From: Candidatus Pelagisphaera sp.
GTDB taxonomy: Bacteria > Verrucomicrobiota > Verrucomicrobiia > Opitutales > Opitutaceae
Direction of reading: 5' to 3'
Assembly: GCA_965655705.1 (NCBI GenBank)
Contig: CBFHHM010000008.1
Coordinates: 77,175 to 101,174 of the forward strand
Length of the DNA stretch: 24,000 nucleotides
Positions 1 through 24,000 of the stretch are shown here, one piece after another. The notes under the pieces are model-generated. The model had not been told where the DNA came from, made no database searches, and saw only the letters and a list, made by a program, of their open reading frames with translations. The position numbers and the translations under genes are program-made. Numbering within the stretch: the stretch's first letter is position 1; the number at the start of each line of letters is the position of its first letter.

Positions 1-123
1 ATGGAGATAATGTCGTACTTAGTCCTGGCTTCGCGAGCTTCGATATGTTTGAAAGCTATTCGGATAGAGGAGAAGTTTTTAGAAAGGCCATTGACTGTTT
101 ACGATCGGAAAGGAGCACGAACG

Positions 124-1338
124 ATGACTGACTTTTTTGGAAGAGAGCGGAATATGAATTTGATTCGAATTGGGATAATCGCAGGCGCCCATATCTTTGT
201 GTTGGGTATCGTTTACTTGGTAAGCGGAATCGGAGGAAGCGAAGCGAGCGACGAACGCATTGCGACTGCAGGGGCGAACGGCTTGGTGACTTGGTCCAAT
301 AAGGACCCAGGCGCCCAATCCACGACGGTTTCGCCAAGCGGAGGCATCGATTCGCGAGCAGCGGATTTGGATGGCTTCAACGCGGGGGATGCTATTCTCG
401 AAGCAAGGACCGGCGCTCCGCAGATATCGAGTCGCAAACGCTTCGCGCCTACGCGGCCTGGAGGCTCTCCCGGGGTCGCCCCGCCTGCCAATCCTAGCGT
501 CGACAGCGCTTTCAACGATGGACCTGTTTTTTCCAGCGAACAAGGGGGCGCTTATCAGCAGCCTAGCAGCATTGTCGCTTCGCAATCATCGTCACAGGTA
601 ATTCGATACACGGTGAAGGGTGGCGATAGCTTGTGGGGAATTGCGACTCGCTTTAAGGTGAAAATTGACGAGCTCTATGCGGTCAATCCGGGCTTGAATG
701 TGAATATTCAACCGGGACAGACCTTGAATGTGCCGCGCCAAACATCGACCGCTCCGATGGCCAGTCCCCCTGCCTCCAGTATTCCTAAAATAGAGGGGTC
801 GACCTATACGGTCAAAAGCGGCGATTCTCTTTCCCGTATCGCCGCTAGGCAGAGCGTTACGTTGAGCGCCTTGCGGGCGGCTAATAACTTGTCGGGAGAT
901 TTGATTCGAGTGGGGCAGGAACTGATTATACCAAGTGGGGGCGGTGGCGTTTCGGGCGCTCAGACGAACGTAGGGCGGCGCAAGCAAGGTCTCCAGGTGG
1001 TGGTCGCTCAAGGCGACACGATTTCGTCGATAGCGATACGCTACAATGTTTCCGCGGCGGATTTGATCGTCTACAACGATATCGAGAATCCTCGTTTGAT
1101 TAATCCGGGGCAAACGTTGCTCATTCCGTCGAGTGGGGGAAACGTTTCCCAGCCAGTTAGTTCGCAGGCGAACAGTCAACCGGTTCCAAGAAGCGCCCGC
1201 CAGGCTATCGAGCGGCCGGCGGCTCAATCGCTGCCAACGCTGCCGCAGCGCGACGAACCGTTGCTTTTAGTCGACGAGGATGATACGCTGACCGATGAGA
1301 GTTTGATCGAGCAACCGGTTATCCCCATAGAGGAATAG
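124..1338 (+). CDS. Membrane-anchored peptidoglycan-binding protein with three LysM repeats
   Basis: Long frame-1 ORF (track 1..1338). I place the start at ATG 124 because AAGGAG lies at 110-115, 8 nt upstream; ATG 154 is an alternative. It has a hydrophobic anchor (IRIGIIAGAHIFVLGIVYLV) and a Pro/Ser/Gly-rich linker. Three LysM-like repeats follow: YTVKGGDSLWGIATRF...GQTLNVP (~601-735), YTVKSGDSLSRIAARQ...GQELIIP (~802-935) and VVVAQGDTISSIAIRY...GQTLLIP (~991-1128). Confidence 0.8.
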   Translation: MTDFFGRERNMNLIRIGIIAGAHIFVLGIVYLVSGIGGSEASDERIATAGANGLVTWSNKDPGAQSTTVSPSGGIDSRAADLDGFNAGDAILEARTGAPQISSRKRFAPTRPGGSPGVAPPANPSVDSAFNDGPVFSSEQGGAYQQPSSIVASQSSSQVIRYTVKGGDSLWGIATRFKVKIDELYAVNPGLNVNIQPGQTLNVPRQTSTAPMASPPASSIPKIEGSTYTVKSGDSLSRIAARQSVTLSALRAANNLSGDLIRVGQELIIPSGGGGVSGAQTNVGRRKQGLQVVVAQGDTISSIAIRYNVSAADLIVYNDIENPRLINPGQTLLIPSSGGNVSQPVSSQANSQPVPRSARQAIERPAAQSLPTLPQRDEPLLLVDEDDTLTDESLIEQPVIPIEE

Positions 1339-1367
1339 ATTCATTCGTATCCAGTTTCTCGTTGCTT

Positions 1368-2531
1368 ATGGCAAATCGAAAGCGGAAAGACAGTCATACG
1401 GGGCACTTGGGAATTATCAACCCTGCGGTCGCGATTGTGGTCTGCGTATTCGCTCTGGCTATGCTTGGCGTCTCGATTCTTTTCAGCGCAAGTTTACCGG
1501 TCGATGCGGATGACCCGTACCGCATTATCGAGAAGCAAGCCATGTGGATGGGGATTACCTTCGTTGCGGGATTGCTGGCTCTGAAAGTCGACTTGGAGTG
1601 GTTTCGCAAAAGCATTTGGGTCGTCTACGGGATATGCGTGCTGGGTCTGGTTTTGGTTCTCATTCCCGGAATCGGGTCCGTGGTCAATGGGAGCCGAAGC
1701 TGGTTTCGATTCGGTCCATTCGGATTGCAGATCGCAGAATTCGCCAAGTTGGGCTTAGTCTTCTTCCTGGCCCATTACTTTAGCTTGATTCGAAAGGAGT
1801 CGAATACCTTTTGGAAGGGCTTCGTCATTCCTTGTTCGGGTATTGGATTGGTGGTGGGGCTTATCATGCTTCAAACCGACCTCGGAACGGCCTTGATTAT
1901 TTCGATGGTCAGCTTTTGCCTGCTATTTCTGGCCGGGACCAATTTCTTCTACCTCGTAGGCTCGGCAATTGGAGGAATTGGCGCCGCGGCGCTCCTGATT
2001 TCTCGCGATGCGGAACGGCTAAGTCGACTGACCGCGTTCATGGATATGGAAGGAAACAAGTCAGGGGATGCCTATCAAGTTTGGCAGGCGATACTCGCAT
2101 TCGCTGCGGGCGGCGTCGAGGGCGTTGGAGCGGGCAATGGACGGCAGCAGCTTCGTTCTTTGCCTGAAGCGCACACCGATTTCATTTTTGCGATCGTAGG
2201 CGAGGAGTTGGGGTTAATCGCGACGATGGCAGTTGTACTCGTGTTCGCGGCGCTTTTTATTGCAGGACTTTTTCATCTGCGCAAAGCGCCGAATACCTAT
2301 CAGTTTCTACTGGCTTCGGGATGTTTGTTAACGATCAGCGTACAAGCGTTGGTAAATCTGGGAGTTGTGACCGGATCGTTGCCGACCACTGGATTGCCCC
2401 TTCCGTTCATAAGCTACGGCGGGTCGAATTTTCTCGTTATGGGACTGTGCGTCGCCTTGATTCTCAACACGAGCCTCGCTTGGCGAGAGCCTGTTCTGAA
2501 CGATTCCAAGCGACGATTGAAGGAAATTTGA
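1368..2531 (+). CDS. ftsW: SEDS-family cell-division peptidoglycan polymerase FtsW
   Basis: Polytopic membrane protein with SEDS hallmarks PEAHTDFIFAIVGEELG and GLPLPFISYGGSN. It sits directly upstream of murG: stop TGA 2529-2531 abuts murG ATG 2532. The track ORF starts at TTG 1362; ATG 1368 is two codons later and I cannot discriminate between them. Confidence 0.92.
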   Translation: MANRKRKDSHTGHLGIINPAVAIVVCVFALAMLGVSILFSASLPVDADDPYRIIEKQAMWMGITFVAGLLALKVDLEWFRKSIWVVYGICVLGLVLVLIPGIGSVVNGSRSWFRFGPFGLQIAEFAKLGLVFFLAHYFSLIRKESNTFWKGFVIPCSGIGLVVGLIMLQTDLGTALIISMVSFCLLFLAGTNFFYLVGSAIGGIGAAALLISRDAERLSRLTAFMDMEGNKSGDAYQVWQAILAFAAGGVEGVGAGNGRQQLRSLPEAHTDFIFAIVGEELGLIATMAVVLVFAALFIAGLFHLRKAPNTYQFLLASGCLLTISVQALVNLGVVTGSLPTTGLPLPFISYGGSNFLVMGLCVALILNTSLAWREPVLNDSKRRLKEI

Positions 2532-3653
2532 ATGAGACGAGCTCTGATCGCATGCGGAGGAACGGGGGGACATTTGGCGCCCGGTATCGCCCTCGCCGAG
2601 GAGCTTGAGTCAAGGGGGTGGCAATGCGAGCTGCTAATCAGCCAGAAGCAGGTGGATGCATTGCTGATTAAGAGATATTCGCGATTCGAATACGCATCGA
2701 TACCTGGAAGCGGCTTTAATCGTTCGCCACTTGGCTTCGCGCGTTTTCTTCGCGATCTAGTCGGGGGGATCCGCCAATGTTCTCGGATCATTAGGCTGAG
2801 GCGCCCCGATGTCGTAATTAGTTTCGGCGGATTTTTGTCCGCATCGGCTTTAATTGCAGGAAAGCGGCATCGCCTGCCCGTCGCCTTGCACGAGGCTAAC
2901 CGTATCCCGGGAAAGGTGACCCGCTTGGCCAGTCGCTTCGCCGATCGCGTTTATCTTCCCGAAGGCGTTGCAATCCGGGCTGCGATTTCAAAGTCGAAGT
3001 CGGTGGGTATGCCCTTGCGGAGCGAAATCGTTCGGATGCCGCGCGCCGATGCCAAGGACGAGCTTGGGTTGGACTCCAAGCGGCCGCTTCTTGTGGTCAT
3101 TGGAGGCAGCCAAGGCGCTCGGTCATTGAATCTTTGGTTCGAACGAGAGCGCGAGGGCCTAGCGCGTCGTTCGATTCAGACGATTTGCGTCTCGGGCGAT
3201 CGAAGCGCTGATGAGCGAAGATGGACCTACGTTTCTAGTGAAGGGGTATCCATCGAAGCGCGAGCGATCGGTTTTTGCGATCGAATGGCTCTCTTGCTGT
3301 CGGCAGCGAATCTGACTGTCTCAAGATCGGGCGCGGGTAGTATCGCCGAAATTCTTCGTTGCCGCGTTCCATCCATCCTGGTCCCGTATCCCTACGCGGC
3401 TGACAATCATCAGTGGTACAATGCGAAGCAGCTTTCCGATCGGGGAGCGGCTCGATTATGGATGGGCGAGGAGATTGATTCGCTGACCGATATCGTTCTG
3501 GAAATGATAGGGGATGAACGGCGTTTGCAAACGATCGAAAATCATATGGGAGAATTGGATACTGTAGATGCGAGAGTGGCGCTAGCGGATGACTTGGAAC
3601 GTTTTCTCTATCCTGCCCTGGCTGCGAGCGGAAAGGAGATCGCTCAGGCGTGA
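2532..3653 (+). CDS. murG: UDP-GlcNAc:lipid I GlcNAc transferase MurG
   Basis: N-terminal ACGGTGGHLAPGIALAEEL (the GGTGGH motif of MurG), then VIGGSQGA and SRSGAGSIAEI in the C-terminal half. Canonical position between ftsW and murC. The stop overlaps the next start (GTGA at 3650-3653). Confidence 0.93.
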   Translation: MRRALIACGGTGGHLAPGIALAEELESRGWQCELLISQKQVDALLIKRYSRFEYASIPGSGFNRSPLGFARFLRDLVGGIRQCSRIIRLRRPDVVISFGGFLSASALIAGKRHRLPVALHEANRIPGKVTRLASRFADRVYLPEGVAIRAAISKSKSVGMPLRSEIVRMPRADAKDELGLDSKRPLLVVIGGSQGARSLNLWFEREREGLARRSIQTICVSGDRSADERRWTYVSSEGVSIEARAIGFCDRMALLLSAANLTVSRSGAGSIAEILRCRVPSILVPYPYAADNHQWYNAKQLSDRGAARLWMGEEIDSLTDIVLEMIGDERRLQTIENHMGELDTVDARVALADDLERFLYPALAASGKEIAQA

Positions 3654-5878
3654 CGGAACTATCCATGAATGAGTTGCCCAAGCGAGTTCACTTGCTGGGC
3701 GTTTCCGGAGCGGGCATGCTTCCGCTTGCTATTTGCCTTTCTCAAGCGGGTTTCGAGACCAGCGGGGAAGACGATGCGATGAGCGAGCAGGCTCGATATT
3801 GGCTAGAAAAATCGGACGTCGCCTTGCGAGCGCTCGAACGCGCGGAGGGACATCATTGGATTGTCCATTCCTCTGCGATCTCCGAAGATCATCCCGTTAT
3901 CAGGGAGGCTCGGCAACGCGATTTCGTGGTTTTGAGACGAGGCGAATGCCTCGCTCTTCTCGCAAGGGAGAAGCGCTTGCTGGCAATTGGGGGGTCGCAT
4001 GGGAAAACCACTGCCTGCGGTATGGCCATCGATATTTTTCGTCAGAGCGGGGAAGAGCCTTGCTTTGCGATGGGGGGACTTTTTGGAGATAATAGCCCTC
4101 CGGGCGCCTGGAATGAATCCGATTGGTTGATTGCCGAAGTCGATGAGAGCGATGGTACGATCGAGGAATTCGATCCGGAGATCGCGATTATCGTGAATGC
4201 CGATTGGGATCACCACAGTCGTTACTCGAGCGAAGGCGCTTATTTCGAGACATTCAAACGATTGGCGAATCGCACTCGGTCGCGAACGATCGCCCACCGT
4301 AGTTTGGAAGGCATCCTTTCCGGTTCGTCAGACTCGATCGTGTATCCAAGCGCGGAGGAGGTCGAGGCGATCGATTCGAATGCTTCTGGGGATTTCAATC
4401 GGGAGAATGCTGCCTTGGCTTTGCGAGCGATTTTGGAAACGAGCAGGCGTCTGGACCCGGCTACCTATTTCGAGTTCTCGCGAATCGAGCGGCGACAAGG
4501 TATTTCATTTAGATCGCCTACGACGATCGTAGTGGAAGATTACGCCCATCACCCGAGAGAGATCGAAGCTTTGGCCGGGTTGCTAAAGACCGTTGAAGCG
4601 AAGCGATCGATCGCAGTCTTTCAGCCGCACCGCTATTCCCGCACACGTTATTTGAAGGACGAGCTGGCCGAGGCGCTGGCTCGCTTCGATTCGGTATATT
4701 TACTGGATGTTTATGCGGCGTCGGAAAGCCCTTTGGAAGGGGGAAGCGGGAAGGATTTGCATGAGGCGTGCCAGAGCCGGGTTGAGCGGTGCCTCTTTTT
4801 CGAAACGAACGAATCCTTGCTGCGAACGCTAGGCAACGAAGTCGATGGGGTGGGCCATTGCCTCATCGCCTTTATCGGCGCGGGCGTGACGAACGAGTTG
4901 TCGGCGATTTACGCGGATCATCTCGCGTCGCAAGACCCGAGGTGGGGACGGTTCGATCGCGAGGTGGGCCGCCATTCCAGCTTGCGTTCGAAAATTCGGG
5001 CCAATGAGCCTTTGGCGAACAAGACCACTTTGCGTGTGGGCGGTACGGCTGAACGGTATTTGGAACCGAGTAGCGTGAGCGAGCTGCAGGCAGCCTTGCT
5101 CGTCTGCAAGGAAGAGGGAATCGCGGTGTATCCACTTGGGAGAGGATCGAACCTGATTGTACCCGATTCGGGGGTACAAGGATTGGTAGTGCGATTATCC
5201 CAATCCTATTGGCGTCGCATTAAACGCATGGGCGACGACCGATTGAGAGTCGGAGCGGGACTCCGGATAAAGGAACTGTGTGGTCAGGCGTGTCGCGAAG
5301 GCTTGGAAGGTTTCGAGTTTCTGGAGGGAATACCGGGAAGCGTCGGGGGCGCCTTAAGAATGAATGCAGGCGCCATGGGCGGTTGGATGTTCGACGTGGT
5401 GGAGAGCGTGCGATTTCTAACGATGGACGGCGTCGTCATTGAAGCGAAGCCGGACGAGTTGGAGGTTGGGTACAGACACTGTCGCGAGCTGGAATCGGCG
5501 ATCGCTTTGGACGCGGTTCTAAAGCCTACCTCGATTGGGGCGAGCGAGGCGGCGCTTCGGAAGGCTATCGATGTCTATCAATCGAAGCGTAAGGAAAGCC
5601 AGCCTAGGGAGCCGAGCGCCGGTTGCATTTTCAAGAATCCGGAAGACGACTCGGCGGGACGATTGGTTGAGGAATTAGGCTTGAAAGGAACGGCGATTGG
5701 CGGCGCGGAGATAAGCGAAACGCACGGGAATTTCATTGTGAATCGCGGGGGAGCGACAAGCTCGGATGTAATAGAGTTGGTAAGGCTGGCTAGACGGGAG
5801 GCGAAACGACGCCGTTCTATCGATTTGGAGCCGGAAGCCTTGCTCTATGGAAGCAGTTGGAAGGAGGTTCTCTCATGA
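3650..5878 (+). CDS. murC-murB: Fused UDP-MurNAc:L-alanine ligase (MurC, N-terminal) and UDP-N-acetylenolpyruvoylglucosamine reductase (MurB, C-terminal)
   Basis: One uninterrupted 742-codon frame. MurC part (~3650-4930): HLLGVSGAGM, P-loop GGSHGKTT, AEVDESDGT, DYAHHP. MurB part (~4980-5878): NEPLANKTTLRVGGTAERYLEP, PLGRGSNLIV, GIPGSVGGALRMNAGAMGG, SAGCIFKNP, ETHGNFIVN. The start is GTG 3650 or ATG 3665. The stop TGA 5876-5878 overlaps ddl ATG 5875. Confidence 0.9.
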   Translation: MTELSMNELPKRVHLLGVSGAGMLPLAICLSQAGFETSGEDDAMSEQARYWLEKSDVALRALERAEGHHWIVHSSAISEDHPVIREARQRDFVVLRRGECLALLAREKRLLAIGGSHGKTTACGMAIDIFRQSGEEPCFAMGGLFGDNSPPGAWNESDWLIAEVDESDGTIEEFDPEIAIIVNADWDHHSRYSSEGAYFETFKRLANRTRSRTIAHRSLEGILSGSSDSIVYPSAEEVEAIDSNASGDFNRENAALALRAILETSRRLDPATYFEFSRIERRQGISFRSPTTIVVEDYAHHPREIEALAGLLKTVEAKRSIAVFQPHRYSRTRYLKDELAEALARFDSVYLLDVYAASESPLEGGSGKDLHEACQSRVERCLFFETNESLLRTLGNEVDGVGHCLIAFIGAGVTNELSAIYADHLASQDPRWGRFDREVGRHSSLRSKIRANEPLANKTTLRVGGTAERYLEPSSVSELQAALLVCKEEGIAVYPLGRGSNLIVPDSGVQGLVVRLSQSYWRRIKRMGDDRLRVGAGLRIKELCGQACREGLEGFEFLEGIPGSVGGALRMNAGAMGGWMFDVVESVRFLTMDGVVIEAKPDELEVGYRHCRELESAIALDAVLKPTSIGASEAALRKAIDVYQSKRKESQPREPSAGCIFKNPEDDSAGRLVEELGLKGTAIGGAEISETHGNFIVNRGGATSSDVIELVRLARREAKRRRSIDLEPEALLYGSSWKEVLS

Positions 5879-6807
5879 AGGAATCGCCTCGAATCGCGGT
5901 TGTATGCGGCGGTGTCTCCCAAGAGCGTTCCGTTTCGATCGGCTCGGGCAAGGCCTCGGCCCGCGGGCTCGCTCAACACTTCAAAGTCGATTTCGTGGAA
6001 TTGTCGGAGGAGGCTTTGCCGCCTATTCTCGCTCCCGAACGGCACGTGGTATTTTCGACATTGCATGGGTCCTTCGGAGAAGATGGAGGGTTCCAGGAGA
6101 TGCTCGACGAAGCTGGATTCGAATACGCGGGGTGCGATCGAGCGAGCAGCGCCTTGACCTTCGATAAGGCGAGGACCAAGGATGCGCTTGCGGCGGCGGG
6201 CGTTCCCGTTGCCGCGCAAATTGAATTCGATCGCAGCGCCGTTCCCGATCCGCAGTCTGTACTCGACCGATTGGGCCCAGCGGTCGCGCTCAAGCCGATT
6301 TGCCAGGGGAGCAGCATCGGGCTGAGTTTCGCGACGAATCTTCGAGAATTGGAGGAGGCGCTTTCCGATTTGCCCTTCGAGAGGTGGATGATCGAGCCGC
6401 TGATCGTTGGAAAGGAAGTGTCCGTAGGCGTGCTGGAAGGCGAGCCTCTTGAAATTGTTGAAATTCGACCCAAGTCGGGGAAATTCGACTACGAAAGCAA
6501 GTATACGAGCGGGCTGACGGATTACATTGTTCCGGCCCCTCTTTCGAAGGATCTTGAAAAAAAGGTAAAGAGTATCGCTGCCGACGCTTTTTTAGCGTGT
6601 GGATGCCGCGACTACGGTAGAGTGGATTTCATGATAGATGAGGAAGACAACCCATTCGTGTTGGAGTTGAATACGCTTCCCGGCATGAAGGATACGAGTC
6701 TTTTGCCCATGTCGGCGGGAGCATGCGGCATAAATTTCGAGAGCTTGTTGAAAAAGCTGGTAGCTCCAGCGATTATGCGTTTTCAAAATAGGTATTCAAT
6801 CTGTTGA
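5875..6807 (+). CDS. ddl: D-alanine--D-alanine ligase
   Basis: Motifs: RIAVVCGGVSQERSVSIGSG, HGSFGEDGGFQEMLD, KPICQGSSIG and ELNTLPGM (ATP-grasp Ddl signatures). I prefer ATG 5875, with GGAAGGAGG at 5859-5867, over the track's TTG 5857. Confidence 0.92.
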   Translation: MKESPRIAVVCGGVSQERSVSIGSGKASARGLAQHFKVDFVELSEEALPPILAPERHVVFSTLHGSFGEDGGFQEMLDEAGFEYAGCDRASSALTFDKARTKDALAAAGVPVAAQIEFDRSAVPDPQSVLDRLGPAVALKPICQGSSIGLSFATNLRELEEALSDLPFERWMIEPLIVGKEVSVGVLEGEPLEIVEIRPKSGKFDYESKYTSGLTDYIVPAPLSKDLEKKVKSIAADAFLACGCRDYGRVDFMIDEEDNPFVLELNTLPGMKDTSLLPMSAGACGINFESLLKKLVAPAIMRFQNRYSIC

Positions 6808-6808
6808 T

Positions 6809-7711
6809 ATGGCCACTAAGAAAGCAGCTAAAACCGCCCGTAAATCGAAAAGCTGGAAAGATATCGACCAAGACGTAAGGGCAAAGAGCATTAGTTCGAC
6901 CGCATTGAAGCGCCTGATGCTAGCGCGGTGTCGAAACGCAGTTTTAGTCCTGGTGGCGATTGCGGCGATCGCAGGAGCGGCCAAGCTTCTTATGATGAGG
7001 GGAGACTTTACGGAAGCGCTTACCGAAGCGGGCCGAGCGTTGCCCCTCAAGGCGATTGAGACGACGAGCGATGCCTTGGACCGAGAATGGATTTTGGATT
7101 ACTTGGATCTGAATAGGGAAGAGTTGAATCTTCTCAGTTTCGATCTAGCCGACATGAAATCGCGCTTGGAGGCCTATCCGCAGATTCGCCGCGCCGAGCT
7201 AGCGCGCCAATTGCCCGATACGCTATATATTTCGATTGAAGAGCGAGAGCCCATTGCCAAAGCGCTGGCGGCGGATGTCGAACGAGGCCGCATAACGCTT
7301 TTGGTGGACCGGTATGGAGTGGTCTGGGAAGGCCTTGGCTACGATCGCAAACGCATTCAATCCCTCCCTTTTTTGGACGGAATTCGACTCAAGAGAGTAG
7401 ACGGTCAGTTCGAGCGGATTAAAGGCATGGAGGTCGTCGATGGACTCTTGAGCGAGGCTCGGGAGCTGGCCCCGCATTTGTACAGCTCTTGGAAAGTGGT
7501 CTCGTTGGAGTCGTGGCCGAATCTCATCGTAAAGAGCGAGTTCGCCCGGGAGGCGGTATTCGAATCCAATTCCAAGGGATACCGTCGGCAATTGGCGGAA
7601 CTCGATTATATCATCGATCATCATAGAAGCCGCTCAGTGAGCCAGGTCGCTCGAGTCGATTTGACGATGAATGCTCAGGTTCCGGTGACTCAGGCGACCG
7701 CGTTCAGATGA
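6809..7711 (+). CDS. ftsQ: Cell-division protein FtsQ (POTRA-containing, bitopic)
   Basis: Lies between ddl and ftsA. It has a basic N-terminus, a single TM (AVLVLVAIAAIAGAAKLLMM) and a POTRA-like segment (IRRAELARQLPDTLYISIEEREPIAKAL). Sequence similarity is weak, as is usual for FtsQ, so the call rests mostly on synteny and topology. Confidence 0.75.
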   Translation: MATKKAAKTARKSKSWKDIDQDVRAKSISSTALKRLMLARCRNAVLVLVAIAAIAGAAKLLMMRGDFTEALTEAGRALPLKAIETTSDALDREWILDYLDLNREELNLLSFDLADMKSRLEAYPQIRRAELARQLPDTLYISIEEREPIAKALAADVERGRITLLVDRYGVVWEGLGYDRKRIQSLPFLDGIRLKRVDGQFERIKGMEVVDGLLSEARELAPHLYSSWKVVSLESWPNLIVKSEFAREAVFESNSKGYRRQLAELDYIIDHHRSRSVSQVARVDLTMNAQVPVTQATAFR

Positions 7712-7764
7712 CGGTTTGCGATTGGACTACGTGTTTCCGTTAGCATTTTAGAAGGAAAAGCAAG

Positions 7765-8970
7765 GTGTACAGATCCAAGGTAATCGCTGGAATAGAAATC
7801 GGAACGAGCAAGGTGGCGGTCTTGCTAGGAGAAATCGTCGAAGGGAAGAGTCTTAATATTATCGGCCTTGGGCAGAGTTCTTCAAAAGGCGTGCTCAAGG
7901 GGGATATCGTCGATTTTCACGCGGCAAGCGATTGCGCTCACGCGGCTATTCTTGCTGCGGAAGAGCAGGCGGGTGTAAAGATAGACGGTGTCTATTTGGC
8001 GGTTAGCGGAAGCGATGTGGAAGGTTTTGCGAGCGAGGCTTCGGTAAACGTCACTTCGGCAGATCGACGCGTTTCGAGCGAGGACATTGAGCAAGTCTCA
8101 AACCTGGCCAAGGGACGGGATCTACCTGAAGAGCGCGCGGTTATTCACCACTTGCGTCGTCCCTACCGGCTCGATGGGCGCACCGTTGAGAATCCTCTGA
8201 ATTTGGAAGGGGATCGACTGGAAGCGAGTTATTGGACGGCTCACGGGAATGCTCGCAAGATTGGGGACGCGATTCATATTATCAATGGGTTTAACTTGCA
8301 CGTCGACGATGTGATCCTTTCGGCCCTGGCGGCGGGTTCGGTTGTGGCGACGGAAGAAGAAAAGCAAAGCGGCTGTCTGGTTATCGATATTGGGCGAGGC
8401 GCTACCGACTACGCTGCGTATCAAGGTGGGAAGTGCGTCGTTGCCGGCAGTTTCCCGCTGGGCGGCGACCATATTTCGAACGATTTGAGTATTGGCCTGA
8501 GGATGCGACTCAAGCAGGCGGAGAGTCTCAAACGGCGCTACGGATCGGCTATTGTCGAGCACCGCGACAAGAGCGAAAAAGTTTGGCTCAACAACGATTT
8601 CGAAATTGGCGATAGGCCAATCCCGCTTTGGAGTATCGAGAAGACGATCGAGCTGCGGATGACCGAGATCTTCGAAGTCGTATCCAAGAAGCTTGGAGCC
8701 TATGGCAGGTCGGATCGATTGGGAGGTGGAGTGATCCTTTGCGGTGGCGGATCCAATCTGAGGAATATCGAGTCCTGTTGCGAAAACGTATTCGGGGCTC
8801 AAGCCCGACTTGGGGACAATGGAACGATGGCGACTGGAGATCTTCGCGAGTCGCAATACAGCGTGGCCTTGGGGTTGCTGCGATATGGACTTCAATACCA
8901 GAGTTCTCGCGAGGAATCGGAGTCCCAAGAGGCAGGATTTATCGGCCGCTTGAAAGGACTGTTTCGCTAG
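7765..8970 (+). CDS. ftsA: Cell-division protein FtsA (actin-like)
   Basis: GTG start. Actin-fold motifs are AGIEIGTSKV (phosphate 1), VIDIGRGATDYAAY (phosphate 2) and ILCGGGSNLRNI (adenosine). The C-terminal segment GFIGRLKGLFR looks like an amphipathic membrane-targeting helix. Lies directly upstream of ftsZ. Confidence 0.92.
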   Translation: MYRSKVIAGIEIGTSKVAVLLGEIVEGKSLNIIGLGQSSSKGVLKGDIVDFHAASDCAHAAILAAEEQAGVKIDGVYLAVSGSDVEGFASEASVNVTSADRRVSSEDIEQVSNLAKGRDLPEERAVIHHLRRPYRLDGRTVENPLNLEGDRLEASYWTAHGNARKIGDAIHIINGFNLHVDDVILSALAAGSVVATEEEKQSGCLVIDIGRGATDYAAYQGGKCVVAGSFPLGGDHISNDLSIGLRMRLKQAESLKRRYGSAIVEHRDKSEKVWLNNDFEIGDRPIPLWSIEKTIELRMTEIFEVVSKKLGAYGRSDRLGGGVILCGGGSNLRNIESCCENVFGAQARLGDNGTMATGDLRESQYSVALGLLRYGLQYQSSREESESQEAGFIGRLKGLFR

Positions 8971-8987
8971 TCGAATAGAGGGCGATC

Positions 8988-10208
8988 ATGAACGAGGACA
9001 CGGACATGGAAGAGATTCGAATGAAAGTGATTGGCGTGGGCGGAGCGGGAACCAACATGGTGGATCGGCTCATGCTTTCAAATCCGGAAGGCTTGAATCT
9101 AACGGCCCTGAATACCGATCAGCAAGCTCTGGCCAGTTCGCCTATTCTGGAAAAGCACTGTATTGGAAAGACGATTACTCGTAGCCTTGGCGCTAGCGGC
9201 GATCCAGCGGTCGGACGAGAAGCGGCGCTGGCGGATAAGGATTTGCTGAAAAGTCTGGTCGACGGGGTCGACTTGCTTTTCATAACGGCGGGACTAGGAG
9301 GGGGCACGGGTACAGGCGTGGCTCCCGTCTTGGCTGATTTGGCCGCTCAGAAAGGAGCGACCGTTATCGTATTCGTAACGATGCCCTTCACGATCGAACG
9401 GGCCGCGAGAGCGGATGTCGCGAAGAACGGTTTGGAAAAGCTACGCGAAGTTTCAAACGCGGTTATTCCTTTGCCCAACGATTTGCTGATTCAGGAGTCG
9501 GAACCGGATGCGTCCTTGCTCGATGCCTTCTCGAAGGCGGACGAATGGATTGAAAAGGCGATCAAGTCCATTTGGACGATGATGAACCGGACCGGTCTCA
9601 TTAATCTGGACTTTTCGCAGTTGCAGCAAGTGTTTGCCAAACGGGCTGGAAAGACCTTGTTTGGGCTGGGCGAGGGATCAGGCGAAGGGGCTCCGGACGA
9701 GGCGATAGAGAAACTGAAGCTGTGTCCGTTGCTGCATACGCCTGAATTCTCTAAAAAGGCCGATCAGCTCCTCGTCAACCTCGTGGGTGGGGCAAGTCTG
9801 GGAATGAGCGAGACCCAGCGTATCATGGACAGCATTACGGATGCCTTCGGGAAGGATGCAAATGTAGTAATGGGCGCGGTGATAGACGAATCGATGGGGG
9901 ATCGCGTGGAAATTTGCGTAATTGGAACGAGCGATATTAGCGACATTTCCATCTTTCGAGGCCGGAAGCGAACCAAGCGGATTCCTACGACGGAAGAATT
10001 TGCAGAGCCGGAGAAGAAAGAGGTGGCGGAGCCTGGTCGCAAATCGAAGAAGGCGCGTTCGAAGAGCGCAAAGGCCGAGCAACACGAATTTTCCTTCAGC
10101 GAGGGCGAGCCGAGAGGGGAATTCGAAAATACGGTTGGCATCATTTTCGAGGGTCAGGATTTGGATACTCCGACTTACCTGAGAAAAGGCGTTCGCATAC
10201 CGATCTAG
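8988..10208 (+). CDS. ftsZ: Cell-division GTPase FtsZ
   Basis: Motifs: VIGVGGAGTNMV, tubulin signature AGLGGGTGTG, and T7-loop NLDFSQL. A basic disordered linker precedes the conserved C-terminal peptide DLDTPTYLRKG. The first glycine-rich motif reads GGAG rather than the more usual bacterial GGGG. Confidence 0.97.
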   Translation: MNEDTDMEEIRMKVIGVGGAGTNMVDRLMLSNPEGLNLTALNTDQQALASSPILEKHCIGKTITRSLGASGDPAVGREAALADKDLLKSLVDGVDLLFITAGLGGGTGTGVAPVLADLAAQKGATVIVFVTMPFTIERAARADVAKNGLEKLREVSNAVIPLPNDLLIQESEPDASLLDAFSKADEWIEKAIKSIWTMMNRTGLINLDFSQLQQVFAKRAGKTLFGLGEGSGEGAPDEAIEKLKLCPLLHTPEFSKKADQLLVNLVGGASLGMSETQRIMDSITDAFGKDANVVMGAVIDESMGDRVEICVIGTSDISDISIFRGRKRTKRIPTTEEFAEPEKKEVAEPGRKSKKARSKSAKAEQHEFSFSEGEPRGEFENTVGIIFEGQDLDTPTYLRKGVRIPI

Positions 10209-10428
10209 AGCTCGCCAGCTCTTTAGGCGTAACAGGAGTCATTGGAGATCAATTAATTGCGATGGGCGCATGCGGCCCTGGGCGACAATCGTTTCACTGC
10301 GATATGGGCCCTTCATCGGGCAAACCGTTCTTTGGTTCGGGCTTCCCATGGAAATTCCAATTCGAACTAAAAAAAGATTGGGTTTGGCAGGGTTTTCGCC
10401 CAATACGGAGGAAGCTGATGACTCGACT

Positions 10429-10938
10429 ATGATCTCCTTGATTCGCGATAATTGCGATTTCCTTCAGCAAGGAATCGACCTATTGGAACGGCATGGCCCG
10501 GAATCCTACGTCTATGCCGATCTCCAATGCTTTGGGTCGAGCATCGGTTCGCACATGCGCCATGTGTTGGACCACTACAATTCGCTAGTGGACGGGATAG
10601 CATCGGGAATCGTCGATTACGATGATCGGGAACGTCGAACCGCAGTGGAAACGAAGTTGGCGGAAGGGCTCGCTCTGGCCCGCGAGACGATCGATCGCTT
10701 GGGTTGTCTAGATGCGAATTTGGAGCGTAAGGTAGAAGTCATCGTTTCAGCGAATACCCGCGGTCGCGAGGCGGCTTCGCATTCGACGGTAGGTCGAGAA
10801 CTGCAATTTCTCGCCTCCCATACGGTGCATCATTACGCGTTGATAGCGATTGCGAGCCGGATGCAAGGTATTCATCCGGAAGATACTTTTGGAATTGCTC
10901 CTTCGACCTTGAAGTATTTGCAGATAGCGGACTGCTAA
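10429..10938 (+). CDS. DinB/YfiT-like four-helix-bundle protein (putative metal-dependent enzyme)
   Basis: His-rich helices typical of the DinB superfamily: GSHMRHVLDHYNSL near the N-terminus and LASHTVHHYALIA near the C-terminus. The ~170-aa size from ATG 10429 fits the family. The track ORF starts at 10270, but its first ~53 residues have no recognisable character, so the start is uncertain. Confidence 0.6.
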   Translation: MISLIRDNCDFLQQGIDLLERHGPESYVYADLQCFGSSIGSHMRHVLDHYNSLVDGIASGIVDYDDRERRTAVETKLAEGLALARETIDRLGCLDANLERKVEVIVSANTRGREAASHSTVGRELQFLASHTVHHYALIAIASRMQGIHPEDTFGIAPSTLKYLQIADC

Positions 10939-11669
10939 TGTGCACCGTTAGCTGGAGCGTCCGCGAGCAAGGGTATCGATTGTTTTTCAATCGCGACGAG
11001 CGAAAAACCAGACCGCGAGCGGAACGGCCGAAGGTATTGGTTCGCAATGGGTGCCGCTTGATAGCTCCGATCGATCCCGAGGGCGGCGGCAGTTGGATCG
11101 CTGTGAGCGAGAGGGGTGGAACTGCCTTTCTACTGAACAACTACGGAGCGACAGGATCGAGCTCTCGAGAAGCGACTTATCGCACCCGAGGCGAGATTCC
11201 ATTGAGGCTCGCATGTAGCGCCAATGGAGAGGAGCGCATGTCCTTGATTCGCGAATGCAGCAGCGCGGAATACCGCCCGTTTTTCATTGGCTACCTAAGC
11301 AAGGGGGAGTCGGCGATGTTTTTTTCCTGGGATGGTCGAAGCCTGGAAAGCATCGATTTGGATATGCCGTTTTATACTACTTCGTCATTCAAATCGCGAG
11401 AAATCGAGCCCTATCGCTCCAAACGATATCGGGATTACGCATTCAGCGAAGGGTCGAAATGGGCCTGGGAAAGCGGAATCGACTATCACTGCGATATCGC
11501 GCACGAGGATCCCGCCTTCAATCCGGCAATGTCGCGTTCGGATGCGGAGACTCATTGCATTTCGATCGTAACGGTTACGGATGGCGGTATCCGGTTCGAA
11601 TACAGGGAACGCGTTGGCGGTCGTTTTTCCGATGCGATCGAAACGGGATTCGAATCGACGGGCGACTAG
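10938..11669 (+). CDS. NRDE/TANGO2-family protein (Cys-N-terminal, Ntn-hydrolase-like)
   Basis: Starts with MC and carries the family-naming NRDE motif (LFFNRDERK). It also has GGGSWIAVSERGGTAFLLNNY and RTRGEIP, which parallel the eukaryotic TANGO2 segments GGTWLG...AALTN and RGRGEL. The start overlaps the upstream stop (TAATG, 10936-10940). Confidence 0.78.
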   Translation: MCTVSWSVREQGYRLFFNRDERKTRPRAERPKVLVRNGCRLIAPIDPEGGGSWIAVSERGGTAFLLNNYGATGSSSREATYRTRGEIPLRLACSANGEERMSLIRECSSAEYRPFFIGYLSKGESAMFFSWDGRSLESIDLDMPFYTTSSFKSREIEPYRSKRYRDYAFSEGSKWAWESGIDYHCDIAHEDPAFNPAMSRSDAETHCISIVTVTDGGIRFEYRERVGGRFSDAIETGFESTGD

Positions 11670-11675
11670 CAGCTG

Positions 11676-14246
11676 ATGAAACGGACTTTGCTTCTGATCT
11701 ATGGAGGGTTGTTGATTGTCTCGGCAAGTTGGAAGGAGTGGAATCCGCGTTTGCCCCCCGCTCTAGAGGGTCAGGCTAGCGTCGCAGTGACGATTGCATC
11801 GGACGAAGAAGCGATCGATATACGGTATTGGGATACGAAAAGGGAAGGGCTGGACGAGCGACCGGCGCTCGTTCTCCTGCATGGGAGTCCCATGGCCTCG
11901 GAATATTTCGATCCGCTTTTAGAGAGCTTGGGAGAGGACTTTCGGTTGATCGTCCCAGATCTCCCGGGGTTCGGCCGGTCTCGAAAACGTATCGACGACT
12001 ATTCTATCGACTCGCACGCTCGGTATTTGCGTTCCTTCCTGGACGCCGCGCAGGTAGAAGAGTATCACTTGCTTGGCTACAGCATGGGAGGGGGCGTTGC
12101 GTTGGCGTATACGCGGTTCGAAGCGGTGGACCCACGTTCTTTGACGCTTGTTTCATCGATTGGCCTGCAGGAATTCGAGCTGCTTGGCGACTACACTCTC
12201 AATCATGCGCTGCACGCGGCTCAGCTATTCGTCTTCTGGTCCTTGGAGTGGCTAACGCCGCACTTCGGATTATTGGATGGGGCAATACTGAACTACCGCT
12301 ATGCTCGGAACTTCTACGATACGGATCAGCGTCCGTTGAGGGACGCCTTGCTCGATTGGGGCGAGCCTGCCCTGATCGTCCACGGCGAACGCGATGGATT
12401 GGTTCCCTTTCAAGCAGCCCAAGCTCATCTCAAGGCGATGCCGCATGCCCAGTTCAAGGCCTACAAAGAAGCGGGGCATTTGCTTTCCTATCGGGAATCC
12501 GATCGGGTTGCGGAAGATATCAAACGATTCGTCTGGAGCGTGGAGACTGGAGAGGCGGCGCGGAGAAGTCCGATGCAAGAGGTGGCCCCGGAAGCCTTGC
12601 CGCGAATGCAGCGAAGTCACATGTTTATGGGAGCGCTCTTAGGCGTGGCCACGTTCGTAAGCGAGGACTTGGCCTGTATTGGGGGTGGTCTCTTGGCGAC
12701 TAAAGGAGCGACTCCGCTGTGGGTAGCCGTGACTGGATGCCTCTTGGGGATTTTTATCGGCGATTTCGCGATTTATCTTATGGGTCGTTTCCTGGGGAGG
12801 TCCGTGTTGGGGCTTCCTGTATTGAATCGAATTCTGTCGCCTGCTCGAGTGGATCGCTGCGCTCGATGGCTGGATGAGAAGGGACTCGTCTGGATTGTAT
12901 CTACGCGTTTCATACCAGGTACGCGGGCTCCGACTTACTTCGTTGCCGGCATGGTCAAGGCGGGACCGATGCGATTCGCCATGGCGTTGCTCGCTGGAGC
13001 GATTCTATGGACTCCTTTGCTTGTGGGGCTTTCCTATTGGTTGGGAGGCGCGTTTCTGAGCTTTTTCGAGGAAAGGGAGGGTTGGGCGTTGCTGGGATTG
13101 CTAGTGGTCTCGCTGGGATTGCTGACGCTCGCCCGGTTGTCGGTCGGCCTATTGAGCTGGCAGGGTAGAAGGCTCTTGTATTCCCGTTTCAAACGGTTGG
13201 CGAGATGGGAGTATTGGCCGATGTGGGTCTTTTATCCGCCCATTCTAATGTACGTATTTTGGCAAATGGTGAAACGGCGTTCAGCGACCTCGTTGACATG
13301 CGTCAATCCATGTATGCCAGCGAGCGGCTTGGTTTATGAATCGAAAAGCGAGATCCTGGCCCATTTAGAGCGTTTCGAAGCGCCAATCGGCCGATTCGCA
13401 TTGATCCCTTTGCGATGGGAAAGGGAGCGAAAGGGCGCGGCGCTGGGCTCATTCATGAAGCGAAACAATTTGAAGTTCCCGGTCGTTCTCAAGCCGGATG
13501 CGGGACAGAGAGGGCAGGGAGTTGACATTGTCCATTCGGAGCAGGAGGCCATGGCGTTTTTCGATTCGCAGCTGGAATCGACGGTTGCCCAAGAATATCT
13601 CCCCGGTAACGAGTACGGCATTTTCTACTACCGACTTCCAGGCCATGGAAAAGGCGAGATCCTTTCCGTTACGGACAAGAGACTTATCGAGGTCGTCGGA
13701 GATGGAGCGTCGCGTTTGGAACGCTTGATTCTCGCTGATGAGCGAGCGGTCGGAATGGCTCGTTTCTTTCTGGAAGCCCACCGGGATTCGTTGGATAGGA
13801 TTCTGGGGGATGGCGAACGCTATCGGCTTACCCAGCTGGGTACTCATTGCCGTGGGGCGCTCTTTCTGGATGGGGGTCACTTGCGGACACCAGAGTTGGA
13901 AGCCGCTGTGGACGAGATGAGTCGAGACGTGGAGGGATTCTATTTCGGACGCTACGATATTCGGGCGCCTAGCGAAGCGGATCTGAAGGCGGGTCGCAAT
14001 CTAAGGATTATCGAACTCAATGGATTGACCTCCGAGTCAACTCACATGTATGACCCGAAACATAGTCTTTTCTACGCTTACAAGGCCTTGTTTCGGCAAT
14101 TCGAAATCGCCTTTGAAATAGCCGACATAAATCGCGCCGCAGGGATAGAGGCCGACCGTTTCAGGTCATTGCTTCGACTGGCGCATTGCTATTGGAAAGG
14201 AATGCCGTCTGGACGAGATGGAAGCGAATCGCCAGCGCAGCGTTAG
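11676..14246 (+). CDS. Tri-domain membrane protein: alpha/beta-hydrolase + DedA/VTT (SNARE-associated) membrane domain + ATP-grasp ligase
   Basis: N-terminal anchor MKRTLLLIYGGLLIVSA. The hydrolase (~11840-12550) has LVLLHGSPMAS, nucleophile elbow GYSMGG, HGERDGLVP and EAGHLL. The DedA/VTT part (~12590-13120) has FVSEDLACIGGGLLA, GDFAIYLMGRFLGR and STRFIPGTRAPTYFVAGM, followed by further TM helices. The ATP-grasp (~13360-14200) has FPVVLKPDAGQRGQGV, EYLPGNEYGIFYY and FGRYDIRAPS...IIELNGLTSESTHMYDP. Confidence 0.8.
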   Translation: MKRTLLLIYGGLLIVSASWKEWNPRLPPALEGQASVAVTIASDEEAIDIRYWDTKREGLDERPALVLLHGSPMASEYFDPLLESLGEDFRLIVPDLPGFGRSRKRIDDYSIDSHARYLRSFLDAAQVEEYHLLGYSMGGGVALAYTRFEAVDPRSLTLVSSIGLQEFELLGDYTLNHALHAAQLFVFWSLEWLTPHFGLLDGAILNYRYARNFYDTDQRPLRDALLDWGEPALIVHGERDGLVPFQAAQAHLKAMPHAQFKAYKEAGHLLSYRESDRVAEDIKRFVWSVETGEAARRSPMQEVAPEALPRMQRSHMFMGALLGVATFVSEDLACIGGGLLATKGATPLWVAVTGCLLGIFIGDFAIYLMGRFLGRSVLGLPVLNRILSPARVDRCARWLDEKGLVWIVSTRFIPGTRAPTYFVAGMVKAGPMRFAMALLAGAILWTPLLVGLSYWLGGAFLSFFEEREGWALLGLLVVSLGLLTLARLSVGLLSWQGRRLLYSRFKRLARWEYWPMWVFYPPILMYVFWQMVKRRSATSLTCVNPCMPASGLVYESKSEILAHLERFEAPIGRFALIPLRWERERKGAALGSFMKRNNLKFPVVLKPDAGQRGQGVDIVHSEQEAMAFFDSQLESTVAQEYLPGNEYGIFYYRLPGHGKGEILSVTDKRLIEVVGDGASRLERLILADERAVGMARFFLEAHRDSLDRILGDGERYRLTQLGTHCRGALFLDGGHLRTPELEAAVDEMSRDVEGFYFGRYDIRAPSEADLKAGRNLRIIELNGLTSESTHMYDPKHSLFYAYKALFRQFEIAFEIADINRAAGIEADRFRSLLRLAHCYWKGMPSGRDGSESPAQR

Positions 14247-15016
14247 ATACTGGAGTCTTCGGCAATGGGGGCTCGTTCCGCGGTACTGCCTTTGATGCCT
14301 CGCTTTATGAATTGAACGACTTCATCGTCTTCCTTCAGGCGAATGCTTTGATTGCTGCCCGTATCTTCGCCGACGTAGTCCGCAACCGAGGCGGCCATAA
14401 TAGGCAAGTATTCGCGCAGGTCGTCGTTTTCGTCGTAGTTGCGTACGCGTACGCTCCAGATTTCCTGAGCGGGAATGTCGCTTGAGATGGAATCGAGCAT
14501 ATTCTCCTTAGCGGTCAATTCCATGTACTTTTCGTTCACGACCACAGAAACAAGACGTTCCTCGTAGCCTACCAATTCGCGGCTTCTACGTCCGGGAACC
14601 CTCACGGTGTAAGTAATGATTCGACCCGTTTTCGGGTCTCGCTGCTGGACCGTTTGGATCCGGTCCGGCTCTTGGATAGTTGCGAATACCGGTTCTTCGA
14701 CTACTTTGAATTCCCGTCGAGGCGGTTCCATGCCGTAGTCGACCTCGATTACCATGTCGGCCTCGGTGACCTCGATCGCCTCGTACATGCCCTTGCTTGA
14801 CAGGGCCGTTTTGATATACTCGACGGTTTCCTTGTAGCGGAGATCGTTGACGTCCTGCTCGGGATCGCGTGGCACGATCACGTAGGTTTCCGCATCCTCA
14901 ATCGTTGGGTTCTTGATCGCGTCGACCTGCATTTCGTAGGTCGTATTGCATCCCGCTAGGAGAAATCCTAGCAATGCTCCAACGATCAAAGCAGGATGTT
15001 TTTGGCGGGAGGTCAT
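14243..15016 (-). CDS. Lipoprotein of unknown function
   Basis: Canonical lipoprotein signal MTSRQKHPALIVGALLGFLLAGC, with lipobox LAGC. The mature part is acidic and soluble, with no motif I recognise confidently; a loose DUF4136-like flavour is not asserted. Its 3' end overlaps the convergent 856-aa gene by 4 nt. Confidence 0.7.
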   Translation of the reverse strand: MTSRQKHPALIVGALLGFLLAGCNTTYEMQVDAIKNPTIEDAETYVIVPRDPEQDVNDLRYKETVEYIKTALSSKGMYEAIEVTEADMVIEVDYGMEPPRREFKVVEEPVFATIQEPDRIQTVQQRDPKTGRIITYTVRVPGRRSRELVGYEERLVSVVVNEKYMELTAKENMLDSISSDIPAQEIWSVRVRNYDENDDLREYLPIMAASVADYVGEDTGSNQSIRLKEDDEVVQFIKRGIKGSTAERAPIAEDSSI

Positions 15017-15045
15017 GAGTAAGTTTTGAACAAAAGAGATTTCGG

Positions 15046-15645
15046 TCAGGGAGCGGTGCCGTCACTGGCGTCGATATTGCCTTCCGAACCTTCGAGTTCG
15101 GCGAGCTCCTTTTCCAGTCGTTCGATTTCAGCGAGGGCGTCCTTTTCACGCTCCTCGGCTTCATCCAAGGCCTTTTTCCGATCTATCGCCGCTTGTCGCT
15201 TGGCTTGAAGGACTTTGAGCCGCGCTTCGGCGGTCTCCGCCCGCCCGGACATCTCGTCCAATTCCTCGTTTGAAATGCGAAACCCCTCGGCTATGTCCAA
15301 TTCCTCCTGCAGGTCCGCCTTCTCCTTGTCGATCGCTCGCTTTTGCATGGCGATGGCTTGATTGTAGGCCCGTTGCTGAGCGAGCGTATCCTGACGTTTC
15401 CGCTCCTTGCCTTCCTGGATGGCGCCAATGGTAGCGCCGACAATCGCTCCCGCTGCCCCTGCGGCGGCAATGCCACCCGCATCTTGGCCCGTTACGGCTC
15501 CGCCTATGGCGCCCACGGCAGCGCCCGCCCCGGCTCCTTTAACCGTTTTGGAAGCGGCTGGCCCCGCGCATCCCCAATGAAAGGCGAGCAAGGCAAGGCC
15601 GACTAGCGTGGCAGCTGTCTTTCCGAGTATTTTCGACCGATTCAT
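15046..15645 (-). CDS. Secreted/lipoprotein with glycine-zipper segment and long coiled coil
   Basis: Signal-like N-terminus MNRSKILGKTAATLVGLALLAFHWGC; the Cys could be lipidated, but the lipobox is atypical. A Gly/Ala zipper follows (GAGAGAAVGAIGGAVTGQDAGGIAAAGAAGAIVGATIGAI), then ~110 aa of charged heptad-like helix (EKADLQEELD...LAEIERLEKELAELE). It lies 29 nt upstream of the 14243-15016 gene, so they are probably co-transcribed. Confidence 0.7.
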   Translation of the reverse strand: MNRSKILGKTAATLVGLALLAFHWGCAGPAASKTVKGAGAGAAVGAIGGAVTGQDAGGIAAAGAAGAIVGATIGAIQEGKERKRQDTLAQQRAYNQAIAMQKRAIDKEKADLQEELDIAEGFRISNEELDEMSGRAETAEARLKVLQAKRQAAIDRKKALDEAEEREKDALAEIERLEKELAELEGSEGNIDASDGTAP

Positions 15646-15877
15646 ACTATTCCTGTAAATTCACTACGCAATCGCTGCTTGGATTGGATTCGTTGTTATG
15701 CGAGAAATGTAGAGGTTTACCTGACATTTGTAAATCCGCTTTGTTGCTGTAATTTTTAACTGAATCCGCAACCATTCTATCGTCGTAGAGATTAACGTAA
15801 CGAATGCTGGAATTAATGCGAGCTTCCGCTTAGTTTTCGGAGCGATTTGCAATCCATTCAAGGGCATTGAATAAATT
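15646..15877. promoter_or_regulatory. AT-rich divergent intergenic region (probable promoters for the lipoprotein pair and the MotA-like operon)
   Basis: This 232-nt gap is the longest non-coding gap in the window and is visibly AT-richer than its flanks. It lies between divergently oriented genes. TGTAAAT occurs twice (15654-15660 and 15729-15735), there is a TTGGATTGGATT tandem at 15680-15691, and TTGCAA (15847-15852) is followed 17 nt later by AATAAA just before ATG 15878. Confidence 0.4.
15706..15734 (-). promoter_or_regulatory. Candidate sigma70-like promoter for the minus-strand lipoprotein genes
   Basis: On the minus strand it reads TTTACA, a 17-nt spacer, then TACATT, about 60 nt upstream of ATG 15645. 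This is a consensus resemblance only, and the host's promoter rules are unknown. Confidence 0.25.
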
Positions 15878-16726
15878 ATGAAAAACAAAGGGTTTTATTC
15901 CCGCGACTTCATGGTCCAGTTCCTGGGCCTCTTCGTTTCCATTATCGTCGTCACTGCCGTCTACAAAGGCTATATTTGGCCCACGGCCGACGAGGTGAAG
16001 ATCACCAACGAAATACGAGCCAGCCAAAACCCGGATGGAAGCCACGTTCCGGAGAAGTCGATCGCCTTGCTTCTAGAAAATGCAGAGCAAATGGCCTGTC
16101 TCATTCTTATGATGTGGGCGACGATCATAATCGTGTTCAAATTTCTCAAGCTGAGTGGGGAGCAGGCGATGGCGGACCACGCCTTTCTCAAGACGGCTCG
16201 CGGCGAACGAATCATTCCGGAAGACGCGTTAGCCCACTACAAAGAGGTGGAGAGTCAATTGAGACGCGCCCCGCGGTTGCGCGGGAAGATTCTCCCAGAC
16301 GTTATTCTGGCGGCCCTTCATCGATTCGATGCGACGCGTTCGATCCAGGATGCGGCCCACGCGGTAAGCGAGCGAACGGAAATGGCCTATGAACAGCTCG
16401 AGTCGGACCTGTCTCTGGTCCGCTACATCGCTTGGGCGATTCCGTCCGTAGGATTTATCGGCACCGTGCGCGGCATTAGCGAGGCCCTCGGGCAAGCGGA
16501 TATGGCGATTCAAGGCGACATCAGTGGGGTTACTTCCAGCCTAGGCTTGGCCTTTAATTCGACCTTCATCGCCTTGCTGCTTAGCATCGGGCTCATGTTG
16601 CTGGTGCATCTCTTGCAGTCGCGTCAGGAATCGCTGGTGATCGAGCTTGAGGATCTAGCGACCAAGAAGGTGATCGGCTTAATGAAAACGCCGACCAATG
16701 AAGAATCCAGTATCAGCTTTAGCTAG
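15878..16726 (+). CDS. MotA/TolQ/ExbB-family ion-channel (stator A-type) subunit
   Basis: The C-terminal half carries the family signature: YIAWAIPSVGFIGTVRGISEALGQA, then SSLGLAFNSTFIALLLSIGLMLLVHLL (compare A-P-x-x-G-L-L-G-T-V-x-G and the Thr-containing last TM of ExbB/TolQ). There are two N-terminal TM helices (FMVQFLGLFVSIIVVTAVY and MACLILMMWATIIIVF) and a ~95-aa charged loop before TM3. No SD precedes ATG 15878. Confidence 0.85.
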   Translation: MKNKGFYSRDFMVQFLGLFVSIIVVTAVYKGYIWPTADEVKITNEIRASQNPDGSHVPEKSIALLLENAEQMACLILMMWATIIIVFKFLKLSGEQAMADHAFLKTARGERIIPEDALAHYKEVESQLRRAPRLRGKILPDVILAALHRFDATRSIQDAAHAVSERTEMAYEQLESDLSLVRYIAWAIPSVGFIGTVRGISEALGQADMAIQGDISGVTSSLGLAFNSTFIALLLSIGLMLLVHLLQSRQESLVIELEDLATKKVIGLMKTPTNEESSISFS

Positions 16727-16738
16727 AAACGTTCGTCT

Positions 16739-18202
16739 ATGTCTACTTTGGGAATTGAATTGAGCGATGTGGGCGTCAACGCGGTCTTGATCGACTCGAG
16801 CGGCTCCTCGCAAATCGTTTCGTTGAGCGGGGATGAGGAAGCGATGCCCGCTTGCGCCTACGCTCGGGCGGGCGAACTGTGGTTTGGGCCGGAAGCTCAG
16901 GAAATGGCTTTCGTATACCCACGTCGCACCTGCTCGGAGTTTATTGACGATCTGTCATTCCAGTCCACCAATTTGGATGGCCACTACCGGAAGATAATGT
17001 ATTCGCAATTGGCGTACAGGTTTTTCCAAGAGCTGCTCTCGAAGGTGGAGGAGGAAGCGGGGGCTGTGAGGCAGTGCGTCATTGCGGTTCCGGGCCATTA
17101 CCTCGAGAGGAACGAGCGTTCGGAAGAGCGACTGGGATTGCTGCTGGGTATTCTCGGCGACCTGGGGGTTCCCGTAGCCGGTATCGTCGACATGGCAGCG
17201 GCGGCTCTTTACAGCGAAGGGCTTTGGAATGTGCCGGAGGGAGAACGCGTGTTCCATGTCGATTTGCTCGCCCATGCGACTCATATTTCGGTGTTCCACA
17301 AACGGGGAGGGTTGGAACGCGTCAATTTCACTCGGCTGCCGCAGCACGGATTCAGTAAAATGCTGGAGCGGTTTACGGCGTCGATGTCGAATCGCTTCCT
17401 GGCCGAAACGTCTTTCGACATCACTGAAGATCGGCAAATCGAGCGGGCCTTCCATGCTCAGACGCGTGAGATGCTCTTCAACCTCGGCAAGGTCAACGAA
17501 GCGAACTTGGAAGTTTCGACGCGCGAGAAGTCGCGGCAGATGATGATTTCCAAGGAAATGGCCACGCTAGAGTTGGAGCCGCAAGTAAAGCTGGTGACCC
17601 AGATGATTCTCAGAGCGGTGAACGACTTCGCCAATAGCAGCGACGAGATTCAAATCGCCCTTTCAAGTCGCGCCGCTATGATTCAGGGACTGAAGGAATC
17701 GATCGTATCCCAGGGAATGGGGGAGGTCATGGAATTGCCTCCGGAGAGCGGCGCATTTGGAGTTGCCAATTACGGCAAGGACTGGGAGGTCGTAGATGAC
17801 ATGGGAGAGGCTCGGGTCGAGGTAGGCATTGCTACGGCGGGAATGCTTCAAGCGCCTGAGAAGCCCTCGGCAGTGGCCTCGCTGCGTTTGATTCGAGAAG
17901 GTCGATCGCTCAATCCGACGCACATCGTATGCGATGGCTTGGCCTATCGGCTTTCGGGCGATTCCTTTTTGGTAGGAATCGGCGAAAGCGATCGATTCGA
18001 TTTGGTCGCGGATAGAGAGAGTTCCGGGGAGCCCGTAGGTCTATTTCGATTGAATTTGAGCGAAGATCGGTGGAATATCGAAGCGATGGAAGGAGCGAAG
18101 TTGGGGGAAATCGGAGAGACGGGTTTGAAAGCGGGCGATGCGGTGGAGCTTCGCTTGGTCTCGACCCGCAAGCGACTCGCGCTCGTCCACTGCATCGAAT
18201 AG
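16739..18202 (+). CDS. Hsp70/actin-fold protein with degenerate nucleotide-binding motifs and an FHA-like C-terminal domain
   Basis: By eye it is colinear with the DnaK NBD. Matches (DnaK in brackets): LGIELSDVGVNAVLID (IGIDLGTTNS), MPACAYARAGELWFGPEAQ (TPSIIAY..GETLVGQPAK), CVIAVPGHY (AVITVPAYF), GVPVAGIVDMAAAALY (GLEVKRIINEPTAAALAY), VFHVDLLAHATHISVF (VYDLGGGTFDISI), IQIALSSRAAMIQGL (VILVGGQTRMPMV) and PPESGAFGVANYG (NPDEAVAIGAAVQG). There is no signal peptide. The last ~90 aa (~17920-18199) form a beta-rich region with an FHA-like pattern (FLVGIGESDRFDLV...LKAGDAVELR). Confidence 0.72.
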   Translation: MSTLGIELSDVGVNAVLIDSSGSSQIVSLSGDEEAMPACAYARAGELWFGPEAQEMAFVYPRRTCSEFIDDLSFQSTNLDGHYRKIMYSQLAYRFFQELLSKVEEEAGAVRQCVIAVPGHYLERNERSEERLGLLLGILGDLGVPVAGIVDMAAAALYSEGLWNVPEGERVFHVDLLAHATHISVFHKRGGLERVNFTRLPQHGFSKMLERFTASMSNRFLAETSFDITEDRQIERAFHAQTREMLFNLGKVNEANLEVSTREKSRQMMISKEMATLELEPQVKLVTQMILRAVNDFANSSDEIQIALSSRAAMIQGLKESIVSQGMGEVMELPPESGAFGVANYGKDWEVVDDMGEARVEVGIATAGMLQAPEKPSAVASLRLIREGRSLNPTHIVCDGLAYRLSGDSFLVGIGESDRFDLVADRESSGEPVGLFRLNLSEDRWNIEAMEGAKLGEIGETGLKAGDAVELRLVSTRKRLALVHCIE

Positions 18203-18214
18203 GAGAGCCAAGGC

Positions 18215-19282
18215 ATGAAACGGAAAAAGCGGGATACGGAAATTTTCAGTCTGTCCTTTTTGGACTGCATTTGCTGCGGCTTTGGAGCCGTGCTGCTTTT
18301 GTTCGTGCTCACGGTGGGCAAGAAGTCGGATACGCTGATCGATATCAAAGCGAAGATCGAGCAGGTCATTGGCCAGATGGAGAACGACCTTTCGGATAAG
18401 GACAAGGAGCTGAAAAGCCTACAGCGCTCCTTGACGACCTTGAGAAATACCAACCGCACCTCGGAGGAAGAAATCGTAGTCAAAAAGAAGATGCAGACCG
18501 AGCTCGAAGACGAGTTCGCCCTTTTGCTGGCTCAACTTTCCTCGATGGAGGAGGACTTGGGTAAGCTGTTGGACGACAAGGAAAACATGCCTATGCAAGA
18601 GGAGGAGCCGCCTATTCCGATCGTTAATCCAGTGCGGCGGCAGTACCTGACAGGGTTCGATATCCAGGGAGATAATGTGCTTTTCCTGATCGAGGCTTCG
18701 GGCGGTATGATGGATGACACAACCGAGAAAGCGTCGGCTCGCCTGAGCGATTCCGACGAGGATAAGCGCAATGCGCCGAAATGGCTTCAAGTGAAGAAAG
18801 GCATGCGCTGGCTGATCGCCAACTTGAAGCCGACTTCGCGGTACAAAATAATGCTTTTCAACGAAGAGATTACGACGATCGATACACGCTACGGAACGGA
18901 TTGGATCGATCCGTCCGATCGAGACACCACCAAGGATATCCTCGACCAGTTGGATGATGTGGTGCCGGAGAAAGGGGCCAACCTGGAGAAGGCCTTCTCC
19001 ATGGCGAGCGATCTGCCGGTGGAACCGGACCGCATTGTATTGATTGTAGACGGCTTGCCGACTTTGGCCGATAGCTACTCCACGGGAAGCAACGTCACGG
19101 ACGACCACGACCGCATCAACATGTTTCGCGTGGCCAAGAAAGCGCTGATCGTGCAGGCGCCGGTCAATATTCTGCTTTATCCAATGAAGATGGACCCGGG
19201 CGCTGCCGTTCACTACTGGCGCTTGGCGGACGATCAGGGTGGGGCGATGGTTTGTCCTTCCAGATCCTGGCCGAACACATGA
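18215..19282 (+). CDS. ExbD/TolR-like TM anchor + coiled coil + vWA domain protein, paralogue A (degenerate MIDAS)
   Basis: Basic tip MKRKKRDTE, then TM IFSLSFLDCICCGFGAVLLLFVL with Asp17 (18263-18265). A charged heptad-like helix spans ~18326-18590. The vWA pattern is NVLFLIEASGGMMD (18692-18706, where DxSxS would be), YKIMLFNEE, GANLEKAFSMA, RIVLIVDGLPT, VNILLYP and YWRLADDQGGAMV. Confidence 0.8.
   Translation: MKRKKRDTEIFSLSFLDCICCGFGAVLLLFVLTVGKKSDTLIDIKAKIEQVIGQMENDLSDKDKELKSLQRSLTTLRNTNRTSEEEIVVKKKMQTELEDEFALLLAQLSSMEEDLGKLLDDKENMPMQEEEPPIPIVNPVRRQYLTGFDIQGDNVLFLIEASGGMMDDTTEKASARLSDSDEDKRNAPKWLQVKKGMRWLIANLKPTSRYKIMLFNEEITTIDTRYGTDWIDPSDRDTTKDILDQLDDVVPEKGANLEKAFSMASDLPVEPDRIVLIVDGLPTLADSYSTGSNVTDDHDRINMFRVAKKALIVQAPVNILLYPMKMDPGAAVHYWRLADDQGGAMVCPSRSWPNT
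18245..18325 (+). repeat. Paralogous 81-nt segment (TM anchor of vWA paralogue A)
   Basis: By hand alignment to 19306-19386, 61 of 81 nt and 22 of 27 codons (amino acids) are identical. The rest of the two genes is far more diverged. Confidence 0.8.
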
Positions 19283-20394
19283 GACGCAAGCGTTCCACTC
19301 AAGTTTTCAGCTTGTCCTTTCTGGACGTGATTTGCTGCGGATTCGGAGCGATCATTCTGCTCTTCGTCATCACCATGGGCAAGAAGACCAAGGAGATCAC
19401 GAATTTGCGGATAGCCTTGGAGCGTATCATCCAACAGCGCATGCTGCAGCTCAACGAATATGAAATTCGTACGGAAGAGTTGGCCCTGCTTATTCAGCTC
19501 GAAAGGGACAAGGATAACGAAAAGAAGATCGTGGAGGAGGATTTGGACGCGGTTATCGCGAAGCTCAAAGAGCAGATAAACGATAAGGAGTTCAGCAAAG
19601 ACAAGTTCGTCACCGATATCGAACAGCTGGAAAAGGAGTTGGCGGTGATGCAAACCGATCCTGAGATCGAACAAAAGGTTCTCGAGGTAACCCCGGTCGG
19701 GGTGCCGGTCGAGAGCAATCACATCGCATTCGTAATCGATACGTCAGGCAGTATGCGCGATCCCAATACGCGTTTGGTTTGGGGATACGTAATACAGAAG
19801 TTCGAGGAAACCTTGGATTCCTATCCGGAGGTCAAGGGCATTCAATTGCTCGATGCCAACGGGCGTTTCATTATCGGAAGAGGCATGGGCAGTCGGTGGA
19901 TGCCGGACAATCGCGAGACCCGCGAGTACATGGTGCGAACCTTGCGACTGTATCCCTACGATAGCGAAAGCAATCCTGTACCGGGCATCGCCCAGGCGAT
20001 CCGGCGCTTGGCGGACCCCGGCGACGAGGAAATGGAAATGGGAATCTACGTATTCGGCGATGAGTTTACCGGTCGATCCGAGCCCGTTTTGAATACACTC
20101 GATAAACTCAATCAAGACAATGAGGGCGAGCGCATGGCCCGCATCAATGCGATCGGCTTTCCGAATCTGATTCGCAATACGCTTTCCTTGAGCCAGTCTG
20201 GCTTGAAGTTCGCCAATCTGATGCGCGAGCTGACCTACGAACACGATGGAGCCTTCGTCGCCTTGGAGCGCGAATCGCTGCGCGCTCGGTCCCGCGAAAT
20301 CGAACAACGCTATCCCGCGCCTATTCCCCGGAGAGACCCTCTGGAGCCCTCGATTATCTACGGTCCTCGAGGGGGCGGCATATACGGGCCCTAA
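19279..20394 (+). CDS. ExbD/TolR-like TM anchor + coiled coil + vWA domain protein, paralogue B (intact MIDAS)
   Basis: I place the start at ATG 19279 (ATGA overlap with the upstream stop) because MRRKRSTQVFSLSFLDVICCGFGAIILLFVITMGKK then aligns residue-for-residue with paralogue A; the track's 19252 start adds 9 unaligned residues. The TM Asp16 is at 19324-19326 and the coiled coil spans ~19390-19684. The vWA pattern is HIAFVIDTSGSMRD (DTSGS 19738-19752), SESNPVPGIAQAIRRL, GIYVFGDEFTG, RINAIGFP and LTYEHDGAFVAL. Confidence 0.85.
   Translation: MRRKRSTQVFSLSFLDVICCGFGAIILLFVITMGKKTKEITNLRIALERIIQQRMLQLNEYEIRTEELALLIQLERDKDNEKKIVEEDLDAVIAKLKEQINDKEFSKDKFVTDIEQLEKELAVMQTDPEIEQKVLEVTPVGVPVESNHIAFVIDTSGSMRDPNTRLVWGYVIQKFEETLDSYPEVKGIQLLDANGRFIIGRGMGSRWMPDNRETREYMVRTLRLYPYDSESNPVPGIAQAIRRLADPGDEEMEMGIYVFGDEFTGRSEPVLNTLDKLNQDNEGERMARINAIGFPNLIRNTLSLSQSGLKFANLMRELTYEHDGAFVALERESLRARSREIEQRYPAPIPRRDPLEPSIIYGPRGGGIYGP
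19306..19386 (+). repeat. Paralogous 81-nt segment (TM anchor of vWA paralogue B)
   Basis: Partner of 18245-18325; see that entry. Confidence 0.8.
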
Positions 20395-20567
20395 GCTCGG
20401 GAACTATTGCAGGGCTGCGTTAGCGAAACTCGACAACGCAGCGCTGGATCCGCTTTGCGAGGAGGGCTGGGGCGTCAATGCGGTTCTGCAGGAAGGCCCT
20501 GCCGTGTCCCAACCATACGGAGGTTCTCGATAGGGCAGACGATTCCTTCGGGTTTTTGGAACGATCG

Positions 20568-21812
20568 CTATCGTTCGGTGAAGGCGTTCATCTTCGCTCG
20601 CATCAGAGGTTTCAATACATAGTCGAAGACGCTCTTCTTGCCAGTCTTGATGTCGACTTGAGCGACCATTCCGGGAAGGATCTCGAGTTCTTGTTCACTG
20701 GTGCGCAAGGAGCGTTCGCCGGTGCGAACCAAGATGCGATAGTGGCTTTCGCCTTGGTCGTTCATGAACGTGTCGGCGCTGATGCGCTCTACTTCGCCCG
20801 ATAGCCCTCCATAGACGGAGTAGTCGTAGGCGGTCAACTTGACGGTTGCGTCTTGGCCGATTTTGACGAAGGCGATATCCTCCGGGGCGATGTCCGCCTC
20901 GACGAGAAGACTGTCGCCGGTGGGCACGATCTCGAAAAGAGGCGCTCCCGGCTGAAGGATGCCGCCGATCGTTTTGACGTGCAGCTTGTTCACGATTCCC
21001 GAAACGGGAGCTTTGATATCGGTCCGGGCGATCTTGTCTTCGTAGGCGAGCAGCGCTTGTTCCACTTGCTTTAGGCTCGTGCTGTATTCGTTTCGTTGCG
21101 ATACGACTTCGCTCAAATATTCAGAGGACTCCCGTTCCATTTGACCTTCCAAATCGTTGACCATGGCCTCTAGGCGGAGAAGCTCTACGCGGGACACCAC
21201 GCCGGATTCGGCGAGGGGGCGCGACATTTCCAACTCTTGCGTTTTCAGTTCAAGGCTTTTCCCAAGGTGACGTTGACTTGTCTCGATCTGTTCGCGGCGG
21301 GTGTGGAAGAGCAAGGATTCCGCCTCGATTAGATCGGGTCGTTGTTCAGCCAGGACAGCGGGAAAGACAATTTCCGAAGAAGCGCTCAACTCCGCTTCCA
21401 AACGAGAGATCTTTGCCATGAGGTCATTGCGCTCGGCCAGGTTTTCTCGATAGCTGGCTCGGAAAGTCGTGTCGTCGATTTTAGCCAGTCGGCGTCCCTG
21501 CTCTACTCGTTGTCCTTCGCGCACATCGATTCCGGATACGATGCCTCCTTCAAGGCTCTGGACGATTTGCAGACTGCCGGAAGGAATGATCTTGCCTTGC
21601 CCGCGGGTCAGTTCGCTGACCTGCGATTGGTAGGCCCAAAGCAAGCAGGCGACAACCAAGCCCATGATGCTTAGTAGAAGGATGTTCGCGTAGGGCATCT
21701 TCTCCTCGAGAAAGGCGACCTTGCAGTCCGCCACGAAGTCGAGGTCTTCGATTGCGATCGCTTCCCTTTGCGGCCCGGAGACATTTCGTTTGTCTGGCGA
21801 TTCTTGGCTCAT
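20568..21812 (-). CDS. HlyD-family type I secretion periplasmic adaptor (membrane fusion protein)
   Basis: N-terminal TM ILLLSIMGLVVACLLWAY, a long coiled-coil hairpin region, and a lipoyl/barrel region (IKAPVSGIV and FEIVPTGDSLLVEADIAPEDIAFVKIGQDATVKLTAYDY). The family-typical C-terminus is KTGKKSVFDYVLKPL. Its start overlaps the upstream ABC gene's stop by 1 nt (TGATG on the minus strand). Confidence 0.92.
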   Translation of the reverse strand: MSQESPDKRNVSGPQREAIAIEDLDFVADCKVAFLEEKMPYANILLLSIMGLVVACLLWAYQSQVSELTRGQGKIIPSGSLQIVQSLEGGIVSGIDVREGQRVEQGRRLAKIDDTTFRASYRENLAERNDLMAKISRLEAELSASSEIVFPAVLAEQRPDLIEAESLLFHTRREQIETSQRHLGKSLELKTQELEMSRPLAESGVVSRVELLRLEAMVNDLEGQMERESSEYLSEVVSQRNEYSTSLKQVEQALLAYEDKIARTDIKAPVSGIVNKLHVKTIGGILQPGAPLFEIVPTGDSLLVEADIAPEDIAFVKIGQDATVKLTAYDYSVYGGLSGEVERISADTFMNDQGESHYRILVRTGERSLRTSEQELEILPGMVAQVDIKTGKKSVFDYVLKPLMRAKMNAFTER

Positions 21813-23926
21813 CAGTTTCTTCCCGTTCCTCCGGATAGTTGGCGCATGACGTCAGTCTTCGGCCCGTCGGCAGCGATTTTGCCTTGGTCCACCACGATTA
21901 TTCGATCCGCAAGCTTCAGCATCGAAGGTTTGTGGGTAGAAAGGACCAAGGTACGATTACCTTCCTTCGAGTACCGCTCCATATTGGTGATGAAATCGCG
22001 TTCCGCATTGGCGTCCATGGCGCTGGTCGGTTCGTCCATGACGAGCAAGCTCGGCTTAATCAATAGGGCTCGAGCGATGTTAACGGCCTGTCGCTGGCCG
22101 CCAGAGAGCATCTCGCCCCGTTCCCCCACCTGCAAGTCGTAGCCCAAGGGGTGCTTGGAAACGAAGCGCTCGACGCCGGACAGGTTGGATGCCTCGATAA
22201 GCGCGGATTCTTCCATCCAAGGGGCTCCAATCAGGATGTTGGATTTCAAGGAGCCTTGAAAGAGGAGATTGTCCTGGCCGATGTATCCGATTTTACGGCG
22301 CAAGTCGGCCGGATCCATCTGCCGGATGTCGGTATCGTTGACCGTGATCATGCCGCCGGTCGACGGATAGAATCCGAGGATGAGTCGGAGGAGGGTGCTC
22401 TTGCCGGATCCGACGCGACCCAGTATGGCCACTCGTTCTCCGGGTTTGATGGAAAAGGAGGCGTTGATGATGGCGGGGGCGCTTTCCGGCGAGTAGGAAA
22501 AGGTGACATCGTTGAAGGCGATGCGCGGTTCGAAATCGGGCTTGTGTATGTAGTCCTGCCCCTCTTCGCGCTCCTGGGGAAGCTTGATCAAATCGTTGAG
22601 TCCGCTCAGCGATACCAGCGATCCTTGCAGACGGGACAGAAGCGCGGCGACTTGGCCAATTGGAGCCATAGCCCGACCCGTTAGTATGGTGCAGCCAATA
22701 AGGGCGCCCATGCTCATTTCTCCTTGCTGTATCCGAAATACGGAAACGACGATAATGATGACGGACACTATTTGCGTCGTAAATACGGTGAAATTCGAGG
22801 CCAGCGAGGAATAGCGTCGCGAGGTAACTTCGCTCTTAGCCATCTTGCCCAGAGAATCTTCCATTCTCTTTTGGAAGCTGCCGGATGCGGAGAGGCCGCG
22901 GATCGCCTCGAATCCGTTGATGGCTTCCACGAGTATGGCATGCTTCTGGGCGGATGCCCCATGGGCCTTTTCAGCGGCTCGTTTGAGCGGAACATGCATG
23001 AGCGCTCCGAGCGTGAGGATCATTGCGATGGCGGCGCAGGGAATGAAAGCAACCCAGCCCGCGATATAGCCCATGAAAACGATGAACAGGCAAACGAAGG
23101 GAAGATCGATGAGGGTGGTCAGGGACGCCGAGGTAAAGAACTCTCTCAGGCTTTCGTAGCCCTTGACTTGGTTGGCGAAGCTGCCTGACGAGCTGGGCTT
23201 GGCCTGCATCTTGATGCCCATGATGCGTTGGAAGATGAAGCTGGACATGAGCACGTCCGCATTCTTGCCCGCCTTGTCTATGAGCAGACCGCGAAGGGAC
23301 TTGAGAAGGAAATCGAACACGTAGACGATACAGACTCCGCTGGCCAGGACCCACAGGGTGTCGATAGCGTTGTTGGGGATGACTCTATCGTAGACGTTCA
23401 TCACGAAGAGCGAACCCGCGATGGCAAACAAGTTGATGAAGACCGCGGCCAGCATGACGTTGGCGTAGATCTTCTTGTACTTCCAAAGCGTACCCCAAAA
23501 CCAGTTTTTCGCATTGATGCTTTGCGAGCTCGATTCGGAGCGCGTATCGAAGTCGAACTCCGGCTTGACGAAGATCGCCATACCCGTGTAGTCGGCTTCG
23601 ATATCGGAGGTTGGAATTGTGGTCTCCCCGCTGCCGGACTCAGGGACGATAACGCGACATTGGTCGCCCTCGACGCGTTCGACGAGGATGAGGGCTCGAT
23701 TGTCTTCGAGTAAAAGAACGGCGGGCAGCGTGAGGTTGGATATCTTGGCGAGCGGGCGTTTGACGATACGGGAGGAGAATCCTGCGTTGGCCGCCGATCG
23801 AAGAAACAATTTGGGAGTGAGGCGATTGTCGACCAAGGGCATCCCCGCTACGAGCGCTTCCTTGGAAATCGAGCGGTGATGGATTTTGCCCAGCGTGAAG
23901 AGGCATTCGAGCAGGGCATCGTCCAC
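21812..23926 (-). CDS. Type I secretion ABC transporter (permease/ATPase) with N-terminal C39-like domain, LssB/LapB type
   Basis: The N-terminal segment DDALLECLFTLGKIHHRSISKEALVAGMPL resembles the LssB-family C39-like domain. It has a six-TM exporter core, Walker A GRVGSGKST, signature LSGGQRQ, Walker B LLVMDEPTSAMD and H-loop STHK. The track start is GTG 23926, but the same frame has no stop up to position 24000, so the true start may lie outside the window. Confidence 0.9.
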   Translation of the reverse strand: MDDALLECLFTLGKIHHRSISKEALVAGMPLVDNRLTPKLFLRSAANAGFSSRIVKRPLAKISNLTLPAVLLLEDNRALILVERVEGDQCRVIVPESGSGETTIPTSDIEADYTGMAIFVKPEFDFDTRSESSSQSINAKNWFWGTLWKYKKIYANVMLAAVFINLFAIAGSLFVMNVYDRVIPNNAIDTLWVLASGVCIVYVFDFLLKSLRGLLIDKAGKNADVLMSSFIFQRIMGIKMQAKPSSSGSFANQVKGYESLREFFTSASLTTLIDLPFVCLFIVFMGYIAGWVAFIPCAAIAMILTLGALMHVPLKRAAEKAHGASAQKHAILVEAINGFEAIRGLSASGSFQKRMEDSLGKMAKSEVTSRRYSSLASNFTVFTTQIVSVIIIVVSVFRIQQGEMSMGALIGCTILTGRAMAPIGQVAALLSRLQGSLVSLSGLNDLIKLPQEREEGQDYIHKPDFEPRIAFNDVTFSYSPESAPAIINASFSIKPGERVAILGRVGSGKSTLLRLILGFYPSTGGMITVNDTDIRQMDPADLRRKIGYIGQDNLLFQGSLKSNILIGAPWMEESALIEASNLSGVERFVSKHPLGYDLQVGERGEMLSGGQRQAVNIARALLIKPSLLVMDEPTSAMDANAERDFITNMERYSKEGNRTLVLSTHKPSMLKLADRIIVVDQGKIAADGPKTDVMRQLSGGTGRN

Positions 23927-24000
23927 GCGATCAATCGACTCCTCGGGGGCCGATTCGGCGCGGTTTTCTGCGAGAACGTCGCCGAGGCGATTTTCGGCAG

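What the first reader, a model, noticed from the sequence alone, without database searches (positions are those of the whole stretch)
15878..20394. Four-gene operon: MotA/ExbB-like channel, degenerate Hsp70-like protein and two ExbD/TolR-like-anchor/coiled-coil/vWA proteins (candidate new ion-driven 5:2-type motor)
Seen: four + strand genes are separated by 12 nt, 12 nt and a 4-nt ATGA overlap. They are preceded by the window's longest, AT-rich intergenic region and followed by a 173-nt gap before a convergent gene. Gene 1 carries the MotA_ExbB C-terminal signature (AIPSVGFIGTVRG ... GLAFNSTFIALLLSIGLM). Genes 3 and 4 begin with a basic tip and a TM helix I/V-F-S-L-S-F-L-D-x-I-C-C-G-F-G. This mirrors the ExbD/TolR pattern I-N-V-T-P-F-I-D-V-M and puts a membrane-embedded Asp where ExbD D25, TolR D23 and MotB D32 sit. 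In place of an ExbD/TolR periplasmic domain or an OmpA-like peptidoglycan-binding domain, they carry ~90-100 aa of coiled coil and a vWA fold. Established: MotAB, ExbBD, TolQR, GldLM and ZorAB are 5:2 ion-driven rotary complexes, and in the Mot/Exb/Tol types the B-subunit TM Asp couples ion flow. Inference: this operon encodes a further member of that superfamily. Its periplasmic output would be a coiled-coil stalk tipped by vWA/MIDAS ligand-binding heads, with a cytoplasmic Hsp70-fold pseudo-ATPase as scaffold or regulator. I know of no described system with this composition. The function (envelope tethering, adhesion or surface motility, assistance to secretion, or Zorya-like phage defence) cannot be decided from sequence.
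Basis: partly seen in the sequence, partly recalled or inferred. Interest (0 to 1): 0.9.

Follow-up and report, generated by a model that had tools for sequence, protein, structure and literature searches.

The report
MotA-like motor with vWA-headed axle proteins
This four-gene operon most likely encodes a proton-driven membrane motor whose two axle proteins end in adhesive vWA heads in the periplasm, plus a cytoplasmic Hsp70-like/FHA partner; the motor idea was already published as a prediction in 2025, its function is untested, and the Hsp70/FHA partner appears not to have been described.

Summary
Four co-directional genes (15878-20394) have 12, 12 and -4 nt junctions and follow a 232-nt, 39% GC gap.

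- g1 is a MotA/ExbB/TolQ protein. Both pore-lining Thr are invariant.
- g3 and g4 are ancient paralogues. Each has a basic tip, a TM helix FSLSFLDxxCCGFGA (Asp invariant in 78/78 and 84/84 homologues), a stalk of conserved length, and a vWA domain. The MIDAS motif is intact in g4 and degenerate in g3.
- g2 has an Hsp70 nucleotide-binding fold with ruined phosphate loops.

The set is syntenic in Opitutales, Acidobacteriota, Gammaproteobacteria, Desulfobacterota and Myxococcota. In 61 informative loci, g1, g3 and g4 occur in 61 and g2 in 56. Outside Verrucomicrobiota it usually sits in a larger cluster: a PEGA-FGE-sulfatase protein, a TPR protein with or without a Ser/Thr kinase, and a small secreted peptide ending FPVDI. 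In Opitutales two conserved lipoproteins flank it instead.

The claim that no such system is described is outdated. Mol Biol Evol 2025 (PMC12204202) predicted this TolQ-like plus paired "TPH-vWA" motor by computation alone, without mentioning g2.

Verdict: a real, uncharacterised member of a predicted 5:2 motor family. Zorya-like defence is unlikely.

The parts
15646..15877 (.). Divergent AT-rich intergenic region; presumed promoter region for the operon and for the upstream lipoprotein genes.
   Evidence: 232 nt at 39% GC against 55% for the window. It is the longest gap between large ORFs. No Rfam family matches, no conserved small ORF is present, and only weak promoter-like matches were found.
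15878..16726 (+). g1: MotA/ExbB/TolQ-family channel subunit with 4 predicted TM helices. The pore Thr are T196 (16463-16465) and T229 (16562-16564). An invariant cytoplasmic motif RFxxT153xx[IV]QD lies at 16322-16351.
   Evidence: Pfam MotA_ExbB E 3.6e-14, 53.1 bits. NCBIfam TolQ, ExbB and ZorA match weakly. The alignment to E. coli TolQ puts T196 and T229 on TolQ T145 and T178. Both Thr are invariant in 73 orthologues. TM helices were predicted.
16739..18202 (+). g2: cytoplasmic Hsp70-NBD-like pseudo-ATPase (about residues 1-360) with a C-terminal FHA-fold domain (about residues 390-487, 17906-18199). The FHA domain is degenerate in this lineage.
   Evidence: AF2 model pLDDT 86.5. Foldseek matches DnaK, BiP and Hsp110 NBDs at E 1e-19 to 3e-21, TM up to 0.81. 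The family profile hits the DnaK NBD at E 0.006. Of 36 diverse homologues, 23 hit Pfam FHA. The C-terminal profile hits Mtb FhaA and Rad53 FHA at E 3e-8. DLGGGT is replaced by DLLAHAT, and the SxxH and NG residues are absent in the window protein.
18215..19282 (+). g3: B-subunit-like protein. It has a basic N-tip, a TM helix with Asp17 (18263-18265), a coiled-coil stalk (about residues 36-135) and a vWA domain whose MIDAS motif is degenerate (EASGGM, 18692-18709).
   Evidence: Asp is invariant in the full-length sequences among the 120 listed Verrucomicrobial homologues and in 78/78 cross-phylum orthologues. Homologues carry Pfam VWA_3, VWA or VWA_2. The stalk matches coiled-coil proteins. Flank charges indicate N-in topology. 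The MIDAS motif is DxSxS in other phyla but degenerate in Opitutales.
19279..20394 (+). g4: paralogue of g3 with the same architecture. It has Asp16 (19324-19326) and an intact MIDAS motif DTSGSM (19738-19755).
   Evidence: 32% identity to g3 over the N-terminal 177 aa. Orthologues in other phyla are 36-38% identical, closer than g3 is to g4, so the duplication is ancient. Asp is present in 84/84 and DTSGSM in 84/84. The vWA part of the AF2 model has pLDDT 70-92, and Foldseek hits the vWA domains of C2a, factor B, CMG2, integrin I domain and Rpn10.
15046..15645 (-). up1: divergently transcribed lipoprotein (lipobox-like HWGC) with a glycine zipper and a coiled coil. It is a candidate envelope partner specific to Opitutales.
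   Evidence: It is conserved at the same position in Pelagicoccus, Actomonas and Opitutales ASA1. Pfam glycine-zipper families match weakly: E 0.01 for the window protein, down to 4e-6 in the Actomonas orthologue. Any link to the motor is inferred from synteny alone.
14243..15016 (-). up2: DUF4136-like lipoprotein (lipobox LLAGC), conserved next to up1 in Opitutales.
   Evidence: 44-60% identical orthologues occupy the same position in L001-L003. DUF4136 scores E 2e-4, below Pfam's cut-off. It is absent from the loci of other phyla.

Best explanation
The operon encodes an inner-membrane, ion-driven (probably proton-driven) stator-type complex of the MotAB/ExbBD/TolQR class.

Proposed assembly and mechanism:
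- g1 forms the channel ring. By analogy this is a pentamer.
- The Asp-bearing N-terminal helices of g3 and g4 sit inside the ring as a heterodimeric axle.
- Protonation and deprotonation of Asp17 (g3) and Asp16 (g4), against the invariant Thr196/Thr229 ring of g1, would couple ion flow to relative rotation or a power stroke.
- The output is periplasmic. It consists of a g3/g4 helical coiled-coil stalk of fixed length (about 110-125 residues) tipped by two vWA heads.
- The g4 head has an intact metal-ion-dependent adhesion site (MIDAS) and would bind an acidic residue of an envelope partner.
- In Opitutales the candidate partners are the two conserved neighbouring lipoproteins.
- In other phyla the candidates are the co-clustered PEGA-FGE-sulfatase protein, the TPR protein, a lipoprotein, or the small secreted peptide ending in FPVDI.
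- g2 stays in the cytoplasm. It is an Hsp70-fold protein that probably no longer hydrolyses ATP, fused to an FHA-type interaction domain.
- g2 most likely docks on the cytoplasmic face of g1, or on the basic tails of g3/g4, as a scaffold, clutch or regulator. In lineages with a canonical FHA domain and a clustered Ser/Thr kinase this would be under phosphothreonine control.

Shown here: the domain identities, motif conservation, topology signal, ancient paralogy and synteny.
Inferred: the 5:2 stoichiometry, rotation, the ligand, the role of g2 and the physiological function. The function is most plausibly energised force transduction to, or remodelling of, the outer envelope.
For: g1 identity:
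- Pfam MotA_ExbB sits well above its cut-off.
- The TolQ alignment places two invariant Thr on TolQ T145 and T178.

Axle candidates:
- There is no ExbD, TolR or MotB gene in the operon or its orthologues.
- Two paralogous bitopic proteins always follow g1: g1, g3 and g4 occur in 61/61 loci.
- Their TM motif F-S-L-S-F-L-D-x-x-x-C-G-F-G-A has an invariant Asp in 78/78 and 84/84 sequences.
- g3-to-g3 and g4-to-g4 identities across phyla exceed g3-to-g4 identity within a genome. This implies an ancient, maintained heterodimer.

Topology and stalk:
- Net charge is about +2 to +3 on the N flank and about -1 on the C flank. That places the stalk and vWA domain in the periplasm, as for MotB and ExbD.
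- Stalk length is tightly conserved and coiled-coil-like.

Heads:
- The vWA fold is supported.
- The g4 MIDAS motif DTSGSM occurs in 84/84 sequences.

g2:
- Hsp70 NBD fold with degenerate phosphate loops.
- FHA domain.
- Present in 56/61 loci, always between g1 and g3.

Independent support:
- PMC12204202 reports AF3 models in which such helices insert into a TolQ-like pentamer, with the Asp pair ringed by Thr.

Context:
- The genomic setting is housekeeping and envelope-related, not a defence island.
Against: - No experiment exists for any member. PMC12204202 says no deletion phenotypes have been reported for its other vWA transducer family, and describes only predictions for this one.
- Stoichiometry and assembly could not be modelled here because no multimer tool was available.
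- The TM helix profile has no detectable homology to ExbD, TolR or MotB: PDB profile search E > 0.25 and hhalign probability 0.2%. The correspondence of the Asp rests on position and pattern only.
- g2 is missing in five of the 61 informative loci, and in two shorter ones, where g1 abuts g3. An orphan g2 homologue also exists. So g2 is an accessory, not a core part.
- The FHA phosphothreonine-binding residues are lost in the window protein and in many others.
- The link to the lipoproteins or other partners is synteny only.
- I did not directly verify that the Idiomarina seed of the published family is homologous to this locus.
Confidence: 0.65

Rival explanations
1. The complex is a sensor or signalling device rather than a force generator. 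Ligand binding by the periplasmic vWA heads would gate ion flow through the g1/g3/g4 channel, much as peptidoglycan binding unplugs MotB. The state would then be read out in the cytoplasm by the Hsp70-like/FHA protein and, in other phyla, by the Ser/Thr kinase.
For: - The cluster carries cytoplasmic phospho-signalling parts. These are the FHA domain on g2 and a bitopic Ser/Thr kinase-TPR protein in at least one locus.
- The PEGA-FGE protein has a cytoplasmic N-terminal region before its TM helix; its sequence looks FHA-like by eye, untested.
- An invariant cytoplasmic RFxxTxx[IV]QD motif in g1 resembles a pTxx[I/V] FHA target.
Against: - The kinase domain was seen in only one locus examined in full, with kinase-less versions in others.
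- FHA phosphothreonine residues are often lost.
- g2 is dispensable in several lineages.
- All characterised MotA/ExbB-family complexes are energy transducers (established knowledge).
- This reading does not exclude the motor model.
Confidence: 0.15
2. It is a Zorya-like anti-phage defence system, in which a MotA/ExbB-type membrane complex senses envelope perturbation and activates effectors.
For: - g1 gives weak hits to ZorA models: PADLOC ZorA E 2e-4 and NCBIfam ZorA_4 E 0.007. Both are confined to the shared MotA/ExbB core.
- vWA and Hsp70-like domains do occur in some conflict systems (PMC7159879).
Against: - No ZorB, ZorC, ZorD or ZorE homologue and no nuclease or other effector is present. 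g2 to g4 gave only weak PADLOC matches (E 0.0015 or worse) to coiled-coil or helicase models, none to a Zorya component.
- g1 lacks the long ZorA C-terminal tail: 282 aa against model lengths of 413-505.
- The locus lies among housekeeping genes. These are the dcw cluster upstream here, and IMPDH, ribosomal proteins, thymidylate kinase and holB elsewhere.
- Orthologue identities follow taxonomy, with conserved flanking lipoproteins within Opitutales. That pattern is unlike mobile defence islands.
- There were no matches on plasmids.
Confidence: 0.04
3. There is no motor. g3 and g4 are simply membrane-anchored periplasmic vWA proteins, like the BatA/BatB-type proteins. g1 would be an unrelated or merely co-regulated channel protein, and the conserved Asp would serve helix packing or metal binding with the adjacent Cys residues.
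For: - The helix has no detectable homology to ExbD, TolR or MotB.
- The conserved CC/CGFG motif next to the Asp is not a feature of known B subunits.
Against: - g1 is strictly linked to g3 and g4, adjacent in 61/61 loci and often with overlapping stop and start codons.
- No other B-subunit gene is present.
- A charged residue is invariant in the membrane.
- The Thr pair is conserved in g1.
- Published AF3 models place the helices in the pentamer.
Confidence: 0.08

Closest known systems
TolQ-like / 'TPH-vWA' putative motors predicted in Mol Biol Evol 2025;42(6):msaf138 (PMC12204202, section 8, Fig. 4c,d)
   Same: A tolQ-like gene with no tolR/exbD. A heterologous pair of TM-tethered vWA proteins follows it. 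Their helix carries a conserved Asp, predicted by AF3 to sit in the pentamer ringed by Thr. The family is reported in Proteobacteria and Verrucomicrobia and is uncharacterised experimentally. All these features are present here.
   Different: - The paper does not mention the Hsp70-like/FHA gene or the PEGA-FGE-sulfatase, TPR-kinase and small-peptide genes.
- It also does not mention the Opitutales lipoprotein pair or the unequal MIDAS motifs in the pair.
- Its seed was Idiomarina loihiensis. I could not obtain that sequence, so identity of the families rests on matching description plus the presence of Alteromonadales members.
TolQR / ExbBD (Tol-Pal and Ton motors)
   Same: - The A subunit belongs to the same Pfam family, and TolQ is its best PDB sequence match.
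- The two pore Thr are conserved.
- The B-type subunit is bitopic, N-in, with an Asp near the cytoplasmic end of its helix.
- The output is periplasmic.
   Different: - g1 has 4 predicted TM helices, like MotA, rather than 3.
- The B subunits are a heterodimer of paralogues with coiled coil plus vWA, instead of the ExbD/TolR periplasmic domain.
- There is no TonB- or TolA-type third subunit.
- The helix shows no detectable homology.
- A canonical ExbB-ExbD-TonB cluster coexists 3 kb away in one Opitutales genome.
MotAB / PomAB flagellar stators
   Same: A 4-TM A subunit, a B subunit with an essential TM Asp, and a periplasmic anchoring domain on the B subunit.
   Different: There is no OmpA-like peptidoglycan-binding domain and no plug motif was detected. 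There is no flagellar context. The NCBIfam MotA match is only E 0.034.
GldLM / PorLM with the PorK/GldK ring (type IX secretion and gliding)
   Same: A proton-driven inner-membrane motor whose B-type subunit forms a long periplasmic dimer reaching an outer-membrane-associated partner. In other phyla this cluster includes an FGE-sulfatase-fold protein, the fold also found in PorK/GldK (from my own knowledge).
   Different: There is no homology to GldL or GldM. The FGE-sulfatase protein here is an inner-membrane bitopic PEGA-repeat protein and is absent from the window. The resemblance is an analogy only.
ZorAB (Zorya defence)
   Same: A MotA/ExbB-family A subunit with non-canonical accessories; weak ZorA model hits.
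   Different: There is no long ZorA tail, no ZorB peptidoglycan-binding domain and no ZorC/D/E effector. The context is housekeeping.
Hsp70/DnaK nucleotide-binding domain; FHA-domain regulators of envelope machines (for example Fha1/TagH-PpkA in type VI secretion)
   Same: g2 has the Hsp70 NBD fold and an FHA-fold C-terminus. In some loci a membrane Ser/Thr kinase is clustered with it. This echoes threonine-phosphorylation control of T6SS assembly (from my own knowledge).
   Different: - g2 has no substrate-binding domain.
- The phosphate-binding Gly loops are lost, and by the profile alignment the catalytic Lys appears to be lost too.
- The FHA phosphothreonine residues are lost in the window protein.
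- I found no described Hsp70-FHA fusion in the searchable literature.

Membership tests
MotA/ExbB/TolQ channel family (A subunit) | Significant match to the family model over the C-terminal TM hairpin | tested here: met
   Pfam PF01618 at 53.1 bits against a cut-off of 22.9, residues 140-258. The same holds for orthologues in other phyla.
MotA/ExbB/TolQ channel family (A subunit) | Conserved pore-lining Thr residues (TolQ T145/T178 equivalents) | tested here: met
   T196 and T229 align to TolQ T145 and T178 and are invariant in 73 orthologues.
5:2 motor B subunit (MotB/ExbD/TolR) | Single N-terminal TM helix, N-in, with an invariant Asp near its cytoplasmic end | tested here: met
   One TM helix in each of g3 and g4. 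Positive-inside signal. Asp present in 78/78 and 84/84.
5:2 motor B subunit (MotB/ExbD/TolR) | Sequence homology to the ExbD/TolR or MotB families (TM plus periplasmic domain) | tested here: not met
   No Pfam ExbD, MotB_plug or OmpA hit. The helix profile against PDB gives E > 0.25 with no ExbD, TolR or MotB chain listed. hhalign against an ExbD gives probability 0.2%.
5:2 motor B subunit (MotB/ExbD/TolR) | Two B helices inside an A pentamer (5:2 stoichiometry) | not testable with these tools
   No multimer prediction was available. AF3 models of the family are reported in PMC12204202.
TolQ-like/TPH-vWA family of PMC12204202 | A tolQ-like gene adjacent, with no tolR/exbD/motB gene | tested here: met
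   and the orthologous loci.
TolQ-like/TPH-vWA family of PMC12204202 | A heterologous pair of TM-tethered vWA proteins with a conserved Asp in the helix | tested here: met
TolQ-like/TPH-vWA family of PMC12204202 | Homology to the paper's seed proteins (Idiomarina loihiensis) | not tested
   The seed sequences are not in the supplementary text held. Idiomarina was not among the listed hits. Alteromonadales members are present (L086, Thalassotalea, Pseudoalteromonas).
vWA domain with MIDAS | vWA (Rossmann-like) fold | tested here: met
   g4 model against PDB hits the vWA domains of C2a, factor B, CMG2, integrin I domain and Rpn10 at probability 1.0. g3 homologues hit Pfam VWA, VWA_2 or VWA_3.
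vWA domain with MIDAS | DxSxS metal-site motif | tested here: met
   g4 has DTSGSM, found in 84/84 sequences. For g3 the feature is not met in this window (EASGGM), although it is intact (D-x-S-x-S) in g3 orthologues of other phyla.
Hsp70 / actin-like ATPase | Nucleotide-binding-domain fold | tested here: met
   Foldseek E down to 3e-21, TM 0.77-0.81 to DnaK NBDs. Profile against DnaK E 0.006.
Hsp70 / actin-like ATPase | Phosphate-1 and phosphate-2 Gly-rich loops, the adenosine motif, and a substrate-binding domain | tested here: not met
   GIDLGTTNS is replaced by GIELSDVGV, DLGGGT by DLLAHAT, and GGxTR by SSRAA. There is no substrate-binding domain.
FHA domain | Homology to the FHA fold | tested here: met
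   Of 36 family members, 23 hit Pfam FHA. The C-terminal profile hits FHA structures at E 2.7e-8. The window protein aligns throughout.
FHA domain | Phosphothreonine-binding residues (GR, SxxH, NG) | tested here: not met
   These residues are absent in the window protein and in all close relatives. They are retained in about 27 of 70 orthologues elsewhere.
Zorya (ZorAB plus effectors) | ZorA with a long C-terminal tail, ZorB, and ZorC/D/E/F/G partners | tested here: not met
   Only weak core-domain hits to ZorA. g2 to g4 gave only weak PADLOC matches to non-Zorya models. g1 is 282 aa.

The most novel reading that the evidence does not exclude
The four genes are the core of a widespread, unrecognised trans-envelope machine.

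- The Hsp70-fold/FHA protein would be a dedicated cytoplasmic partner (clutch, brake or scaffold) of a MotA-type ring. That would be a new kind of cytosolic interface for 5:2 motors, ancestrally controlled by Thr phosphorylation. A possible target is the invariant g1 motif RFxxTxx[IV]QD.
- The rotating g3/g4 coiled-coil stalk would use a MIDAS-bearing vWA head to pull on a defined partner.
- In Opitutales that partner would be the two lipoproteins.
- Elsewhere it would be the PEGA-FGE-sulfatase protein or the secreted peptide with the invariant FPVDI C-terminus.
- The result would be a third PMF-energised envelope system alongside Ton and Tol-Pal.
Probability: 0.3. Interest if true: 0.8.

Novelty: new member of a known kind. 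Interest (0 to 1): 0.6.

Why it matters
MotA/ExbB-type motors are how Gram-negative bacteria deliver inner-membrane energy to the flagellum, to outer-membrane transporters (Ton), to the dividing envelope (Tol-Pal), to gliding and type IX secretion, and to Zorya defence.

This family replaces the usual B subunit with a heterodimer of coiled-coil/vWA proteins. It is abundant: a search with a gammaproteobacterial g4-type protein returned at least 8000 sequence clusters, the scoring limit. A genome scan confirmed 284 places among the first 600 pattern matches.

The family spans Verrucomicrobiota, Acidobacteriota, Gammaproteobacteria, Desulfobacterota and Myxococcota. No function, phenotype or structure is known. 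Establishing what the vWA heads bind would reveal another PMF-powered envelope process.

Three things here add to the published prediction:
- a conserved cytoplasmic Hsp70-fold/FHA partner;
- a larger conserved gene cluster in other phyla;
- lineage-specific swapping of the presumed periplasmic partners.

Each gives concrete handles for experiments.

Tried and rejected
- **PADLOC:** only weak ZorA core-domain matches plus coiled-coil and helicase noise, so a defence system was rejected.
- **Plasmid tblastn with g3 and g4:** no match, so the system is not plasmid-borne.
- **Literature searches** combining MotA, vWA, Hsp70, FHA, FGE-sulfatase or NCBI product names found nothing beyond PMC12204202. 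The MoxR-vWA and GTPase-Hsp70 conflict systems of PMC7159879 are unrelated in composition.
- **Supplement of PMC12204202:** searched for the Idiomarina vWA sequences; not present.
- **Genome-collection scan with diverse g2 alignments:** The g4 alignment was used instead.
- **Word-index search with g2:** it reached only Puniceicoccaceae, 45 hits. The exhaustive profile search was needed to see the family, 899 representatives.
- **Homology of the helix to ExbD, TolR or MotB:** negative.
- **Sequence search of the g3 profile against PDB:** it found only coiled-coil proteins, not vWA domains.
- **FHA correlation:** I looked for a link between an intact FHA signature and the upstream FGE/TPR genes. 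There is none; many loci have both genes and a degenerate FHA domain.
- **Window checks:** no small FPVDI-type ORF, no RNA family and no homologue of the FGE, TPR, a or b genes.

Full report
**Observation**

The window holds four + strand ORFs exactly where stated.

| Gene | Coordinates | Length |
|---|---|---|
| g1 | 15878-16726 | 282 aa |
| g2 | 16739-18202 | 487 aa |
| g3 | 18215-19282 | 355 aa |
| g4 | 19279-20394 | 371 aa from the ATG that overlaps the g3 stop as ATGA |

- The junctions are 12, 12 and -4 nt.
- The upstream gap 15646-15877 is 232 nt, the longest between large ORFs. It is 39% GC against 55% for the window.
- Downstream, 173 nt separate g4 from a convergent HlyD/ABC-C39 type I secretion pair.
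- The gap holds no Rfam family and no conserved small ORF.

**g1**

- Pfam MotA_ExbB scores 53.1 bits against a cut-off of 22.9.
- NCBIfam gives only sub-threshold TolQ, ExbB, ZorA and MotA matches. g1 therefore belongs to the superfamily but to none of the named equivalogs.
- Hydropathy predicts three clear TM helices, and a fourth lies in the conserved AIPSVGFIGTVRG segment, giving a MotA-like 4-TM topology.
- The best PDB sequence match is E. coli TolQ. That alignment places g1 T196 and T229 on TolQ T145 and T178.
- Both Thr are invariant in 73 orthologues from five phyla.
- The cytoplasmic loop carries an invariant motif, R149-F150-x-x-T153-x-x-[I/V]-Q-D.

**g3 and g4**

- They are paralogues, 32% identical over the first 177 residues.
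- Each begins with a basic tip and one TM helix.
- The helix motif is F-S-L-S-F-L-D-x-[IM]-x-C-G-F-G-A.
- The Asp is present in every full-length sequence among the 120 listed Verrucomicrobial g3 homologues. It is also present in 78/78 g3-type and 84/84 g4-type proteins from other phyla. The few failures there were mis-called ORFs.
- Net charge is +3.2 and +2.3 on the N flank and -1.0 and -1.4 on the C flank. The rest of each protein is therefore predicted to be periplasmic, as in MotB, ExbD and TolR.
- A helical region follows that matches only coiled-coil proteins.
- The length of this region is tightly conserved. It is 121-129 residues from the helix end to the MIDAS motif in g4, and 108-122 residues to the RQYLTG motif in g3.
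- The C-terminal domain is a vWA fold. Pfam VWA, VWA_2 or VWA_3 hits occur in g3 homologues. An AF2 model of g4 has pLDDT 70-92 in that domain. It matches the vWA domains of complement C2a and factor B, CMG2, integrin I domains and Rpn10.
- The g4 MIDAS motif DTSGSM is invariant (84/84). In g3 the motif is D-x-S-x-S in other phyla but degenerate in Opitutales, EASGGM here.
- Across phyla, g3 is closer to g3 (29-33%) and g4 to g4 (36-38%) than g3 is to g4 in one genome. The duplication is therefore ancient and the pair has been maintained.
- A profile of the helix finds no ExbD, TolR or MotB chain in the PDB. hhalign against an ExbD gives 0.2% probability. The correspondence with ExbD D25, TolR D23 and MotB D32 rests on position and pattern, not on demonstrable homology.

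**g2**

- No library recognised g2.
- An AF2 model (pLDDT 86.5) matches DnaK, BiP and Hsp110 nucleotide-binding domains. Foldseek E values reach 3e-21, TM-scores 0.81 and rmsd 3.4-3.9 Å.
- The family profile weakly hits the DnaK NBD by sequence (E 0.006).
- The phosphate-binding loops are gone: GIELSDVGV replaces GIDLGTTNS, DLLAHAT replaces DLGGGT, and SSRAA replaces GGxTR. The profile alignment puts an acidic residue where DnaK has the catalytic Lys. There is no substrate-binding domain. I infer that g2 is not a conventional ATPase.
Of 36 diverse homologues, 23 hit Pfam FHA there. A profile of that domain hits the FHA structures of M. tuberculosis FhaA, Rad53, Ki-67 and GarA at E 3e-8.
- The window protein aligns throughout but lacks the GR, SxxH and NG phosphothreonine-binding residues. 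About 27 of 70 orthologues keep them.
- An exhaustive profile search found 899 representative clusters at E <= 1e-3, most of them full length.

**Synteny**

- The same four genes, in the same order, occur in three Opitutales genomes: Pelagicoccus, Actomonas aquatica and Opitutales ASA1.
- In all three they are preceded by two divergently transcribed lipoprotein genes. These are orthologous to window 15046-15645 (glycine zipper plus coiled coil) and 14243-15016 (DUF4136-like).
- Other flanking genes differ and are housekeeping. One of these genomes has a canonical ExbB-ExbD-TonB cluster 3 kb away.
Of these, 284 were confirmed. The 80 loci kept came from Acidobacteriota, many Gammaproteobacteria, Desulfobacterota and Myxococcota.

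Gene content of the 61 loci with enough upstream DNA:

| Gene | Loci with it |
|---|---|
| g1 | 61 |
| g3 | 61 |
| g4 | 61 |
| g2 | 56 (always between g1 and g3) |
| PEGA-FGE-sulfatase protein | 59 |
| TPR protein | 57 |
| small secreted peptide | 49 |

- The TPR protein carries a cytoplasmic Ser/Thr kinase in at least one locus.
- The small peptide ends in ...[FY]xP[ST]E...D..[VI]x[FY]PxDI.
- Five of the 61 loci, and two shorter ones, lack g2. One orphan g2 homologue exists.
- The window contains none of the extra genes.

**Literature**

- Mol Biol Evol 2025;42(6):msaf138 (PMC12204202) describes a family of TM-tethered vWA proteins, from computation only.
- These proteins co-occur tightly with tolQ homologues and lack tolR/exbD.
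- AF3 places that helix in a TolQ-like pentamer ringed by Thr.
- The family is reported mainly in Proteobacteria and Verrucomicrobia.
- The paper does not mention an Hsp70-like or FHA protein or a kinase. No other paper in the searchable library describes the system.
- I could not retrieve the paper's Idiomarina seed sequences. Membership therefore rests on every described feature being met, plus the presence of Alteromonadales members.

**Mechanism**

The best-supported reading is a PMF-driven stator-type complex.
- A g1 ring surrounds a g3/g4 heterodimeric axle.
- The Asp pair and the Thr ring couple ion flow to movement.
- A fixed-length periplasmic coiled coil presents two vWA heads, one of which always has an intact metal site.
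- The heads bind an envelope partner.
- g2 acts as a cytoplasmic accessory bound to the motor.

The domain calls, conservation, topology signal and synteny are shown. The stoichiometry, rotation, ligand and the role of g2 are inferred. A signalling role is compatible with this reading and cannot be separated from it here.

A Zorya-like defence role is unlikely.
- No effector gene is present.
- There is no long ZorA tail.
- The only matches to Zorya models are weak ZorA core-domain hits for g1.
- The neighbours are housekeeping genes.
- Conservation follows taxonomy.
- There are no plasmid copies.

**Verdict**

- The feature is real and strongly conserved.
- It is a Verrucomicrobial member of a motor family already predicted in print, so it is not categorically new.
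- The family remains experimentally blank.
- This analysis adds a conserved Hsp70-fold/FHA partner, a larger gene cluster in other phyla, and lineage-specific candidate partners.

Noticed in passing
window 14243-15016 (-) and 15046-15645 (-): Two divergently transcribed lipoprotein genes sit just upstream of the operon. One is DUF4136-like; the other has a glycine zipper plus a coiled coil. Both are conserved at this exact position in Pelagicoccus, Actomonas and Opitutales ASA1, and are absent from loci of other phyla. They are candidate outer-envelope partners of the vWA heads.
   Followed up: partly
L004, L006-L087 (e.g. L007:228-7165): Outside Verrucomicrobiota the four genes sit at the end of a larger conserved cluster. 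Its order is protein a, lipoprotein/secreted protein b, a bitopic TPR protein (with an N-terminal Ser/Thr kinase in L007), and a bitopic PEGA-repeat + FGE-sulfatase protein, then g1. None of these genes is in the window.
   Followed up: partly
L007:6959-7165; L006:6862-7020; 49 of 61 informative loci, immediately upstream of g1: A small secreted peptide gene has a variable acidic or basic body and a strongly conserved C-terminus, ...[FY]xP[ST]E..xxD..[VI]x[FY]PxDI-COOH. SFPVDI is the commonest ending. It is a possible MIDAS ligand or processed signal, and I found no description of it.
   Followed up: partly
window 16322-16351 (g1 residues 149-158): The cytoplasmic loop of g1 carries an invariant motif R-F-x-x-T-x-x-[I/V]-Q-D (T in 71 of 73 sequences, S in 2). 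It fits the pTxx[I/V] preference of many FHA domains. It could be the docking or phosphorylation site for g2 and the clustered kinase; this is speculative.
   Followed up: no
window 18692-18709 (g3) versus 19738-19755 (g4): The two vWA heads are unequal in this lineage. g4 keeps DTSGSM, whereas g3 has EASGGM (VEASAGM and VRASGSM in relatives). g3 orthologues in other phyla keep D-x-S-x-S. The loss coincides with the absence of the FGE, TPR and peptide genes in Opitutales.
   Followed up: partly
L047, L049, L050, L054, L085 (also L056, L070); L005: Some lineages (Thiogranum, Sedimenticolaceae, some Desulfuromonadales and 'Deltaproteobacteria') lack g2 altogether, with g1 directly followed by g3. 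Conversely, one metagenomic contig carries an orphan Hsp70-FHA gene with no motor genes nearby.
   Followed up: partly
window 6809-10208: ftsQ (POTRA), ftsA and ftsZ lie about 6 kb upstream, so the operon is near the end of the dcw cluster in this genome. Part of the intervening stretch (TANGO2-like gene, VTT-domain protein) is shared with Pelagicoccus, but none of it with Actomonas or ASA1. No functional link is inferred.
   Followed up: partly
window 11676-14246 (+): An 856-aa protein fuses an alpha/beta-hydrolase domain with a VTT/DedA-type membrane domain and a long uncharacterised C-terminal region. An 814-aa protein with a VTT domain occupies the same position in Pelagicoccus.
   Followed up: no
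window 20568-23926 (-): A convergent type I secretion pair lies downstream: a HlyD-family adaptor and an ABC exporter with an N-terminal C39 peptidase domain (bacteriocin/RTX-type exporter). It is not conserved next to the operon in relatives.
   Followed up: no
g3/g4 TM helix (window 18242-18316, 19306-19374): Besides the Asp, a Cys four residues downstream (D-x-x-x-C-G-F-G) is essentially invariant (77/78 and 84/84), and a second Cys often precedes it. Membrane-embedded conserved Cys residues are not a feature of MotB, ExbD or TolR and remain unexplained.
   Followed up: no

What the first reader, a model, noticed from the sequence alone, without database searches (positions are those of the whole stretch)
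16739..18202. Hsp70-fold protein with all three nucleotide-binding motifs replaced (likely pseudo-ATPase) plus an FHA-like tail, embedded in the stator-like operon
Seen: the N-terminal ~375 aa track the DnaK nucleotide-binding domain segment by segment. However, phosphate-1 DLGTTNS is ELSDVGV, phosphate-2 DLGGGTFD is DLLAHATH, and the adenosine motif LVGGQTR is IALSSRA. No substrate-binding-domain-like region follows. Instead there is a ~90-aa beta-rich tail whose spacing resembles an FHA domain (xxVGIGESxxFDLV ... LKAGDAVEL) but lacks the usual Arg/Ser/His/Asn phosphothreonine-binding residues. Established: those three motifs bind ATP and Mg in Hsp70/actin-fold ATPases. Inference: the protein is a non-catalytic or highly atypical Hsp70-fold scaffold. 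It is cytoplasmic (no signal peptide) and may dock on the ~95-aa cytoplasmic loop of the MotA-like subunit.
Basis: partly seen in the sequence, partly recalled or inferred. Interest (0 to 1): 0.6.

Follow-up and report, generated by a model that had tools for sequence, protein, structure and literature searches.

The report
Hsp70-like pseudo-ATPase with degenerate FHA tail
This gene encodes a cytoplasmic protein with the body of an Hsp70 chaperone's ATPase domain but none of its ATP-binding loops, fused to a phosphopeptide-reader (FHA) domain that has lost its reading residues; it belongs to a widespread, unnamed family that accompanies a recently predicted proton-driven envelope motor whose job is unknown.

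Summary
ORF 16739-18202 (487 aa) models confidently (pLDDT 85). Its first ~350 residues match Hsp70/DnaK nucleotide-binding domains (Foldseek E 2e-21; TM 0.82 to the M. tuberculosis DnaK NBD).

The same genome's own DnaK keeps them.

The tail is homologous to Pfam-positive FHA domains of distant relatives (hhalign 97%, E 9e-11). It lacks their Ser/His signature.

New here:
- The protein belongs to a large family, annotated only as "hypothetical" or "FHA domain-containing" (880 clusters at 50% identity; 398 species genomes matched one peptide pattern).
- The replaced loops are themselves conserved family-wide (E7, D10, H173, D175, H179, S309, R311). This looks like a remodelled pocket, not decay.
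- The gene sits between a MotA/TolQ-like gene and two Asp-TM/coiled-coil/vWA genes in at least seven phyla.
- Most lineages add a Ser/Thr kinase and a PEGA/FGE protein. The window's branch lacks both the kinase domain and the FHA Ser/His signature.
- A sister lineage has the motor core with no Hsp70-FHA gene at all.

Most likely it is a non-ATPase accessory adaptor or regulator of the motor. Docking on the MotA-like loop is untested. This scan has already noted the same operon in at least 26 other genomes.

The parts
16739..18202 (+). Whole gene: 487-aa Hsp70-NBD-like plus degenerate-FHA protein (P0001)
   Evidence: ORF and translation; 45 close homologues; AF2 model with pLDDT 85
16739..17788 (+). 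Hsp70 nucleotide-binding-domain-like body (residues 1 to ~350)
   Evidence: Foldseek against PDB: Hsp70/DnaK, E 2e-21, TM 0.82 to 4rtf. Family profile against PDB Hsp70 sequences, E 2e-11. hhalign to the genome's own DnaK, E 7e-5 over 303 columns.
16751..16777 (+). Phosphate-1 equivalent, GIELSDVGV (residues 5-13). E7 replaces the DnaK Asp, and the GTT residues are replaced by SDV.
   Evidence: In the family, E7 is present in 114/126 sequences, D10 in 124/126 and G12 in 111/126.
17252..17287 (+). Phosphate-2 equivalent, FHVDLLAHATHI (residues 172-183). D175 is kept, and GGGT is replaced by L-A-H-A.
   Evidence: In the family, H173 is present in 91/126 sequences, D175 in 120/126 and H179 in 113/126.
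17651..17686 (+). Adenosine-motif equivalent, QIALSSRAAMIQ (residues 305-316). The GG pair is replaced by S310-R311.
   Evidence: In the family, position 309 is Ser or Thr in 115/126 sequences and R311 is present in 114/126.
17789..17875 (+). Linker with the conserved RVE.GI strand and a low-confidence loop (residues 368-377)
   Evidence: Invariant columns R359, E361, G363 and I364; pLDDT below 50 for residues 368-377
17876..18199 (+). Degenerate FHA beta-sandwich tail (residues 380-487), lacking the Gly-Arg, Ser and His signature
   Evidence: hhalign against Pfam-positive FHA tails: 97%, E 8.8e-11. Tail-only Foldseek: top 9 hits are FHA domains, E ~0.1. Residue comparison.
15878..16726 (+). 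MotA/TolQ/ExbB-like channel subunit, immediately upstream (P0047)
   Evidence: Pfam PF01618, E 3.6e-14. Adjacent to the Hsp70-like gene in 75/80 type-A loci and 23/23 type-B loci.
18215..19282 (+). Asp-bearing TM helix plus coiled coil plus vWA protein 1. The MIDAS-like motif is degenerate (LIEASGGM).
   Evidence: Translation; paralogy with the next gene; 'TPH-vWA' class described in PMC12204202
19252..20394 (+). Asp-bearing TM helix plus coiled coil plus vWA protein 2. The DxSGS MIDAS-like motif is intact. The true start is probably ATG 19279.
   Evidence: Translation; homologue N-termini begin MK/RR..FSLSFLD
14243..15645 (-). Divergent pair of lipoprotein-like genes (Gly-zipper, 199 aa; DUF4136-like, 257 aa) that travels with the operon in this branch of the family
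   Evidence: Weak Pfam hits. Synteny in all 7 close Verrucomicrobial loci. Present in 23/23 and 22/23 metagenomic type-B loci.

Best explanation
The gene encodes a cytoplasmic accessory subunit of a MotA/TolQ-like motor. The motor's usual TolR/ExbD/MotB partner is replaced by two Asp-TM/coiled-coil/vWA proteins.

Shown:
- The body is homologous to the Hsp70 nucleotide-binding domain.
- The glycine-rich phosphate and adenosine loops that hold ATP in Hsp70/actin-fold enzymes are gone from the whole family.
- They are replaced by a different, conserved set of polar residues (E7, D10, H173, D175, H179, S309, R311).
- The C-terminal domain is an FHA domain.
- In most lineages the operon also encodes a Ser/Thr kinase and a PEGA/FGE protein, and the tail keeps the FHA Ser/His signature.
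- In the window's branch the kinase domain is absent and the signature is gone.
- In a sister lineage the motor core exists without this gene.

Inferred:
- The protein does not work as an ATP-driven chaperone.
- It acts as an adaptor or regulator (clutch, brake or assembly factor). Its remodelled cleft and its FHA sandwich serve as protein-binding surfaces on the cytoplasmic face of the motor.
- Ancestrally this binding was under phosphothreonine control. In this Verrucomicrobial branch it is constitutive and phospho-independent.
For: - Fold and homology.
- Loss of the loops across 126 family representatives, with alternative conserved residues.
- The genome's own DnaK keeps the canonical loops.
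- FHA homology of the tail.
- Gene order in type-A loci: MotA-like upstream in 75/80 and paired vWA downstream in 77/80, from Desulfobacterota, Gammaproteobacteria, Acidobacteriota, Planctomycetota, Nitrospinota and Myxococcota.
- Gene order in type-B loci: 23/23 metagenomic loci with enough flank and 7/7 close Verrucomicrobial loci.
- Tight spacing: 12-nt gaps on both sides of the gene.
- Kinase and PEGA/FGE are each present in 43/44 type-A loci with at least 6.2 kb of upstream sequence.
- A well-supported clade of 33 representatives that includes the window lacks Ser/His in 32/33.
- Type-B loci give no match to the kinase domain; the matches fall on the TPR half of the kinase protein, in 13/23 loci.
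- The own genome has only generic kinase-domain and FGE-domain matches, all elsewhere in the genome, and none for the type-A 316-, 407- and 114-aa proteins.
- Five of five sister-family genomes have the motor core but no family member anywhere.
- Precedent: an FHA domain of GltG is predicted to bind the cytoplasmic face of the TolQ-like AglR pentamer (PMC11761067).
Against: - No biochemical or structural data exist, and nucleotide binding cannot be excluded from sequence alone.
- D175 (equivalent to DnaK D194) and an acidic residue at the D8 position are retained. The conserved His/Arg residues could still bind phosphates.
- Physical contact with the MotA-like loop or with any motor part is inferred only from gene order.
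- I found no type-A-specific conserved Thr in the vWA tails or the MotA-like loop that would identify the FHA ligand.
- Even in kinase-linked relatives, the canonical Gly-Arg arginine of FHA domains is present in only 13 of 126 representatives. Phospho-dependence of the ancestral tail is therefore itself uncertain.
- The tail-only Foldseek matches are statistically weak (E ~0.1).
Confidence: 0.6

Rival explanations
1. The remodelled cleft still binds a nucleotide or another phosphorylated or metal ligand (for example ATP in a non-canonical pose, a cyclic dinucleotide, polyphosphate or a divalent metal). The protein would then be a ligand-operated switch that turns the motor on or off, as NTPase switches do in other multi-component systems.
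For: - The residues that replace the loops are strongly conserved and are typical ligand or metal binders: E7, D10, H173, D175, H179, R311, plus R at position 180 and H at 310 in most of the family.
- The two acidic positions that coordinate metal in Hsp70 are kept.
- HSP70-like NTPase domains have been proposed as switches in other systems.
Against: - All three glycine-rich loops, whose backbone amides hold the phosphates and adenosine in the actin/Hsp70/sugar-kinase fold, are replaced by bulkier residues.
- The K70 segment is missing, and the E171 position is hydrophobic.
- No ligand is indicated by any tool used here.
Confidence: 0.25
2. It is an ATP-independent holdase or assembly chaperone for the membrane subunits (the MotA-like pentamer or the vWA proteins before insertion). 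It would not be a stable part of the working motor.
For: Hsp70 ancestry. It is dispensable in a sister lineage that still has the core. The interlobe groove of Hsp70 NBDs can bind hydrophobic linker peptides (established knowledge of Hsp70 allostery).
Against: There is no substrate-binding domain. There is no J-domain or GrpE partner in the operons examined. An FHA domain linked to a kinase fits signalling or docking better than folding.
Confidence: 0.08
3. It forms actin-like oligomers or filaments that anchor the pentamer in the cytoplasm. This would give a reaction arm so that the vWA axle can turn against a fixed stator.
For: It belongs to the actin/Hsp70 fold superfamily. A 5:2 motor whose axle is proposed to rotate (PMC12204202) needs its pentamer held still.
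Against: Foldseek places it with Hsp70 proper, not with MreB, FtsA, ParM or actin: the top 50 hits are all Hsp70 family. Polymerising actin-fold proteins normally need nucleotide. There is no evidence of self-association.
Confidence: 0.05
4. It is a decaying relic with no present function.
For: Catalytic and phosphopeptide-binding residues are lost. The gene is shortened or absent in other Verrucomicrobial lineages.
Against: The frame is intact. Identity is 52-84% across genera, with about 105 invariant columns. The substituted motifs themselves are conserved across phyla.
Confidence: 0.02

Closest known systems
Hsp70/DnaK nucleotide-binding domain (Pfam PF00012)
   Same: Same four-subdomain actin-like fold. 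Foldseek E 2e-21, TM up to 0.82. Profile-level sequence homology, E 2e-11. The Asp equivalent to DnaK D194 is retained.
   Different: It does not reach the Pfam threshold. The phosphate-1, phosphate-2 and adenosine loops are all replaced, the K70 segment is missing, and the E171 position is hydrophobic. There is no substrate-binding domain or lid; an FHA domain follows instead.
Atypical Hsp70s such as yeast Ssz1 (ribosome-associated complex) and Hsp110/Sse1
   Same: They are Hsp70-fold proteins used as non-hydrolysing scaffolds or partners rather than as cycling chaperones. Ssz1 chains are among the best full-length matches, with rmsd 9.5-10.8 A.
   Different: Those proteins still bind ATP through canonical loops and keep at least part of the substrate-binding domain (my own knowledge of the family). 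This protein has neither.
TolQ-like motors with paired 'transpore-helix vWA' proteins (Mol Biol Evol 2025, PMC12204202)
   Same: The window's operon has the predicted core: a tolQ-like gene, two heterologous vWA proteins with an Asp-bearing TM helix, and no tolR/exbD gene.
   Different: The text of that paper does not mention an Hsp70-like, FHA or kinase component. Here the Hsp70-FHA gene lies between the motor genes in most lineages examined.
GltG FHA domain of the Myxococcus Agl-Glt gliding machinery
   Same: It is an FHA domain predicted to bind the cytoplasmic face of a TolQ-like (AglR) pentamer, apparently without a phosphopeptide (PMC11761067).
   Different: GltG is a TonB/TolA-like membrane protein whose FHA domain lies next to its own TM helix. 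Here the FHA is on a soluble Hsp70-like protein. No homology beyond the FHA fold was tested.
Bacterial FHA phospho-readers paired with Hanks-type kinases (GarA/OdhI with PknB/PknG; Fha1 with PpkA in type VI secretion)
   Same: Type-A relatives combine a Pfam-positive FHA domain with an operon-encoded Ser/Thr kinase. GarA and OdhI are the best structural matches of the tail.
   Different: The window's tail lacks the Arg, Ser and His residues, and its operon has no kinase. Even the type-A tails mostly lack the Gly-Arg arginine.

Membership tests
Hsp70 (PF00012) | Actin-like two-lobed NBD fold with subdomains IA, IB, IIA and IIB | tested here: met
   Foldseek E 2e-21. NBD-only chains align at rmsd 3.3-4.3 A with TM 0.74-0.82.
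Hsp70 (PF00012) | Reaches the family's curated sequence threshold | tested here: not met
   No Pfam or NCBIfam hit even at E <= 10. A whole-genome PF00012 search finds DnaK and one other locus, but not this gene.
Hsp70 (PF00012) | Phosphate-1 loop D-x-G-T-T | tested here: not met
   The sequence here is IELSDVG. E7 aligns with D8, and D10 and V11 replace the two Thr.
Hsp70 (PF00012) | Phosphate-2 loop D-x-G-G-G-T | tested here: not met
   The sequence here is VDLLAHA. D175 is kept, and GGGT is replaced by L-A-H-A.
Hsp70 (PF00012) | Adenosine motif with G-G | tested here: not met
   The sequence here is ALSSRA. S310 and R311 align with the two Gly.
Hsp70 (PF00012) | C-terminal substrate-binding beta-sandwich and helical lid | tested here: not met
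   The tail alone matches FHA domains, not Hsp70 SBDs. There is no helical lid in the model.
Hsp70 (PF00012) | ATP binding and hydrolysis | not testable with these tools
   Needs the purified protein.
FHA domain (PF00498) | Homology to recognised FHA domains | tested here: met
   hhalign against tails that pass the Pfam FHA threshold: 97%, E 8.8e-11. The family profile hits the Rv0020c (TB39.8) FHA chain at E 1.4e-6.
FHA domain (PF00498) | Beta-sandwich fold of FHA type | tested here: inconclusive
   The top nine PDB matches are FHA domains with probability 0.47-0.95, but E ~0.1 and TM 0.34-0.54.
FHA domain (PF00498) | Conserved Gly-Arg, Ser and His (phosphothreonine contact residues) | tested here: not met
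   The Arg position is Ile, Ser is Pro and His is Leu.
FHA domain (PF00498) | Reaches the family's curated sequence threshold | tested here: not met
   No Pfam hit for the window protein.
Unnamed Hsp70-NBD/FHA family that accompanies MotA-like/vWA operons | Full-length profile match, the motif set E-x-x-D-x-G / H-x-D-x-x-x-H / S-x-R, and a position between the MotA-like and vWA genes | tested here: met
   880 representative clusters at E <= 1e-3. Motif conservation. Gene order.
TolQ-like / TPH-vWA predicted motors (PMC12204202) | A tolQ-like gene next to two heterologous vWA proteins with an Asp-bearing TM helix and no tolR/exbD/motB gene | tested here: met
   Pfam MotA_ExbB on the upstream gene, and no ExbD/TolR/MotB domain in the operon. 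FSLSFLD TM helices and paralogy.

The most novel reading that the evidence does not exclude
The remodelled Hsp70 cleft is a ligand- or phosphoprotein-sensing site. The protein would then be the cytoplasmic clutch or rotor partner of a proton-driven 5:2 motor. That would be the first Hsp70-fold protein to couple cytoplasmic signalling (ancestrally Ser/Thr phosphorylation) to rotation of a vWA-headed periplasmic axle.
Probability: 0.2. Interest if true: 0.85.

Novelty: new variant of a known kind. Interest (0 to 1): 0.6.

Why it matters
Ion-driven 5:2 motors (MotAB, ExbBD, TolQR, GldLM, ZorAB) are a very active field. For most of them the cytoplasmic partners are what give the motor its biological meaning, as FliG and YcgR do for flagella and the ZorA tail does for Zorya.

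The vWA-axle motors were predicted only in 2025, and their function is unknown. Three results here give concrete handles for experiments:
- Most of these motors carry a dedicated Hsp70-derived, FHA-tipped cytoplasmic protein.
- That protein is often paired with a Ser/Thr kinase.
- Natural variants exist with an FHA signature plus kinase, with a degenerate FHA and no kinase, and with no Hsp70-FHA gene at all.

The finding also adds a clear example of an Hsp70 nucleotide-binding domain recruited to a non-chaperone role, with its nucleotide site rebuilt rather than merely decayed.

Tried and rejected
- **Tail as an Hsp70 substrate-binding beta-domain.** Some full-length Foldseek alignments spanned 520-570 columns, but at rmsd 18-20 A. 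The tail alone matches FHA domains, not SBDs. Rejected.
- **vWA N-terminal cytoplasmic tails as the phosphothreonine ligand.** The window has DTEIF and STQVF. The tails are only about 10 residues long, and no Thr is conserved in kinase-linked relatives. Rejected.
- **A type-A-specific Thr in the MotA-like cytoplasmic loop.** The loop is highly conserved in both types, with no type-specific Thr visible. No conclusion.
- **Known anti-phage systems.** PADLOC gives nothing for the Hsp70-like, MotA-like or vWA proteins beyond weak ZorA-type MotA similarity and chance-level GajB/LmuB hits. The type-A kinase hits only generic kinase models.
- **Single-sequence search against PDB.** It gave only chance hits to copper nitrite reductase at E about 1.
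- **The search for related loci with the 50-sequence alignment.** It failed for lack of a conserved peptide stretch. A narrower alignment worked.
- **eLife 2020 conflict-systems paper (PMC7159879).** Its HSP70-containing systems are GTPase/tubulin-centred and are not this operon.
- **Model coordinates.** Their placement in the cleft rests on alignment to the DnaK motifs.
Full report
**The gene**

The frame 16739-18202 (+) encodes 487 residues.
- It starts 12 nt after the stop of a MotA/TolQ/ExbB-like gene and ends 12 nt before the next gene.
- It has 45 homologues at 52-84% identity over the full length. Where named, all come from Puniceicoccaceae/Pelagicoccus-type Verrucomicrobiota and are annotated 'hypothetical'.
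- An alignment of 24 of these has about 105 invariant columns. This is a real gene under selection.
- It has no signal peptide or TM helix. The only hydrophobic stretch (132-153) is a buried helix and strand of the domain core in the model.

**Hsp70 fold**

- Pfam and NCBIfam do not recognise the protein, even at permissive thresholds. A whole-genome search with the HSP70 model finds the genome's DnaK but not this gene.
- The AlphaFold2 model built on the clade alignment is confident (pLDDT 85.4, pTM 0.72).
- Foldseek against the PDB returns only Hsp70-family chains in the top 50. The best E is 2e-21. Isolated nucleotide-binding domains superpose at rmsd 3.3-4.3 A with TM 0.74-0.82.
- At sequence level the narrow clade profile gives a marginal DnaK hit (E 0.006).
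- A 50-sequence profile of the wider family hits Hsp70 chains down to E 2e-11. It also hits an FHA protein (Rv0020c) with its C-terminal part at E 1.4e-6.
- Homology to the Hsp70 NBD is therefore established by two independent routes.

**The three motifs**

A profile-profile alignment of the family with the genome's own DnaK (E 7e-5 over 303 columns) gives these correspondences. DnaK numbering is that of E. coli, from my own knowledge.

| This protein | DnaK position |
|---|---|
| E7 | D8 |
| D10-V11 | the two Thr of the phosphate-1 loop |
| D175 | D194 |
| L177-A178-H179-A180 | G196-G198 and T199 |
| S310-R311 | the G-G of the adenosine motif |
| gap | K70 segment |
| M152 | E171 |

The own DnaK carries the canonical strings.

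**A remodelled pocket, not decay**

An exhaustive profile search found 880 representative clusters (50% identity) at E <= 1e-3, and 446 at E <= 1e-10. They are typically 445-500 residues long.

In an alignment of 126 full-length representatives, the 'wrong' residues are the conserved ones:

| Residue | Sequences with it (of 126) |
|---|---|
| E7 | 114 |
| D10 | 124 |
| G12 | 111 |
| H173 | 91 |
| D175 | 120 |
| H179 | 113 |
| S/T309 | 115 |
| R311 | 114 |

Most sequences also have Arg at position 180 and His at 310. Glycines at the former GGG and GG positions are nearly absent.

The nucleotide site was therefore rebuilt early in the family and has been maintained since. This argues against simple decay. 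It leaves two possibilities open: a protein-binding surface, or a site for a different ligand.

**The tail**

- Distant family members pass the Pfam FHA threshold at their C-termini. Public records call them 'FHA domain-containing protein'.
- hhalign of the Verrucomicrobial tails against those tails gives 97% probability, E 8.8e-11, over 100 columns.
- A tail-only AF2 model (pLDDT 79.5) has FHA domains (GarA, OdhI, ArnA) as its nine best PDB matches. The statistics are weak (E ~0.1, TM about 0.34-0.54).
- The relatives' 'G-v-S-x-x-H-C' Ser and His are Pro and Leu in the window protein. The Gly-Arg position is Gly-Ile.
- The tail is thus an FHA domain by descent, without the phosphothreonine-contact residues. 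It is not an Hsp70 substrate-binding domain.
- Caveat: even in the kinase-linked relatives the Gly-Arg arginine is present in only 13 of 126 representatives.

**Genomic context across bacteria**

One peptide pattern recovered 398 loci among species-representative genomes. The 80 best are mostly Desulfobacterota. They also include Gammaproteobacteria, Acidobacteriota, Planctomycetota (including a Kuenenia), Nitrospinota and Myxococcota.

*Type A (kinase-linked):*
- The MotA-like gene lies immediately upstream in 75/80 loci, and the two vWA paralogues immediately downstream in 77/80.
- Among the 44 loci with at least 6.2 kb of upstream sequence, 43 also encode a Ser/Thr kinase with a TPR-containing C-terminal half. 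The same number, 43, encode a PEGA plus FGE-sulfatase-domain protein. A 407-aa protein of unknown family is present in 39.

*Type B (the window's branch):*
- A tree of the 126 representatives places the window in a clade of 33 (support 1.0). In 32 of these the FHA Ser/His pair is absent. The rest of the family mostly keeps it.
- In 23 metagenomic loci of this branch with good flanks, the MotA-like gene and both vWA genes are always present.
- A divergent Gly-zipper lipoprotein gene is present in 23/23, and a DUF4136-like lipoprotein gene in 22/23.
- The PEGA/FGE protein is present in 1/23. The kinase domain was not matched in these loci; the kinase-protein matches in the 13 loci below fall on its TPR half.
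- In 13/23, a convergent protein of about 570 aa matches only the TPR-containing C-terminal half of the type-A kinase protein.
- The seven close Verrucomicrobial loci show the same six-gene unit as the window.
- In the window's own genome the operon is single-copy. The kinase and FGE queries match only generic domains elsewhere in the genome, the 316-, 407- and 114-aa proteins have no match, and the TPR-half homologue lies on another contig.
- Absence of the kinase domain and absence of the phosphothreonine-contact residues therefore coincide.

*Type C (no Hsp70-FHA gene):*
- Within a sample of 401 genomes of the phylum, 31 carry a close vWA2 homologue.
- In five of five inspected genomes of a sister family, the locus is Gly-zipper lipoprotein, MotA-like, vWA1, vWA2. 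There is no room for an Hsp70-like gene. The broad family profile finds no member elsewhere in those genomes.
- In other Verrucomicrobial type-A loci the gene is shortened. One copy is 353 aa: an NBD with no FHA.
- The protein is therefore a frequent but dispensable companion of the motor core. That fits a regulatory or adaptor role better than an indispensable structural one.

**How it most likely works**

Shown:
- Hsp70-NBD ancestry.
- Loss of the canonical nucleotide loops, with a conserved replacement set.
- FHA ancestry of the tail.
- A fixed position between the pentamer and axle genes.
- Co-occurrence with a kinase where the FHA signature is kept.
- Absence of the gene from one lineage that has the core.

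Inferred:
- The protein is a cytoplasmic accessory of the MotA-like/vWA motor.
- It is not an ATP-driven chaperone.
- It uses the cleft and the FHA sandwich as binding surfaces.
- It was ancestrally controlled by Ser/Thr phosphorylation. In this branch it binds constitutively.

Docking on the MotA-like cytoplasmic loop is plausible, because the loop is highly conserved in both types. There is a predicted precedent in the GltG FHA domain on the AglR pentamer (PMC11761067). It was not testable here. I give this composite reading 0.6. The main rival is a ligand-operated switch that uses the rebuilt pocket (0.25).

**Comparison with the literature**

- The motor core matches the 'TPH-vWA next to tolQ-like' class predicted in Mol Biol Evol 2025 (PMC12204202). 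Its text does not mention an Hsp70-like, FHA or kinase partner.
- Full-text searches found no description of an Hsp70-NBD/FHA protein in such operons.
- PADLOC does not list it.
- Within this scan, the same operon type has been noted in at least 26 other genomes. Those notes agree on the nine-gene, kinase-linked form. I verified that form independently.

**Verdict**

The finding is real and the description accurate. The protein is a new variant of a known kind: an Hsp70-derived pseudo-ATPase fused to FHA. It is a common accessory of an uncharacterised proton-motor family, and its function and binding partner remain to be shown.

Noticed in passing
window 14243-15645 (-): The divergent Gly-zipper lipoprotein gene and the DUF4136-like lipoprotein gene are syntenic with the operon in all 7 close loci. 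They are present in 23/23 and 22/23 metagenomic loci of this branch. The Gly-zipper gene also accompanies the Hsp70-free three-gene core. They are likely envelope partners of the vWA heads.
   Followed up: partly
L183, L184, L186, L187, L190 (sister family of the same order): These operons consist of MotA-like plus two vWA genes, with a divergent Gly-zipper gene detected in four of the five (not in L183). They have no Hsp70-FHA gene, and no family member was found elsewhere in those genomes. The MotA-like ORFs there appear longer (299-345 aa against 282 aa).
   Followed up: partly
L188:6813-7874, L189:6996-7802, L185:6539-7795: In other Verrucomicrobial loci (L188 is kinase-linked; the upstream genes of L185 and L189 were not matched) the Hsp70-like gene is shortened. 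In L188 it is 353 aa: an NBD only, with no FHA domain.
   Followed up: partly
own genome, contig C22:30976-35250; L084:11679-15648: A ~570-aa protein is homologous only to the TPR-containing C-terminal half of the type-A kinase protein. It lies convergent downstream of the operon in 13/23 type-B loci. In the window's genome it sits on another contig, in a similar block: two further ORFs on the same strand and a divergent ~260-aa gene (Peptidase_M48 in L084).
   Followed up: partly
L084:3685-5475: One Puniceicoccaceae genome has a PP2C-phosphatase/Ser-Thr-kinase fusion gene directly beside the lipoprotein pair of the operon.
   Followed up: no
window 18215-20394: The two vWA paralogues differ at the MIDAS-like motif: LIEASGGM (degenerate) against VIDTSGSM (intact). 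The second gene probably starts at ATG 19279, overlapping the first gene's stop, rather than at TTG 19252.
   Followed up: partly
L003:4279-5400: The N-terminus of the PEGA/FGE-sulfatase protein in kinase-linked operons gives a weak FHA-like hit (Yop-YscD_cpl, E 0.022). This would be a second possible phospho-reader in those systems.
   Followed up: partly
window 10270-14246 and 20568-24000: The TANGO2-like and VTT/DedA-fusion genes upstream (plus a small unannotated gene before them, DinB-like in the window) recur next to the operon in several related genomes (L083, L099, L101; L085 has TANGO2 only). The HlyD/ABC type I secretion pair downstream recurs in L085, L101 and L102. This synteny may be only phylogenetic inertia.
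   Followed up: no
window 1-10208: The first 10 kb is a standard division/cell-wall cluster: LysM protein, FtsW, MurG, a MurC-MurB fusion, Ddl, FtsQ, FtsA and FtsZ.
   Followed up: no

Follow-up and report, generated by a model that had tools for sequence, protein, structure and literature searches.

Flagella, gliding, TonB-dependent uptake, maintenance of the envelope by Tol-Pal and Zorya defence all draw their power from ion-driven 5:2 motors. The closest relatives described for the locus analysed here are the predicted "transpore-helix vWA" (TPH-vWA) proteins, reported as heterologous pairs encoded next to tolQ-like genes in Proteobacteria and Verrucomicrobia (Mol Biol Evol 2025, msaf138; PMC12204202). 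These TM-tethered proteins, whose reference pair is from Idiomarina, carry a TolR/ExbD-like helix with a conserved Asp, without tolR or exbD; an AF3 model puts the Asp pair of the two vWA proteins inside the Thr ring of a TolQ-like pentamer (PMC12204202). In Myxococcus xanthus, AglQ and AglS are predicted to insert together, as a heterodimeric plug, into the AglR pentamer (PMC11761067), a precedent that had been named correctly in a preliminary description of our locus.

The window (the whole stretch of Candidatus Pelagisphaera sp. DNA analysed in this work, 24,000 nucleotides) holds a locus that fits the account of the TPH-vWA pairs in every respect, the match being one of description. The main idea, a heterologous pair of vWA proteins acting as an axle, is already published as a prediction (PMC12204202). 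The text of that study is silent on the head fusions, the accessory lipoprotein, PEGA-FGE and M48 genes, the state of the MIDAS, the conserved Cys and the Hsp70-like/FHA gene that separates the motor gene from the pair.

Results

Paralogues A and B and their membrane anchors

Paralogue A (355 aa; 18215..19282, + strand) consists of a basic cytoplasmic tail, an Asp transpore helix, a long helical stalk, an RQYLTG linker and a vWA head with a decayed MIDAS, and ends in S-W-P. Paralogue B (371 aa from the ATG at 19279; 19279..20394, + strand) has the same architecture, with a DTSGS vWA head and a Gly-rich C-terminal tail. The list of open reading frames places the start of B at a TTG (19252); the true start is most likely the ATG at 19279, because the consensus of the B orthologues starts with MxRRR....FSLSFLD and because a 4-nt overlap of the two genes is seen in the loci L001-L003. 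In the window this ATG overlaps the stop codon of A as ATGA. BLASTP of A against B gave an alignment of 177 aa at 32% identity (E = 5e-23), which takes in the tail, the transmembrane helix, the stalk and the first vWA strand.

The anchors are the most similar part of the two paralogues: residues 11-37 of A (FSLSFLDCICCGFGAVLLLFVLTVGKK; 18245..18325, + strand), with D17 and C20-C21; and the corresponding segment of B (FSLSFLDVICCGFGAIILLFVITMGKK; 19306..19386, + strand), with D16 and C19-C20. The hand counts made earlier for this segment, FSLSFLD(C/V)ICCGFGA..., proved exact on recount (22/27 amino acids and 61/81 nucleotides identical between A and B). Comparison of the 27 codons gave 12 identical, 10 with synonymous differences and 5 with non-synonymous differences. 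Synonymous differences in 10 of the 22 conserved codons indicate that the likeness of the anchors was kept by purifying selection, and rule out recent gene conversion as its source. Identity between A and B drops from 74% in the anchor to 12-21% in the stalk and 18% in the vWA domain.

The anchor Asp is invariant in both families: D17 of A was found in 116/116 orthologues and in 50/50 diverse A-type proteins, and D16 of B in all 119 orthologues covering the column (121 aligned). The other invariant positions of A are C21, G22, F23 and G24 in the 116 orthologues, reduced to C21 and G24 in the 50 diverse representatives; in B, none of the 119 orthologues covering these columns departs from D, I, C, C, G, F, G and A, and this core is also kept in Gammaproteobacteria and Acidobacteriota. 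The Cys-Cys pair proposed to follow the transmembrane Asp is present in both proteins of the window, but family-wide only the second Cys (Asp+4) is invariant, the first one not being conserved in A-type proteins outside Verrucomicrobiota.

The basic N-terminal tails of A and B agree with the positive-inside rule, and both proteins have the layout of a stator B subunit, that is, a single N-in helix with an invariant Asp near its cytoplasmic end. The Pfam ExbD model (PF02472) did not match A or B at E ≤ 0.1, and consequently the likeness of the anchors to the ExbD/TolR helices rests on pattern and position. Judged from these sequence features, A and B would act like TolR/ExbD in the membrane while standing outside that family, with a periplasmic part made of stalk and vWA domain. 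The stalks (A, 18326..18583; B, 19387..19650; both + strand) were modelled by AF2 as continuous helices of equal length, residues 13 to 123 in A and 14 to 124 in B (111 residues).

The vWA heads and their MIDAS sites

The vWA fold proposed earlier for both heads was confirmed by AF2 and Foldseek. Mean pLDDT was 82.3 for A and 77.6 for B, with domain blocks at about 85-93, and Foldseek gave a probability of 1.00 against many vWA structures. The PDB matches of A and B, at E = 1e-8 to 1e-4, include TFIIH p44, ITIH1, Rpn10, BatB, CMG2, the alpha2delta subunit and complement C2a/factor B. According to these models, the vWA domain spans residues 154-340 in A (18674..19234, + strand) and residues 148-344 in B (19720..20310, + strand).

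When the A-type profile is aligned with the vWA domain of ITIH4, its motifs fall on the MIDAS motifs DxSxS, GGT and TDG of that domain. In the window, the first motif of A is a degenerate E-A-S-G-G (E160, S162, G164), located exactly where first reported (18692..18706, + strand); the second is G-A-N (residues 254-256; 18974..18982, + strand), aligned with the GGTN column of ITIH4 and bearing, as had been noticed, Ala in place of the MIDAS Thr; and the third is D-G-L-P-T (residues 279-283; 19049..19063, + strand), aligned with TDGDPT of ITIH4 and retaining the MIDAS Asp. The five ligand positions of this head are therefore occupied by E160, S162, G164, A255 and D279, three of the five ligands being lost (E, G and A at those positions). 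Of the 116 orthologues of A, 90 have E and 26 have R at position 160, 87 have G and 29 have S at position 164, and 113 have Ala at position 255; D279, L281, P282 and T283 are invariant in A-type proteins.

The first MIDAS motif of B, D-T-S-G-S, also lies exactly at the positions given for it (19738..19752, + strand). D154, S156, G157, S158, M159 and R160 are invariant in 121/121 orthologues, and DTSGSM was found in all three phyla. The second half of the site is non-canonical, with SxS[NS]P for GGT and GDEF for TDG. S-E-S-N-P (residues 229-233; 19963..19977, + strand), located directly before helix 234-244 at the expected site of the MIDAS Thr, has S231, N232 and P233 invariant in the orthologues; G-D-E-F (20056..20067, + strand), at the end of strand 254-260 where the MIDAS Asp is expected, has G260 in 120/121 orthologues and D261 and F263 in all. 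The B profile matched no vWA by sequence, and these two sites were located by their place in the AF2 secondary structure; on this basis S231 probably stands in for the MIDAS Thr and D261 is probably the MIDAS Asp.

The asymmetry described earlier as one intact and one degenerate MIDAS holds in the window and across Opitutales, where the A motif is [E/R]-x-S-G-[G/S] with G-A-N and the B motif is D-[TS]-S-G-S. It does not hold in Gammaproteobacteria and Acidobacteriota, whose A-type proteins have the complete canonical set of ligands (DxS[AS]S, GGT[SN] and TDGLPT). The division into one ligand-binding and one structural head consequently fails as a general principle; it is a derived state of one lineage.

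A four-gene cassette with a MotA/TolQ-like channel protein

Paralogues A and B belong to a cassette of four genes, in the order MotA/TolQ-like, Hsp70-NBD-like/FHA, A and B. The first gene encodes a channel subunit of the MotA/TolQ/ExbB type (282 aa; 15878..16726, + strand), presumed to form a pentameric stator ring. It matches Pfam MotA_ExbB (PF01618) with E = 3.6e-14 (53 bits; cut-off 22.9), and scores far under the cut-offs of the NCBIfam TolQ, ExbB, ZorA and MotA models. T196 (GTVRG) and T229 (NST) align with T145 and T178 of TolQ (PDB 8odt), and both pore threonines are invariant in 18 orthologues from three phyla; the protein thus combines the MotA/TolQ/ExbB domain with conserved pore-lining Thr residues in its last two helices, as is found in the A subunits of 5:2 motors. 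Three strongly hydrophobic segments, taken together with the amphipathic GTV helix at about residues 183-205, point to a 4-TM topology like that of MotA.

The second gene (16739..18202, + strand), the fourth invariant member of the cassette, encodes a cytoplasmic protein of 487 aa with an Hsp70-NBD-like (actin-fold) region and a degenerate C-terminal FHA-like domain. As a single sequence it had no match in Pfam; a profile of 27 orthologues matched Hsp70 nucleotide-binding domains (Ssb1, 2.3e-5; Hsp70/Hsc70, about 1e-3), and Pfam FHA was detected at 5e-13 in orthologues from three Woeseiaceae and other Gammaproteobacteria. The Gly-rich phosphate-binding loops usual for Hsp70 are not conserved in this protein and its orthologues, and the FHA-like part in the window lacks the pThr-binding residues, which makes the activity of the protein uncertain. 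Nearly all loci have this gene between those for the motor subunit and A.

The order of the cassette is constant in all of the approximately 70 loci with enough flanking sequence (Verrucomicrobiota, Gammaproteobacteria and Acidobacteriota), which were gathered via B-type motifs, a sampling that A-only loci could escape. The expected co-occurrence of A-type and B-type copies was borne out, in the same order, in every one of these informative loci of three phyla. One further locus (L077) has a B-type gene without the cassette upstream, on a contig that stops about 280 nt past that gene. At E ≤ 1e-30 the A-type profile collected 314 clusters at 50% identity. The cassette is present throughout the sampled Opitutales, in essentially all members and at a syntenic chromosomal position across genera, and in many marine Gammaproteobacteria and Acidobacteriota. 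No tolR or exbD gene was found in the window or accompanying the cassette, and the search for a plasmid copy of the cassette found none. Of the preliminary interpretation, the pair of membrane-anchored vWA proteins beside a MotA/TolQ-like gene stands, and the asymmetry of the heads is not family-wide.

Two genes with lipoprotein-like N-termini are transcribed divergently from the cassette (- strand). The nearer one (15046..15645) encodes a Gly-zipper and coiled-coil protein, a candidate envelope partner, which matches NCBIfam YiaD_Gzip_OmpA over its N-terminal part (3.8e-6) and, weakly, Pfam Gly-zipper_YMGG; it is kept at the same position in Verrucomicrobiota loci, and hhalign gave a probability of 89% for its relationship with the product of a Gly-zipper-OmpA gene located downstream of B in Woeseiaceae. 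The other (14243..15016) encodes a DUF4136-like protein (Pfam DUF4136, 2.3e-4, below cut-off), and most of the Verrucomicrobiota loci that extend far enough upstream have kept it.

Two independent natural fusions join an A head to a B head: P0427, in which BlaR1-M56 continues into an A head and then a B head, and whose gene has a BlaI-like gene as neighbour; and P0416, in which a signal peptide is followed by a B head and an A head (five contigs, up to 5.8 Mb). These fusions suggest that the two heads work as a single module and, together with the fixed pairing of the genes, they support an A:B pair.

Discussion

The results are probably best explained by A and B forming the paired axle of a 5:2 ion motor, together with a pentamer of the MotA/TolQ-like protein, and presenting two different vWA heads to the periplasm. 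A and B are paralogous bitopic inner-membrane proteins, each running from a short basic cytoplasmic tail through an Asp helix, a stalk of about 110 residues and a short linker to a vWA head in the periplasm, and the anchor Asp would be the ion-binding residue of a TolR/ExbD/MotB-like helix. One A and one B would most likely insert side by side into the pentamer of the channel protein (15878-16726), giving an ion-driven motor, most likely proton-driven, with the A:B heterodimer as axle. The equal-length stalks may pair as a coiled coil of about 16 nm, carrying the two heads towards the peptidoglycan and the outer membrane. Head B alone keeps the predicted metal-binding DxSxS site in Opitutales, and is thus the putative ligand-binding head of this order; head A, deprived of three of five MIDAS ligands, would probably be its structural partner. 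Both heads look competent in the other phyla. The head pair probably engages an envelope partner, for which the products of the neighbouring lipoprotein genes are candidates, and the motor, as ions pass through it, would pull, rotate or probe this partner. The Hsp70-NBD-like/FHA protein probably docks onto the motor from the cytoplasmic side and either regulates it or serves as its read-out.

A different output, that of a trans-envelope sensor instead of a force transducer, is less likely: engagement of the heads would alter or stall the axle, and the Hsp70-like/FHA protein would read this out. Sensing is suggested by P0427, a signal-transducing protease of the BlaR1 type, encoded beside a BlaI-type repressor gene, in which the fused A and B heads take the place of the extracytoplasmic sensor domain; by the presence of a signalling-type FHA domain in an invariant cytoplasmic member of the cassette; and by Zorya, where a 5:2 motor already serves as a sensor, and to whose ZorA the channel protein is weakly matched. 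Nevertheless, the cassette has no conserved gene for a transcription factor, kinase or effector in the compared loci, the FHA-like domain is degenerate in this lineage, and the long rigid stalk and the lipoprotein, OmpA and M48 neighbours suit a mechanical role in the envelope equally well. A sensor would be compatible with the A:B heterodimer and differs from the force transducer solely in its output. We regard as quite unlikely a related proposal, in which the four-gene core would be a distinct two-way mechanosensor, turning contact of the asymmetric A:B heads with a ligand at the outer membrane or on the peptidoglycan side into a cytoplasmic signal, or working in reverse, with the actin-fold/FHA protein coupled to the motor in the cytoplasm and head A of Opitutales being a non-binding scaffold. 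This proposal also includes proton-driven turning or loading of the heterodimeric coiled-coil shaft and the reuse of the A:B heads in the BlaR1-type protease.

One energiser can serve several TonB or stator paralogues, and two kinds of motor, with A2 and B2 homodimeric axles sharing one MotA-like pentamer, might be imagined; the anchors are near-identical and either could fit the same pore, and TolR, ExbD, MotB and all other B-type subunits known from structural work are homodimeric with the exception of AglQ/AglS (PMC11761067). We consider this arrangement very doubtful, given that every informative locus of the three phyla has A and B as a pair in a fixed order, that their genes are translationally coupled, that their stalks diverged to 12-21% identity with length unchanged, and that each of the two independent fusions joins one A head to one B head. 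Furthermore, head A of Opitutales lost MIDAS ligands and is yet strongly constrained, which would be odd if A2 bound ligand alone. Foldseek matches to BatB (3ibs) and to a Bacteroides aerotolerance vWA protein (4jdu) recall Bat-like or MoxR-type membrane-anchored vWA proteins, which could lie beside a TolQ-like gene outside any motor; there is, however, no MoxR ATPase or DUF58 gene in the window or the related loci, the Asp inside the helix is invariant, the gene order is fixed across three phyla, and the MotA-like protein would be left with no other B-type subunit, making this origin highly improbable. Just as improbable is a Zorya-like anti-phage defence system. It would account for the weak ZorA-model matches of the MotA-like protein (NCBIfam, 0.007; PADLOC, 2e-4), but the other three proteins gave either no PADLOC match or weak ones (E ≥ 0.0015, unrelated coiled-coil/helicase models), there is no nuclease or other effector, the channel protein has just 282 aa, and a syntenic, near-universal chromosomal site in the sampled Opitutales, with no plasmid copy found, is unlike a defence island.

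Three aspects of the paired axle go beyond the published prediction (PMC12204202): the Hsp70-like/FHA protein as an obligatory fourth component; the A and B heads as one module, as indicated by the fusions; and the loss of the predicted metal site from one head in a single lineage, which provides a natural experiment to tell the ligand-binding head from its partner. The lipoprotein, OmpA-like, PEGA-FGE and M48 genes of the neighbourhood provide concrete candidates for the partner of the head pair.

The cassette resembles AglRQS in having one TolQ-like channel protein and two different plug proteins (PMC11761067). The Agl/Glt machine likewise has an FHA domain (GltG) at its cytoplasmic face and a vWA/MIDAS adhesin (CglB) at its far end (PMC11761067; see also PMC9946355). 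AglQ and AglS, unlike A and B, have small TolR-like periplasmic domains with neither stalk nor vWA; the vWA and FHA domains of the Agl system are on separate proteins (CglB and GltG), and there are no Glt genes at the window locus. The MotA_ExbB domain and the pair of pore threonines are common to the cassette and to TolQR, ExbBD and MotAB, as are adjacent genes in an operon and a B subunit whose single N-in helix carries an Asp near the cytoplasmic end. In those systems the B subunit is a homodimer, its peptidoglycan-binding domain being of the TolR/ExbD or OmpA-like type, and a separate TolA or TonB receives the force; the cassette, in contrast, encodes two different B subunits with a predicted coiled-coil stalk and vWA heads, and no TolA/TonB-like SHLS helix protein. 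A long rigid motor extension carrying the output far is common to GldLM, Zorya (ZorAB) and the cassette, although GldM is a homodimer of a different fold, and the long tail of Zorya is on ZorA and cytoplasmic, with ZorB binding peptidoglycan. The fold of the A and B heads is that of the vWA domains of integrin I, ITIH, CMG2/ANTXR2 and BatB; compared to canonical vWA/MIDAS domains, A of the window has E, G and A at three ligand sites and B has SxSNP and GDEF. The cassette would represent a further branch of the 5:2 motors, whose output end is a pair of adhesion-type vWA heads built onto the axle.

Organisation of the cassette

The cassette comprises four closely packed open reading frames, all on the forward strand: a MotA/TolQ-like gene (15878-16726, 282 aa), a middle gene encoding an Hsp70-NBD-like/FHA protein (16739-18202, 487 aa), and the two vWA paralogues, A (18215-19282, 355 aa) and B. 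The ORF-finding tool listed B from a TTG codon (19252-20394); the true start is most likely the ATG at 19279, which overlaps the A stop codon as ATGA, and the consensus N-terminus of the B orthologues is MxRRR....FSLSFLD. The A/B gene overlap is 4 nt in other genomes too, and the two genes are translationally coupled.

The product of 15878-16726 matched Pfam MotA_ExbB (3.6e-14) and fell far under the cut-offs of the TolQ, ExbB, MotA and ZorA models. Its GTVRG and NST motifs align to T145 and T178 of TolQ in the solved TolQR structure, and both pore threonines are invariant in 18 orthologues from three phyla. There was no ExbD/TolR-type gene in the window.

The middle protein had no Pfam match as a single sequence. 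The profile of 27 orthologues matched Hsp70 nucleotide-binding domains (Ssb1, 2.3e-5), and the C-terminal 100 residues of three gammaproteobacterial members matched Pfam FHA (5e-13). The FHA domain is clear in Woeseiaceae and other Gammaproteobacteria and decayed in Verrucomicrobiota (middle-gene alignment A3); the window protein aligns with this region but has lost the typical FHA residues. The middle protein lacks the glycine-rich phosphate loops of Hsp70, so that its ATPase activity is uncertain and a pseudo-ATPase is suggested. Only one short hydrophobic segment, and no stretch typical of a membrane anchor, was found in this protein, which is presumably cytoplasmic.

Distribution, gene order and age

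The relatives of both A and B number in the thousands, and almost all are either unnamed or annotated as 'VWA domain-containing protein'; the closest are in Opitutales (Pelagicoccus, Puniceicoccaceae, Oleiharenicola, Lacunisphaera). Starting from the B motifs, a genome scan gave 445 relatives, and the 80 loci kept belong to Verrucomicrobiota, Gammaproteobacteria (Halieaceae, Woeseiaceae, Pseudomonadales) and Acidobacteriota (Vicinamibacteria). An exhaustive search with the A-type profile returned 314 clusters at E <= 1e-30; a plasmid search with B gave no match. The order MotA-like gene, protein of ~430-500 aa, A-type gene, B-type gene was constant in every locus with enough flanking sequence, and the middle gene is a member of the core cassette. 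The expectation that A-type and B-type copies co-occur was borne out, as no informative locus among those kept is single-copy. One apparent exception in Opitutales (L077) is uninformative, its contig stopping ~280 nt past the gene. In this locus the B-type gene (L077 5953-6993; FTLSFLDALCCGFGA; DTSGSM), the second of its genome and diverged (36% identity), adjoins a hybrid histidine kinase and not the usual cassette.

The three regions of the proteins diverged to different extents. Anchor identity between A and B of the same genome was 74% in Verrucomicrobiota and ~50% elsewhere, compared across phyla with 51% for A and 71% for B. Stalk identity was 12-21% between A and B of the same genome, 18% for A across phyla and 17% for B across phyla; the corresponding vWA values were 17-19%, 33% and 42%. 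Judged from these regional identities, the A/B duplication is older than the spread of the cassette.

Conservation of the membrane anchor

A and B share 32% identity over 177 residues (BLASTP, E = 5e-23), in an alignment that extends from the N-terminal tail through the membrane helix and stalk to the first vWA strand. The identity counts of the preliminary description for the 27-residue anchor were exact on recount (22/27 residues, 61/81 nucleotides), as were its positions for the DTSGS (19738-19752) and EASGG (18692-18706) motifs. Comparison of the 27 anchor codons between A and B revealed 12 identical codons, 10 synonymous differences and five non-synonymous ones. Elsewhere in the sequence the paralogues (12-19% identity) have diverged too far for per-region dN/dS values, whose place these codon counts and the regional identities take. 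Recent gene conversion of the anchor is ruled out by the synonymous differences in 10 of the 22 conserved codons, and these same differences indicate that the likeness is maintained by purifying selection. An older conversion within Verrucomicrobiota may have occurred, since the A anchor of this phylum is nearer to the B anchor (74%) than to the gammaproteobacterial A anchors (51%). The anchor is nearly frozen among the A and B orthologues, the Asp, the second Cys and the Gly, Phe and Gly after it being invariant. The Cys-Cys pair had been described as conserved in both paralogues; this applies throughout to the second cysteine (Asp+4), invariant in all the A-type and B-type proteins compared and located one helical turn from the Asp on the same face, but not to the first, which in A-type proteins from phyla other than Verrucomicrobiota is replaced by Ser, Ala or Phe.

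Fold and topology

AF2 models built on alignments of 73-78 orthologues (mean pLDDT 82.3 for A and 77.6 for B) show a single unbroken helix of 111 residues running from the membrane segment (13-123 in A, 14-124 in B), a low-confidence linker and an alpha/beta domain (154-340 in A, 148-344 in B). Foldseek searches of the PDB matched both A and B to vWA domains (E = 1e-8 to 1e-4, probability 1.00), including those of TFIIH p44, ITIH1, Rpn10, BatB, CMG2/ANTXR2, the alpha2delta subunit, complement C2a and factor B, and the vWA assignment therefore holds. Single-sequence scans of A, B and the middle gene with Pfam, NCBIfam and PADLOC returned only coiled-coil noise or sub-threshold matches.

Each paralogue has one hydrophobic segment preceded by a basic tail (MKRKKRD in A, MRRKRS in B). 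By the positive-inside rule, the N-terminus would be cytoplasmic, and the stalk and head periplasmic, which is the topology of TolR/ExbD/MotB. The A-type C-termini lie at or a few residues from a conserved (D/S)-W-P motif (window 19268-19279; A-type alignment A5), and the extreme C-terminus may accordingly serve in docking or recognition. The B-type tails are variable, and Gly-rich in the window and its nearest relatives (GPRGGGIYGP here, repeated in locus L004).

Metal-site motifs of the two heads

The closest orthologues of A and B, from Opitutales, differ at all three MIDAS positions. In the first motif, A-type heads have E (90) or R (26), x, S, G and then G (87) or S (29); the B-type motif is invariably D-[TS]-S-G-S-M-R. 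The Thr position is G-A-N in A-type heads (Ala in 113/116) and S-x-S-N-P-V-P-G in B-type heads, and the Asp position is D-G-L-P-T, invariant, in A-type and G-D-E-F in B-type heads. The A-type columns are fixed by the alignment of a diverse A-type profile with the ITIH4 vWA domain exactly at DxSxS, GGTN and TDG; accordingly, three of the five MIDAS ligands are replaced in the window A protein (D to E, S to G, T to A). The A-type site is predicted to be truly dead in the Opitutales lineage, because the Arg present at the first position in one fifth of the A orthologues cannot ligate metal. The profile search of the PDB with B gave spurious matches to RecA-repeat and coiled-coil proteins and no vWA domain, so that the B Thr and Asp positions cannot be fixed by sequence; in the model, the candidate Thr-equivalent is S231 and the candidate Asp is D261, set only by their places before helix 234-244 and after strand 254-260.

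The B-type heads retain DTSGSM in Verrucomicrobiota, Gammaproteobacteria and Acidobacteriota. The A-type heads of Gammaproteobacteria and Acidobacteriota carry a canonical MIDAS (DxS[AS]SM, GGT[SN], TDGLPT), and 50 diverse A-type representatives, when aligned, agreed with this: the D...T form is the rule, those with the E...A form being a minority clade. The contrast between an intact and a degenerate MIDAS is consequently real and conserved in Opitutales, but does not extend to other phyla, and the proposed division into one binding head and one structural head holds for the Opitutales lineage only. Since the A-type MIDAS is canonical in Gammaproteobacteria and Acidobacteriota, its degeneracy in A is a secondary loss, and not a design principle of the family.

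Natural fusions of the A and B heads

Two proteins unite the A-type and B-type heads. P0427 (L084 4025-6433; GCA_035526455.1, DATLCJ010000552.1; 802 aa) starts with a BlaR1-type M56 membrane protease domain (7e-59), followed by an A-type head (RASGS, GGAN; 3e-40 to window A) and, 17 residues later, by a B-type head (DSSGSM; 52% identity to window B, 2e-63). Immediately upstream is the gene for a BlaI-type (Penicillinase_R) repressor, and the head pair seems to take the place of the extracytoplasmic sensor domain that BlaR1 usually carries. P0416 (L085-L087 6001-7422; 473 aa), a secreted protein that stands alone, has a signal peptide, a B-type head and then an A-type head, with DxSxS intact in both, and no motor genes nearby. 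The region is rich in transposases; P0416 is not an assembly artefact, since it was found on five contigs of up to 5.8 Mb. The existence of fusions in both orders (A-B and B-A) argues that the two heads would act as one module.

Neighbouring genes

Divergent genes for two proteins with lipoprotein-like N-termini, a Gly-zipper/coiled-coil protein (15046-15645, reverse strand) and a DUF4136-like protein (14243-15016, reverse strand), are conserved in Verrucomicrobiota. Most gammaproteobacterial and acidobacteriotal loci with enough upstream sequence have, directly upstream of the motor gene, a gene for a large protein carrying three PEGA domains plus a formylglycine-generating-enzyme-like (FGE-sulfatase) domain (L083 456-2516; L062 68-2365), not found in Verrucomicrobiota. 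The downstream partners depend on the lineage (L083 6968-9748; L062 7128-7853; L001 12987-13826): two lipoproteins and an M48 (BepA-like) peptidase after B in Halieaceae, a Gly-zipper-OmpA protein after B in Woeseiaceae, and an M48 peptidase (~4 kb) and a TonB_C protein a few kb downstream in Opitutaceae. The hhalign comparison of the Verrucomicrobiota DUF4136-like lipoprotein with the two Halieaceae downstream lipoproteins gave probabilities of 31% and 11%. These accessory neighbours point to the outer membrane/peptidoglycan layer as the site of action.

Other genes of the window include a 742-aa ORF (3650-5878) fusing MurC (Mur ligase domains) to MurB (FAD_binding_4 and MurB_C), lying in the terminal part of a dcw cluster (FtsW, MurG, MurC-MurB, Ddl, FtsQ, FtsA, FtsZ; 1362-10208). 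A link to cell division through the adjacent dcw/ftsZ cluster was dropped, as neither Opitutaceae nor the other phyla conserve this neighbourhood. An 856-aa ORF (11676-14246) has alpha/beta hydrolase and VTT/DedA membrane domains; Puniceicoccaceae-like genomes (L002/L003) keep this gene upstream of the cassette, and their counterpart also has a weak RimK (ATP-grasp) match. Directly downstream of B and convergent to it is a type I secretion pair (20568-23926, reverse strand), formed by a 414-aa adaptor of the HlyD family and a 704-aa ABC exporter whose N-terminal domain resembles C39 peptidases; the pair is not conserved beside the cassette in other genomes.

Discussion

The feature is real and its preliminary description precise. 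The best-supported explanation of A and B, and one we consider probable, is a heterodimeric axle: the A-type and B-type genes always occur together and in the same order and are coupled in translation, their predicted helices are of equal length, and two natural fusions unite their heads. This hypothesis is already in print as a prediction (Mol Biol Evol 2025, msaf138; PMC12204202): vWA proteins 'predominantly found in heterologous pairs' co-occur tightly with tolQ homologues, without tolR/exbD, in Proteobacteria and Verrucomicrobia, and in AF3 models the pentamer's ring of Thr residues surrounds their Asp pair. The text of that paper is silent on the MIDAS, the cysteines, heterodimers as such and the Hsp70/FHA gene, and our literature search found no other paper connecting the terms of these features. 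New here are the obligatory Hsp70-like/FHA partner of the motor cassette, the restriction of MIDAS decay to one lineage, the invariance of the Cys at Asp+4, the fusions of A and B heads and the accessory gene sets. The machine encoded by the cassette may transmit force to a partner in the envelope, or sense one; in P0427, the head module stands where a sensor domain normally sits.

Among known systems, the vWA, Hsp70 and FGS conflict systems (Kaur et al. 2020, eLife) were considered and set aside, as their architectures differ and neither MotA nor ExbB is mentioned. The precedent named in the preliminary description, the two TolR-like proteins AglQ and AglS of Myxococcus, was confirmed (PMC11761067). 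In the same Agl-Glt machinery, modelling places the FHA domain of GltG against the cytoplasmic side of the AglR pentamer (PMC11761067), which offers a parallel, not a demonstrated homology, to the FHA domain of the middle gene.
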